A stretch of 63,536 nucleotides of DNA, filler included, from Aduncisulcus paluster (taxonomy: Eukaryota): the NCBI GenBank assembly GCA_024181965.1. It is 8 parts of 8 records of this genome, joined end to end, with 100 filler letters (N's around TTAATTAATTAA, not from the genome) between each part and the next. Parts side by side here need not be neighbours in the genome. Positions count along the whole stretch, not along the records: positions 21,468 to 34,994 come from BQXS01011339.1; 7 more parts are not named here. The stretch is one strand, 5' to 3'. Below are positions 1 to 63,536 of the stretch, piece by piece. A program made the position numbers and the translations under genes. The number at the start of each line of letters is the position of its first letter. The stretch's first letter is position 1. Below the pieces are notes generated by a model. It was not told where the DNA came from, made no database searches, and worked only from the letters and a program-made list of their open reading frames with translations.

Positions 1-2
1 AA

Positions 3-1871
3 ACCAACCTTGCAAAGCTCACTGCTCGTGCCGATAAACTTCAGAAGACTCTTTCCTCTCTTTCTGAGACCGATTTACTAGAGTCCCACACAAGGACTTC
101 CACTCAATTATCTCGCTTAACTAATGCTTTAGCCACATGTTCCTATGATATTGATGTGTGCAAAAAGAAGCTTTCCGATGCTGAATCGAGAAAAAAAGTA
201 GGTGAAAAGAACATGAAGGACGCCGAAGAGAAGAGAGACGAGTGTGAAAGTGAAGTCCAAGAGATCCAATCTGCTATTGAAAGACAAATGGTCGAATTGA
301 AGGTGAAGGAACGTGATTTCTTTAAATCTTCCTTCTTTGACTCGAGATCTATTCCTTTTCCATCGGTCAGATTTATTCAATATGGAAATACGGATTCCAC
401 TGAGGTTTCTCGTCTCGAAGGAAGAATTAAAGAATATTCAGAAAAAATAAGTGAACTCCACCGTGACATTGAGCGTTTATCCGAGAGAAAGAAAAAAGTT
501 CAAAATCAATTGGAGTCAGTGAACACATTGGTGGAAGAAGAAGAGGAGAAAGGAGCAAAATTCAGAAAAGAGAAAGAAGAGCTTGAGTCATCTGTAAATC
601 GTATAGAAAATGAACTCAGTGCAAGAAATGATGGAATGACGCTGTTAAATGAAAAAGAAACCCAGGAATTGGCAAAGAAAAGGATTCTTGATAAGGAAGA
701 AGGTGATGTAACGAGCAAAATAGCGAGAAACAAAGCCTCAATCGCTCTGTGTTTTGATACTAAGTTGGATATTCTTGAACAATGCAGATTGGCGAAGATA
801 AAGATTCCTATCTTCGAAAGAGACGAAGAAGAAGAGAAAGAAGAGGAGGATGATGAAGAGGAAGAAGAGGAAGAGGAAGAAGAAGAAGAAGAAGAGGAAG
901 AGGAAGAAGAGGAAAAGAAAGGGAGAAGATCGATGAGGTTGAGTGGAAGAAAAGGACGTAAAAGACATGCCAGAGTTGATAGGTTTGCTTCAAAACAGAT
1001 ATCTGGAAGAAAGAGAGGAAGAAAGAGGAAACCTGTCGTCAAACAACTTGATTTATCAAAAGCCTTTGGAAACATGAACCTCGTTAATCAAAAAAGAGAT
1101 GCACAATTAATTCTAGATGGCTATAAATTTGATTATTCAAATGTTGAGGATCTTGTTGTTGCCATTTCAGAAATTTCTAGACAATCTGTCAAAGGGATTG
1201 TAAATGGAATTGAAGAAGAAAGGAGACAAAAAATCGATGAATTGGAACATTTGACTCATCATCACGACGCTAAAAAACAAGTTCAAGAAACCACCAAATT
1301 ATACAAGGCAGAATGGAAAAAGCTCAAGAACTTACGCAAGGAGATTAAAGCTCAGGAAGTGGAACTTACCAACATCAAGAAGAAGCGAGAACGTTTATTC
1401 GGGAGTTGTGTCGAAACGGTTTCCAAGTTTTTCCATTCGATTTATCGTAGATTGACTGCTAACATCATGAGTGCGATGAGTGGTGGAAGTGCTCAACTTA
1501 GTGCAATTGAAGGCGAAGACGAGCATCAAATGCCCGATGTGGAATTGAATGTAATCCATCCACATGATTCATTTAGGGCGATTTCCGAACTGTCAGGGGG
1601 TCAACAGAGTATTGTCGGTTTGGCATTCTTATTCGCTCTATTTTCATACAAACCTGCACCGTTCCTTATTTTAGATGAAGTGGACGCTGCTCTGGATGCT
1701 GAGAATGTTTCTAAAATTGGATCATTCATTGAGAAACATCTCACAACCCAGTATATCGTTATTTCATTGAAGGATAAACTTTACAGGCGAGCACAACGCT
1801 TGATTGGAGTTTGTAAAAGACGTCAAGATGGAGACAAGGAAGGAAGTAAGATCTTTTTGTGTGATTTATAA
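3..1871 (+). CDS. SMC1: Structural maintenance of chromosomes protein 1 (cohesin subunit), C-terminal part; 5' truncated by window edge
   Basis: Frame open from position 3. Coiled coil, then C-terminal ATPase half: signature LSGGQQS, Walker B/D-loop PAPFLILDEVDAALD, QYIVISLK..Y..A..LIGV, and SMC1-like 'ILEQCRLAKIKIPI'. Confidence 0.88.
   Translation, partial: TNLAKLTARADKLQKTLSSLSETDLLESHTRTSTQLSRLTNALATCSYDIDVCKKKLSDAESRKKVGEKNMKDAEEKRDECESEVQEIQSAIERQMVELKVKERDFFKSSFFDSRSIPFPSVRFIQYGNTDSTEVSRLEGRIKEYSEKISELHRDIERLSERKKKVQNQLESVNTLVEEEEEKGAKFRKEKEELESSVNRIENELSARNDGMTLLNEKETQELAKKRILDKEEGDVTSKIARNKASIALCFDTKLDILEQCRLAKIKIPIFERDEEEEKEEEDDEEEEEEEEEEEEEEEEEEEEKKGRRSMRLSGRKGRKRHARVDRFASKQISGRKRGRKRKPVVKQLDLSKAFGNMNLVNQKRDAQLILDGYKFDYSNVEDLVVAISEISRQSVKGIVNGIEEERRQKIDELEHLTHHHDAKKQVQETTKLYKAEWKKLKNLRKEIKAQEVELTNIKKKRERLFGSCVETVSKFFHSIYRRLTANIMSAMSGGSAQLSAIEGEDEHQMPDVELNVIHPHDSFRAISELSGGQQSIVGLAFLFALFSYKPAPFLILDEVDAALDAENVSKIGSFIEKHLTTQYIVISLKDKLYRRAQRLIGVCKRRQDGDKEGSKIFLCDL
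820..915 (+). repeat. GAA/GAG low-complexity tract encoding poly-Glu inside SMC1
   Basis: Visible (GAR)n run giving DEEEEKEEEDDEEEE... Confidence 0.9.
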
Positions 1872-2369
1872 TCTTTTTTTTCTTCTTGACAATCCGTTAG
1901 ATAAATTTAGTCTAAATTTAGATATTTTCTCATCACTTGAAAGGAATGCAACACTTTTTATTTTCACGAAAAAAAATGACATTTTGCGATAGAAAGAGAT
2001 CTGGGATTTGGTCGTTGGGGACTTTGAGATAGTCGATCAACACAATCTTCAATGTATTCAATCGACTAATTGATGTCCACAGAAACCTTCGGGCTGGTAA
2101 ATTCGTATTAAAAGAATAAAATTAGATCTATCGAATATATATACATATAAGGTAATGATTTTGTTGATTGGTGAATTGATCGAAAAATTCAAACAGATCT
2201 AATCGATATTTTTATAATTCTTAAAATAACACCAAGATTCATTGGTTTTCAAATGATATAAATAAATATCAAACCAAATAGTTAATATTAGTCATCTTGA
2301 TGGATATTATTCAAGAAATGAAGAAGAAATCAATTAATGATAAAAATCAAACAAAACTTCCCATATTTT

Positions 2370-4153
2370 TCACCCTAGTTTCTTTTGAATAATTTTATAA
2401 TTCCAAAATAATCCTTCTTTCAAACTCCTAAACCAATCTTCATTTGGTTCTTTTCTGCATAATGTTGGAATTGGATACTTTGACATTCGAATAATCACAT
2501 AATCCCCAGGATAAAGAGTCTCGGGGCTACTCGAATCAAAGCTGCAAATACAAATTCCACGACAAGATTCATGAATTTGAATCTTCACTTCACAAGAATC
2601 GGGAAGAACCATCGGTCGAAAAGAGAGGGTGTGTGCGCATATGGGTGTCATACAAATGGCAGGAAGACCTGGGTGGACAACAGGACCGCCCGCAGACAAT
2701 GAATAAGCCGTGCTCCCGGTTGAAGTAGAGATAAGAAGACCATCTCCTTGGGCTGTGGTCAAGAAAGACCCGTCAACATAGACGTCGAGTGCAAGCATGG
2801 CGGAATCCGTTCGTCTGATCATTGTGACTTCATTCAACACACGAGATACAGTGCCTACAAGCTTTCCACTTTTTTGGAGCCAACACTCAAGCCTGGTTCT
2901 AAGGAGAATATATGGACTGGAACAAAAAACATGCTCAACAAGTTGTGTGGCACTCATTCCTTTGTATTTGCACCCAAATGGAGTAAGGAATCCTAAAGAT
3001 CCCGTATTCACAGGTAACAAGGGAGGACAGTGCTGTGGAAAATAGGAAGCGGCATAGAGAAGAGTTCCATCTCCACCGATTGTTACAACGAGATCGACGG
3101 CACCAACGCAGCCTTCACAATCACCGACATTCTCAACGGGTGCACACAACTCAATTTCAGATTCGAGACAACGCTTGGAATCATCAGGGGACTCTACTTC
3201 ACTCGAGGGAGGGGATTTCATCATATGGGCTTCTGGTGAATGGGGAGGAACGTGGCCACATAATTGCTCCCATTGATGTTGTTTCTTGGTCTCAGTTGAC
3301 TTAGAATCGATGCTAGAATCACCACAATGGGGTTTGTCAAGGCCGGCCGCTTTCCTTTTTTCCATGCGTTCGTAGTATTCATTATTTAGATCTTTTGCGC
3401 AAAGCTCATCGCAAACAATGCGCAATCCGCGTTTTCTGAATAGTGATATGAGTTCCTTTGCAACTATGGTACTATCGGGGCATCGAGGCTTTCGACAAAT
3501 GAAAACGCATTGAGGACGAGTTTCCCAAACCAGCCTCGTCAACCTGGAGGTTTGAAAGGTAGTAATTCCTTCAACAACTTTAGATCTTTTCACATCCTTG
3601 CGATTTTCACCTCCGAGCATACGAATAAGGGAAACCTCAGCTTTTTTTGATGAAGTCGTGCTTATCGGACTTCCTTCAACCAAAAGATCCTTCCGAACCT
3701 TGGGCACCTCTTCACTTGGCTCCTTTGTAAATACCTTACTATCGATAATATCAGAATACTCTTCATCAACAATATCATCGGGATGATAGACGGGTTTAGG
3801 AACAATATCTTCTTCATGGGAGAGAGACGAACTGATCTCCTCATCCATGTGAATGGGATTCATATATACCTGAAGATCTTGAGCACTAATGGTCTTGATA
3901 ACAGTGTCAGGTTTAGGCTCAATATGCTCTTCAAATGATGTTGCCGCATGGCGACTAATAATAAGATCTGCATCACGATCACACAAAGAAAGCTTCGATT
4001 TTTTCCTTTTTGTTCTTGCAGAATGTCTAGGAGGGAGCTTTTCACCGTTATCTGATAAAATAAAAAGGGTTTGGATTTGAATATATGTGAACAAAGTGAA
4101 AACGATTATAAAAGAAAAAAAATAAAAAAGAATATAAACATACCTTCTTTCAT
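2370..4153 (-). CDS. NADK: NAD kinase; predicted exons 4153-4144 and 4051-2370 (92-nt intron)
   Basis: Motifs VVTIGGDGTLL, GSLGFLTPF, VLNEV, GDGLLISTSTGSTAYSLSAGG, TPICAHTLSFRP. ATGAAAGAAG|GTATGT...TTTATCAG|AT restores the frame (MKEDNGEK...) and removes the spurious hydrophobic N-terminus. Confidence 0.93.
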
Positions 4154-5354
4154 TTTGTGTCAAGATCCTTTTTTTTCTCATGAGTTTCGTAACAAATATG
4201 AGAAGGGTTTTGTGGCGAATTTTATTTTTAAAATTTAATGTATATTCAATATATTACAAAAAATTCAAGGGAAAACCTCATGAAAACACCTCAACACGAA
4301 ATCATACGTTCTGAATGATATAATAGAGAATTCAATATATATCCACAAATTTATTTTTTATTTTGTTAGTATTGGTATATTTTAAGTCCTTTTAATACTA
4401 ATAATCCATTCAAGTAATGCTTCGATTTTTTCCTTTTTGTTCTTGCAGAATGTCTAGGAGGGAGCTTTTCACCGTTATCTGATAAAATAAAAAGGGTTTG
4501 GATTTGAATATATGTGAACAAAGTGAAAACGATTATAAAAGAAAAAAAATAAAAAAGAATATAAACATACCTTCTTTCATTTTGTGTCAAGATCCTTTTT
4601 TTTCTCATGAGTTTCGTAACAAATATGAGAAGGGTTTTGTGGCGAATTTTATTTTTAAAATTTAATGTATATTCAATATATTACAAAAAATTCAAGGGAA
4701 AACCTCATGAAAACACCTCAACACGAAATCATACGTTCTGAATGATATAATAGAGAATTCAATATATATCCACAAATTTATTTTTTATTTTGTTAGTATT
4801 GGTATATTTTAAGTCCTTTTAATACTAATAATCCATTCAAGTAATGTTTTCGATTTTTTTCCAAACTACTGTTTTCTCGTCAAAGGATTCGATTTTTTCC
4901 TTTTTGTTCTTGCAGAATGTCTAGGAGGGAGCTTTTCACCGTTATCTGATAAAATAAAAAGGGTTTGGATTTGAATATATGTGAACAAAGTGAAAACGAT
5001 TATAAAAGAAAAAAAATAAAAAAGAATATAAACATACCTTCTTTCATTTTGTGTCAAGATCCTTTTTTTTCTCATGAGTTTCGTAACAAATATGAGAAGG
5101 GTTTTGTGGCGAATTTTATTTTTAAAATTTAATGTATATTCAATATATTACAAAAAATTCAAGGGAAAACCTCATGAAAACACCTCAACACGAAATCATA
5201 CGTTCTGAATGATATAATAGAGAATTCAATATATATCCACAAATTTATTTTTTATTTTGTTAGTATTGGTATATTTTAAGTCCTTTTAATACTAATAATC
5301 CATTCAAGTAATGTTTTCGATTTTTTTCCAAACTACTGTTTTCTCGTCAAAGGA
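3992..5354. repeat. Direct tandem triplication (units 427 and 467 bp) of the NADK 5' end plus the divergent promoter
   Basis: Copies start near 3992, 4419 and 4888 with TTCGATTTTTTCC and appear identical. They generate the duplicate ORFs 4366..4608 and 4866..5075. Confidence 0.9.
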
Positions 5355-5356
5355 CA

Positions 5357-7006
5357 ATGGATTTTATATTAAAGATTGGATTTATTGTTTTTATCCTTCT
5401 TTCCATCTCCCTAGCCTCTGCTGATTCTATTTCAGTAGGTGCTTTGTATGATAGTGACACTTCAACTTATTCAGTCGTTTCAAAAACCGAGTGTGATTTG
5501 AACCCACGTAAATGTGTTGCTACTGGAACTTTTGATGATTCTCTGATGTCAACTGGATGGAATACCGCCATTACAACTACTAAAGGACTTTTTGGAGATT
5601 CTCAGCAAGGATATGCCCTTGGACTCATTGAGGCTTATGCTTGGCCAGAGAGAATCGGTCAGCACAGTAGACACACAAAATCTGCCATGTTGACGTACTT
5701 CTGTCCCATTCCTGACTTAACCGAATATCCTGATGAAATCCTTGATTTCGCCCATGGAATGATCGATTATATTGAGTATAAAATATCCCTTGAGCCATAT
5801 GACGAGTATTGGAGTACTGTTTCAGCCTTTTACAACTACATGAAAGGTCTTCAGTATGGTCTTGATCTTTATGCCTCCAACGAGGAAGACAAGTTGTCAT
5901 TTGATGATGTTTTCATGCTCAACATGGTTCCTGATCTGTGCGATCTCTTCCCTGCCCTTTTGAGAGACCCTGACTTCGACTGGCATGACCTTACCTACAA
6001 TGAAGTCAAATACATGAAGGATGTCAATGGTCACTGTTCTGCTTATCTCGTTGCCAATGATGACTGGTCTGATATCTTCTTCTCTCACAATACTTGGATT
6101 GTCTACAACTTTGCTACCCGCGTTCTCAGAGATTCTGCCATGTCTCTCGCAAATGCCTATTCTCACGTCAAATACTCCTCATATCCCGGTTGTTTTGCTT
6201 CAACCGATGATTTTTATGTCGATTTGGCCTCTAAGATGATGATATTCGAGACCACTTTCAACACTTTTGATCTTGATGCCTACGACAATTTAACAACCCA
6301 ATCTCTTCCCTTCAGCCTTAGAATCATGTCCACCATTGCTCTTTCTGATAATGGACAGACATTTATTCAACAATTTAGCAAGGAGAATTCTGGAACTTAC
6401 AACAGTGGTTTCTCTGTGCTGGATGCCAAGAAGATAACGCCTGGAACTGTGCCTACAGCTGCTTATACTTTCACTCAGATCGAACAAACCCCATATCAGG
6501 TTGAAGGTCGTGATTACACAACCACTTTCACCAACCAAGGTTATTTCTACTCTGTAAATATCCCCACAATGGATGACGTTTACACTCAGCTCGGATATGA
6601 TTACGAGGCCCAGCTTTATGGTGACGATTGGGTCTACGATGAGTGTCCAAGAGCTCACATATTCAAGCGTGATCTGCCCAACGTGAATGTCCTCGACGAT
6701 GCCAAGCACGTCACTCGTTATAATGATTATTTGAATGATGAATTTTCTGAAGGTGATCCCGCCAACGCCATTGCCTCAAGGGAGGATCTTCGTGATGCAG
6801 ATGCTGGTCAAATGCCTATGGGAGCCATTGATGGAAAGATCACCTCCCTCCAGATGATCAATGAAAGTACAGATCACATGGTTGCCATCTCTGGACCCAC
6901 TTATGACCAACAACCTGTGTTCTGCTGGTCAACTTACCCTGGAGAAATCCTTGTTGATCATTCAAACCAATCTGATTGCTACCAATTCGATTGGATTGAT
7001 TTCTAG
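5357..7006 (+). CDS. Phospholipase B-like (PLBD/laminin A family, Ntn hydrolase), secreted or lysosomal
   Basis: Signal peptide. Motifs GHCSAY (catalytic Cys), FFSHNTW, SSYPG...STDDFY, ETT, NSGTYN, RYNDY, GAIDGKIT, AISGPT. Confidence 0.93.
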   Translation: MDFILKIGFIVFILLSISLASADSISVGALYDSDTSTYSVVSKTECDLNPRKCVATGTFDDSLMSTGWNTAITTTKGLFGDSQQGYALGLIEAYAWPERIGQHSRHTKSAMLTYFCPIPDLTEYPDEILDFAHGMIDYIEYKISLEPYDEYWSTVSAFYNYMKGLQYGLDLYASNEEDKLSFDDVFMLNMVPDLCDLFPALLRDPDFDWHDLTYNEVKYMKDVNGHCSAYLVANDDWSDIFFSHNTWIVYNFATRVLRDSAMSLANAYSHVKYSSYPGCFASTDDFYVDLASKMMIFETTFNTFDLDAYDNLTTQSLPFSLRIMSTIALSDNGQTFIQQFSKENSGTYNSGFSVLDAKKITPGTVPTAAYTFTQIEQTPYQVEGRDYTTTFTNQGYFYSVNIPTMDDVYTQLGYDYEAQLYGDDWVYDECPRAHIFKRDLPNVNVLDDAKHVTRYNDYLNDEFSEGDPANAIASREDLRDADAGQMPMGAIDGKITSLQMINESTDHMVAISGPTYDQQPVFCWSTYPGEILVDHSNQSDCYQFDWIDF

Positions 7007-7379
7007 GTTGATTTGTTTAGATTTCTTCGTTATTTTTTCTCGTGACCCATCAGTTATCGTTCTTTAACAGATATTGTCTCTTTATCTTTTTTATTGATGA
7101 GTTATTATGAAAATAATTCCAAATTATCCATGTTTCGGATGTATTTATACTTTCAGGAGCTTCCTCCGTCTCATGGACCAATTATTCAATCTTTCTTGGA
7201 GAAATAAATTTGAAAATGATGTTATTTTTGTATTATTTAAATTTCACGGAGCTATTAATATCGTAATTTTCACCCACCAGATAAAATGGCAAAAAACAGG
7301 CTCAACCAAAGGGTTTATTAATGGAGTTCAATAAATTAATCCAAAGAACAGAGAAGAGTGAAATTCAATCTCAGGTAGG

Positions 7380-7832
7380 TTACTTGGTCATCTTTTCATA
7401 GGTCTCTTTGGCCTTGTCAGCAACATCTTCAGCAATATCCATAGCTTTTTCAGTGGCTTCAGCGGCAAGTTTCTTTCCTTCCTTGATTCCTTTGTCAATT
7501 TTCTTCTCGTGATGAGCAAGGAAAGGCTCAATAAAGTCGCGGAAGATTCTCTCGGGAAGGTTCAAGTAAGGGATCTGAAGAGCAAATAAGAAAGCGGTAC
7601 GGCAGATGATGTACAAAATACTGTTGATGGAGATGAGGAAGTTAACAAAGAATTCAAGAACACGAAGACAACCAAAAACAACCCAGAAGAACATGGAGTT
7701 GAGATCATCACCCTGAGCAGGACTTCTGATAGCCTTGAAAGAAGTATAAACGGGGAGGATCAAGGTAATGGTGTTAGAGAAGACGGGGGCCCACTCAATG
7801 ATGAAAGATTTGATGATGGAGATTTCGACCAT
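7380..7832 (-). CDS. YOP1: TB2/DP1/HVA22 (REEP5/Yop1) ER-shaping protein; likely start MVEISII at 7832, with a 77-nt 5'-UTR intron at 7835-7911
   Basis: LPVYTSFKAIRSP..DD...FFWVVFG...E and 'IFRDFIEPFL..HEKKID' are typical of the family. GTATGT donor at 7911 and CGTAG acceptor at 7835. Confidence 0.85.
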   Translation of the reverse strand: MVEISIIKSFIIEWAPVFSNTITLILPVYTSFKAIRSPAQGDDLNSMFFWVVFGCLRVLEFFVNFLISINSILYIICRTAFLFALQIPYLNLPERIFRDFIEPFLAHHEKKIDKGIKEGKKLAAEATEKAMDIAEDVADKAKETYEKMTK

Positions 7833-8373
7833 AGCTACGAAAAAAAAATTAAGAATTAGAAGTTGAAAGAAAATCAAAGGGTAAAAATTTTCAAGATTTT
7901 TATATACATACCAATAAATTAGTTTACAATGCAACCAAAATATGGTGTTGGCTTTGACATCGGATTTCCACCACAAAACATGAGTTTGCCATAATTAATA
8001 CATATTATACAGGTCATAATGTACATTTAATATGTTTTCAGTTTTTTTTTCTGCTACTTCATTTCCTGAAGAACTTTACAAGTCACTTACTTCTGATTTG
8101 AAATCCACAGGGTCCATCGGTAATTTGTATAAAACACAATGAATTTTGCATGAATACAAGAGATATATAATTGCAAGGATTATTTTACTTCGAAATATTG
8201 TCTTTTCATATTCTTTTTCGTGATGTAGCAAATCCTAACTCTGGAGCTTGCAAGCCTTACAGAACTCGTCGAAGGCCTGGAGCAATAAATTGTAAGACAG
8301 AAGACTCGGAAGTTGGCTGAATTATAACAGTGAAGGATGATGTCCCATATGCCACTTAGTTTTCTTAAAAATG

Positions 8374-8445
8374 GGGGCGCGCCGGGATTTGAACCCGGGA
8401 CCTCTTCTACCCTAAAGAAGAATCATACCCCTAGACCACGCGCCC
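8374..8445 (-). tRNA. tRNA-Pro (anticodon AGG)
   Basis: Minus strand GGGCGCGTGGTCTAGGGGTATGATTCTTCTTTAGGGTAGAAGAGGTCCCGGGTTCAAATCCCGGCGCGCCCC: 7-bp acceptor stem, CTTCT/AGAAG anticodon stem, TTCAAAT T-loop, followed by a T5 Pol III terminator. Confidence 0.97.
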
Positions 8446-8594
8446 TACAATTATAAAATTTTTATTAATTTATCAATACAGTTTTTTGCAAAAACAATTG
8501 TTTTTCCTCCTAGCTCACCTATTTTAAAATCTAGATTAATATTACCCAATAATAAAAAGGTTGTATTGGGTTTACTATTCATGTATATCATCAA

Positions 8595-11500
8595 CTACTT
8601 ATGATCATTTGATGACTTTGTCTCGGTGCTTTGAGGAGACAAATCCAAAAGAATGGAAGAAATAGACAAAGAAGCAGTTGATGAAAGAATTCCAGCACCA
8701 ATTTGAGGAATAACCGAAAGTTTCTTGGTAGTGCTTGATATTGGAGCAAAACTTTCATCGAATGAATATGAACCTTTAATCTTTCTTATCGTCGTTGCAA
8801 ATGATTTTATCGTTCCAGAAGATGAAATACTCGAAAAGTGATAAGGACATAGATCTCCATTAATGGCAAAAATGGAGAGTAATTCCGATTGAATTCCTTT
8901 TTCCTTTTCAAGAGCTTCCTCAATTTCTGCCTCAACTATTATTCGTTTTGAAATTAATATGTTCCTTACAAAACGAAGTAATTTTGTTAATTTAGCGTTT
9001 CTAAAAGATTCAAATGCGGACAATTTGAGCAAAAACATGATTTTCGTTGAATTGTCAATATCAAACTTGTTATCGTGCAAAAATAACATAATATACAGAA
9101 TACTTCGGATAAGAATTTCAATTACTCCAAGATTTTGGGAATGAGCTAGCTCTTTAACAAAGTTTTCGACCAAAAACAGTGAATAACTAATTGCAATTGG
9201 TTGGAAAAAAGCATTGGATTTCTTCTTCATTCTTCTTGCTGTTTTGTAACTTTCAATTAAAATCTCCAAATTTCCACTAAATTCAATCATTGTCATTGTT
9301 TCGAGGAGATGTGAAATAGACGCATCTCTTTTGAAAATATCATCAATTTCATCAAAAGATGTTTTCATAACGAAAGAAAGGTGAGAAAAGGTACTTGAAG
9401 CCGCTTTTCTAACAGAAACAGATCCACTTTCAGTGGCAAAATAATACAAAATCTGTTTTAAGTGGGAAATGATATCCAGAGTGGCAATTGATTGTGGATT
9501 TTGAGTTGAGAGGGGAAGTTCTCCAGGAAGAGAAAAAACATCTGGTAGATAGGTTTCAATAATATTCCTTTTCTTCAATGATTCACAAAAGAAAGCATCA
9601 ATTATCGATAATCTTGCTAGAATTTTATCCCGAAGAAAAATAATTGAGAAAGCATGAGATTCATCTCCAGAAATTTCACTATTTTGAGAAACAGAACTAT
9701 GTTGAGATTGAATAGTATCATCAAGTTTTGGGCTTCTAGACTGGGTTTTTGATGGATGAAATATATTCTGTTCAGCAATTGTTCTCCTCAAATCTTGCAT
9801 TGTTGGTCGTTCAATGGATTGAGGAGTAGCTGGAACAATTGATAGCAATTGTTTGTTTGTCGAGGAGATAATAAAATCACTTGGACCTGGATAGGGGTGT
9901 TCGCTTTTGGGTTTGCGAAGAGCAGTGATAAACGCCGAAACGATAACATTCATGTCTTCTTGAGAGGAAACAAATTCATTCAACACAATTCCAATAATCC
10001 GAGCTTGACAATATGAGGGATTTGACAAATCCTTTGAAAACCGAATAAGGATGGAAATCACTACCTTTCTATCAATTTTGGTAAATAAAACCCCCTTTTT
10101 CAATTCACAAAGCAAACATAATATTTTGACCACAACTTTTGGAGATTCAAACTCCAATCTCCTTGAAATATAATCAAGAATGTGTGAAAGAAGATATTTG
10201 ATTGGGAACAAATCATAAAGACAGGATTCGTTGAGATATATGAAACATTGATTCATACAACGAAGAACCATAAGCTTTAATTGATCAGAATAATATTTCG
10301 GTCTTCTTGTATTGAAACTAAATACCATCTTACAATTATCAATGAACCAAAAAATTTGTTTTTGTATCAACACAGAAATGCAAAAGGTGTGTGGATGGTT
10401 AATCCATTTTGCATGAAGAGAGAAAAGAAAAGAATTGAAGTTCTGGAAATATATCATCATCATTGGTTGGAATATTAAGGTTTGAAGATATGAGAAAAAA
10501 ATCTTTCGAAAGAAATGCTCGATTTGCCAAAATTGAAACCGAGAAGCGAAGAAACCAACCTTCAAAAGGGGCAATATCGAATTGGAGATGAAATAAATTG
10601 AAAATATTTTTGGACAAACTGAGATTAGACAATTTAAGCAGGAAAATATGCATTCAATCCGGAAATAATCAAAAGGTTTCGAAATATATGTCTTATTCCT
10701 GGAAGCTAAATTATTTTGAATCGATTTAGATATTTTGGATATGGATTCTCTCATTTTTGCCATAAATTTCCAACTAGGATGGTTTTGAATGATATTCCAT
10801 AATAATTGAAGAGATATAGTATTTGTCAAAATCGATTTTTTCCCTTTGACATGTTTGAAAGCGATGGATTCAATTAAAGACTCCATAAATGGTGATATTT
10901 CTTCGCTGGGAATAGCATGAAGTGTTACCAAATACTCAACAATTTCACGGCCAAAATGACTGAGTCTTTGAGTCTTATAAAAATACATTTTCAATAGTTT
11001 TTGCTTGAGATTGGGAACAGCTTTACAACATTGAGAAATGACATCTTTCAAGGGATGCCTTCCCTTTTGTACAAGATCAAGAACATATCGAATCAGGGTT
11101 TCAAAAACAGATTCATCAACTTGAGAAATGTTGAGAAGAACGGATGTTAATGGAATAAAAGAAATGTGGGAACATTCTTCATAAGTCTGGACAACAATTT
11201 TCATGAAGGAATTTATGAAATAATCAGTTGGAACCTTTGACACAAGAGCCTGACATTCTGACGAAAATGAGATCAAAAATAGATACCAATACCACTCACA
11301 AGACATATTCAGAGCGAATTTAAAGATAACTTTGCATAATTCAAATTTTCTTCCACCCTCATTTATGTTGTTTTCTAACCATTGATCAAACTCAAAGTGA
11401 TGCATTCTAAACATTTGCAAGAAATTGTCTTTCGTTATTTTGTTGAAGGTTTGATGAGGGAATGAGGGTGATGTAGAAAAGGGAATAACATGATAACATT

Positions 11501-14500
11501 GTTTCATACGATCAGGCATATTGAAGAGGCAATCAATGGGATCTTTTGAATCTGAAAGATTCAACAACCGTCGTAATGTTTGCACTTGGTCAAAACTTTG
11601 AAGTTCATCTAATACAGGCTGCTTTGAGTTATTATTTTTTGCAATGTATATCGACTTGAGAAGCCCAGGGTGTGCATTCGAAGAAGATATTTCAAAATCT
11701 CCTGTCAACAAGGAATTTACATGGGAAGGTTGTATCACAAATTGACTTCCGTTTGGAATCATTATACTAAAGCTCCATAGGCAGAATAATACAAACAATA
11801 ACGAATGAGAAATGCGGTGGAAATCGGATTCAAAAATCTTATTGAAATGATCAATTAATTCTCTTGATTCAATTTGAATTTGTGGATTGGGATCACATTT
11901 CCACAGTGAAAAAGCCAGGAAGGCTCCAAAACTTGAGGCTCTATCCTTTAGCCATACAGATCTACCAAGAAATACTTTGGCTAATGATGGAGTTTTTATA
12001 AATTTTCTAAAAATCTTGAAAGATTTGGTTCTGATGCGTGGATCCTTATCAATGAGTCCGAAAGGGAACAGATCAAAAAAATTGAAAAAATAGGTCTGTG
12101 ATATTTTGCAAACAGAAGAGTGGATAATGTAATAATAATCACTTGAAAACTTGACAGAATATATTCGGATTCTTTGATCTGCATGCAACATCGATATTCT
12201 AGTTAAAATTGATAATCTATCTTTGAAACAGAATAACGTTATTGGATCAAGTTTATGAATCAATGAAGTGCAGATTAGGATAACAAATCTAACAAGTTGA
12301 AGATCATTGAAATACAAATTCCAAATCCAAAGTAATTTTGCAAAAAAGTTTACCTGAATTGCATTTGGAAGAAGATCTCCAACAACAGTTGCGATTGCAT
12401 CTGCAGTGGACATTGAATCTCGTTGATTCATAAATTTCAGTTGATTCATATTTCTATCATTTCTTTGAAAATAATTTTGACAATCCGAACAAATGTGAGG
12501 GAGGATTGTTGGAAATTCCAATGAAAATAATTTCACAATAAAAGATTTTATAAATAAATTCGAATATTGTGATCGATTATCCTTGAGAACATCCATAATA
12601 TTTGAAAATACTTTTGAGAAGGAAGAAGCTGAGAGAGATTTGAGATATTTAAAAACATGTGAAAGAAATGACTCTGAAATGAGCTCTCCTCGGAAATATT
12701 TGAGATTTATAGAAATTTCAAAAATATTTTTGGTCGACATCATTCGATTTGGCCGAGAATGACTCAAAAAAAAGAGCAGAAATTCTTGAGAGAAAACACA
12801 ATTCGGATTGAGAAATTGCAATATATTTTCATATGGGTGTCGAAACATTGCGCGAAAAATTGGCGATTGGGGTCCTTTTTGAAAACTCCGGTAAATATCG
12901 AATTGATTGCTCTTGATTATTATTGTGGAACCTTGGTTAAATTGTTCAAAAGTTTTGAAAAGACAGCAATCGAACAGAATCTTAAATATCATTTCATTGT
13001 AATAAAATGCACATATACTATCTTTTTGTCCATGGCGATGACATATTGAGAGGACTTCCCACAATTTTAAAATCATTTCCTTTGTCAACCCAAAACAAAT
13101 CGAAGGGATAATGACCATTATAGAAGCCAATTTATACGAATTAAATTGAGATGAAGAAACATTAAGCATATCATAAATATACTGTCCAAAATTAAGACTC
13201 AATGCTCGGGAAGAATCGTGATTGACACAAAAAGCAATAGAATCAAGAACTTGGACAAAATATTTATGGCGATTGAATCCATAATTCAATCGATGAAAAT
13301 GTAAATACTTTAAATATGAAGATAAAATCCCAATAAGTCCATTATATAACAAGCGAAGATCGATTTTATCTTGGAATCCATAAAGAGATATCAAAGAGAA
13401 CAATTGAGACAATATTCTGAAATGTTTTTCAAATATTTCCTGCTTTCCGCTCAAAGGATACTGATATTTGGATAGTTTAACCAAATCTTGTTCGATCGAT
13501 AGTAAAAAATTATTCTGAAACATCATGAAATTATCTTCAAATCCATGATCCATTTGATTTGAAAATAACCCAAATATAAACGGAGATATTCCGATTTTCA
13601 ATGAAAAAATGGGTGTCTTAGATTCAATTAACCAAAACAAAATCAAACTTGATAATTTTCCTTTTAAATGAGAGGTTCCATTTTGAAACACGATAGAAAC
13701 AATGCAAAAAACAATGCTATTAATAGAATTTGTATTAAAATAATCTTTCTGTTTGAGAAAATATTCATTACGAGTTGAAGAAATTTCAAATGCTTTGTTA
13801 TCAATACTTAGCATGGAAATATATGGATATAATTCATCTCTGGATTGAAAATGGGGCCAAGAGTAGAGAAATCCAATATTAAAAAGAAAAGCAAATTCAA
13901 TTTCATAACAAACCAATACATAATAAACACAATTCATTGAAATTCGACGTTTTTTACAAAATGTCCTCATGTCATAGTTTTTAGGACATTGTTCTTTCTC
14001 ATAAATTTCTTTGTTTCTCTTTAAATAGTCGAACAAAACTCTGTTAAATTTGTTCAAAGATTTCAGAAAACTAGATCCGGTGAATTCATGAGACAAAAAT
14101 AGCAAAAAATCAATTAAAATCTTCTCAAGCTCAAATATTGGAAGGAAATCCATCAATTTTGGTACTTTTACGATATAAGAGTTCGAATCAAAAGTATAAT
14201 TTCCGCAGATACAATGGGGTTCAAGTAGTGAAAGCAAAGAAATATATCCAATAATATGATCAATCAGCTCAGAAAAAGTTGAAGATCTGTATTTTTTCCT
14301 TCCACAAAGAGAAGATAGTAAACCAAGCAAGGAAGGAGCTGGTGGTACCGAGATAGAATCAATAGATTTTGTTGATGAACTTGCAAGTCGATTAATCGTT
14401 GATCCATGTAAGATATGAATATGTTTGGATAAGCATTGAATAAATGAGCTTGAAATCAGACATTGAATTGCAATAATACTATTAGATTGACCAGCAAACG

Positions 14501-17500
14501 AGGACCGCAAGAACTTTTTTGAAATATAAGAAAAACATTTCACTCGACAAATTAGATGATCAAGATTGGACGAGTCCATATGTTCGAGTTCTTGATGTAT
14601 TGAATATGACAACGCATTGTTTCGAATCCATTGAATGTGTATTTTTGTGTCAAATTTGCTTCCTCGAATTAACTTTTCAATATTATTCAAAAGGAAGAGA
14701 CAACAGTTCCATTTATGCATAGATGCCCTTGACGATACAAAATACATGGAATCTGCAATCTTTGAGCATATAATATTAGATTTGTGAATATTGTAAGATT
14801 TAAGAAATGAAATAAATTCAATTTCACAAACTTTTGGAAGACGACTGGCAATAGTTGGAAGGGACAAATCGGAAGAAAATGCCACATCTGGGGAGGGTTC
14901 TTCACAAATAATTTCAAAAAATTGTTTTGGAAAAATATTATGAAAGAAAAACTTCGAAACAGATTCCCAATTGAAGAATATGGTTGATACAAATTCAGAA
15001 ATCAATTCTTTGTCATCTGCTCGGAGAATCATATCATTCAAAACAATAATATTTGATAATAAATTGATTGTTTCTTGAATAAGATCTCTATCAATTGATC
15101 CAATACATGGAGAAAACCTCAGAAATATAAGATATGGCAACAAATCATTCAATTCATCTCGAAATGAGAAACAATGGATCAAAAATTGAGGAATTTGTGA
15201 TATAATATCGTGCATTTCGACAGGATAGTGCGATAAATACTTCTCAAAGATATGTTTAGGTAACAAAGACGTTGCTATTTCAGTTGGAACATAAGTAGCA
15301 CAAAATAGTTTAACGAAGTAAGAAAATACCCAATTTATCACCATAATTTGGATTGAAGGCTCATCAAATCTAGACAAATTTGACATGATCATTTCGAAAA
15401 ACTCAGTTTTGAGAACATATGTATCTGAACGTAATAATATTATTCGTAGAAGATTCACATAAATCCATTGGGATGATCCAGTTTGAGATTTCAGGGATTT
15501 TGTTTCGCATGTGTATATTCTTTTCCCCTTTATCATATCAAAACACACAGATAGGAGCTTAACAATGGAAATATATAATCGTTCCTCTTTCCACCTTCTT
15601 TCTGGAAGAAATAACCACGCATAAGCGTTATAAATTAGAAATTTTGCAGCGATAAGATGTAAATACTCATTTTGAAATTGTTGAACGGGGCTTTCAGAAT
15701 AATGAACGGGATTTATCAGAAAAAACACTAAATGTTGGAGACCAGAAAATGCTCTGATGGGTAACATCGACGCAAATGGAGGATTAATTGGAGCGAATGA
15801 CATATTCTTCGAGAGTAGGTTTGAAATTGAAGAATATTGAAATTCAAAAGAAACTGGGTTATTATTTGGAATGTTCAAGATTGATTTTATACAGCAAGAA
15901 GGAATTTGACATGTTCCAAATTCCTTTGTTGCATTATCTTGGCCATAAGTGATTAGATATTGGAACAAATAGGCTATTCGCTTGATTGAAAACAATTTTA
16001 ACTCCCTTTGGGCATTTATATGATCAAAATGGATAAAATTTCGGAAGGTATTCACAATATAAAACACACTAAGCGGATTATAAATTGAACTTTTGAGTTC
16101 AGGAGAAATACTTGTCAGAATCGTCGTTTTAATATTGGTGATCCGTTTCATTTGATCAACTGAGAAGAGAGAAAAGTAGAAAAACCAATCTTTCAACAAT
16201 TCTCTCCATGAAATTGTCACAGAATCGTCCGTTTTGAGGTAACACTGATAAATCGCCACATGTATCAGAAAGTTGAACAGAGACATGTCACATGAAAAGA
16301 AGGCAGGGAGGATATCGGGATTGGAAACGCGAAGAGTAAGTTGAGTAAGAGACAAAAATGTTCTAAGAAGTGTGTGTCCACGCCAACCATGGCACAATGC
16401 CACAAGACAAGTCAAATGACCAATCCTATGAATTGGAAGTCTCGATCTGATTTCATCATCAGAATAGCGCTTGTGACAGAAAATATTATTTGTATGACAA
16501 GCGATCAGATATGGAAATTCTTTGTCATTCGCAATGTTGGCAAGAATACTAAGACCTTCTCTGTCTGGAGAATCTAGAACAGCAACTCTCATCAAATATA
16601 CTGACATAAATTGGAAACAGGGCAAAAATTTATGTATATATTGGGGATAATTATCAAAGAAAAATGAAGATATGGACATTAGAAATGACATGGATTGATC
16701 ATATTCCAATTGGAAATATGTGAGTTTAATAATACTGGCAGGAGTTAAATGTTTCTCACCGGCTAAAAATAGTCTATCCAAAGGAATCTTCTTATTAACA
16801 GTTTTTTTAACTCTTGTTGTTGTATGGGATATTATAAACTCCGAGACAAATGGAAGTTGAAGCAAAGCATTCCAATGATCCTCAAACTTCTCGGAAAATA
16901 TCTTTTTGATCATATGAAATGATGTTATTGATCGTTTTAATGATCTATTTCTCGATTTGATTGTTTTCAAAATCTTTGAATCTGAAAGATCGGGCAAAAT
17001 CCCAACAAACAAACCATCCTCCCAGTTTTGGAACATTTTCACTCCGTGCCACAAATATGTCAAAACACATCCATATATAGCTAATATTTTATGATATTGA
17101 GAAAGTTGAGGTTCTGGAAGTTCATGAGTATTGTATTTGGAGATGACATCGCTGAAATTTGTCCTTCCAGACATTTGAAGAATCCTCAAATAAACGATTT
17201 GCGCAATAACGACAATATTATATTGCTGATGGGTAAATCTACGAATAAAATATTCCTCGACTTCGATCATACACTTAATTTCATACATTTGTTCTGAATC
17301 TCCAAAATGATCGCAGAGAGGAGCATAAAATCTGGATATTAGAATATTTGGAAATGATATTTTTGTTCCAATTTCACATACACATTTTGTAATATCAATA
17401 AACTGCCAAAATGGGATCTGCAAAAGCTCGAGCACAAGGGAATTATCAGAAATATCATCTTCAGAGTGGAAAAAATCATATTGAAGGGGTCTAGCAAAAT

Positions 17501-20194
17501 TGACATAAAAACAATGATAATTATAAAGAACGTATTGTGCCAATGATCGACATAACAACACATAAACTCCGTATGAATACTTATTCCAGAATTCAGGGTG
17601 ACCTTTCGTTTCCTTTTTGATGGAGTGAGCCGGTGAAGATATTTCCTCAGACGATTCGTTTTGATAATATATATTTCTTGAAAAGAATTTTCTCTTCATT
17701 CCAACTCTTTTTAACAAAGCTTCATCTCTTGCACCTTTCAAACTCTTCTTTTCATGCTGATCGTGATCAGAAAATGGAAAATTTGACAGATATTTTGATT
17801 TGGAAGAGATGGTAATATAATAGACCATATCAGCGATGTTTTGGGAAAAATAAATATTCGAAAATGTAGAAATTTTGGATTCAATGTTCGAATCGATTTT
17901 CATTTCTTCATTCTCAAAAAAAATATCACTCCAATTCTGATCTTTGAATTCACTTAACATTTCCAGAATTGTTGAATGAGATTTCTGCGAAAAAATCGCC
18001 AAAAAGAAAAACAAAACTCGATAATCCTTTCTCCATATTCTAAAAAAACCATCAGAAACAAGGATTGTTCTAATTTTTGAATAGAATCTTTTGAGATCAT
18101 CGATTTGATGCCAATTTAATAGACAACAATATAATAATAAGAAAACTATCATATTATCATTCCCAAGTTTTCTATCAAGTAAATCAGTAACATAATCTTG
18201 AACAATAGCATCTCTATGCATCCAATCTCCAATTGTTGTATATTTTGAAGAAGGATCACGGCGTAAAGGAATTGTAAATCCATTTGGAATTAGGACCGAA
18301 TTAATACATATTAGCATAAATTCAAGCATTCGAAAGAGACATTGACGTTGCAACCCAGAAACAGGTGATAATTTGGAAGGAGGAACATAAAAATCAGAAA
18401 GAGCACCCATTGATTTTAGTTTTGAGCAAATATCCTTTCCATTAACATATAATTCATTGATATCAGGCCTTTCCCATGAAAAACACAACGAATATCCACA
18501 CCAAAAAAAGTGTTTAAGAATTGAACATTGATATTGATATTTCCTCATTTTTATAGCAAAGTTCTTATCATCAAGAAGAACATATGAAGCTAATGGTTGA
18601 CATTGAGAGCTATCCAAACATGACATATCATTTGAAGTAGAAGCAACTTTGTGACTTGATCGAGTGCATAGAAAGGAAATGTGATCGTCTGTTTGTTCAA
18701 CAAATTCCTTCGAAGAGGAGGAAGAAGAAGATAACAATGAGGATTCGTCTTCATCATCACAAGAAGAAATACTCACGTCTCGAAATCTTGAGAGATCAGA
18801 AATAATGTTAACTCTTGTATAATTCGGCCTGCCAATTGGTTTTTGAGGAATATCTCTAAATTTGGATGAGAGATAACCCAATAGGGTTGTACACAATGGA
18901 AGAAGAGAATGATAATGACTTGAATTTCTTGAGACAATAGTTCGCAAAATATACGAAATAAAGGGTAGAGAATGAATTGAAAAGGTGGCATTTAAGATAT
19001 TACTAACGAGAAAATCACAAAACTTCATGATATCATGTTTGTTCGTCCACAGAATAAACACTAGGAAAACAATTAGGGTATTTCTGATATGAACATTTGG
19101 AAAATCGGGGAAATTAAATCCTTTGATATCGTGGAATGAAGGAAAAGAATTGCCAACCCCAGATATTTCTTGAAAGGAATTAAATTCAATATTACTCAGG
19201 ATTTGATGAGAACAAGTCAGAGAATTTTGCCATAATTTCTGATTTTCTCCGCAATAATTAGCAATATTTTGAAATATTTGAATGATATTATCATAATTCT
19301 TCCCAATTTTGGAGTCATTACAAGCAAAGTAAAGATTTAGCAATAAAACCACATCGAAATATGTTATATTCCTGGATACAAGAGATTCTAATGTCCTATA
19401 TGATAAAATAGAATTTATAGAAAAGTTAAAATAACGTATTTTTGTGCAAATATTTACAAGATTGAAGAAAGGGAAGGAGTAATGATCTGCGGCACAACTA
19501 CAAAGTCGTGATTTCCCTTCATTTCCATTCAAAAGGGAAGATATTTTTGCCAAATTTGGATTTCTTCCCTCAAAATTGAGAATAAAATTTTTAAATGATG
19601 GAATATGATGAAAAATGAAAGAAATTTCTGAAGGAGACACCATGAATGGGAAAATAGGATTCATTAAAACCCAGACTCTCTTATATATTCGGTTTAAATT
19701 GTGATATGCAGTATAACACGGGTAGAAATTACCAGAAGAGATTGGAAAAAAGTTACAATTCGATTTCAATCTATTCTTTTCATCAAATTGAATACAGCTC
19801 ATTCCTCCTACCTTTTGTAATACACAATTTTGGTGAATTTTCCATAAAACAACTACTGTNNNNNNNNNNNNNNNNNNNNCATGAATGGGAAAATAGGATT
19901 CATTAAAACCCAGACTCTCTTATATATTCGGTTTAAATTGTGATATGCAGTATAACACGGGTAGAAATTACCAGAAGAGATTGGAAAAAAGTTACAATTC
20001 GATTTCAATCTATTCTTTTCATCAAATTGAATACAGCTCATTCCTCCTACCTTTTGTAATACACAATTTTGGTGAATTTTCCATAAAACATGTTTTAGCT
20101 CAAAATATATGGAAGATAAGTCTTCGAAAACGATATCGGGAGAATGAAGGATAGATCTGGCTTTTTTAAGAAGTTTTATACATTTTAGTATCAT
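8595..20194 (-). CDS. Giant (~3,800 aa) uncharacterised protein, probably an alpha-solenoid (HEAT/ARM-like); true start probably 20194 once the gap duplication is collapsed
   Basis: 11.2-kb stop-free ORF in very AT-rich DNA. Scattered HEAT-like segments (GLIDKDPRIRTKSF, LWKCDPNPQIQIES, SVSVRKAASSTF). ORF 19853..20194 overlaps the duplicated flank and supplies the N-terminus. Confidence 0.6.
19641..20090. other. N20 scaffold gap (19860-19879) with ~210-bp duplicated flanks (assembly overlap)
   Basis: 19641-19851 is repeated from 19880. Confidence 0.9.
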
Positions 20195-20568
20195 TTAATT
20201 CCCAATTATGATTCTAATTTTGTTAAAAACAAACTCCAAATGTAAAATAATGTGCGATTGTGAAAATCTAATCATGACACATTTGTCAAATTCTATATCT
20301 CCGAAAAATACATAAATGGTTACAAAATATAATATTTTAGTTGAATAATACTTATTGATCAATTCAAATCGAGAGAAATTTGCCTTCTACCAGAACTCGG
20401 CAATTCTTCCCATTCTGTTTCACGAATCAGACAACAATTTCTCCGAAATAACTCCAACATAGCAGAGTTATCAAGAAATATAAAACAAATGGATTATTTT
20501 TATTGATTTAAATTTCAATATTCGAAAACAAATACATGGAACGTAACTTAATAACTCAATAACATTCT

Positions 20569-21367
20569 TTAAGGAACTTGGGGAGTTCTATCCAAATCAG
20601 TCATATTGAGAAGGGCAACAAGGATAATGGCAACAGGATACAAAGCCAAAATGATGAATCCCCAGTACACCTTGATGTTTTTCATGAGAGAACCTATACA
20701 ACCGACAGAGATAACAACAACCCAAATAGTGATGGTTTCGGCAGCGTAGGTCCAACATAATTGATCATAAGAAGCCACAAGACACAAGAAAACACCAAGA
20801 CAAAGAGTGTTGTTCATGATAGCAGCACCATAACAGGCTGAGCATGTCATACTAGCACTCTTCTTGGTCTTTTTGCTTGCAAATTGGATTGAAGCGATCA
20901 ATTCACTGAGATTTGAAGCCATAGGAGTGAAAATGAATGAGATATAGAAAGGGTTGGACATACCAATCTGAGTGGAGAAATCTGACAGAACATCACAACA
21001 AGGATCAGAGAATAATGTCACAATAGCAACACCGAGGATCATCAAGAAGAGAGATTTACCAAGAATAGAGTCCTTGGAGGGTTCTGTCACTTTGATTTCA
21101 CCAGTGGCTTCGTCCACGCTTCCCTCTTCTTCCTCGTCGCTTTTCTTCTTCTTGGCGGCAGCTTCGAGCTTAGCATCAGCGGAAGCATCAGACTTCTTCT
21201 TCCAAAGACGTCCAAGAGCAAGGACCTTGTCATCAGAAATGGTTGGCTTAGGTTTCTCTTCCTCTTTCTCTTCATCGGAGTTGCTAAGAAGACCAGTAGT
21301 CTCAGAGGCTTGTTGAGCCATGTTCTTTTCCTTCATAATGGCCATGAAAGCATTGAGTGATCTCTTC
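20569..21367 (-). CDS. NCL-type sodium/calcium exchanger (CaCA superfamily), C-terminal half; 5' truncated at contig end
   Basis: LFSDPCCDVLSDFS..IG....FYISFIFTPMASNLSELIASIQFASKKTKKSASMT.S..YGAAIMNNTLCLGVFL matches the alpha-2 repeat of NCL/EF-CAX exchangers. Confidence 0.88.
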
Positions 21368-21467
21368 NNNNNNNNNNNNNNNNNNNNNNNNNNNNNNNNN
21401 NNNNNNNNNNNTTAATTAATTAANNNNNNNNNNNNNNNNNNNNNNNNNNNNNNNNNNNNNNNNNNNN
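21368..21467. other. Artificial contig linker N44-TTAATTAATTAA-N44 (also at 34995-35094, 38141-38240, 43849-43948, 49575-49674, 55260-55359, 60539-60638)
   Basis: Identical 100-nt spacer carrying stops in all six frames, seen seven times. Confidence 0.98.
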
Positions 21468-22021
21468 CAAATCCTAAAAAATATGTTCCTGTACTTGCTG
21501 TTGGTTTTGATGATCTTGAAACTAGAATTGTCCAACAAAAGCTTGTTTTAAAACAACAATACAAGGCCAAGCAAGTGATGGAGGAGCGTTCTCAGAAGCT
21601 TCAACAACAAATAGCCGATTTGTCCGATGTGAAGTTTGTAAGCCTTCAGATTCTACAATCTCAACTTCGCCAAGTAATTTTTAGATTGCTAGCCCGTCTG
21701 CATCAAATTTGTGATGTATCGCAACATGCTCCAGAGTTTGAAAGAGAATTAAAAATGATGCGTGGAAAGCTCGATAGTTCGATTGACAAGGGATTGAGAC
21801 AACTTACTCTTAAATCAAAGGCCATGAAACAGAAACCAGATCATAAAATCGATGAAGCTCAACTCAGTGATGTTACAAGAACTCTTGGAGACATGAGTCA
21901 GGCGATGGAACAACTTGTTGGAACTGTTAAAAAGATTGAAAAGAATATGAAGCTTGCTCAGGATGGAGTGAGGTATATAAAGGGGATTGGCGATGACTTT
22001 TTGAGTGAATTAGATGATTAG
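21468..22021 (+). CDS. NUP54: Nucleoporin Nup54/Nup57, C-terminal alpha-helical region; 5' truncated
   Basis: Frame open from the contig start: NPKKYVPVLAVGFDDLETRIVQQ matches the Nup54 'NP...PV...GF.EL..R...Q' motif. C-terminal 'QAMEQLVGTVKKIEKNMKL' coil. Confidence 0.75.
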
Positions 22022-22225
22022 TTGATTTGTTCTAGTGTCTTTTCCTAATAAATTCAATAATAATTGATTCTTGCTTTTATATTATCGCAATGCAGAAATA
22101 TATGCTTGAAACCAGATTTTCTTTATGTTTTTTCTGTCAGGGATTTCGAAACTTGTTTTCTCCGTCATTCTAATTGTTTCTTAAAAAAAGTTATAATATT
22201 TTTTCGATAAAATACATCATATCAT

Positions 22226-23824
22226 ATGCATTCACAAGTTTCAGCAGGAGATGAGGTGAATATGTCAAGTAGAGCGGCGATTTTCCGAAATCAGCTAATT
22301 GAAGAATTAAATGTTGATGATGAAGCATTCAAGTTGGGAAAATCAGCAATTTATTCAACTAGAGATGTGTTAATTGATCCTAATGTATTTACAAACATGC
22401 TAAAAGAAAATCCTTATCAATTGGTCAGATTTGGTGCAACTCAGAGAAAAGAAAATGGTACCCAATATGATCCCCGTTTAAGACGTCTCAGAAATATTTA
22501 TAAAATACCTGTTGGTGTGTGGGCTCATGAGTTTGTTAATTATTCTTCTGTTCAATGGTTTATGACGATTGTTGTCGTTTTAAATTGTATTTTAATTGGT
22601 GTAGAAGCTGAGCTTGATGAGGCTAAATGGTATTTAATGATTCAAATTCTTCGAATTATCGATAATCTTTTTTTGGTTCTTTATTGCCTTGAAATTATAT
22701 TAAAATGGATTGATAGTTTTAAAACATTTTGGCTTGATGCTTGGAATATTGCTGATTTCGTTATCACAATCACTGCCCTTCCTGACTTTGTGTTGAGTTT
22801 GTTTGGAGGTGGAAATGATTTGCTCAAAGCTGCGACCTCTTCATTGCGTTTGATGCGTGTTTTGCGTGTTTTGCGTGCTATTGGTCGATTTAGATCTTTA
22901 AGGGTCATTATGCATACCATTATGATGGCTCTTGGTTCCTTGATAAACTTAATTATTCTTTTGTTTCTCATGATGTTTATTTTTGCTCTTTTGGGGATGA
23001 CTCTTTTCAAATCCTACGTTCAATCTTCTCGAACGGATCTTTTATACAAATCACACTGGGATTCTCTCTCAAACTCCCTTTTATCCATGTTTCAAATGAT
23101 GACTCTCGATCAATGGTATTTCATTTTACAGGATGTTTCTCAAGTTGTAAATCCAGGAGTTGTGCTTGGTTTCTTCTTGGCGTGGATTTGGGTCGGTTCT
23201 TTCCTCTTCTTCAACGTTTTCGTAGGAGTTATGGTCAAGAACTTCCAGTCTCTTAAAGAGGATATGGCCAAGAAGCGAGCGGCTGAAAAGAAACAACAAA
23301 ACCTGACAAAGCTCCAAAAAGATATTGCACGTTCGATAACAAAGAGGAACAAGGAAGATATGAAGAAACTATTCAGAACAGAGACCAACCCTGCCACGTG
23401 TCTTCGTGAAAGATTTCCAGGTGATCGTGACGGTATACCAGGGGGGATTGGCATGGAAATGGGCCCTGAAATGGCTGTTCCAAGGACTCTTGGCCGTCCA
23501 GGGAGTGCGATTGGCCTTCGACCAACTTCACGAGATGGTGAAGGTGGCTTAGAGCAGCAAGAGATGATGACAAACAGGAATCCCAATGAAGTCTTAAACT
23601 CTCTATTTAGGCTTGAGACAAGTCTTGATACGCTTATCAAGCAAAAGAAGGAATGTGAAACAAAATGGCCCCGTGACACTCTGTTTAGATATTTTAGAGT
23701 GATGGAAGAATTGCAGGAAAATATTGCCGAGTATGAAAAATTACAGGTTTTGGTCGCAACTTCTCTTCATAACATGCTTGATGAAGCACAGAAAACGGGG
23801 GAAATGAGGATAGTTCATAAATAA
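22226..23824 (+). CDS. CATSPER2: CatSper2-like single-domain 6TM voltage-gated Ca2+ channel alpha subunit
   Basis: S4 LRLMRVLRVLRAIGRFRSLR; pore TLDQWY..LQD; S6 AWIWVGSFLFFNVFVGVMVKNFQ; N-terminal SRAAIFRNQLIE; CatSper2-specific tail WPRDTLFRYFRVMEELQENIAEYEKLQ. Confidence 0.88.
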   Translation: MHSQVSAGDEVNMSSRAAIFRNQLIEELNVDDEAFKLGKSAIYSTRDVLIDPNVFTNMLKENPYQLVRFGATQRKENGTQYDPRLRRLRNIYKIPVGVWAHEFVNYSSVQWFMTIVVVLNCILIGVEAELDEAKWYLMIQILRIIDNLFLVLYCLEIILKWIDSFKTFWLDAWNIADFVITITALPDFVLSLFGGGNDLLKAATSSLRLMRVLRVLRAIGRFRSLRVIMHTIMMALGSLINLIILLFLMMFIFALLGMTLFKSYVQSSRTDLLYKSHWDSLSNSLLSMFQMMTLDQWYFILQDVSQVVNPGVVLGFFLAWIWVGSFLFFNVFVGVMVKNFQSLKEDMAKKRAAEKKQQNLTKLQKDIARSITKRNKEDMKKLFRTETNPATCLRERFPGDRDGIPGGIGMEMGPEMAVPRTLGRPGSAIGLRPTSRDGEGGLEQQEMMTNRNPNEVLNSLFRLETSLDTLIKQKKECETKWPRDTLFRYFRVMEELQENIAEYEKLQVLVATSLHNMLDEAQKTGEMRIVHK

Positions 23825-23936
23825 TCCATCTATCGTTGTGTGAGATCAAATTAGCCAGAATATCAATATACTGTACTATTGATCTAAAAATAGAACATTT
23901 TGAGAATAATATTCTTTTAATTTATTTTTAAATGGT

Positions 23937-25999
23937 TTATTTCACGTATATTCGAACAGAGGCCTGTGCACCAAGAAGATATGATATTCTTTCTTTAGTA
24001 TATTCTGGGAAGTTTAGCTTCTTCTTCCCACGCTCGTCCTTCGAAGACAATTTTACCCATTCTTTTCCAATAAATTCTTCAAGGATCTTCTTTTCATGAG
24101 CAATGGATGAGCTCACAAATTTCTCCCGATCGGCGGCTTCTTTCTCATCCGGTTGATACGAAACACTGCCTGATTTTACAAGCATATCAATATATTTTCG
24201 GTTAGTACCGGATGAAACCGGCAAAAATACCGGGAAGCATAGATCATGAGATCCTGAACAGGGCGGAACATTTGCACTCCCCATTAATATTAACCCATTA
24301 CCACAAAACAATTTCATTTCAACACGTGATGGTACAAATTTTGATGATGTGAAAGGACAGACCATGTTTATAACACAATGTGAACCACTAAGTCGCTGAG
24401 AACAGACGTCCAATCCAATTCCACCAAACTTGTTGTACACCTTTATACAAGCGGTTATTGCATCCCAATCTTTAACCCAGCTCTCAAGGGAAACACTTTG
24501 GACAAGGATACTGCTGGACCCATGAGAAATATCAAGAACTTCTCCACGCTTTCCGAGGAGAGACTGGAGACGCATTTGATGTTCTTGGAAAGCTGAGGTG
24601 GAGCTCTTTGTGTGGGAGGTTTGTTTTCTATATCTTTCAACTTCTGACTGCGTAGACACAATGGAAATGGCAATGTCAACCTTGACTGGGGCACCTTCAC
24701 TTGGCTCTTTTCCACCTGTCTTGGTCTTTCCTNNNNNNNNNNNNNNNNNNNNCTCAAGGGAAACACTTTGGACAAGGATACTGCTGGACCCATGAGAAAT
24801 ATCAAGAACTTCTCCACGCTTTCCGAGGAGAGACTGGAGACGCATTTGATGTTCTTGGAAAGCTGAGGTGGAGCTCTTTGTGTGGGAGGTTTGTTTTCTA
24901 TATCTTTCAACTTCTGACTGCTTAGACACAATGGAAATGGCAATGTCAACCTTGACTGGGGCACCTTCACTTGGCTCTTTTCCACCTGTCTTGGTCTTTC
25001 CTTTATCCGTTTCTCTGGATGCATTCGATGTACGCTCCCCTCTTCCTCCTCTTCCTCCTCCTTCTTCACGATCGGAAGCCTCATCAGACTCTGAGAGCTC
25101 CTCAAGAGCATCATCTTCGGTTGGTATTCGCGATTGAGCCTTAATATCGTCAAAGGAGAGAGTCATTGGAAGAATCTGAGATATATTGATACGGACAGGC
25201 GAAGATGTTGAAGCGATTGTGAACAAACATCTACCTTCAAACCCGTCATCATAGCAGATATCCATGCATAACTTACTAGGAACCTTACTTTCACGTTTGC
25301 CACGCCGGCCCCCGGTCAATAAAACATCTTGCATCGCTTTTACACGTCGATTTATCGTATATCTTTCTATTTCTTCCCGAGAATATCTTGTTCCAGAATC
25401 AGTACGAAAAGTATCGGTCAGGGGGGATGTCAATGACTCTTCTCCCGAAAATGAAACCTTCTTTTCGGCAGTTTCGGGGGGCAATTGTCGTTTGGAACTG
25501 GAAAATCCACGGTATTTACGGAGGAATCCGAATAAATGAGAAAAGGTACTTTCTGAAGGTATCGTCTTTGCAAATGGGGAATATTCTGTGCGCAAGGGAA
25601 TCTTATCGTCTAAAATAGCACGTATTGGTTCATCTTTTTTAATTGGTGTTAGATCTTCCTTTGGTGTATATATTTTTGTAAAAAGGGTATTTCCGGCATA
25701 TGATGGATTGTTAGACATAATTATAGGAAGGTTACCATAATATCTTCCCATATCTTCCTCATCAAACTCTCCACTGTCCAAATCTTTTTTATAATTTTTG
25801 ACTTCGGATAAGGAAAATATTTTCTCTCCAAATAAAAAGAGAAATGTATCAGATTTGCCTCCACTTAAAATGATATCAGTTAGTTTGAGAATAAGCAATT
25901 ATGAGAAAAGGAAAATACATAAGAATAAAAGACATACATCTTCATTGAAACATTAAACAGAACAGAAGATAAAGGAAGCGGTAGATCGAATGTTTTCAT
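23937..25999 (-). CDS. MKS1: Probable divergent MKS1 (B9-C2 ciliary transition-zone protein); exons 25999-25938 and 25863-23937; contains a gap duplication
   Basis: The 74-nt intron (GTATGT, CTAAC branch, TTTAAG) gives MKTFDLPLPLSSVLFNVSMKIGG. 'FGEKIFSLSEVKNY' resembles MKS1 'WQEKLFSQFEVDLY'. 'GSANVPPCSGSHDLCFPVFLPV...EEFIG' resembles '[24 protein letters not shown]...RFFIGG'. Similarity judged by eye. Confidence 0.5.
24483..25002. other. N20 scaffold gap (24733-24752) with 250-bp duplicated flanks differing by one SNP
   Basis: 24483-24732 is repeated at 24753-25002; CGTAGAC vs CTTAGAC. Confidence 0.9.
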
Positions 26000-26223
26000 A
26001 ACAAACTTACCAATATATAAAAAAAGCTAAGAAAAATAATTGAATATATAAATAAGAATGGACCAAAAAACAGAAGTTTGAATTTCTTGGTGGAATAATC
26101 CAATATAACAGCCATATTTTCATATATTTATGTTTATTTGTCATTTATATAAGTAATAATTACACTAGTTGGACTTGAAATAAAGTTCTTTCTTAGATAC
26201 ATAGTTTTTGTTGTTTTGATGCA

Positions 26224-28898
26224 ATGGCTTCTAATATTACGAGAGAAGGAGATTTTGTTGTCTTTATGATTCGTGAAGAGCATATATATCTCACGAAACT
26301 TACAATCAAAGGGTATGTAAGGTGATTTTATTGTTTTCTGTTTTACAAGTTGTTTATGATGTTATTATAATTTTATATTGGCATATTTTAAGAACTCTTT
26401 CTATCAAAGATCTTAGACTCCCCTCTGATATTTTTGTAGGTCAGCCTTACGGCTCTTATTTCTGTATTGGAGAGGATGGTGTCGTTTCTAAACTGTGTGG
26501 ACAACCCCAACGAGTTGATGTTGGAAAAGGATCTCTAAGAGCTGTTCCTCTTGAAGATCACGGACAATCATTGACATCAACGGATGTTTCCAAACTCAGA
26601 AGCACAATTACTGGAGATAATCATATTTCAAAGGCAACTGACGTAACAATGAAAATTGCTGAAGGATCTGCTTCTTATTCCCTCAAAACTGTCTATGCCA
26701 AGGAAAAATGGGCCACCAAGATGAGAACTCGTCAGTCGTTTGTGTTCCAATTACTCCCTTCTACTCCTATGAGCATTGCTCGCTCTTATCTGACAGGAAT
26801 GAGAAACACTGTTACAAATAGTAATTATATCCTTTCTCCTACGGCTCTTGCGTTTCTTCTCAGACCTATAAATAGAACTCAACATCCTCACATAATGATA
26901 TATGAAGAAACTCGTGGACAATTCACTGCTGCCGTAATGCATCGATTTGGTGCAATGTCTGTCACAACAAAACGTAAGTTGGATGAAATTCTTGAGCAAG
27001 AAGCTAAAGATAGAAAACTTTTGAGAATTGCTGAATCTGAACGTCAAGAAAAAGAGTATGAAGCCCTTTCGGCATCCCTTTCTGATGTCAGTGAGGAATT
27101 GAGAGCTCAGAAACTTGAGGAATACACGACCAAAATAGAATCTGAGAAAGAACATACCCGTAGAGTTGAAGGTCTTTCTGAGGCCTTTAATGCCTTGACT
27201 CAGGTCTCGAATACTTCTGTTGTTGCCATGGGCAATGTAAATAGGAAGATAATGAGGGATAAGTGTCGTGAATTGAATATTACTCATGCAGGGAGCCATC
27301 CTTTCTTGTTACCTGTTCCTCTCGGAAGAATGGTCACAAAGCCAGTGTGGACAAGGATGAAATCACGTCAAGAAGAAGTCAAGAGAGCTAAAATGGAACA
27401 ATTGAGAAAGATACTTGGAGAAACAAAGAAACAAGAAGAGAAGAGAGAAGAAGAGAAGAGAGAAGAAGAGAAGAGAGAAGAAGAGAGAGAAGAAGAAGGA
27501 ATTAGTTCAATTGAGAAAATGATCATTGGAAAAAGGAGAGAAGGAGAGACTAAGCTTGCAGAAGAAGAAGAAGATGGAATAAGCTTAAAGAAACGTTCAG
27601 TTTGTGTTGAGTCTGAAGAGATTCCCCTTGTTTCAAATACTCAGTCAATTATTGTAACATTAAAAGAGCAAGCAGAGGAGAAAGAAGAGGAGAAAGAGAA
27701 AGAGAAAGAGAAAGATGAATTATTTTTCCCGACTTCCGCTTCTTTATCTTCTTTCATCCTCTCTGAGAAAGTCAGACAAGCGTGTCCTAGAATTTCTGGA
27801 AAAGCTCATTGCGAGGAAGTCTTGGACCATGTGTATGGCTCAGGTATTGAGAATAGACTAGCATTGACAAAGGCAGACATCTCAAGAGAATCAGTTCTCC
27901 CCAGTGTTCTAAAGACCTTCCCCCACAATTGTATAGTTCAGGACAGTAGTATGGACAAACCAGTGAAACAAGAAGAAGGAGAGATTAAGAACCTTGGAGA
28001 GTCAAAGAAAGACGAAGAAGGGGTTTCTTTGGATGTGCCTGAAGGTCTTCACCTCCCCGAAGTTTTCCCTAAGTTCCCTGTGTTTTCCCCATCCATACTA
28101 TATATCTGTGCCTTAAATACATCTCCAACACTACTCTTAGAGATCTTACTTCCATTTTGTCATCCCTCAACTTTACTGCTGATGCATTGCCCTTACGTTG
28201 AACCTCTTGTACAAGCCAAGGAAATGCTCATCAAACATAATTTAGCCTGCTTCGTGCATATTTCCACTCCCATTGAGACTGAATATCAGGTATTGCCAGG
28301 CCGGTGCAGACCAGAGATGACCACTTTAGATCGTAATGGGTTCATAATGAGTGCGNNNNNNNNNNNNNNNNNNNNGATTAAGAACCTTGGAGAGTCAAAG
28401 AAAGACGAAGAAGGGGTTTCTTTGGATGTGCCTGAAGGTCTTCACCTCCCCGAGGTTTTCCCTAAGTTCCCTGTGTTTTCCCCATCCATACTATATATCT
28501 GTGCCTTAAATACATCTCCAACACTACTCTTAGAGATCTTACTTCCATTTTGTCATCCCTCAACTTTACTGCTGATGCATTGCCCTTACGTTGAACCTCT
28601 TGTACAAGCCAAGGAAATGCTCATCAAACATAATTTAGCCTGCTTCGTGCATATTTCCACTCCCATTGAGACTGAATATCAGGTATTGCCAGGCCGGTGC
28701 AGACCAGAGATGACCACTTTAGATCGTAATGGGTTCATAATGAGTGCGATATTGTGTGAGAAAGGCAACATGAAATTCTCTGAGACGGAGGGAGATGAAG
28801 GGTTTGGTGGAAGAGCAAGTTGGGATAAAGAAGGGTACATGAAGAGGAAAAGAGTCGGGAAGAAACAGAAGCGAGGAAGAGGAAGAGGAAGAAAGTGA
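26224..28898 (+). CDS. TRM6: tRNA m1A58 methyltransferase non-catalytic subunit TRM6/Gcd10; exon 26224-26312, intron 26313-26392; C-terminus artefactually duplicated around the gap at 28356-28375
   Basis: MASNITREGDFVVF; FVGQPYGSYF; SASYSLKTVYAKEKW; EYQVLPGRCRPEM....GFIMSA. GG|GTATGT...TTAAG|A splice is in phase. Confidence 0.85.
27983..28748. other. N20 scaffold gap (28356-28375) with ~373-bp duplicated flanks, one synonymous SNP
   Basis: CCCGAAGTT vs CCCGAGGTT; otherwise apparently identical. Confidence 0.9.
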
Positions 28899-29138
28899 TC
28901 ATATTTATAATATAAAATTTATATGTTATCACACAACTAACTGAAGCTCGCATATCATATGTGACATCAACTATGTTTGCATGGTTCCATCTGAAGTTGA
29001 ATTGAAGTGCCGATGATGCTGAGAATTGCGTTTTATTCATCAAACAAGAAGCATATTGCAGAGTTTGCCAACATTTAAACGCTTTACTCAGATAGAAAAA
29101 ATAAGTAAATAAGCAATACCAGAAAATAAACAACAAAA

Positions 29139-31246
29139 TTATTCTTTTCGCTTTCTCATTGCTTCATACTGCGGTACAGCACGTCTGTGATGTTGCTGAG
29201 AATGAGGAGCTGGTTGATCCATCACCATACCAGGATCATACTGACCGTGGTACATATCCATCGAGTGAATCATGTCATGTCTAGGCATAGGGGGGTAATG
29301 AGGGTGATACTCGGGTGCAGGAGCGTATCTGTGATCATATTGGGGCTGTGGAGCATACTGAGGAGGCATAGGGTATCCTGGAGCTGAGGGATAGAAATGA
29401 GCATCGTGGGGGGCAGGGTAATAGCCGTAGTCTTGGGGGTGGCCATATCCAGAGTGTGGGGGAGGGTACATGGGAGCTGAGTGGACATATTCCTGATGAA
29501 TATGCTCAGGTCTGGCGTATCTTGGAATAGGGGCAGCACGAGAATGAGCCTGGGGGTAATAGGCCTCGGGAGCCGGCGTTTCATATCTTTTGTAATATTC
29601 GACAAAGGCTCTCTCTTCCTCAACCAATGCATTTCCTTTCTTCTTCAGAATCATAGCACTGTCATGAGCTTCTTTCTTCTTCACGTCGAGATTGGCACAT
29701 TGAGCAAGGAAAGGCGTCAGATCTTTATCTGGATTAGACTTCCGCTGCATGGCAATGAACATCTCCAACTCTTCTTTTTGTTTAGACGTTACTTCGAGCT
29801 GATGGACACACCTGTCGAACATGTCCTTTGTGGATGAGATCTCATGACGAAGCCCTTCAAGAGCCTCAAATGCACTCCCTCCAGGAATTGAAGGACGGAA
29901 TTGGGCACTGGCACTGTGATATTGGGGCTGGGGAGGAGGTGGAGAGGCCTGTGGCTGTCTCTGGTGGATCATAGGGTGTTCTCGGGTTGGAGGGATTGGC
30001 TGGGAACCAACATAATATCCCCCACGCTCGTCCATTGGCCCCTGTTGTTCGTGAAGTCTCATTTGTTGCTGTTGGCGTTCAGCCTGTTCGTGCATGGACA
30101 ATCTCTGAGAAACTTCTCCTTCAATGTCATCCCCATCAAGCGGGGTGGGTCCCATCATTGGAGGATGCTCAAGAGAGGGTTCAGAGGGGAAATAGGGCTG
30201 AGATTCTCGACCACTGGATCCAATGGAGTCGTGATGGGGAGGGGCAGTCTCCACGTGGGGCTGAGATGAATGAAATCCATAACCTTGAGGTGGATGGAAT
30301 GCCTCAGGTTGAAAAGATTGAATATGTCCTATTTGTGGATCATCCAGATGAGAAACTTCACTACCTCCGGTCGGGAGAGATGTTTCGGCGAGTTGACCTC
30401 CTTGAGGATGCTGGGGAATGGATTGTGGGTAAGAATCTTGTGGCGAATGGGTGTGATGCTCTAGATCTTCAAGAGATTGTGGAGAAGGGATGTGATGACT
30501 GGGATCTTGGGATAAGTGAGCAGGCTCAGTATACTCCGGTGGAGGGGAGAATTCTTCTTCATCATCAACAATAAAACCCATATTTTTGCGACGTAACCGT
30601 TCAAATTCAGCACCTGCACCGATATCAAGCTCCTCTTCCTCTTCTTCGAAACTGTTTTCTTCATCGGCGTGCATTGCAAGATGTTTTTCGAGATTATCAT
30701 TAATATCTTCCTCTATTGCTTGAAGTTCTTCATCATTTTTGTCTCTAATTTCTTCAGGAATCCAGGCATCTCGTGAAGATGTTAAATGATCCTTCGGACG
30801 TCTTCCTGGGCCAGAATAAGGTTTTGACTGTTGTGAAGGATTTGTAGACCGAAGAGCAAGGGAAATGCTTGATGAATGGGGATTTGTTGAATTTGAAAAT
30901 TTGGGTGTATAAGGTTGATCTGTTGGTCGGGTCGGGCGAATACGAGTTGGACGCTTTGTAGGACGAACTTTCCCGACTTTAATTATGCTTCGAACACTTT
31001 CTTTGATTATTAATGTGTCAGATTGTTGTAAATGATGATAAATCTTTAGTAATTCATCACGAGAATATTCTTGCGGAGGGGAACCGGCTATATGAGGAAA
31101 ATGAATTTCAATTTGATAATTGAAACGGAAATTTTCAAAAAAAAAGCAAGAAAGAACCAAGAATGAGAATCAAAGGTAAATTTGGAAATAGATACAATTA
31201 TTGGCAAAAAACATTATATTTACATACGTTTATGGTGTTTTGACAT
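29139..31246 (-). CDS. Disordered Pro/His/Tyr/Gln-rich protein with an N-terminal YxxxxLL (eIF4E/4EHP-binding-type) motif; exons 31246-31228 and 31087-29139
   Basis: A phase-matched 140-nt GTATGT...ATAG intron gives MSKHHKPGSPPQEYSRDELLKIY. Central coiled coil and low-complexity tail. Confidence 0.65.
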
Positions 31247-31700
31247 TTAATATTATATATTGATTTAGTATGAGTTTATACGGTCACCCAAACCCAAAAA
31301 TATAAATCTACATTCCGCAGCTTTCCATTTCAATACTCAATGCGGTAAAAGAATTTTAAATATCATTTTATTGATATTTTGTCCATTAATACTTTTCTAT
31401 CTCCATTATTTCAGCTATGGCAGAAAAAACTACTCTAAAATCATTTCTCGAATAATTTAATTAATAATCTCTCCTTCTTGCCAAGTATCTCTTCAGTATG
31501 ATGGAAATTAAGAAGGCAAAATGCCATTTCCATGATGCTATCAAAAGTTATGGGCCTATGGACACCAGAGAAGCTAAAGCAATTCGAAAAGTAGTATCAA
31601 AATTAATAATTATAATAAAAATATAATTTTAGTTTGGAAATCAGATTTATTTTATAATTAAGACTTCTGATAAACCTATACGAAAAAATCATTCAATTTG

Positions 31701-33026
31701 ATGTCCATGAAACGGAGGTTCATTGATGAGCAGCTTGCTCTTCTTGAGGAAGAAGAAAATCAAGAAAAGGAAGCACAAAATGCCTCCATTTTGAAGCATG
31801 CTAAACGAGAAACTGAGGATGATGATGAAGAGTTCGGAGGTTTCCTGAAAGAACTTGATGGAGAAGCTGATGATATTTATATAGATCAAGAGGAGTTTGA
31901 TGAAGGGAGTGAAGAGGAAGGTTCTGAATATCTCGATGGCGGTAAGAAGAAGAAAAAAGCTGGTCGTCGTGGGCGTATCTCTCGTATTGATGAATTTGAA
32001 GAGGAGGAAGAAGGTCCAGGATTAAGATTTGTTCAACGTGCTTTTCTAACCCGTAATTTAGCCTTCCGTTATTGGAGATTCAAATGGTTTAACCAAGCTA
32101 TTTCTGGTTCCTTTGTCAAACTATTATCTCCTAAAATGGTGGCATATGAACCAATTATTGAGTCGGAAAAGCTTGCTTATGTTGTTGGTATAAAGAAAGG
32201 CCCAGATTATCAGATTCCCAATGAAAAGAAAACGATTGAAGCCAAGGATGATCTAACGTACGTTCGCAGTGTTTTCTCCCTTAAAGCATCTCTTGAGAAG
32301 TGTAATGTTTATATTCGAGTCCAAATAGGTTGTCACAAGAAGAATATCAAGATCACAAGCCTGGCCAATATGCCGCCCACTCGCGAACTATACAGAGCCT
32401 TCACCACTGCTTGGAAAGAGATTCCTGCCGGAAGAGAGAAGCCTATTGAGTTCCCTTCTGCCGAGAGTGTCATTGCCAAGGAAGAAGATATTACTGCTAT
32501 GATTGTGTGTGACTATAATCGTTTTGTCAAGAAGGTTGAGACTGTTGGACAAAAGAAGAGGAAATTAGCTGATAAATATACCATGTTAAGAGAAGATCTT
32601 GCCAAAGCCCCTGATGATGCCACCATTACAGAGCTCCATGGACAACTTGTAAAGACTTTGGAGGAGTACCAACGTCTTGAGAAGATCCAACGTGGAACTG
32701 ACCAGGCGGAGGATATTGAGAGGGCCTCAAAGAAAGAATCTAGCATATATAAGTCGCACAGATTGCAGCAAATGAAAGATTTTCGTATCGATTTATTAGG
32801 TGACTCCCGAAGAACACTGAAAACATCACAACCAGTTGTGACAACATCTAAAGCTCCTGTGGAAGAAATGTCCCAAGAAAGGATCGAATTATTGAAATGT
32901 AGAGAAGAGGCAGAGAAGATACTTGATAAATATTGTCTCAGTCGGCTCCATCGAGGGGGAAGAGTGCTATTGGTTGAAGAGAGAGTTGCGCAAAGAACTG
33001 GAAGTCTGTTCAAGCGTGTGAAATAA
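31701..33026 (+). CDS. RTF1: RTF1-like Plus3-domain protein (PAF1 complex-associated)
   Basis: Acidic N-terminus, then LRFVQRAFLTRNLAFRYWRFKWFNQAISGSFVKL ... IKITSLANMPPTRELYRAF ... FPSAESVIAKEEDI, following the Plus3 consensus, then a coiled coil. Confidence 0.7.
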   Translation: MSMKRRFIDEQLALLEEEENQEKEAQNASILKHAKRETEDDDEEFGGFLKELDGEADDIYIDQEEFDEGSEEEGSEYLDGGKKKKKAGRRGRISRIDEFEEEEEGPGLRFVQRAFLTRNLAFRYWRFKWFNQAISGSFVKLLSPKMVAYEPIIESEKLAYVVGIKKGPDYQIPNEKKTIEAKDDLTYVRSVFSLKASLEKCNVYIRVQIGCHKKNIKITSLANMPPTRELYRAFTTAWKEIPAGREKPIEFPSAESVIAKEEDITAMIVCDYNRFVKKVETVGQKKRKLADKYTMLREDLAKAPDDATITELHGQLVKTLEEYQRLEKIQRGTDQAEDIERASKKESSIYKSHRLQQMKDFRIDLLGDSRRTLKTSQPVVTTSKAPVEEMSQERIELLKCREEAEKILDKYCLSRLHRGGRVLLVEERVAQRTGSLFKRVK

Positions 33027-33630
33027 TAAGGCATATCATAAATGACGGGCGAAAATTTATTTCGGAGGAAGTCACTCCAGGTCAAAATGTATTTTCGAAA
33101 AGTTATTCCGTTTAAATCATTTAAAATAAATTTTTATTATATAAAACAATAATATTATTATAATATATAATTATATTTTATGGTTACTCTTATAATATTA
33201 TCTTATTTCCTGAGATAGATTTTTCTTCGTGATTCAATACAAAATTATGATATTTTATTTAATAATTGTATTTAATATGAACAATAAAAACAGAATATCC
33301 TGATTTTCTATATTTAATTCCAATAAATTTTACCGATAAAAAAAATCGAATTTACTCCATAAATAAATAAAATATTTTAATAAAAATTAAAAAATATGTT
33401 GTTTTTCATTATACTTGTGTGAGAATGGCCAAATTATATGGCTGTATGACACAATAATGTCTCTATCTTGGCATGTGATAGACGATAAACCATCTTGGCA
33501 GTGTTTAATGAAATGAATATGATAATATATAAATGTTGATCAGCATCTCTGAGTAAGCCTTACTATACTGCACTGAGTGCATTTCATTATCACCACTTAT
33601 GTAGGACCCAATCGAGAGAACACTGTTCCC

Positions 33631-34072
33631 AAAATTATAAGTAAAAGGTTGACAATATATATACAATTGATTGTTGATATGGGATTGAAATATAAAAAAA
33701 AATTTAAAATTGGTGAATCTGATTGATTCATCTTCTCAATTCTATTTTTAGACAATACTACAACCACCTCCACCACATCCACAGACTGGCATTCTCTTCT
33801 TCTTCCCAACCTTATCAATCCTCAAATGCACAGCTTCAACGNNNNNNNNNNNNNNNNNNNNAAAATTATAAGTAAAAGGTTGACAATATATATACAATTG
33901 ATTGTTGATATGGGATTGAAATATAAAAAAAAATTTAAAATTGGTGAATCTGATTGATTAATCTTCTCAATTCTATTTTTAGACAATACTACAACCACCT
34001 CCACCACATCCACAGACTGGCATTCTCTTCTTCTTCCCAACCTTATCAATCCTCAAATGCACAGCTTCAACG
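33631..34072. other. N20 scaffold gap (33842-33861) with ~210-bp duplicated flanks, one SNP
   Basis: GATTGATTCA vs GATTGATTAA; produces twin ORFs 33597..33818 and 33822..34049. Confidence 0.88.
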
Positions 34073-34994
34073 ACTATCTCAATGTCATCATTATCGAAAC
34101 GAACAAGAACGGACGGTATCGTCCGATTTGTGACACGAACGGCATATCCTTTGCTTTTGCCATCCCCAAGAAGCCCCAATTCAAGGAATTTAGCAATGCA
34201 AGCCTCTTTTGCTTGCTCGAGATGCATGATGGAAGTACCAGAAAGACGAACAGAGGATCGATCGGACAACTTCTTCTTCTTCTTAGCACTAGGAGCAGGT
34301 TCAATTATGCCCTGGTCCAATCCTGCCTGAATGGTCCCACTATCCTTTGACTTTCGACTTAAAATATCATCTCTCTTCATCCTTTCACGTAAGTTTAATC
34401 GATCAAACAGTCCATCACCCGGGAATAGAACAACCCCAAGCTTTCCACAGTCAATGTCTGCTACAATGTCAAGATCACGTTCTGTACAGTACTTCGGGGA
34501 CATAAGTTGTGCCAAAAGGAGTTCTGACGGTGACATATCGGCCGTGGCAATGGCGGATATTTCCTCCTCCTCCTCCTCATCATCAATAGGAACAATACTA
34601 TCTGATGTGTCTTCTTCAGTCGCAAGAGGGACAGTCGTGGCATCGGATGTGTCTCCGTCTAAAGGTACAGATACGTCAGAAATATCAATTTCTGCGTCTT
34701 CACTGCCAACAACACGTTCATCTTCTTCGTCAACACTGACAAGGGGAGCTGTTTCTTCCTCCGATGTGTCCTTCTCATCTCTAATACTAACATGCTCAAA
34801 ATAGAATGATGGCTCACTCACAGACTGTGTCGGTGTCACTGGCCCTTGCCCTTTATCAGTATCCATTTGATCATCAACAGGAACAGGAGCCATCCCACTG
34901 AACTTCCAGTCAGACTCTTTCGAAGGAGAGGCTCTATCAACACGGTGAATCTGAACACGATCGTCGCCATGTTCCTTTGAGAGAGAAGCGCCCG
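33979..34994 (-). CDS. Uncharacterised protein C-terminus ending in a polybasic + Cys + CaaX prenylation signal; 5' truncated
   Basis: Frame open to the contig edge; ends GKKKRMPVCGCGGGGCSIV*. Confidence 0.7.
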
Positions 34995-35094
34995 NNNNNN
35001 NNNNNNNNNNNNNNNNNNNNNNNNNNNNNNNNNNNNNNTTAATTAATTAANNNNNNNNNNNNNNNNNNNNNNNNNNNNNNNNNNNNNNNNNNNN

Positions 35095-36809
35095 GTTTCC
35101 TTTTCCATGAGATACTGACGACGGGCAGCTTCTGAAACACGTTTCCACTCGTCCTCTATCTTCGCTTCCTCTTCAAGACGCTTACGTTCAGCTTCCTCTT
35201 CAAGACGCTTACGTTGAAGGGCTTCCTCAAGAAGAATGGCTCTAGCAACGTCTGCAACACGTCTCCTCTCATCCTCAAGCTTCTGTAAACGTATTTCCTC
35301 GTCTTCTTTTGTCTTGGCCGATGTGATATCGTCTCTTCTGGTCTGAATCTGAACTTTTGCAGCACTCGGAGTTGTAGGAATACTGTGAGGAAGTGGTTTA
35401 GTATATAACAAAGCTTCCTTGACCTTGTTGACTCTCATCCGAGCACTCTCACTACCTTCACTCTTCTTCTCACCCAATTGAATGAATGGCTGGTCTTGTT
35501 GCTGTGGTTTCCTGTCTTTGTTTTGTGGTATCAGAGCACTGACAGGTGTCATTCCATCAACATCTTCTTTGTCTTTGTCTTTGTCTTGCTGAGCCTTCTG
35601 ATGGAGTTTTATAGCAGCGAGTTCAGAATACTTCATGGCAACACTTCCAGGTGTTGGTGGCGGATGTGGATAAGGATTTGGAACACAAGGGAGAGGAATG
35701 AAGAACATTTGAGCGACAGAAGGAGACACAACATGCGGTAGATTGGTTAAGGGAGGAACATAGGATCGGAGAGGAGGACCACGAGTGGACGGGACATAAG
35801 ATGATGGATGAACTCGACATTTAGACCTTGATTTGAGACCATGGTTCCATGGTTTGGGTTGAGACGATTGTTTCTTTTCACATCCTTGACGGCGTAATCG
35901 TTTTCGATCATGACCACAAAACAACACTAGAAACCGCCTTGTCAATGCAACCAAATTCCGAACACTTACCTGAGTAGGTTTGCGAAGGATGAAGAACACT
36001 CCATTTCTGTGGACAAGAGGATCTGGATGCCTCAGTTCTTGATCATCACCAACAAGATCACCATCGTGCCGGTCAATATGACGTGTAATATCGTCTTGAA
36101 CGTTTGGATGTTCCTCAATTGGCATGGTTATATGCTCTGAATGTGTATGTGATGAGAGAGCGGATGGAAATGGCGATGATAAAGCAACTGGATGTTGAAC
36201 TTGGGAGGTTATCGATCTTCTGATCTCCTGTGAACATAAGCATATATAAGCGGCGGCAGATACTGGGAAAAAGTCAGCAACACTCTTTGAAAGAGCAAGG
36301 AGAAACTGGATCCACTCGGAATTACTGAAGACTTCAGAGTAACATGAGCTGAGAAGCACCCAACACATATCCCGCACATCAATACGCATATCGTTTGTTA
36401 AGAGATGATATAAGGAAGGGTCATATCGTTGAATGCATTTTGAAGCAATATCTAGAGCGGGAATAGGAGCTTTCGGGAAATATGAAAACCAACTTCGACA
36501 ATAATTTATGAGAATCGTGACAACAGTTTCAAAGGCAGAGAGAGTATCGATACCATAAAGATGCACAAAGGGGAAAACAAAATTTGGAAGCCATGAACAT
36601 GACAATGAAGAAGGAAACCAGTGCCCTAATATGCTTAAAAGGCGAGAAAACCGTCTAAATAATTGATCATTTTTAATCGGATATAATGCTCTTAGATTTT
36701 TTAGCCCTGGATGAGTTCCCTTCGAGGCTAAAGGGGTAAATGAATCCCGATTACATGGCAACTGTAATAAATAACGTAAAAAAACTCTAAATTCGTCAAT
36801 GTCTATCAT
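35095..36809 (-). CDS. TBC1D31: TBC1D31 (WDR67)-like centriolar Rab-GAP-domain protein; 3' truncated; no N-terminal WD40 region evident
   Basis: LLQLPCNRDSF..L.SKGTH....L...YPIK...L.R...RLLSILGHW.......LP.FVFPFV.L.....L.AFE.V.TILINYC..WF.YFP.AP follows the TBC1D31 TBC domain closely. C-terminal coiled coil. Confidence 0.82.
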
Positions 36810-37166
36810 TCTTTCTATTAAAATCGCAAAAGAAAAAAATATAAAAATGGCAAAATATGGTGAATTCGAAAAAAAAGGCCGAAAAAATTCAAAAAGGCGA
36901 TAATTCAATGAATACTCAAAAAAATCCACTTAAAAATTATTTATGTTCAAAATGCCATCATATTTTCCCCATTGCATTTTCAAAAATATTACAGATTTAC
37001 GAAATTGTAAATCAAGCAATATCACGCAGCATCTGCAGTAATTTTATGAAATAATATTATTCTACTTTAAAATACTCGTTTTGATGATCACCAAGCCTAT
37101 TGAAATTATTCGTCCAAAGTTATTTTCCTGCAACTAATTTTATGAGGGTTTTTGACACTTATCCAA

Positions 37167-38140
37167 ATGCCTTATGTATTAACTATGAACAAACAGGGTG
37201 AAAAGTGTTTAGAATCTGTCGATTTTGTCCGTGAAAAAGATCATACTTCTTTTTCTGTTGATTGCGACAAAAAAGATCCATCTCTGGATATTCAAACAGG
37301 AATTGAATTGAATTCAACAGATGTTCTTTGTGAAGAAAGCATTATTGATCTGGATGACGAAGAATGGGACATAGGAAAGGATTTACTTGGAAATGGACCT
37401 TTGGAGCATTTCGAGATCAAAATGGACCAAGAAGAATCTGATGAATGTGAAGAAGAATCAAATGAAAAAGAAGAAAGCGAAGCAAATGGCAAAATAGTCC
37501 AGAAACTCCGCGAAGAAAAGAAGAAATTGATTGAGGAGAAATCTCATGTTTTAATTCAGAATGAAAGACTTGAGGCTTCAATTCTCGAGAAAACGCAAGC
37601 ATTACAATCTTTACAAGAACAATATGATCTCAAGTGTGCCAAATTTGAAGAGTCTAAAGAGAAATTTGAGTTTACCATCCTTGAGTGTCGTGAGGTTATG
37701 AAAGAAGACAAAGAGACATTAAAATCGATTAGAAGCGATTTAGACAAGGAAAGGGCTGTCAACGTAGACGAACGCGAACGTTTCCAGAGAGAGAGAGAGT
37801 TTATAATAGATCGCTTGGATGCTGTTAAAACCCAATGGCTCCAGCAGCTCAATTCAAAAGAAGAACAGTGGACTCATAAGATTGAGTACATGGCCAATAT
37901 TTTGGCCACCCGAGAAGAGCTTCACAAAACAGAACTCGATATGCTTCATAGGAGAACTAAGACCTGGGAAGAAAATAGAAAACAAGAAGACAAGAAAAGG
38001 AAAGAAGAAGAGAAGAAAAGAGTCGCGGAAGAAGAAGATCGTACTAGAAAAGAAGAAGAAAGAGGAAGAGAAGCGAAAGAATGGGATCGTATTCGAAAAG
38101 AAATGGAAATGAAATTGATTGAAGAAGAGCGAAAAAGGAA
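37167..38140 (+). CDS. Uncharacterised acidic coiled-coil protein; 3' truncated
   Basis: Long E/K/R-rich heptad ORF running into the linker. Confidence 0.65.
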
Positions 38141-38241
38141 NNNNNNNNNNNNNNNNNNNNNNNNNNNNNNNNNNNNNNNNNNNNTTAATTAATTAANNNN
38201 NNNNNNNNNNNNNNNNNNNNNNNNNNNNNNNNNNNNNNNNG

Positions 38242-41200
38242 TCCAAGACATGTGGTTGCTCTTCCGTTGTCCCTCCTTCGTCTTCTTCTTCCGCTCTTGC
38301 CCTTCCTTCCTGCTCTTCCCCTGAAGCCCTTATTCACTGGTCCTTTACTCCCCCTACTCGTGTGACCTTCAAGCATGTATGGGAGTACCTGCCTTCATTG
38401 AGAGAGATTGAAGAGAAGAGAGAGCGTAGAAGGGAATATAGAGAGATGAAACGAAGGAAAGAGGCTTGGGAAAAACACCAGTCTGGTTCTTGCGATTCAT
38501 CACACTGCTCGTACTGCTTCCACAGCTTGGCTAACCCTTCTGTAGCTCCTCCAAACACTATATCATACATTGAGGAACGGTGTATATGTCGAGTGACGAG
38601 TGGGGATGCCGATGTGTGTGGATGTTGTAACTTTAATCAGAATATCTCACCCATATACTCTGTTCTATTCTTCAAACTCCTTGTACCAGAGACCAACACA
38701 GTCACACGTGGCCTAATCATCAATATTCCCCGTGACAGTAGTGGAGCCAAGCCCTATGGTTTCATAAAGAGTGAAGAAGGTCATTTCTTCTTCTTCCACC
38801 ATTCTCAATGTCTACAGCCTGAGGATGTCCTCAATTTCAACATATCCTCTGCTTCATCCACTGACACCGATGACCAGATGATTATCCACAAAGAAGGCCT
38901 TCGATCATCAGTTCCTTCATCACTGCAGTCAGCGGTTGCAAGCATTAGAAGCTCTTCTTCAGCCGTGTCAAGTCCATCTGATATTGGAGTCGTACCTACA
39001 TCATCCAGACTCTCCCCATCATCTTTTTCTGGGAAGAACTCGTTCTCACCGACTCAATCTCACTCAAGTTCATTTGCTATGATCCCTCACTCATCATCTG
39101 ATACGTCATATCCGTCATCTATGTTGTCAGATCCCGATACTTCCCTTTTTAACTTAAAAAAGATCCAGAGTATGAATAGTTCGGCATGTACTGTTGCAGC
39201 AGCTTCTATAACCGCCGCCACGCTACCTCCAAACCCCTCTGACCTTGAATTCAAGATAGCAGCCCTCAATTCACTCCAAGCAGCAGCTCTCGCTTCCTTC
39301 ACGAGTCGCTATTGCCCAATCCCGACCTCCTGTGAGTGTGTTGATTGCTCGTGTACATACATACCTTCATATTCGTCCTCTCCCTTCGACGTTGGAGACT
39401 GGGTTGAGTTCACGAGTCATGTCAGTCTTAGTTACAATGGGTCCTCCAAGCCACAATGCAAGAATGTGAGACGTCTCGGAAGGACCAGATTAGTCTGTGG
39501 AAGGGTGCAAGAAAGAGATGGGAATGTACTGGTGATGTCAGTTGCTCGTGCATTCCCATTGTATCGATGTGGGGGAGTTATTAGAGCTCTCTATGATAAG
39601 ATAAAAGAGGAAGTCGAGAGTTTAAGAGAAGTGAGTGTACATTCAACACACGTCGCTTCAGTTTCTTCCTCTCAATTCCCCACTACCCATGATGACAGTG
39701 CTATGATCAATCATATCTCTGAGTCTATGCTTCAAGCTCCTGATGCACAACCCATATCCCACCATTCTTCATCTCCTTCGTATGATGACAGTGAGAATGG
39801 TGATCAAATACAACTTGGAAGCAGCGATAGAGGGGTATTGGATGTAAACCATCTATCGCGGGTATACAGAGAGACAAACAACAAGCGTGCACGTGCCCGT
39901 AACAAGGAGATTCTCCGGTTACTCAATCTAGGTCTCCTCAAACGTCCCATGTACCACTCATCCTCCGCCCGTGGGTGCGATATTGTTCTCTTATCCTCCA
40001 TTCCACCCTCTGTCACACATCCAAGAGCTGGTTTATTCACCATAAAACCCTCTGTTGGTGTGCTTGGGGTGAAAGGAATGCCTGTCCGTGCATTCTTGGT
40101 TGGGAATGCCGATAAGCAAGGAGCTCGTCAAGTCCCATGCGGATATTATGCTCTTGATCTTCCTATTCGAGGCACTGTTGATCGAGCCATGTGTTCCGAT
40201 GACTTTATTGACTCTCTGATTAGTGTCGTGTCCTCCCAAGACCAGTGGAAAGAAAGAATCGATGAAATGCTCAAAGAACAACGCTCTCAAAGGTACTCAC
40301 AAACTCACAAAGATTTTCTTGCAAGAAGCCTCTTCCTTCCTCGCTTGTTTGGAACATTTTCCCTCTCAGAACAGAGTCAACGTTTGTATGATGAGATTAA
40401 ACATCTTGCCAACACTGTCTGTGAATGTGATTTGAGCTGTGGAGGCCTTATGGGACTGCTTGACGGGCAGAAGAAGAAGCATCTTGCTGGAATCGATGCA
40501 CAAGACGATGCTTCGTCTCCATCGCAGTTTCTCCGTTTGGATTCAACTGAGGAATCAAATCCCACGACTGTTTATAAAGTGAGTGAAACCGGCCAACTGA
40601 TTCCATCAACCCTGAAAATGACTCCCAAGGACGGTCCCAGTGACTCCCTATTGTGTCTATCGATTCCACAGTGTGTTATTGGAGAGACGATTGAAGGGGA
40701 AGAAGGAGAAGACGAAGGGTTCCAGATGCTTGGTGTGTGTGGCAGTGGGGATATCAGTGGCGGCCAGGATAAGAAAGGAAGGAGCGGGAGAAGTGGTGAT
40801 CAAAAGGATATAGATCAGGCTTTTTCTGCTTTCACCATGCCAAACACTGATGATGTCGACACTTCAGGACCCTCCCATGCTCAGGGAGGACGTCGAAGGG
40901 CACATAGCATGCGAGAGCGTACTAGAGGCGAAAGAATGCTTGCCAGTGCAAGTTCAGTGTCTGTGGATGTTGTTAAACCAGAAGATATTCGACCTGACAC
41001 CACAACACGAAAAAGGTCAAAGAGTGGGTACGATCAGAGTGTTTCATACACGTCTGGCTCTTCCGATAAAGACACCGATCTAAAGCTTCCTGATCCCTCA
41101 TCTCTTGTCAATTCATCCACTTATTCTGCTGTCCATAGCCAATCTCTGAGTGTTCTGACATTCCTTTCTCCTCTATCCTTCATATCTCCCGCTGGGTTCT

Positions 41201-43848
41201 GCGTGAACGAAGCCATGGCTGTGTGTGGAATGTGGAGTGACACACTTGAGATTCAAGGAGGTCAGCGACTTCAGCTTGACGTTTCTCCTTCTTATTCTTC
41301 TGAAAGATACAAAGATATCTCTTCACTCGTTCACTCTGTCTGTGTGAAATGTGGTTACACTATGCATAGGAATGATCAAAGATGTGCAAAATGTGGTCTA
41401 AAAATAGATACAGGGTATGTATCTACAAGTATTTATGCTAGATCTGACTGCAGTTCTTCCTCTCTCTACCGTTCTAGTGAAGAATCTGGTGTCTTTTCTG
41501 ACCATGATCGTTCTACTATATGCGAAGAAGAATTCACATTTCCTCCTCTATTCCCTCCACCACAGACAACAACAGCCTTCTCTCCTCCCGTAGTTCCCAC
41601 TCCAGCCTTCTCTACGTACATGCATGTGGCTTTACCGTCATTTACGACGTTTTACCACGATTTAGAGCATGTTCAACGTGGTCATATCCAATATAAACCC
41701 ACATATCTTGCCCCGAGAGATGTGTGCAGCCCAGGATCTGGTGGTGGTATCACATGTGGTGGTCTACATACCGTCAGTGAAGTCAATGTTGATAACATGT
41801 CTGCTGCTCCCAATAACATGTCTGCTGACCTTTTGATTGAACACGAGTTCACGAAAGAGGAAGCCAAACCCTCATCAATCGATGAAGAGGAGGAGGAAAT
41901 TGATACAGCTGGAACGGATGGGAAAGATATCTCGATCATTGAGGATGATATTGTTGTTGATTCCAAAATGTCCACTCAACCTGACACAACTCAAGACCAT
42001 TCCAAACGATCTGACTCTGGGTCGAAAGAAAAGAAGAAGAAGAAAAAGAAGAAGAGGCAGAGAGATGCCGATGCGTCACCACCTGCTCAGTGTACTCATT
42101 CTGAACTCTCAACCTCCATCGAGGATGATCGTCAGCTGATGATCGAGGGGGATCGGGAACGAGATCTCATAGAACAGTCGGGATCATTAGTTCAGAAAAG
42201 AATAGAGAAGAGAGAAAGACGGAAAAGAAAGTCTGAAAAGCTTGCCGAAGCTGGAATTAAATATGAAAATACAATCCTAAATCGTCACAATCCTTTTGCC
42301 AATTTCCACGCCTCTTCCTCTTCACTTCTTTCTCTTCCTTCCAGTACTTTCTTCAACTCATGCAATCTTCCTTCAAACTCCCCATTTTCCATTACCCCTG
42401 CCTCTTTCTCGGCCTCCACTCTCCTTTTCTCTGCCCATCGTTGGGTCTGGACAAACATTGGCACCACGAACAACCCACAAGGTAGTGATGGCTCCATGTT
42501 AATGCCTGGAATCAACAATCCACACCCCGTTAACCCAGATGCCGACGTTGGAAGCACCATGAACGGAGATTCCATGTCCATTCCCATGACATCGATTGAT
42601 ATAGTGATGTCAGAAGCTGCCCTTCGTCCTTCTCTTGGTCTACACACTGTGTGTGGAATCGTTGGCAGATTGGAACGTTGTGTTATGGGCGTCGGAGAGA
42701 ATGTTGTTATCGAGAAACTCAATCAGCAAGACGAATGCATTCGCGAAGTTGATGCTCACGTGATGAAGCTAGTCCGTGAATATGTAGATAAGAAGAAAGG
42801 ATCTGATTCTTCTTCACCGCCTTCTTTGAACAAATTGTATTCATTATTCCGTCGTAACAAGGATAAATTGATGCTCAAGCGTTCCAGTCGACATCTCTTC
42901 CTTCCTCTTGTCCCTGTCTCCCTCAAACGAGTCAAATATGTCCAAAGCGCTCTTCGTGTCGGTGTCTGGGAGTGCATCGGTGATGCTGTAGTTGATGAAA
43001 GGGAGGGTTGGAAGTATCAGTGGAACGGATATGGAGGCATTGTTGAGAGTCCAGACGAGAAGGAACATAGTGAAACAAAGAGAGCCAGAAAAAAGATAAA
43101 GATGACCCCAAAGAGCTCCCATATTCCACGTCCAGCTCCAAAGAGTGACCATGTTGAGGATGAATCTCTGGCTGGTTTGTTACAGGAGGTTAAATCTGAG
43201 GAATCGAATAAGGAATCTCAATCCACGCCTTCGTCTTCTTCTCAGCTTGGAAATGGCACCAAGAGTCAAGAATCTGCCCTGAGCAAATCTGGTTCGACTT
43301 TGAAACTCCCTGATCCCTCTATCTGTGATCCTTATCTGATCCCCCCCCCACTTCCTCTTTTCCCTTCAAACCGTCTGGTTGGAGTTGTTCGATACCACAT
43401 TCCTTCATTGAACATTGCTTTCATTGTCTGGTGCGATGAAGAAGAACGGGAACTTGGTGACCCTCACTCCTCTCCTCTGTCTCCCCCTATGCACTGTGAT
43501 CGCACTGTGTTATGGCCGAACGTGTATGGCTGTCTTGGTATTCGCGGGGGAGGTGGTGTGTTTAGTTCTCTCGGGGAAGTGAGACGAGATATGGGAGGTC
43601 GTCCAAGGTCAGACAAAGAGCTTGAGGAATTGGAAGGATCATTAGTGGATCACCTCAGTGAACTCAAAGAAAGCGCAGGTACCAACAAGAAGAAATTTGA
43701 AGATATAGGTTCATGTATTCTCTCCCAAACTTATGATTGTCTGCACTCCCCTGTATCAAAATCATCGTCATTTGCTGGTTCTTCTTCAACAACTCCTCTT
43801 TTATCTCCATTCCAGCCCCCAACAAACACTGTCGAAACCGGAGATGGA
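38242..43848 (+). CDS. Large low-complexity protein fragment (both ends truncated) with a cold-shock/OB-fold-like domain and a zinc ribbon
   Basis: KPYGFIKSEEGHFFFFHHSQ (RNP1/RNP2-like), FDVGDWVEF...KPQCKNVRRL, and CVKCG-x8-CAKCG at about 41341-41397. Confidence 0.65.
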
Positions 43849-44048
43849 NNNNNNNNNNNNNNNNNNNNNNNNNNNNNNNNNNNNNNNNNNNNTTAATTAA
43901 TTAANNNNNNNNNNNNNNNNNNNNNNNNNNNNNNNNNNNNNNNNNNNNATTCGAATTTTTAGGGAAAAATAGAACAATATTAAGTAAATTTTATTGGGCC
44001 GTACTTTGCCAGACCGAATTCAAGCTTTTCTTGATCCATACTAACATA

Positions 44049-45059
44049 ATGACAGACTCAGATGATCATCCCTTAACGAATACTGCAATGATACTCACTC
44101 CAGTTTCTATCGTACTTTCAATTGTGGTGTTAAGCATTGTAATATCTGTTTTTCGTAAAATCAGGAAAAGAGCTATTTCTCTCAATATATACAATGATTC
44201 AAGTGCTTCCTTACTCATTGAGCGCTTTATTTTTTTCTTATATGTCACGTTGATACTCATACCAATTACTACTATCCTCGAAAGAGGGACCTCTTATTTC
44301 TCATTGGCTGCAAAAAAAGGTGAAACTGACGATGAAACATACGATAACCAACTCCACCTTTTTTATGTACTAACTATTCCTTTCTCTGGAATCAATGAAT
44401 GTGCTGTTCAACTCATGCTTATCATTTTGTTGTTTCTGACTGCCCTCATGTCCAATTCATATACAACTCTGTTGAATTATGGAAAAGGAGAATCAAAATC
44501 TCGTAATTCAGCTAAAATTGCCAAGAACGCCTGTTTTTGTGTGACCCTTGTGTCTGCTCTCGTATTATTGGTAAATTTTGTTCTTGAAATAGTTTGCATC
44601 ATTGAGTATAATGATAGTTTTCCCCGTGAAGCTTACAATACGATTGTTGTGTTCATGCCTGCCATCTTAGATTTTGCCTTAGCCTTTGGTTTCTTCTGTT
44701 TACTCATTGACTGCGCCATTAAGCAAATTAAAATGTCGAGGATAATGAAAGAAATGGGAGAAAAACCGACAAATAGAATGACTGTTTTAATTTTAATTGG
44801 TACTTTGAATTTAATTGTTTTCTTGATTAACGCTATTGTTCTTATTACTGGTGGTACAATTGATGATCCTGATTCTGGATCAGATTCTGATGATGGAATT
44901 CCTCCATTTGTCTTCGTTTTTTCTGAAGACGTGTTATTGTTGCTTGTGGTTCTCTTAAATTGTTTCACTTTTCAGAAGAAGACATCTCAGAAGAAGCTCT
45001 CGAGAAAAACACCCCAAATGAAGAAAAATTTGATCAAATCGCATGGAGAAATTGTTTAA
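44049..45059 (+). CDS. Seven-transmembrane protein (GPCR-like topology; possibly TOM1/THH1/GPR137-like)
   Basis: Seven hydrophobic ~22-aa segments, short N-terminus, basic C-tail; TM7 contains 'FVFSEDVLLLLVV'. Confidence 0.6.
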   Translation: MTDSDDHPLTNTAMILTPVSIVLSIVVLSIVISVFRKIRKRAISLNIYNDSSASLLIERFIFFLYVTLILIPITTILERGTSYFSLAAKKGETDDETYDNQLHLFYVLTIPFSGINECAVQLMLIILLFLTALMSNSYTTLLNYGKGESKSRNSAKIAKNACFCVTLVSALVLLVNFVLEIVCIIEYNDSFPREAYNTIVVFMPAILDFALAFGFFCLLIDCAIKQIKMSRIMKEMGEKPTNRMTVLILIGTLNLIVFLINAIVLITGGTIDDPDSGSDSDDGIPPFVFVFSEDVLLLLVVLLNCFTFQKKTSQKKLSRKTPQMKKNLIKSHGEIV

Positions 45060-45340
45060 TTATCAATTATGGTAATATTTCGTTTGTCTCTGATAATTTT
45101 AACTCAGTTAAATATAAGGGATGACTCATCCAGATATTCGAAATATCAAATTGGAGTAAAGTAAATAGGACTTATGCTGAAAAACACGTTTTATAAAAAG
45201 AAAAAAGATAATAACATAAATATTACCCATCAAAACTATGTGATTTAAAATCAAATCAACAAAACATTAGAACATCGAGAATTTTACTATTGAAAATAGA
45301 AATTAAATTCCGGGATATTAAATCTGACAGAGGAAGTAGA

Positions 45341-45607
45341 TTACTTGGCACGAGCTCTCATAGCTCTCCTCTTTCTCTTCAGCTTCCTCATTCTCTTCTT
45401 ACGCCACCTACAATCATTTCAAATTTGAAGAGAGATCATCGAGAAAAATATAAAAGTAAACCAATAATATGACAAGTTAACATTTGGAATTAACAAGATT
45501 GATGGAAGGATTCATTTGGACAGGATGAAAGAATGAAAAAAAAGTAAGTAATTTTCATAAATAAGAAAACAAGGAAAAAAGAAAAAGAATACAAACTTTT
45601 CACGCAT
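45341..45607 (-). CDS. RPL41: 60S ribosomal protein eL41; exons 45607-45597 and 45407-45341, 189-nt intron
   Basis: ATGCGTGAAAA|GTTTGT...TGTAG|GTGGCGTAAG... translates to MREKWRKKRMRKLKRKRRAMRARAK* (25 aa), the eL41 consensus. Not in the ORF track. Confidence 0.95.
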
Positions 45608-46121
45608 TTTAACAAAGATTAATGGTCAAAAAGAAGAAAACAGATGAAAGATTGAAAGTTACTATTTTCGTCATGCTGAGAAAATATTCTATCTCCAGCA
45701 ATACTTTATATATTATCTATTAAAATAGAATCCATGAATTATTAGTTAATTTCTTATCATTATTCAAAATGGGTTTTATTTTAATGTTTGAAATTAGAGA
45801 AAAATAGAAAACTTTCGATTCATATACATAGAGTCGTATAAACCCAAGTACATCGCTCATTATCTTTTGATCTCATTTCATGGATTCTTATTAACGATCA
45901 AGATTCGTCATTCAACTTGAAAATTGAAGAACTACAGATTGACGCCGTTAATGTAAGAAAATATTGTTTTATTGCTGTAAAACGAGTATAATATCAAGTA
46001 AAAATCATTATACTGGCCCATATTAGATAAAATACTTATCGATAATAGATTATCAAAAATAGATTTCGAAAATGTAATATTAACCGACATCTTCTATTAT
46101 AGAAGTTCTATACTCTGAATC

Positions 46122-48428
46122 TCAGTCTGAGATTGATGATTCCTCAGACAAATCAGATATGGGTGATTTAGGTATAACCGGGAAAAACTCAACAATACAT
46201 TGTAGATTTTTCGGAGAATGACATAACTTATGTGAAGACTTACCAACTGCTCCAATAGAGTGCTCTTCGACTTGGGATTCCTTCTCAACACTTACAGGCA
46301 GAGAGATCTCAGACCGTTTTTTCAAGGGACCAGATTGGAGCGCATCCTGAGAACTTCTCATCTTTCCTGCTTGTTTACATCTTGGAACTTCTGGATTAAT
46401 CATATTCCAATGATATTTCAGAGTACTATAACGTGCAGCAGTCTCATTTTTCAGACTTGAACGTTGAGGGGTCAGAATAAGTCCATAAGCAGAGAAAAAT
46501 CTTTCCACTTCGGCCCCAGACAGAGAAATAGTAAGTAGAGGCTCCACAAATTTGAATGAAGCGTCATGCTTTTTCCAATAGTCGTAATATTTCTCTCTCT
46601 TTTCATCAATGTTCAAACGTGATAAATCAAGAACATCTTCTTGAGCATAAGAAGTGAGTTCAAACTTAAGGTCCATTTGGCATAAGCCATCCATTCGGTT
46701 ATTGTAGTCATATTTCTTCAAAATAGCAAGCAGTTGTTTTACATTCTTTCTTGGAGAGTGGTCCGGCAAAAATTCCACCACATCTTGGTACAAATCCAAA
46801 GCTTTTCTAATATTTGCCTCTCTCTTCGCATAATTTGGGGGAATAGAATACCCTTCCTTTCGCATCTCATCAATATTGAAAAGGAGACAATGAATATCTT
46901 TGATTGCAAAATCGACTTCTCTTCCCTGTACACAAATAACAGCTCTTTCAAGAGTAATAAAGAAAACCGACATTTTTTTCAATTTTTTCCTATTATCCTC
47001 AGAAAACAATTTTTCCACGACATATTTTTTTTCCTCCTCATCTTTTATATATGTATCACAAAACAACCGATAATTTAGCCATTTAGCAAGAATGTCGAGA
47101 GTGCATTCGACATTTTCCACCCACCGGGTCATACACTTGGTTACAGATTTAATTTGATATTTGGTTAACTTATTTTTGTGATGCATCTGTGCTAAAGATA
47201 TCTTTGTAATGAGCTCCGAAATGAACCGATTCTCTTTAAGTTTCATAAAATCACCCAATAACAAATCTAATTGATGTGCAAGACACCAAACATGGTTGAT
47301 AACTAATGGTGCCTCCTTTGATTTATACTCTTGTAGCCTTTTTCCCACATTCAACATCAGAGCTTCCCCATCAGTAATAATGAATCCAGGTGCAAATGAA
47401 TATTCCTCTATTAATTTTGTAAGTTTAGCAGCTATTTTATCAGCTAGTTTTCTCCCTTCCTTTTGTTTGTCCTTATCCTCTTTATCATTTTGAGATTCCT
47501 TTTTTCTAGAATCCTCTTCAGCTGAGGATTCTACAAGTTTCTCCAGCTCAGATCGATTATCCCAATATTTTAAAAATAAACTCTCAAGACTAATCCCCAT
47601 TGAACAAGCTTTCTTTTGATACAACTCTTTCTTGTCCTTATCTCTTTCAAGAGTTCTAATTTGCCGAGCAATTGCACTTTTCTTTCTTTTTGACTCCTCG
47701 ATCATTTTCTCAACTTTTTTGATATTTTCATTATACTGCTTTCTTGTTATTTTCGTTAAAGTTATTTCTTCCTCATCCTCTAGTCTTTTCTTTTCCTCTT
47801 CAGGGCTCTCTTGAGCCAGAGAGGCAAGAAGGTCAGGATCCAATTTTTCTTCTTCGGGAAGAATATGCGCCAATTTCCTATACTCTTGCTTGGCATTAAC
47901 ACCAATGACCAATCATTGGTAACATGCCACATCTGTATTTAGAACCTTTATCAATGATGAAACTAACACATTGTCCCTCCCACTCTTGACAGAAATCATC
48001 CTCTGGTTTTTTGCTGTCGTTTCTACTATCCTTCTTGTTACAATATTCCCAGTTCCTGCTTTATGCATTAAAGATTGAAACTCCAGTGTCAAAATCTTAC
48101 TGATCATCAGAGGAGAAAGTTCTAACCCAAGTAAATAGCCTATATACCCATCTTTAGCATCGGAAGGAGATATTTCCCCCATCTCAATATATTCGTCAAT
48201 GGTTTTCTGCTCCTGACAAGCGTCATATTTGGAAAGGTGTTGCTCTGACATGAGATGAGAACATAATTTCTTTACAGTCTTCTGGATCGGACAATGACAA
48301 CATCTACATTGCAGATAATAAGATTTTTTTGATTTACATGATTTTTTCTCTTTTTCTATAATGGTTTTTGTCCAATCAAAACTCCATTTAAAAATCTCTT
48401 CAAATTTCTCCTTATCTTGAACATTAAA
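46122..48428 (-). mobile_element. hAT-family transposase (N-terminal zinc finger, DDE core, dimerisation domain) interrupted by one in-frame TGA at 47915-47913
   Basis: CRCCHC...SHLMSEQH finger; IITDGEALM; CLAHQLDL (CxxH); TRW; YWKKH...LLTISLSGAEVERFFS..GLILTPQRSSL. ORFs 47913..48251 and 46122..47912 are in the same frame. No TIRs seen. Confidence 0.85.
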
Positions 48429-49574
48429 TTAAGCAAAATATGCGAATTCGACCACAATGGGAACTTCCGAGCGTTTTATGTGAAATAAAAACATTATACA
48501 TTTGCGGATTAACGAATAAACTTCCTCCTCCACATGCAAACTCGGATGAAACCTGCTCAATTTCCAGAGAGCCATCATGACCAATGACACTCATATCATC
48601 AATTCTTTTCCCGCCAAATCCACCAACATACCCTCCACCACCATCCATTCCGCCACCACAAATTCCACTCAATTTTTGATTCCTTTTCCCACTTGAATTA
48701 GAAGGAGAAAATAGAACTCCATCCTTAATTCCTAATCCATGACCGAAATCAGCATATGAATCTGATTGTCTTGAAAATTCTTTTGAATGTTTTTCTTCTT
48801 TTAATTCCATTCCAGCCATAATGGCAACAGATCTCAAACGGCAAAGTACATAAGAGGGGGAGAGATCATGATATTCCACCGGAGATGATGACAAGGGAGC
48901 ATGAGATGGGAAAAAAGATGATGAGATGGAGCATGCATCGAGCGCAAAGGTCTTCAGAAAAGCGGAAATAGAATCAATGGCATCAGGGAAAGAGCCTTCT
49001 TCTTCAAAAGCTCTGAATTGATCCACAATTGAGAGATGCCCATAATCGCCACATATTTTTCCTCCAACATTGGGAGGTAGAAAAGTAATGGGGGTGGATA
49101 TATGAGAATATTTACGCTTATCCGAATTATTCAAGCCACCTCCTCCAGCACATAGAAGCAATGAGATGTTTGTTTGAGTCTCAAATGTTGCAGCAACCGA
49201 CAAACCTGAACAATCTTTGGAAGATAGAGCGTGATCTTTGGAAGAATGCTTGGACACAAATGATTTTGATTTTTTGGAGGGAAATCCATGATCTTCATGC
49301 AAAAGTCCAACATACGAACCACCTCCACCATTTTCCATGGCACCATACCCTCCCCGTAACAATATAAGCTTTGAATCACGCTGCAGCCTTGTACAGGCTC
49401 GGACCATACTTCCCACATTCTGCCCGCTATCCCCACCCTCCACAACGAACATGTAAATACCACTATTCTTGATATCAAGGATAAATGGAGATTCTTGACC
49501 ATAGTCAACCATTGAGGAAGTATCAAATAATGGTATCATCTTCGAAAATCCATTTCCAGGAAGAAATAAGGCCT
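48424..49574 (-). CDS. Glycine-rich domain protein (ALK/LTK glycine-rich-domain-like), C-terminal part; 5' truncated
   Basis: SGIYMFVVEGGDSG...L....KLILLRGG.G...GGGGSYV...LLCAGGGG...GGGYVGG...GGGSLFVNP...G.I.I pattern. Confidence 0.55.
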
Positions 49575-49674
49575 NNNNNNNNNNNNNNNNNNNNNNNNNN
49601 NNNNNNNNNNNNNNNNNNTTAATTAATTAANNNNNNNNNNNNNNNNNNNNNNNNNNNNNNNNNNNNNNNNNNNN

Positions 49675-52600
49675 CACTCACATACTTGTCATCGACACAC
49701 CATCTCTTTGCAAAGGAACTCACACTGCCTCCAACACAGAATTCCATCAAGAACCCATACACACCTTTGTAGTTATCATCAAGAAGATCAAGAATATACA
49801 GAGGACGTGGGATTCGGTGGAAACATTTGGGATTGTAAAATAGCTTGAGTTGGGTCTTGAATTCGGCTTCACAAGCCTTCACAACAGTTTGGTCTGCACT
49901 TTGGAGCATCTTCTTCAGAACACATGGGAATGCAACACCATCAACATTTACGAGCACAGTCTCACAAAACTCACCACAGCCAATGACACACTGAGGAGTG
50001 ACGGTTGATGAGGAAGTCAAGATTTGCATGCTCTGCTTGTGATCCTGCTTGTGATCTTTTGTACATGTATCATCCTTTTCTTTCTCTTCCGATTCCTCCG
50101 ATTCCTCTGATTCTTTCTCTTCTTTCACTTCTTTCACTTCTTCTTCCAAATCTTCTTTCTCATCTTCTTTCTCATCCTTTTCCTCATCCTTTTCCTCAGC
50201 CTTTTCCTCAGCCTTTGAAGATACAATGGATACCTCTTTGGATGTCTGGGAGGAACTGGAAAGATCAGGAGTGGGGAGAGGAAGAGAAGAGGGAATGTCA
50301 TCACCTCTAATGAAAAAAAGAGATGATATTTGAAAATATTGTTTTCCCATTCTTTTCCCTGATATCTCGCATAGGAAAACATCTGGGAGATCAACAGGAA
50401 GGAAGAACCAACGACACATTAAATATTCAGAAAATTCGAATCTCTTGGACGTTTTCTCACCCCTTGAAGAAGTTAAAGTGAAGATAAGATGTGATGGCGA
50501 TGAAAAACTACTTCCATCGAGACAGATATAAGCACCTTTCATTGGGGAAGGGGAAGAGAAAGGAATGGAGATATGAGTAAAATATCCATTATTTGGCTCC
50601 CCTTTCACCATCTTTTGTGCTTGAGAACTCTGACCGTACCAAAAAGAACCTTTTTCAATGTTTTCATTAAAAGCGATAATGGACAAAAGCGATGGACTCT
50701 TAATATTGAGGGAAGCTCGAGAAATTGGAAAACGATCACCCTGACAAACAAACTCTGGCTTCACGATTTGAATAACATGAGCCGTGGATAATTCTTCTTC
50801 TTCTACAGGCTCATTTTGGGATTGAAAAGGCAAAAGAGCTTTCTCCGCATTCTGAATAACATCCCCATGGTCTTCTTTTTCCTCTTCTTTCCCGGCTTTT
50901 TGCACTTCTTTTTCTTCCATAATTATCTTTGTAGAGTCCTTTTCTCCTTCAAATGGCTCATGAGATTGTTCTTGTGCTTTTTCAGGTGTTTTCTTTGTTT
51001 GTTTCTTTTGTTTGTTTTGGCCTTGAGTTGCTTGTTTCTTTTTCTGCTTCTTTTGTTGCTTCTTTTTCTGATTTTTTAGTTGTTTAAGGTGTCGTTTAAT
51101 TTGTTTGGTGGGGGAGATTTGAGGAGTTTTTAAGGTCTTTTTATGTGCCGAAGAAGCTTGAGAAACTGTTAATGAATTATATTTCTTCCGAACAAAGACC
51201 ATGGATAAGACGGTAACCGGGGATTCATCTCCTTGCACTCGGTCATTAGGAAAACATGTTTTCCCTTGAATTTCACACAAAATTACTCGTGAACTCTGAA
51301 TTGGAAGGAAATACCACTCAGAAAAAAGATTTTTACCTTTAGATTCCATTATATTAAACACTTTGGATCTCTTCTTACCATCAGAATATTTGAGAGTAAA
51401 AAGCAAAGAAATGCCCCATAACTTCTGATGAATGCAGATAAAAACACCGAACATTGGACTAGGCGATGGAAAAGGGATAGAAAGATGGGTTAGAGTTGTC
51501 GAACATTCCCCTTTCAACATTCCTTGTGCATTCAAAGTCTGATCATAGTCATTAGTTTCCAAATATTCTAAATCGTTGTAAGCTTGAACCATTGAGAATG
51601 AAGGATTCAATATTGATGAATGGTCACGAGGAATGGGAATCGAATCTTTATCACCTTCTTTAATATATTGAGGTGTCACTGACTGAGCTTCACTCCAAAG
51701 TTTCTTGATATTTGTTTCTCTGAATTTACGAGAAGATTCTTCTTCGGGTGTTTCTTTCCGGATAAAGAGGAGATTTCTGATCTTAAAGTCGCCATAATGA
51801 TTGTCCATCCACAAGCCTTCGCCTTCAATTTCACATTGAATAATATCAGACAAATCGATTGAAAAGTATGCTAATTTGTTTGCTTTTCCAAATTCACATG
51901 AAATGAATGTTTTTGTTCCATCAACATGAGTAAAAATGAAGAGAAGGCTAAAAGGTTCGTCCACAGATATTGATACATCAATATACGCGCCTTTCAGATC
52001 ACAAGGGGAGGAGAAAGGGATAGATAAATATGACAAAGACAAATAGCTTCTTCCTTTCATTACCATACCTTTTATCGCAGAATTAAGCTGACATATCTGT
52101 GACTCTGATCTCAAACAATGTTTCTTTCCTTCTATTAATGAAAATACAGGTTTGGCAATGAATGATTCGCCACGAGAAGGAATATCTCGTAGTTTCTTTG
52201 AAATTGCTTTTCCGGCAATGGCGGCTTTCCATTGTTTCTCAAGTTCAGCATTTCTTGATACTCGAAAATCTCGTTCTTCAGGTGTCTCCTCTCTCACAAA
52301 ATTAAAGGAGAAAAATCCGAAATTTCGATTTTCGGCTGGCCTTTCTACTTCAATCTCACATAATACAACATTGGATAAATCAATATGAAGGAAGTGCCAT
52401 TCATATTCATGGTGTTTATAATTGAAATCTATGAATTCATACTTCTTGTATATCTTCTTTCCATCACAATTGGTGAACGAGAAGAGAAGGGAGGGTGTGT
52501 CATCATTAATACATATATTGGCCCCTTTAATATGACTAGGCGACGGGAAAGGGACGGAAAGATGAGATAACCATAATTCCTTCGAGTTGTGACCAAAAAG

Positions 52601-54216
52601 GTTTTCTCCTCTCAACAGTTTCTGAGCTTGATGACTTCGATCATATTCCTTGACTTGGCGACTCAAGGAGACTTCTTTTGCCTTAACCAAATCATATGAA
52701 GGATGTACGAGAGTCGTTTCAAAACGAGGAACTGAAACAGAAACCAGGATTTCGACACCCTCAATAAATTCCGATTTAGTTATCGGAGTTTCAGACCATG
52801 CTACCTTAAGGTTTTCCTGTCTGATCTCACGGGCAACACGATCAGCAAGTGTTTCTGGCTTAACAAAAACAAGGGAGTGGATATCGAAAATTTGACGATT
52901 CTTCTTATTCCACGTTCCTTTTCCTTCAATTTCACAAATCTCAACATTTTCTAAATTAATAGGAAGGAAGTGCCATTCATAATAGTTTTTAGGTTCCTCA
53001 AATTCATATCTCTTCAGCGTTTTCTTTCCATTAGCGTGGATGAAAGTGAAAAGGAGAGACGGGGAACTTGTACAGTTACCCACACATATATAAGCACCTT
53101 TAAGAGAGTCAGGTGAGGAGAAAGGAATGGAGAGATATGATACAGTCAAGCAATCTTTTCTTCCAATTAACATTTCTCGTGCGAAATGAGTCTTATCGTA
53201 ATTTTCATTCTTTGGACATAAGCTCTTATCCGTGGCCTTGATCTTTTTGAGTGAAAGATCAACCACCGACGGATCATCACGTGGAATTGGAATGGAATCT
53301 CTTCCGCTAGAAAAGGAATCTCCCTCCTTTATAAATATTGATTTCACGGGTGGAGCTTCATACCATCTCTTTTCTTTAGATTCACGAGCAGCAGATTCTG
53401 GATCAGTTTCCTTTCGAATAAAAAACAGAGATTTGATATTAGATCCTCCATATCGTCCTACCTTCATCTTATTCTCGATGTCACACTGATAAACACTATC
53501 GAGACCGATCGGGAGATAAAACCAGGTTGCTTTTTTTCTTTTTTCAGGAAATTCAAACTTCTTACAAATGCTTCCTAATTTCTTCTCCTTATAATGAGTG
53601 AAAGTGAAGAGAATATTGTGGTTTGTAGAGGCAGAATCGGACTCTTCCAAACATAAAAAAGCACCTTTGATTTGGGATGCAGATGAAAAAGGTATTTTTA
53701 AAGCCTTGAAATTTGTATAAGAATGACCTTGAACCAAATCTATTATCGCTGAAGATTCTCCCTCGGAATAGTCGTCACCGCCACCATAATAATCGCAGTC
53801 GCCATAATAATCGTCGCCACAACAATAATCATCATCCCACCATTTACCTTCAGGTTCATACGAAGAATAAGATTGTCTTTCGAGTTCATACTGAGCAACC
53901 ATTTTGGAAAAATTTGGATTTTGAACAACAGGATCATCCCGAGGAATTGGAGAGCATTCGCCATCTCCTTCAAAGACAAAAACTGGCTTGCTCACCGGAA
54001 CATCCGGATCTTTAGAAGACGTGTATACTCCTATTGAATTCAAAAAAGATCTTTGAACCGCATTATATCGTTCGATTTCTTCTTCTGTTGGCTAAATAAT
54101 TCACAAAAACATCAAATCACAGAATTATGTTCAACAATGAATAAGTTAGTTATAAGACCTAAATGTATAGTATAATGGATTGCTTGAAGAAAATAAAAAC
54201 ATACAAGGAGTGACAT
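49675..54216 (-). CDS. Protein with six tandem ~180-aa repeated domains followed by a Ser/Thr protein kinase domain (3' truncated); exon 54216-54205, intron 54204-54092
   Basis: Six copies of SIPF.SP...KGA.IC....L.FTFT...GKK..K..EF....W.FLPI.L..V..CEI.G. Kinase N-lobe IGCGEFCET...CVLKKM...E...YGFLMEFCVGGS. ATGTCACTCCTT|GTATGT...TTTAG|CCA is in phase (MSLLPTEEEIERY). Confidence 0.85.
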
Positions 54217-54508
54217 TGTTTTACAAATAGTGAAAATAGTGATTACGTTAGAAACATCTGATATGTTGGGTAAAATTTAATATGATTGGATAAAATATAA
54301 ATATTTGTAGATGTTTCAAAATTTTTCTAATGATATTCTTATGGAAACCATTGAGAAAGAGCTCTATCTTTGATATCAATATTTGATGGGCTTAATTTGC
54401 CTTTTTCAACATAATTGAATATAAAATAACAAATTAATGCGAATAAAATATTTGGCGTATTTTATGTGGTTGATAACAACACTAATCCTTGAGCGTAAGC
54501 CAATTTCA

Positions 54509-54652
54509 CAGCGATGACTTTTTTAGGTATGACCTAGGTCATACCGATGGTCCTGACCTAGGTCTGGACCACTAGGTCATACCAACCTATAGAGTACATT
54601 TGACCACCTGGTCATACAGGGGTTATACCATACCCTGACCTAGGTCATACCA
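54509..54652. repeat. Cluster of palindromic TGACCTAGGTCATACC motifs; putative DNA-transposon terminus or subterminal repeats
   Basis: Perfect 20-bp palindrome GGTATGACCTAGGTCATACC (54526-54545), near-palindrome 54548-54571, further copies at about 54572, 54601 and 54635; preceded by CAGCGATGAC. Confidence 0.6.
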
Positions 54653-55359
54653 AAATATCAGTTTTATAATAAATCTTAAGTTAAAATATTTACTTTATAA
54701 ATTTCTTAAATTATTTCAAACAAAAAAACAAAAAATCGTTGGGGACCCCCCCTTTTTTTACAAAGAAAACAGAAATACAGGGGGGGTCATCGGGGGGAGG
54801 AGCAGGAACTAAAACAATTAAAATAAATAAGACTTACGCCTCCCCTGGGTTGGCCAAACCCAAGGGAGACCGCTTTTAAGGACACAATGTTGACAAAAAA
54901 AGAAGATAAAAATGGGAACTTCGTGCAAACAGGTTGCTTGCATAAAAATGATATAAAAATGAGATAAATGTTAATAAAAATGATAATTATAAAAAATATT
55001 TTTATTTAAGGTCCATCTAAATTTGGAAATCGCCTGATACAAAAACCTTTCGAGATATGATGTTAAGAGTGTTATATCACAAAATTAAAAAAAAAATTAA
55101 TTAAAATAAATGAAAATTAAAAATAAAAAAATCATTTATTATGATGAAAAAAGTGGTCAAAATGGGTCATCATGAATCACTGTGTGGCACTTGAAAATGT
55201 TGTTGTTTTGACACAAGTACCACTCAGTGATATGTTTAAAACATATTATTTTAATTCCCNNNNNNNNNNNNNNNNNNNNNNNNNNNNNNNNNNNNNNNNN
55301 NNNTTAATTAATTAANNNNNNNNNNNNNNNNNNNNNNNNNNNNNNNNNNNNNNNNNNNN

Positions 55360-55572
55360 ATTAGAAATTGTTTTTATACCTGTTACGAGTTGTAGTGCGG
55401 CCAAAAGAGGAGGATCAAAAAGCCGATGCCATTGAGTTGGTCTGATAACAGAGGGATCAGCTTTGTAAGCCTCGTAACGAGTAAAAAATTCGGTCAAATT
55501 TTTCAAAGAATACTCCTTTAAAGTAGGAACTTCGACACGAGATGAGGTAATATTGGTCGTGGGGCTTGGCAT
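55360..55572 (-). CDS. N-terminal fragment of an unknown protein, possibly retroelement Gag-like; 3' truncated
   Basis: ATG-initiated ORF running into the linker; 'PTLKEYSLKNLTEFFTRYEAY' is loosely reminiscent of Gag N-termini. Confidence 0.3.
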
Positions 55573-56276
55573 AACAATAATATTATTGTTGGTTTAATAA
55601 CCTTTATAATGATGGTGGAGCAAATTTACTAGTTTGAGAATAAAAGAATGCGCGAAGAAAGGTAAAATATAGTCTGTAAAGAAACACAAAAACTTTCAAA
55701 TATGATCTTCGGTAATAAGATAGTAATAAACATTCTAATATCGAAATAAATATATTAATTAAAATCGTATTATAAAATATATATTAAATATTCAATAATA
55801 ATACTCCTTAAAGAAAATAATAAAAACGTCTGCTTTTGGCAGCAGCCGTGTTATTCTAACAATACACATTGGGGAAAAATTAGAGTCAAGAACTGGTGTT
55901 TTCTGGTTTTTCAAAAGTGACTCCAGTATCTTCAATTCAACCATTATCTGAATTGAATGGGCTCTATTTTGTTGGTTTTTCAAGGTTTAATTCTCTCGAG
56001 AATATGAATTCTTTGAAGACCATTTCTCGTTTATAGCAGGCAGATGTATCTGGAAGTCGTAATTTAGTTGATCTATCGTAATGTTGGGATGGTTCAAATG
56101 GAAATTTATATCTCAAGTTATGATGGCTCTCCGATTTGTCGGGCTGAAAGTGACGATAAGTTTTTTGAATTTATCACAACAATATTTCCATCTCATAACA
56201 AGGAAGTTGCTGATGATTATATCAATAAAGAATGTCCCATTGGATCAAACTTTCTCAAAAATTCACTAATTTGGAG

Positions 56277-59003
56277 TCAGAATCCAAGGTTACGAAAGAT
56301 AGAATCCATGGATACTCTCGGGGTATCTGATTTTCTTTCTTCTTCTTTCTTTGTTACAATATCCATTCTTTTTTCCCATTCTTCTTGATCAAATCCTTCA
56401 AATTGAATAGTTTCTGCATCAAATAGGGCTTCAACACAAGCTGAAGTGTTCTCAATAAAATGATGGACAGAATGAATCATAGATCTTTCGTCAGAATATG
56501 CCACAGATACTTGTAAATGCTGAGGAGGAGTGTATTGTATGAGATCAGAATAGTGGATAATGCTTTCAGAAGCTTTACGGCCTTTTTTGAGCTTATTTGA
56601 GATAGACAACAAAGGAACACCAGCTTTACAAATGACTCCTTCTTTGTAGAGGTGAGCAACATGAAATATTTTGGTATCAAATAGTTTAGTAAAGAAATTC
56701 GGTATTATGCATTGCATTCCGATAATATGAACCGTTTTCGCGAATTTAACATCAGTAGGCTGCAATTTATCAATCATATCTATTTTTAGACTTGGAATAA
56801 GGGAGATTGCTGGAATACGTTGAAGTAAGGAATGAAATAAGAATCTCTCGGCATGATGTAAAATATTCTCACAATAATCTTCCAATCCAGGGAATGGCAT
56901 TTTTGCTCGGCAAATTTTCCAACAACGTCTCATTTCTACATCATATTTTGGAGAGATTTTAGGAATTAATTCTGGAACTCGAGAAAATGAGGCCAAAAGG
57001 ATCATCCAGTCATTATATAGAGATGTAGATCCTGAAGAACTTGCCGTTTGAAACCATTCTTTGAGGTGTTCAGAGAAGAGATCAAACACTCCAACTGTAT
57101 GTTCCGGATGATCGAAACACATAGAGTAGAAGAATATGAAACATAGTTGTCCTGATGAAAGGATAATCCCTGGAGACTCTTCATTTACAAACTGAGCAAC
57201 CTCAAGAAACAGAGGCCAGATTCTGGAGCACAATCTTTTGTCAGGAAGGGAAGGTTTTTTTCTTGTGGGTTGAATATGGGTGACAAATGCCAGGATTTGC
57301 ATAATGCCGCTGTATATTTCATTACTTCGATATGTCCTTAGCCAAGCTCCAAACACAGGGGAGATACAATCAATCAAAGAAGCACATACATCATATGAAT
57401 TGCTATATGCAACATCCCCGAGAACGGACAATATATGAATACATGACTCGATTGGGAGCTTTGTTTTTGCACCTCGTTGTAACATTAATGTCATGTTGTG
57501 GGAGATTTCTGTCCAAAGGAGATGTTTTTTGTTAGGCAGGATTAAGCGTCGGGACAAATAGAGCATGGAGAAGAGGAGATAAACATCATCGATAAGCTCG
57601 CCTAACACTTCCTCAACAAATGATAGGGATTTTATGACAGCATTAAAAAATTCCCCGATACCACCACCTGGCAAAACAATTGTCTTTTTGTCAACACGAT
57701 GACATAAAAGGTGACTCAAACAATCAACAATAATCATGATTTCATTTTCATGCTCTTTCACCATTTCACGTGTTGAAAAAGAAGTTAAGGTGGTAACCAT
57801 GCTAGATAGATGTAATTTAAGAAGAGATTTGGTTTCTTCATGTGATTTTGTTGATTGTATTTGGAGCAGAACAGCAACCCAGTGAGAGAGATCGGGATGG
57901 ATATTACCAAGGTATATGGAATTCAGTGTTTCTTTCTTCCAGAAAGACCCATGGATATGACACCATTTCATATCACCACACCACAAAGACAGAGACTCTC
58001 TAAGCTCTGAAACCGTCGATAAAGATGACACAAACTTCATGATGAGAATAATAACCTCAATGTGAACGGGATTATTTTCTTCGGAAGCGAAAGAAGAACG
58101 AATGGATTTGAACAAAATTGGAAGAATATGCACAGCAACATTCTCATATATTGGAATTAAATGGGATGGTGTGACCGAGCAGATATTGACAAAAAGCAAC
58201 AAACAATCACGAATATTAAAGAGAGAATAATCAGCCGTCTCGAAATATGATTTAATTCTTCTGAGGAATGGAATAGTAATATAAGGTATTACAGCTGAGC
58301 ATCCCGCATTATAAGTGGATAAATGTAGATGATCAATACATAGATGAGACAAAATACCAAACACTGTGCCAAATAGCTCATTTGTCGGATGGATGGTGAC
58401 AAGGGTGGGTAATATTTTGGCAATAAATGAATCTCGAGTCAAATCGTCTTGACAAAGAGACATAACTTCAAGGATCGAAACAAATTGGGAAGAGATAGGA
58501 TTAGATGGATATTCTTTGATAATAGAAAGCATTCGAGACATAAAAGGGGAAATAATGATCGAATTCATTATCTCGAGATCAGTGGAAATCGAGTGGATTG
58601 ACTTCTCTAAAATGGAAATTAACGTTTTTGAGATCAAAGAAAATTCATTTTTATCTTGAGAAAGACAGTTTTCTATTGTCAATAGTAAATGAAGGCGAGA
58701 TGCAACAATTTGCTGGACTGTGTATGAATCAAGAATAATAGATGATCCCGAAATATCTTTATGCATGAAATAATTATCAAAACATTGGAATATCTTTGTG
58801 AACAACTCGCGATTCTCGAAAATCATTTCTGGTGTTTTGGAAAGAAGCTGGAGGGCTTTTTCAATCTCTAATCCTCTTGCATTAAAAAGATTTTTTGATT
58901 CAAAAACATCTGGTGCCATCAGAATTTTGCTGTTTAACTCATTAATCGCGGAAATAGTAATAGGTTCCACTTGACTGATAAGGTATGAAAATGGGTATGA
59001 CAT
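56277..59003 (-). CDS. 908-aa ARM/HEAT-like helical protein with an internal duplication; lineage-specific family
   Basis: Long intact ORF. Repeat pair 'FVSSLSTVSELRESLS....DMKWC' / 'LLASFSRVPELIPKISPKYDVEMRRC'. Confidence 0.7.
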   Translation of the reverse strand: MSYPFSYLISQVEPITISAINELNSKILMAPDVFESKNLFNARGLEIEKALQLLSKTPEMIFENRELFTKIFQCFDNYFMHKDISGSSIILDSYTVQQIVASRLHLLLTIENCLSQDKNEFSLISKTLISILEKSIHSISTDLEIMNSIIISPFMSRMLSIIKEYPSNPISSQFVSILEVMSLCQDDLTRDSFIAKILPTLVTIHPTNELFGTVFGILSHLCIDHLHLSTYNAGCSAVIPYITIPFLRRIKSYFETADYSLFNIRDCLLLFVNICSVTPSHLIPIYENVAVHILPILFKSIRSSFASEENNPVHIEVIILIMKFVSSLSTVSELRESLSLWCGDMKWCHIHGSFWKKETLNSIYLGNIHPDLSHWVAVLLQIQSTKSHEETKSLLKLHLSSMVTTLTSFSTREMVKEHENEIMIIVDCLSHLLCHRVDKKTIVLPGGGIGEFFNAVIKSLSFVEEVLGELIDDVYLLFSMLYLSRRLILPNKKHLLWTEISHNMTLMLQRGAKTKLPIESCIHILSVLGDVAYSNSYDVCASLIDCISPVFGAWLRTYRSNEIYSGIMQILAFVTHIQPTRKKPSLPDKRLCSRIWPLFLEVAQFVNEESPGIILSSGQLCFIFFYSMCFDHPEHTVGVFDLFSEHLKEWFQTASSSGSTSLYNDWMILLASFSRVPELIPKISPKYDVEMRRCWKICRAKMPFPGLEDYCENILHHAERFLFHSLLQRIPAISLIPSLKIDMIDKLQPTDVKFAKTVHIIGMQCIIPNFFTKLFDTKIFHVAHLYKEGVICKAGVPLLSISNKLKKGRKASESIIHYSDLIQYTPPQHLQVSVAYSDERSMIHSVHHFIENTSACVEALFDAETIQFEGFDQEEWEKRMDIVTKKEEERKSDTPRVSMDSIFRNLGF

Positions 59004-60638
59004 GTTGAAAATTGAATCAATAAATACAAATCAATTAATTCTAAGCTGTAGTAGTAATTATCAATTTGGCCTTCCTTCGAAGAGAGAACGATGATGGCCA
59101 AACCGGTAGTACCGCCGGCGGCACCTGCCAGGAGGGTAGAAAGAAATCAGAAGTTGGATAATGTCAACTGGGTTAAGTCTTGCCGATACCAAAGCCTTTA
59201 CGGTTGAAGATCAAGATGATTTTGGAGAATGTCTATTTGATGCTACTAAAAGTTCCGCATTGAGACTTACAGTTTCACGTTGTCTAGCTTATATTCAGAG
59301 ACCGTCTTTATAGTGACTATTATTGAAAGAAGATATGGTCAAGGATCCAAAGAAAGAAATGATAGAAAGAATTTCAAGAGTCTTCAAAGACGAAGATTAT
59401 CGTTCGGATACAGAAGCCGAATTTAAAAAAACACATCTTCAGTCTGATTGCTGGCACTGTGTCTATTTATATTGAGTCAGATACACCAAGGAAATGAATA
59501 CATTCTGGAAAGAGGACATATAATTAAAATAGAGGCCAATAAGACTATATCCGGCGAAAAATATTTACTAGTCCAACGAAGGCTTTCCAATGAGGTCCCC
59601 TCTCACTCACAATGAGTATCTAGGTTATCCCTCAAAGGTAGACCTCAGTTCATACCTGATGATGGCAAATAAAATGAGATGTACATGCCTCACTACAAGA
59701 GAACACGATCTCCGGAATAAACCATTGTGGCTTGACCTCTATACCATAAAAGGCCTATTCCAGATATGGTGACCCTTACACCACTACACCATTGCCACCC
59801 GTAAACTTGTGTTGCGGTTGAAGATAGACATTAAGGCCAAAAAATATTAATCCATGTTATATTCATTTAATTTTGATTTTAAAACCATTATAAAGTTTGA
59901 AGATAACTTGGGAGCAGTTATCTGATGTTATGAGCATATAATACTTATTATTGATTGTAAAATAATTTATGGTTTTAATGTAGATAAATTTTTGCTCCGG
60001 ATAGTCCCATTCTATGCACATACATACCCAGAAATTTTCGTGAATTTTTTTAAATAATTTTGCTCAACATCATTAAATCCAATGGAAGTGTCTGGCAGCC
60101 TTTCATTGGATTTATGCATTTTGATCCCACTCTGCCAGGTGGGATCAAGTTGCAAATGATGTTTTATTGTGTTTATGTTTTTGCACAATTTTTTACATTT
60201 CATTCGGATCTATCAACAGTTTAGCATGATTTTGGTATTTTCATTGAAAAAAACTAAGTTTTTATAATCCTCACGTTGAAATAATTCGTGGATTTAAGGT
60301 TTCTTGGGGATTTGGTTAGAATTGTCCTTATCATACACTTATCCAGTTAATCCCTTTGAATCTGTGTCGATACCATTCATTATGACGTTTGATTGTATTT
60401 ATTCTTGTTGAATAGTTGTCAGTATATTGTTTTATGATATTCAAGGTTTGTTTCTATTATTACACAAAATATCTTTTTTTTTTTGACTCGGGGGGGTTTA
60501 TTCAATTGTGATTAGCATATTCTAATAAAGATTTATGGNNNNNNNNNNNNNNNNNNNNNNNNNNNNNNNNNNNNNNNNNNNNTTAATTAATTAANNNNNN
60601 NNNNNNNNNNNNNNNNNNNNNNNNNNNNNNNNNNNNNN

Positions 60639-61845
60639 AAGGAAGAACATGCTTTGGCGTGAGGGAGTGTAACTCTTTCATATTCCTCGCCTGTCTCAGA
60701 GATACAAACATACATGGAGAGTTTACGAGTTGGGACAGGGGTATGGAAAGGATTGCAGAAAGACTGGCGCCTGGAAAGACTCGACACGGATGAGGGAGTC
60801 GTTAATTCTGTATCTTCACAGCAACTGGGCTTCTCTTCATCGTATCCCCGTCTGATCTTATCCTCAAGTTTGTCGTGAGTGGAGATGACATGTTGTAATT
60901 GCTCAGCAGTCACTGGATATACAGAAAACAGGGATCGAAGGAATTGACCGACTGACTTCTCAACATGGGCAGAGAGAACTTCTTCATCATACACAGCAAA
61001 ATCCTCAGAAGCAGCAAGATGAGGGGTGTATGAGGGAACGGCTGTGTGGGGAATCTGTGGGGTTCTTGGCTGTGAAATTGGAATTGACGGAGAAACCTTA
61101 GAGACAGAAATATCACCTTTGGAGGATATCGTATGGGAATGAAGCATGGAATGATCTTCAAGAGGTTGTTTTGGTGGAGAGGAATATCTGACGGATGTGG
61201 CAGCAGCTGTGGTCTCAGTATTATGAGCAACACTAGAAGCGACAATAGATGAGTATAAACGGCGTTCTTGATCAGCCTTTTCACGCTCTTCCTCCATTTT
61301 TTGCCGCCATTCTTCATCAGTTTTCTCTTTGACTATTGAAGACGCAGATGCAATGGCATGAGCATTGACTTGGGAAACAGGAAGAAGAGGAGGGACGACC
61401 AATGAGGTTTGTGCACGGTCAAACCGTGTTAGAAGTCGCTCAAGTTCTTCCAACGAGTGAACTGGTTGTGGAGACTCTAAAATACCATCGGGTTTAAAAA
61501 TGGCAAAAACTGGGGCTTTTGGATGCAAGGCAGTATATAACTTTGGTAAATATTTTGCGGGAATGATTTCTAATTGAAATACTCCGTCGTTTTGAGCGAT
61601 TCCTGAGGGTCTAGTGAATGATAAACATTTCCCACTAGCATGAAGTAATGTCCAATACAAAATTGTATATTCTGTGATAAAATGCATAAATATCGGCAAA
61701 AAGAGGAATTAGAAATCACTACAATCAAAAATTATCAACATTGGAAGGAAAACGGTGATAACATACTTAATTCTTCCCTAAAAGATGATTTTGATATTCT
61801 ATGGTTAACAATTAAGTGTATAAGACTGCTTCCATTAATTTTCAT
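60639..61845 (-). CDS. Uncharacterised protein; exons 61845-61767 and 61671-60639 (95-nt intron); 3' truncated
   Basis: A phase-matched GTATGT...CACAG intron gives MKINGSSLIHLIVNHRISKSSFREELKYTILYW... Confidence 0.65.
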
Positions 61846-62162
61846 TTTCTATCCTAGCAAAACCAGGACAAAATATAATAAAACATTGGGAAGACAAATT
61901 TTGGCAGATTATTTATAATGTCTTTATACATATATATCTTTTAATTCTATATATCTTATTGATAATGATATAAATATTGTCAATGGGGCGATATACTCAA
62001 ATTAGCAATTCTGTCGAAATACACATGTAAATAGCCGCACAATAGAAATATTCGATTAAATAAATTGTTATATAATTCAATTATCTTGTTATCATAATTG
62101 ATTCTGGTCTTTACGAGTTTTGGTTTTGCCAATCTTGTGTTTTCTCTGTGAGTTGGAATATA

Positions 62163-63536
62163 ATGTTTGCAATTAACCATCCAACATTAACTAAAATACA
62201 AAGAGATATTATAATGAGACTTGCTCTATTTGCTTCTCGACATGGTGATGAGTTAGTTTCTGAAATTGCGAAAAGAGAGAAAGAAAATCCTTTATTTGGT
62301 TTTATACGTCCTGAATCTGTTTTATATCCGTATTTTTGTTCCTTGAGAGATGTTTATTCCCGTATTATTGATGATCCTACTATTATTGATTATAATCCTT
62401 CATATGAAGATCTTAAGGGAGATTCATCTGATAATGCGCCTCAAATTGCATCAAAAACTACTGAAATTGATTGGAGTGACTTTGAGATTGTTGGAAGAGT
62501 TTCATTTACCTCTCGAGAAGTGAAGCAGCTCCCATTTGCTAAATTTCCTCCTCCACCTCCAAACTACCAATCTTTTTCAACATTACATCAACCGACAAAG
62601 ATATCTACAAGTTTAGTATCCTCACACATCACTCTTTCCGGTGCCCATATTGTTTCTGATGTGTTGCAGACCATTTCTCAAAAGAAGCATTCTTCGATCA
62701 CTGGTGGTGTTGATACGAGTGGTTCTATTCCCTCTGATGATGTTCCAATGATCTCTGACATGCCTCTCCCTGGATATTCGCTCTGTCCTCTATGTAACCA
62801 GTTTGTCCATCCTTTGTACATTTCCGAGCATGTTCAGAGAGAAGTCCAGAGTGGTCAATGGGAAAGGGAGAAAAGGGACTGGCAGGAGAAACAGAGGGTT
62901 GTTCGGGGCATGCAGATTGATGACGCACAGTTGTGGGAAGGAATCGTGAAGGTTATGAAGAGGAATGAGCCAGATATCGCTATAGATGGCACTCATCCGC
63001 TCTATCAAGGCGAAATGTCAGAGACACTGCATGATACTGATGGTGCAACATCCACTGAAGGTCATTTAACGGTGGACTATAAGAGCAGAGAAGCTTCTTC
63101 AACTCATCATTCTGAAATGGAAAGAACTGACTTGAAAAAGGAAGAAGAGGAAGAAAAAAGAGGAGAAAGACGTGTTGTTGACGATATATCAATGGGAAAA
63201 GATGAAGAGAGGGAGAGAAAAGGAGTGAAGATGGAAGAAGGAGAGGATTCAATAATTGATCAGAAACCTGAGAAAGAAGAGGAAAATCCTGAGAAAGAAG
63301 AGGAAGAACCAATTATATTCACATTTATTATTACAATTCCACCAAACCCTAAACAGAAATTGATGAAAGAAGGAGGATCTGTTGAGATAGTTGTGGGATC
63401 AACGGAGGAATTACAAGTTAAAATGTTTGAAATGACAGGTGTTCCAGTGAAAAAACAAAGATTTCAGGATTCTGTGTCGAAATCTTTCTTGGATGTCAAA
63501 ATACCATTACAAGAACAAAGCATTGGGAAAGACCTT
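62163..63536 (+). CDS. SF3A1: Splicing factor SF3A1/Prp21 (U2 snRNP); runs off the window end; absent from the ORF track
   Basis: MFAINHPTLTKIQRDIIMRLALFASRHGDELVSEIAKREKENPLFGFIRPESVLYPYF (SURP2); EIDWSDFEIVGRVSF (IDWHDF motif); CPLCNQFV....SEHVQ; C-terminal ubiquitin-like 'KMFEMTGVPVKKQRF'. Confidence 0.88.
   Translation, partial: MFAINHPTLTKIQRDIIMRLALFASRHGDELVSEIAKREKENPLFGFIRPESVLYPYFCSLRDVYSRIIDDPTIIDYNPSYEDLKGDSSDNAPQIASKTTEIDWSDFEIVGRVSFTSREVKQLPFAKFPPPPPNYQSFSTLHQPTKISTSLVSSHITLSGAHIVSDVLQTISQKKHSSITGGVDTSGSIPSDDVPMISDMPLPGYSLCPLCNQFVHPLYISEHVQREVQSGQWEREKRDWQEKQRVVRGMQIDDAQLWEGIVKVMKRNEPDIAIDGTHPLYQGEMSETLHDTDGATSTEGHLTVDYKSREASSTHHSEMERTDLKKEEEEEKRGERRVVDDISMGKDEERERKGVKMEEGEDSIIDQKPEKEEENPEKEEEEPIIFTFIITIPPNPKQKLMKEGGSVEIVVGSTEELQVKMFEMTGVPVKKQRFQDSVSKSFLDVKIPLQEQSIGKDL

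Follow-up and report, generated by a model that had tools for sequence, protein, structure and literature searches.

A probable CatSper2 orthologue encoded by an AT-rich, intron-poor, fast-evolving unicellular eukaryote

We identified an intact, intron-free open reading frame (ORF) whose product is very probably an orthologue of CatSper2 and is likely to be a working subunit of a CatSper-type Ca2+ channel in the flagellum. The CatSper2-like coding sequence (22226..23824, plus strand) runs from an ATG to a TAA stop codon and specifies 532 aa, and relatives of 485 to 545 aa align with it over their full length. It is located in a window of 63.5 kb (the whole stretch of DNA that was analyzed), in which eight contigs are joined end to end. 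An earlier note on this DNA had described an intact 532-aa ORF at 22226-23824 and had assigned it to CatSper2. The coordinates were confirmed exactly, and the identity as CatSper2 was supported by sequence, family profile, fold, C-terminal tail, and phylogenetic tree.

The start of the coding sequence may need to be revised. The true start codon of the CatSper2-like ORF may be that of M13 (ATG at 22262..22264, plus strand) instead of M1, because the alignments of the relatives begin at approximately residue 12, because residues 1 to 13 are disordered in the AlphaFold2 model (pLDDT <50), and because an RNA-like contig of run X2 (see below) begins at 22247. From M13 onwards, we found a conserved cytosolic N-terminal region (residues 13 to 105; 22262..22540, plus strand) with the motifs RA..FR..LIEE, P.QLV.F, and D.RL.R..N. 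The first of these motifs corrects the earlier note, which had given the N-terminal hallmark as 'RA..IR..LI'; the actual letters are RAAIFRNQLI, i.e., 'RA..FR..LI'. This region upstream of S1 was kept across an alignment of 15 sequences (the query and 14 relatives), in which F69, D82, R84, and R87 were near-invariant, and the profile match to the mouse CatSper2 chain 7eeb_B starts at chain residue 12. When residues 1 to 105 were used as the sole query against solved structures, there was no significant match, mouse CatSper2 included.

Pfam analysis revealed one copy of the Ion_trans domain (PF00520; residues 107 to 346) with an E value of 9e-44, which is far beyond chance for an ORF. In line with this, a six-helix, single-repeat layout was seen in both the AlphaFold2 model and the hydropathy profile, so the previous description as a single-repeat 6TM channel stands. 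The model was computed from 55 sequences and has a mean pLDDT of 78.4, with low confidence at residues 1 to 13, 29 to 36, 75 to 77, and 391 to 448. Pfam, alignment, model, and hydropathy define a voltage-sensor domain comprising S1 to S4 (residues 106 to 220; 22541..22885, plus strand). S4 harbors arginines at every third position (R208, R211, R214, and R217), followed by R221, R223, and R226, and the acidic counter-charges E156, D163, and D177 in S2/S3 are conserved among the relatives. The first four arginines are in register, as would befit the charged S4 that had been noted before.

The pore domain, which consists of S5, the pore helix, and S6 (residues 223 to 340; 22892..23245, plus strand), was delimited by Pfam, model, and hydropathy. 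According to the alignment, it contains the selectivity filter T293-L-D295-Q-W297 (23102..23116, plus strand), precisely at the position at which a pore motif TLDQW had been reported. T293, D295, and W297 were each invariant in 55/55 aligned relatives, and the pore motif was present in 56 of the 64 short matches (<1000 aa). In S6, directly before the conserved N330, the query deviates from its relatives: in the 55-row alignment, it alone has F at position 329 (23210..23212, plus strand), and the corresponding residue is R (51 sequences) or K (3 sequences) in the relatives and thus basic in 54/54. The presence of F329 in place of a basic residue may alter gating or subunit contacts. Further downstream, the AlphaFold2 model shows a low-confidence linker (residues 391 to 448; 23396..23569, plus strand), which is probably disordered as judged from this model.

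The linker is followed by a CatSper2-specific C-terminal tail, WPRDTLFRYFRVMEELQENIAEYEKLQ (23666..23821, plus strand), which was recognized by a tail-only search, a motif count, and the model. The tail begins with WPRDTLFRYF, where W481 corresponds to position 23666, and a long helix is predicted for residues 483 to 524 in the AlphaFold2 model. If only the last 173 residues were compared with solved chains, the sole significant match was mouse CatSper2 (7eeb_B; E value of 1.3e-5), in which the segment WPRDSLFRYFELLEKLQYNLEERKKLQ aligns with the tail. Furthermore, the motif WPRD[ST]LF.Y...QEN was detected in 40/64 short matches (<1000 aa), including all five of the five named animal CatSper2 proteins. 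This conserved part of the protein would probably serve assembly or the binding of cytosolic partners.

Searches against solved chains pointed to the same family. Using phmmer, mouse CatSper2 (7eeb_B) scored 179 bits, with query residues 16 to 357 aligned to chain residues 12 to 359 in addition to the tail, and the other single-repeat chains scored 92 (bacterial Nav 4bgn), 79 (CatSper3), and 70 bits (CatSper1). Four-repeat Cav/Nav chains head the phmmer list by total score because the scores of their four repeats add up; the best single Cav repeat reached 74 bits. With a profile built from the query and 14 relatives, 7eeb_B was matched in one stretch (chain residues 12 to 587) with 418 bits, followed by bacterial Nav with 166 and CatSper3 with 141 bits. 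The CatSper4 chain was absent among the 60 matches listed, in the phmmer and the profile search alike. In a Foldseek search with the AlphaFold2 model, 7eeb_B was again the best match (E value of 5.7e-13), the next being NavMs (2e-8) and the rest no better, and in the ESM Atlas, the two best clusters were both named CatSper2 (score of 0.96). The assignment to CatSper2 among the CatSper paralogues is based on the tail motif and on solved chains from mouse and human; the trees described below were computed without protist CatSper1, CatSper3, and CatSper4.

As the best structural match, mouse CatSper2 (7EEB chain B; 31% identity over the solved part) is a single-repeat six-helix subunit like the query. 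The two proteins can be aligned from the cytosolic N terminus up to and including S6, and again at the C-terminal helix, where they have WPRD[ST]LFRYF...LQ.N in common. They differ in that the overall identity is approximately 30%, the residues linking S6 to the tail show no relationship (in the query, disorder is predicted for them), and the query has F329 where its relatives have R or K; moreover, an animal protein is compared here with one from a unicellular eukaryote. Two other channel types were considered and rejected. A four-domain Cav/Nav channel does not apply because the ORF carries one repeat and not four. Bacterial Nav channels (NavMs, NavAb, and NaChBac) are similar in fold and in their single-repeat architecture, but they reached approximately half of the CatSper2 score (92 versus 179 bits with phmmer and 166 versus 418 bits with the profile) and are devoid of the CatSper2 N-terminal region and tail. 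The lower phmmer score and the presence of the CatSper2 tail in the query led us to reject a bacterial-type single-domain Nav.

CatSper controls flagellar beating in sperm. By analogy to animal CatSper, the protein would be one of four different pore-forming subunits (CatSper1 to CatSper4), which together would make up a channel of the flagellar membrane that is Ca2+-selective and weakly dependent on voltage. Each of the four subunits would contribute its aspartate to a selectivity ring, and Ca2+ entry would alter the waveform of the flagellum, which would serve either steering or the behavior of gametes. A different possibility is that the protein is a stand-alone, CatSper2-derived channel, which would form homotetramers without CatSper1, CatSper3, CatSper4, or the auxiliary canopy, as do bacterial Nav channels, which are homotetramers, or single-domain EukCat. 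We consider this unlikely, but of all alternatives, it is the one that best withstands the data. It would agree with the fact that no other CatSper subunit was seen in 63.5 kb: the window contains no second Ion_trans gene and no Pfam match to a CatSper auxiliary subunit, and when 10 unexplained ORFs were scanned for such auxiliary subunits with less stringent Pfam settings, there were sub-threshold chance matches only. In addition, the unique R/K-to-F replacement at position 329 in S6 could mean changed subunit contacts. However, 63.5 kb represents only a minute fraction of a genome, and the lack of further subunits in it carries no weight. Moreover, beyond the channel core, the protein has fully retained the C-terminal region that is specific to CatSper2 as well as an N-terminal region that is probably specific to it, and this fits continued partnership better. 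Finally, according to Salas-Leiva et al. 2021 (PMC8516963), CatSper alpha subunits are reported alongside beta, gamma, and delta in Carpediemonas, a free-living metamonad. We thus favor a role as a subunit of a CatSper-type channel over a role as a channel of its own.

The relatives of the protein were analyzed by two kinds of searches. A word-indexed search gave 27 matches, the nearest of which (40% identity) was named CatSper2 by its source; the next ones, with 30 to 34% identity, originated from zoosporic fungi or were echinoderm, hemichordate, and nemertean CatSper2 proteins. The proteins of zoosporic fungi (Cladochytrium, Piromyces, Neocallimastix, Anaeromyces, and Blastocladiella), echinoderms, and hemichordates have the domain order, the pore motif, and the tail in common with the query, at 30 to 34% identity over approximately 95% of the length. 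Overall, the nearest relatives were 30 to 43% identical over approximately 95% of the length. An exhaustive search identified 877 proteins with an E value of 1e-30 or better, and among the best 150 of these 877, the short ones were CatSper2-like and the long ones were four-repeat channels.

A tree with 68 rows was computed from matches of 400 to 999 aa and six excised Cav repeats, two weak matches being entered twice. It contained a clade of 58 rows (the query and the named CatSper2 proteins) apart from the six Cav repeats and the two weak matches, with an SH-aLRT support of 99. The earlier note had asked whether the protein would group with non-CatSper 6TM channels in a tree; with the Cav repeats as the comparison, the query stayed with named CatSper2. 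Within the 68-row tree, the animal proteins (SH-aLRT of 100) and the fungal proteins (98) formed clades that both excluded the query. Indeed, in all three trees computed, the query was placed outside both the animal (SH-aLRT of 100) and the fungal clade (98 to 100), so that the animal and fungal CatSper2-like proteins, despite the shared features mentioned above, make up strongly supported clades of their own. After removal of long or fragmentary rows, the resulting 42-row tree showed a four-row clade with the topology P0028, (P0002, (query, P0030)) and an SH-aLRT of 99. The three partners of the query in this clade are environmental or culture proteins, and P0030, its sister in this tree, is a high-GC-type protein. 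When the long-branched P0030 was left out (41-row tree), the remaining three-row clade still had an SH-aLRT of 99. By the AU test, for which the groups were chosen after the first tree had been seen, forcing the query together with fungi was rejected in the 42-row tree (p-AU of 5e-5), and forcing it together with animals was rejected in the 41-row tree without P0030 (p-AU of 0.002). Tentatively, and with more doubt than confidence, we suggest that the gene belongs to a CatSper2 lineage of its own outside the opisthokonts and that its host is a flagellate other than Carpediemonas that is deep-branching, AT-rich, and intron-poor.

The eight contigs of the window are joined by seven artificial linkers (21368-21467, 34995-35094, 38141-38240, 43849-43948, 49575-49674, 55260-55359, and 60539-60638), each consisting of 44 N, TTAATTAATTAA, and 44 N (N44-TTAATTAATTAA-N44). 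Since the linkers are artificial, gene neighborhood across them is meaningless, and only genes in 21468-34994, the contig of 13,527 bp that carries the CatSper2 gene, are linked to it. The database entry of the protein gives an identical length for its contig. These are a Nup54-like gene truncated by the contig start, an unassigned gene of approximately 600 aa, a Gcd10p/TRM6-like gene, an unassigned gene of approximately 510 to 675 aa, a Plus-3/RTF1-like gene, and a partial ORF. The linker at 21368..21467 parts this contig from the preceding one of 21,367 bp, at the end of which a Na/Ca-exchanger-like ORF is located (20569-21345, minus strand; Na_Ca_ex E value of 3e-13), which is therefore unlinked to CatSper2. 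An SMC fragment and a Surp/SF3A1 fragment are also on contigs other than that of CatSper2.

Besides CatSper2, 21 other long ORFs of the window were scanned, and 11 of them had no Pfam match at an E value of 1e-5. Among the latter is an ORF of 3735 aa (8595-19802, minus strand), and three more ORFs without explanation are those at 38446-43848 (approximately 1800 aa), 49676-53902 (approximately 1400 aa), and 56277-59003 (approximately 900 aa). The ORF at 46122-47705 (minus strand) has a hAT-family transposase dimerization domain (E value of 4e-6). Apart from a tRNA-Pro (AGG) gene at 8373-8445 (minus strand), no RNA gene was found in the window.

The locus is present in two coded runs, X1 and X2, which stem from one sample. 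X1 behaves as DNA, with a depth of 1273 to 1341 on three long contigs that extend past the contig ends. We infer that X2 is RNA because two GT..AG joints, both restoring reading frames, occur in X2 alone, because there is a poly-A loose end at 33146, and because the depth varies from 9 (intergenic bin 31390-31840) to 3368. Positions 22247-24482 are covered, with zero differing letters, by a 3382-base X2 contig that continues into the convergent neighbor of CatSper2; its mean depth of 209 is an average over these two genes. Since this contig spans the ORF, CatSper2 is probably transcribed in culture.

The two joints correspond to spliceosomal introns of 80 nt (26313-26392, plus strand) and 74 nt (25864-25937, minus strand), which were detected in X2 only and were absent from X1. 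Both introns are located just past a start codon and have the 5' site GTATGT, and the one on the minus strand also has an ACTAAC branch site. Removal of each intron brings an upstream ATG into frame with the main ORF, and therefore the Gcd10p-like gene and the gene of approximately 600 aa begin further upstream than the long ORFs suggest. The motif ACTAACACACAG, which we take to be the 3' motif of parabasalid/diplomonad-type introns, was not enriched in the window (2 matches with 2 mismatches versus 2.78 expected by chance).

The assembled contigs also allowed several observations on other parts of the locus. The poly-A loose end at 33146 in X2 is 120 nt past the stop codon of the Plus-3/RTF1-like ORF and is probably the polyadenylation site of this gene. 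At 27559, where the Gcd10p-like gene is repetitive, one X1 contig and one X2 contig have a 3-base insertion (AGA), which may reflect either an allele or a difference in repeat length. Four gaps of 20 N are present inside contigs. At three of them (24483-24752, 28062-28454, and 33730-33960), the DNA and RNA-like contigs skip 270, 393, and 231 bases, respectively; therefore, the window has duplicated sequence there. The internal repeat in the ORF at 23937-25751 (minus strand) is an assembly artifact.

The pieces of the window have a GC content of 34 to 46%, and each of the three stop codons is used. The owner of the gene is an AT-rich, intron-poor, fast-evolving unicellular eukaryote; its traits fit a fast-evolving protist, possibly a metamonad. 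Two other genes did not place the host: a phospholipase B has no close named relative (7 matches, the best named one being from Capsaspora, 31%), and the SMC fragment, with a best match of 81 bits to SMC4-like proteins of fungi, flatworms, and trypanosomes, is too divergent to be placed and bears a long-branch risk.

According to a second alternative, the CatSper2 contig would be a contaminant and would stem from an organism other than the source of the other contigs, e.g., from an animal, a chytrid, or another zoosporic fungus, lineages in which CatSper is already known. The window indeed consists of separate contigs strung together, without physical linkage to the genes of the other contigs, and the 552,051 contigs of the DNA run indicate that the sample was mixed. 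Nevertheless, contamination of this kind is very improbable. The query falls outside the animal and fungal clades in the three trees, and forcing it into either was rejected. Furthermore, GC3 is between 0.28 and 0.44 in all 22 ORFs across all eight pieces, synonymous codon use correlates at 0.78 to 0.94 between groups of pieces, and the three long DNA contigs over the CatSper2 piece are at one high depth (1273 to 1341), as expected of the main organism. The earlier note had named a contaminant contig as a possible explanation; a fungal or animal source is countered by the tree placement and the uniform codon use, and what is left of this explanation is a narrower version, in which the contaminant stems from an unsampled protist lineage.

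Least probable is that the protein is a non-CatSper single-repeat voltage-gated cation channel of the bacterial Nav or EukCat type: the fold is common to these channels, and bacterial Nav chains come directly after CatSper2 in the fold search, but CatSper2 scores about twice as high as any other single-repeat chain, the tail matches CatSper2 only, and the CatSper2 clade is separated with an SH-aLRT of 99 in a tree of sequences that did not include EukCat. We conclude that the gene most probably encodes a CatSper2 subunit.

To our knowledge, no other ion channel is as complex as CatSper, which has also resisted heterologous expression. A unicellular carrier of CatSper offers a system for studying a channel that is hard to express in this way. 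With the gene described here, a channel family previously reported in several protists gains a further lineage outside the animals. As stated in the methods of an eLife 2017 article, the genomes of Thecamonas, Allomyces, and Aurantiochytrium were searched for orthologues of CatSper subunits. In the literature on CatSper and metamonads, only the Carpediemonas paper and its preprint were relevant. Carpediemonas membranifera and C. frisia resemble the present case in that CatSper occurs in a free-living non-opisthokont flagellate, but the GC contents given for their genomes, 57.1 and 58.6% (PMC8516963), differ from the 34 to 46% of the window pieces, so that the organism studied here is a different one. 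The statement of the earlier note that no CatSper was known from a fornicate or metamonad lineage is outdated in view of the 2021 report (PMC8516963), and the first CatSper reported in metamonads is that of Carpediemonas and not the gene described here.

The value of this CatSper2 gene hinges on the placement of the organism and on the presence of other subunits. The origin of CatSper moves back with every well-supported subunit that is discovered in an unrelated flagellate. According to a 2021 review, CatSper arose in the ancestor of apusomonads, animals, and fungi and is thus younger than the last eukaryotic common ancestor. [quoted passage not shown] If the host is a second metamonad or belongs to another 'excavate'-type lineage, the evidence would add up with that from Carpediemonas, a labyrinthulid, and further transcriptome matches, and CatSper would then date to or near the last eukaryotic common ancestor, earlier than the ancestor of apusomonads, animals, and fungi favored in the review.
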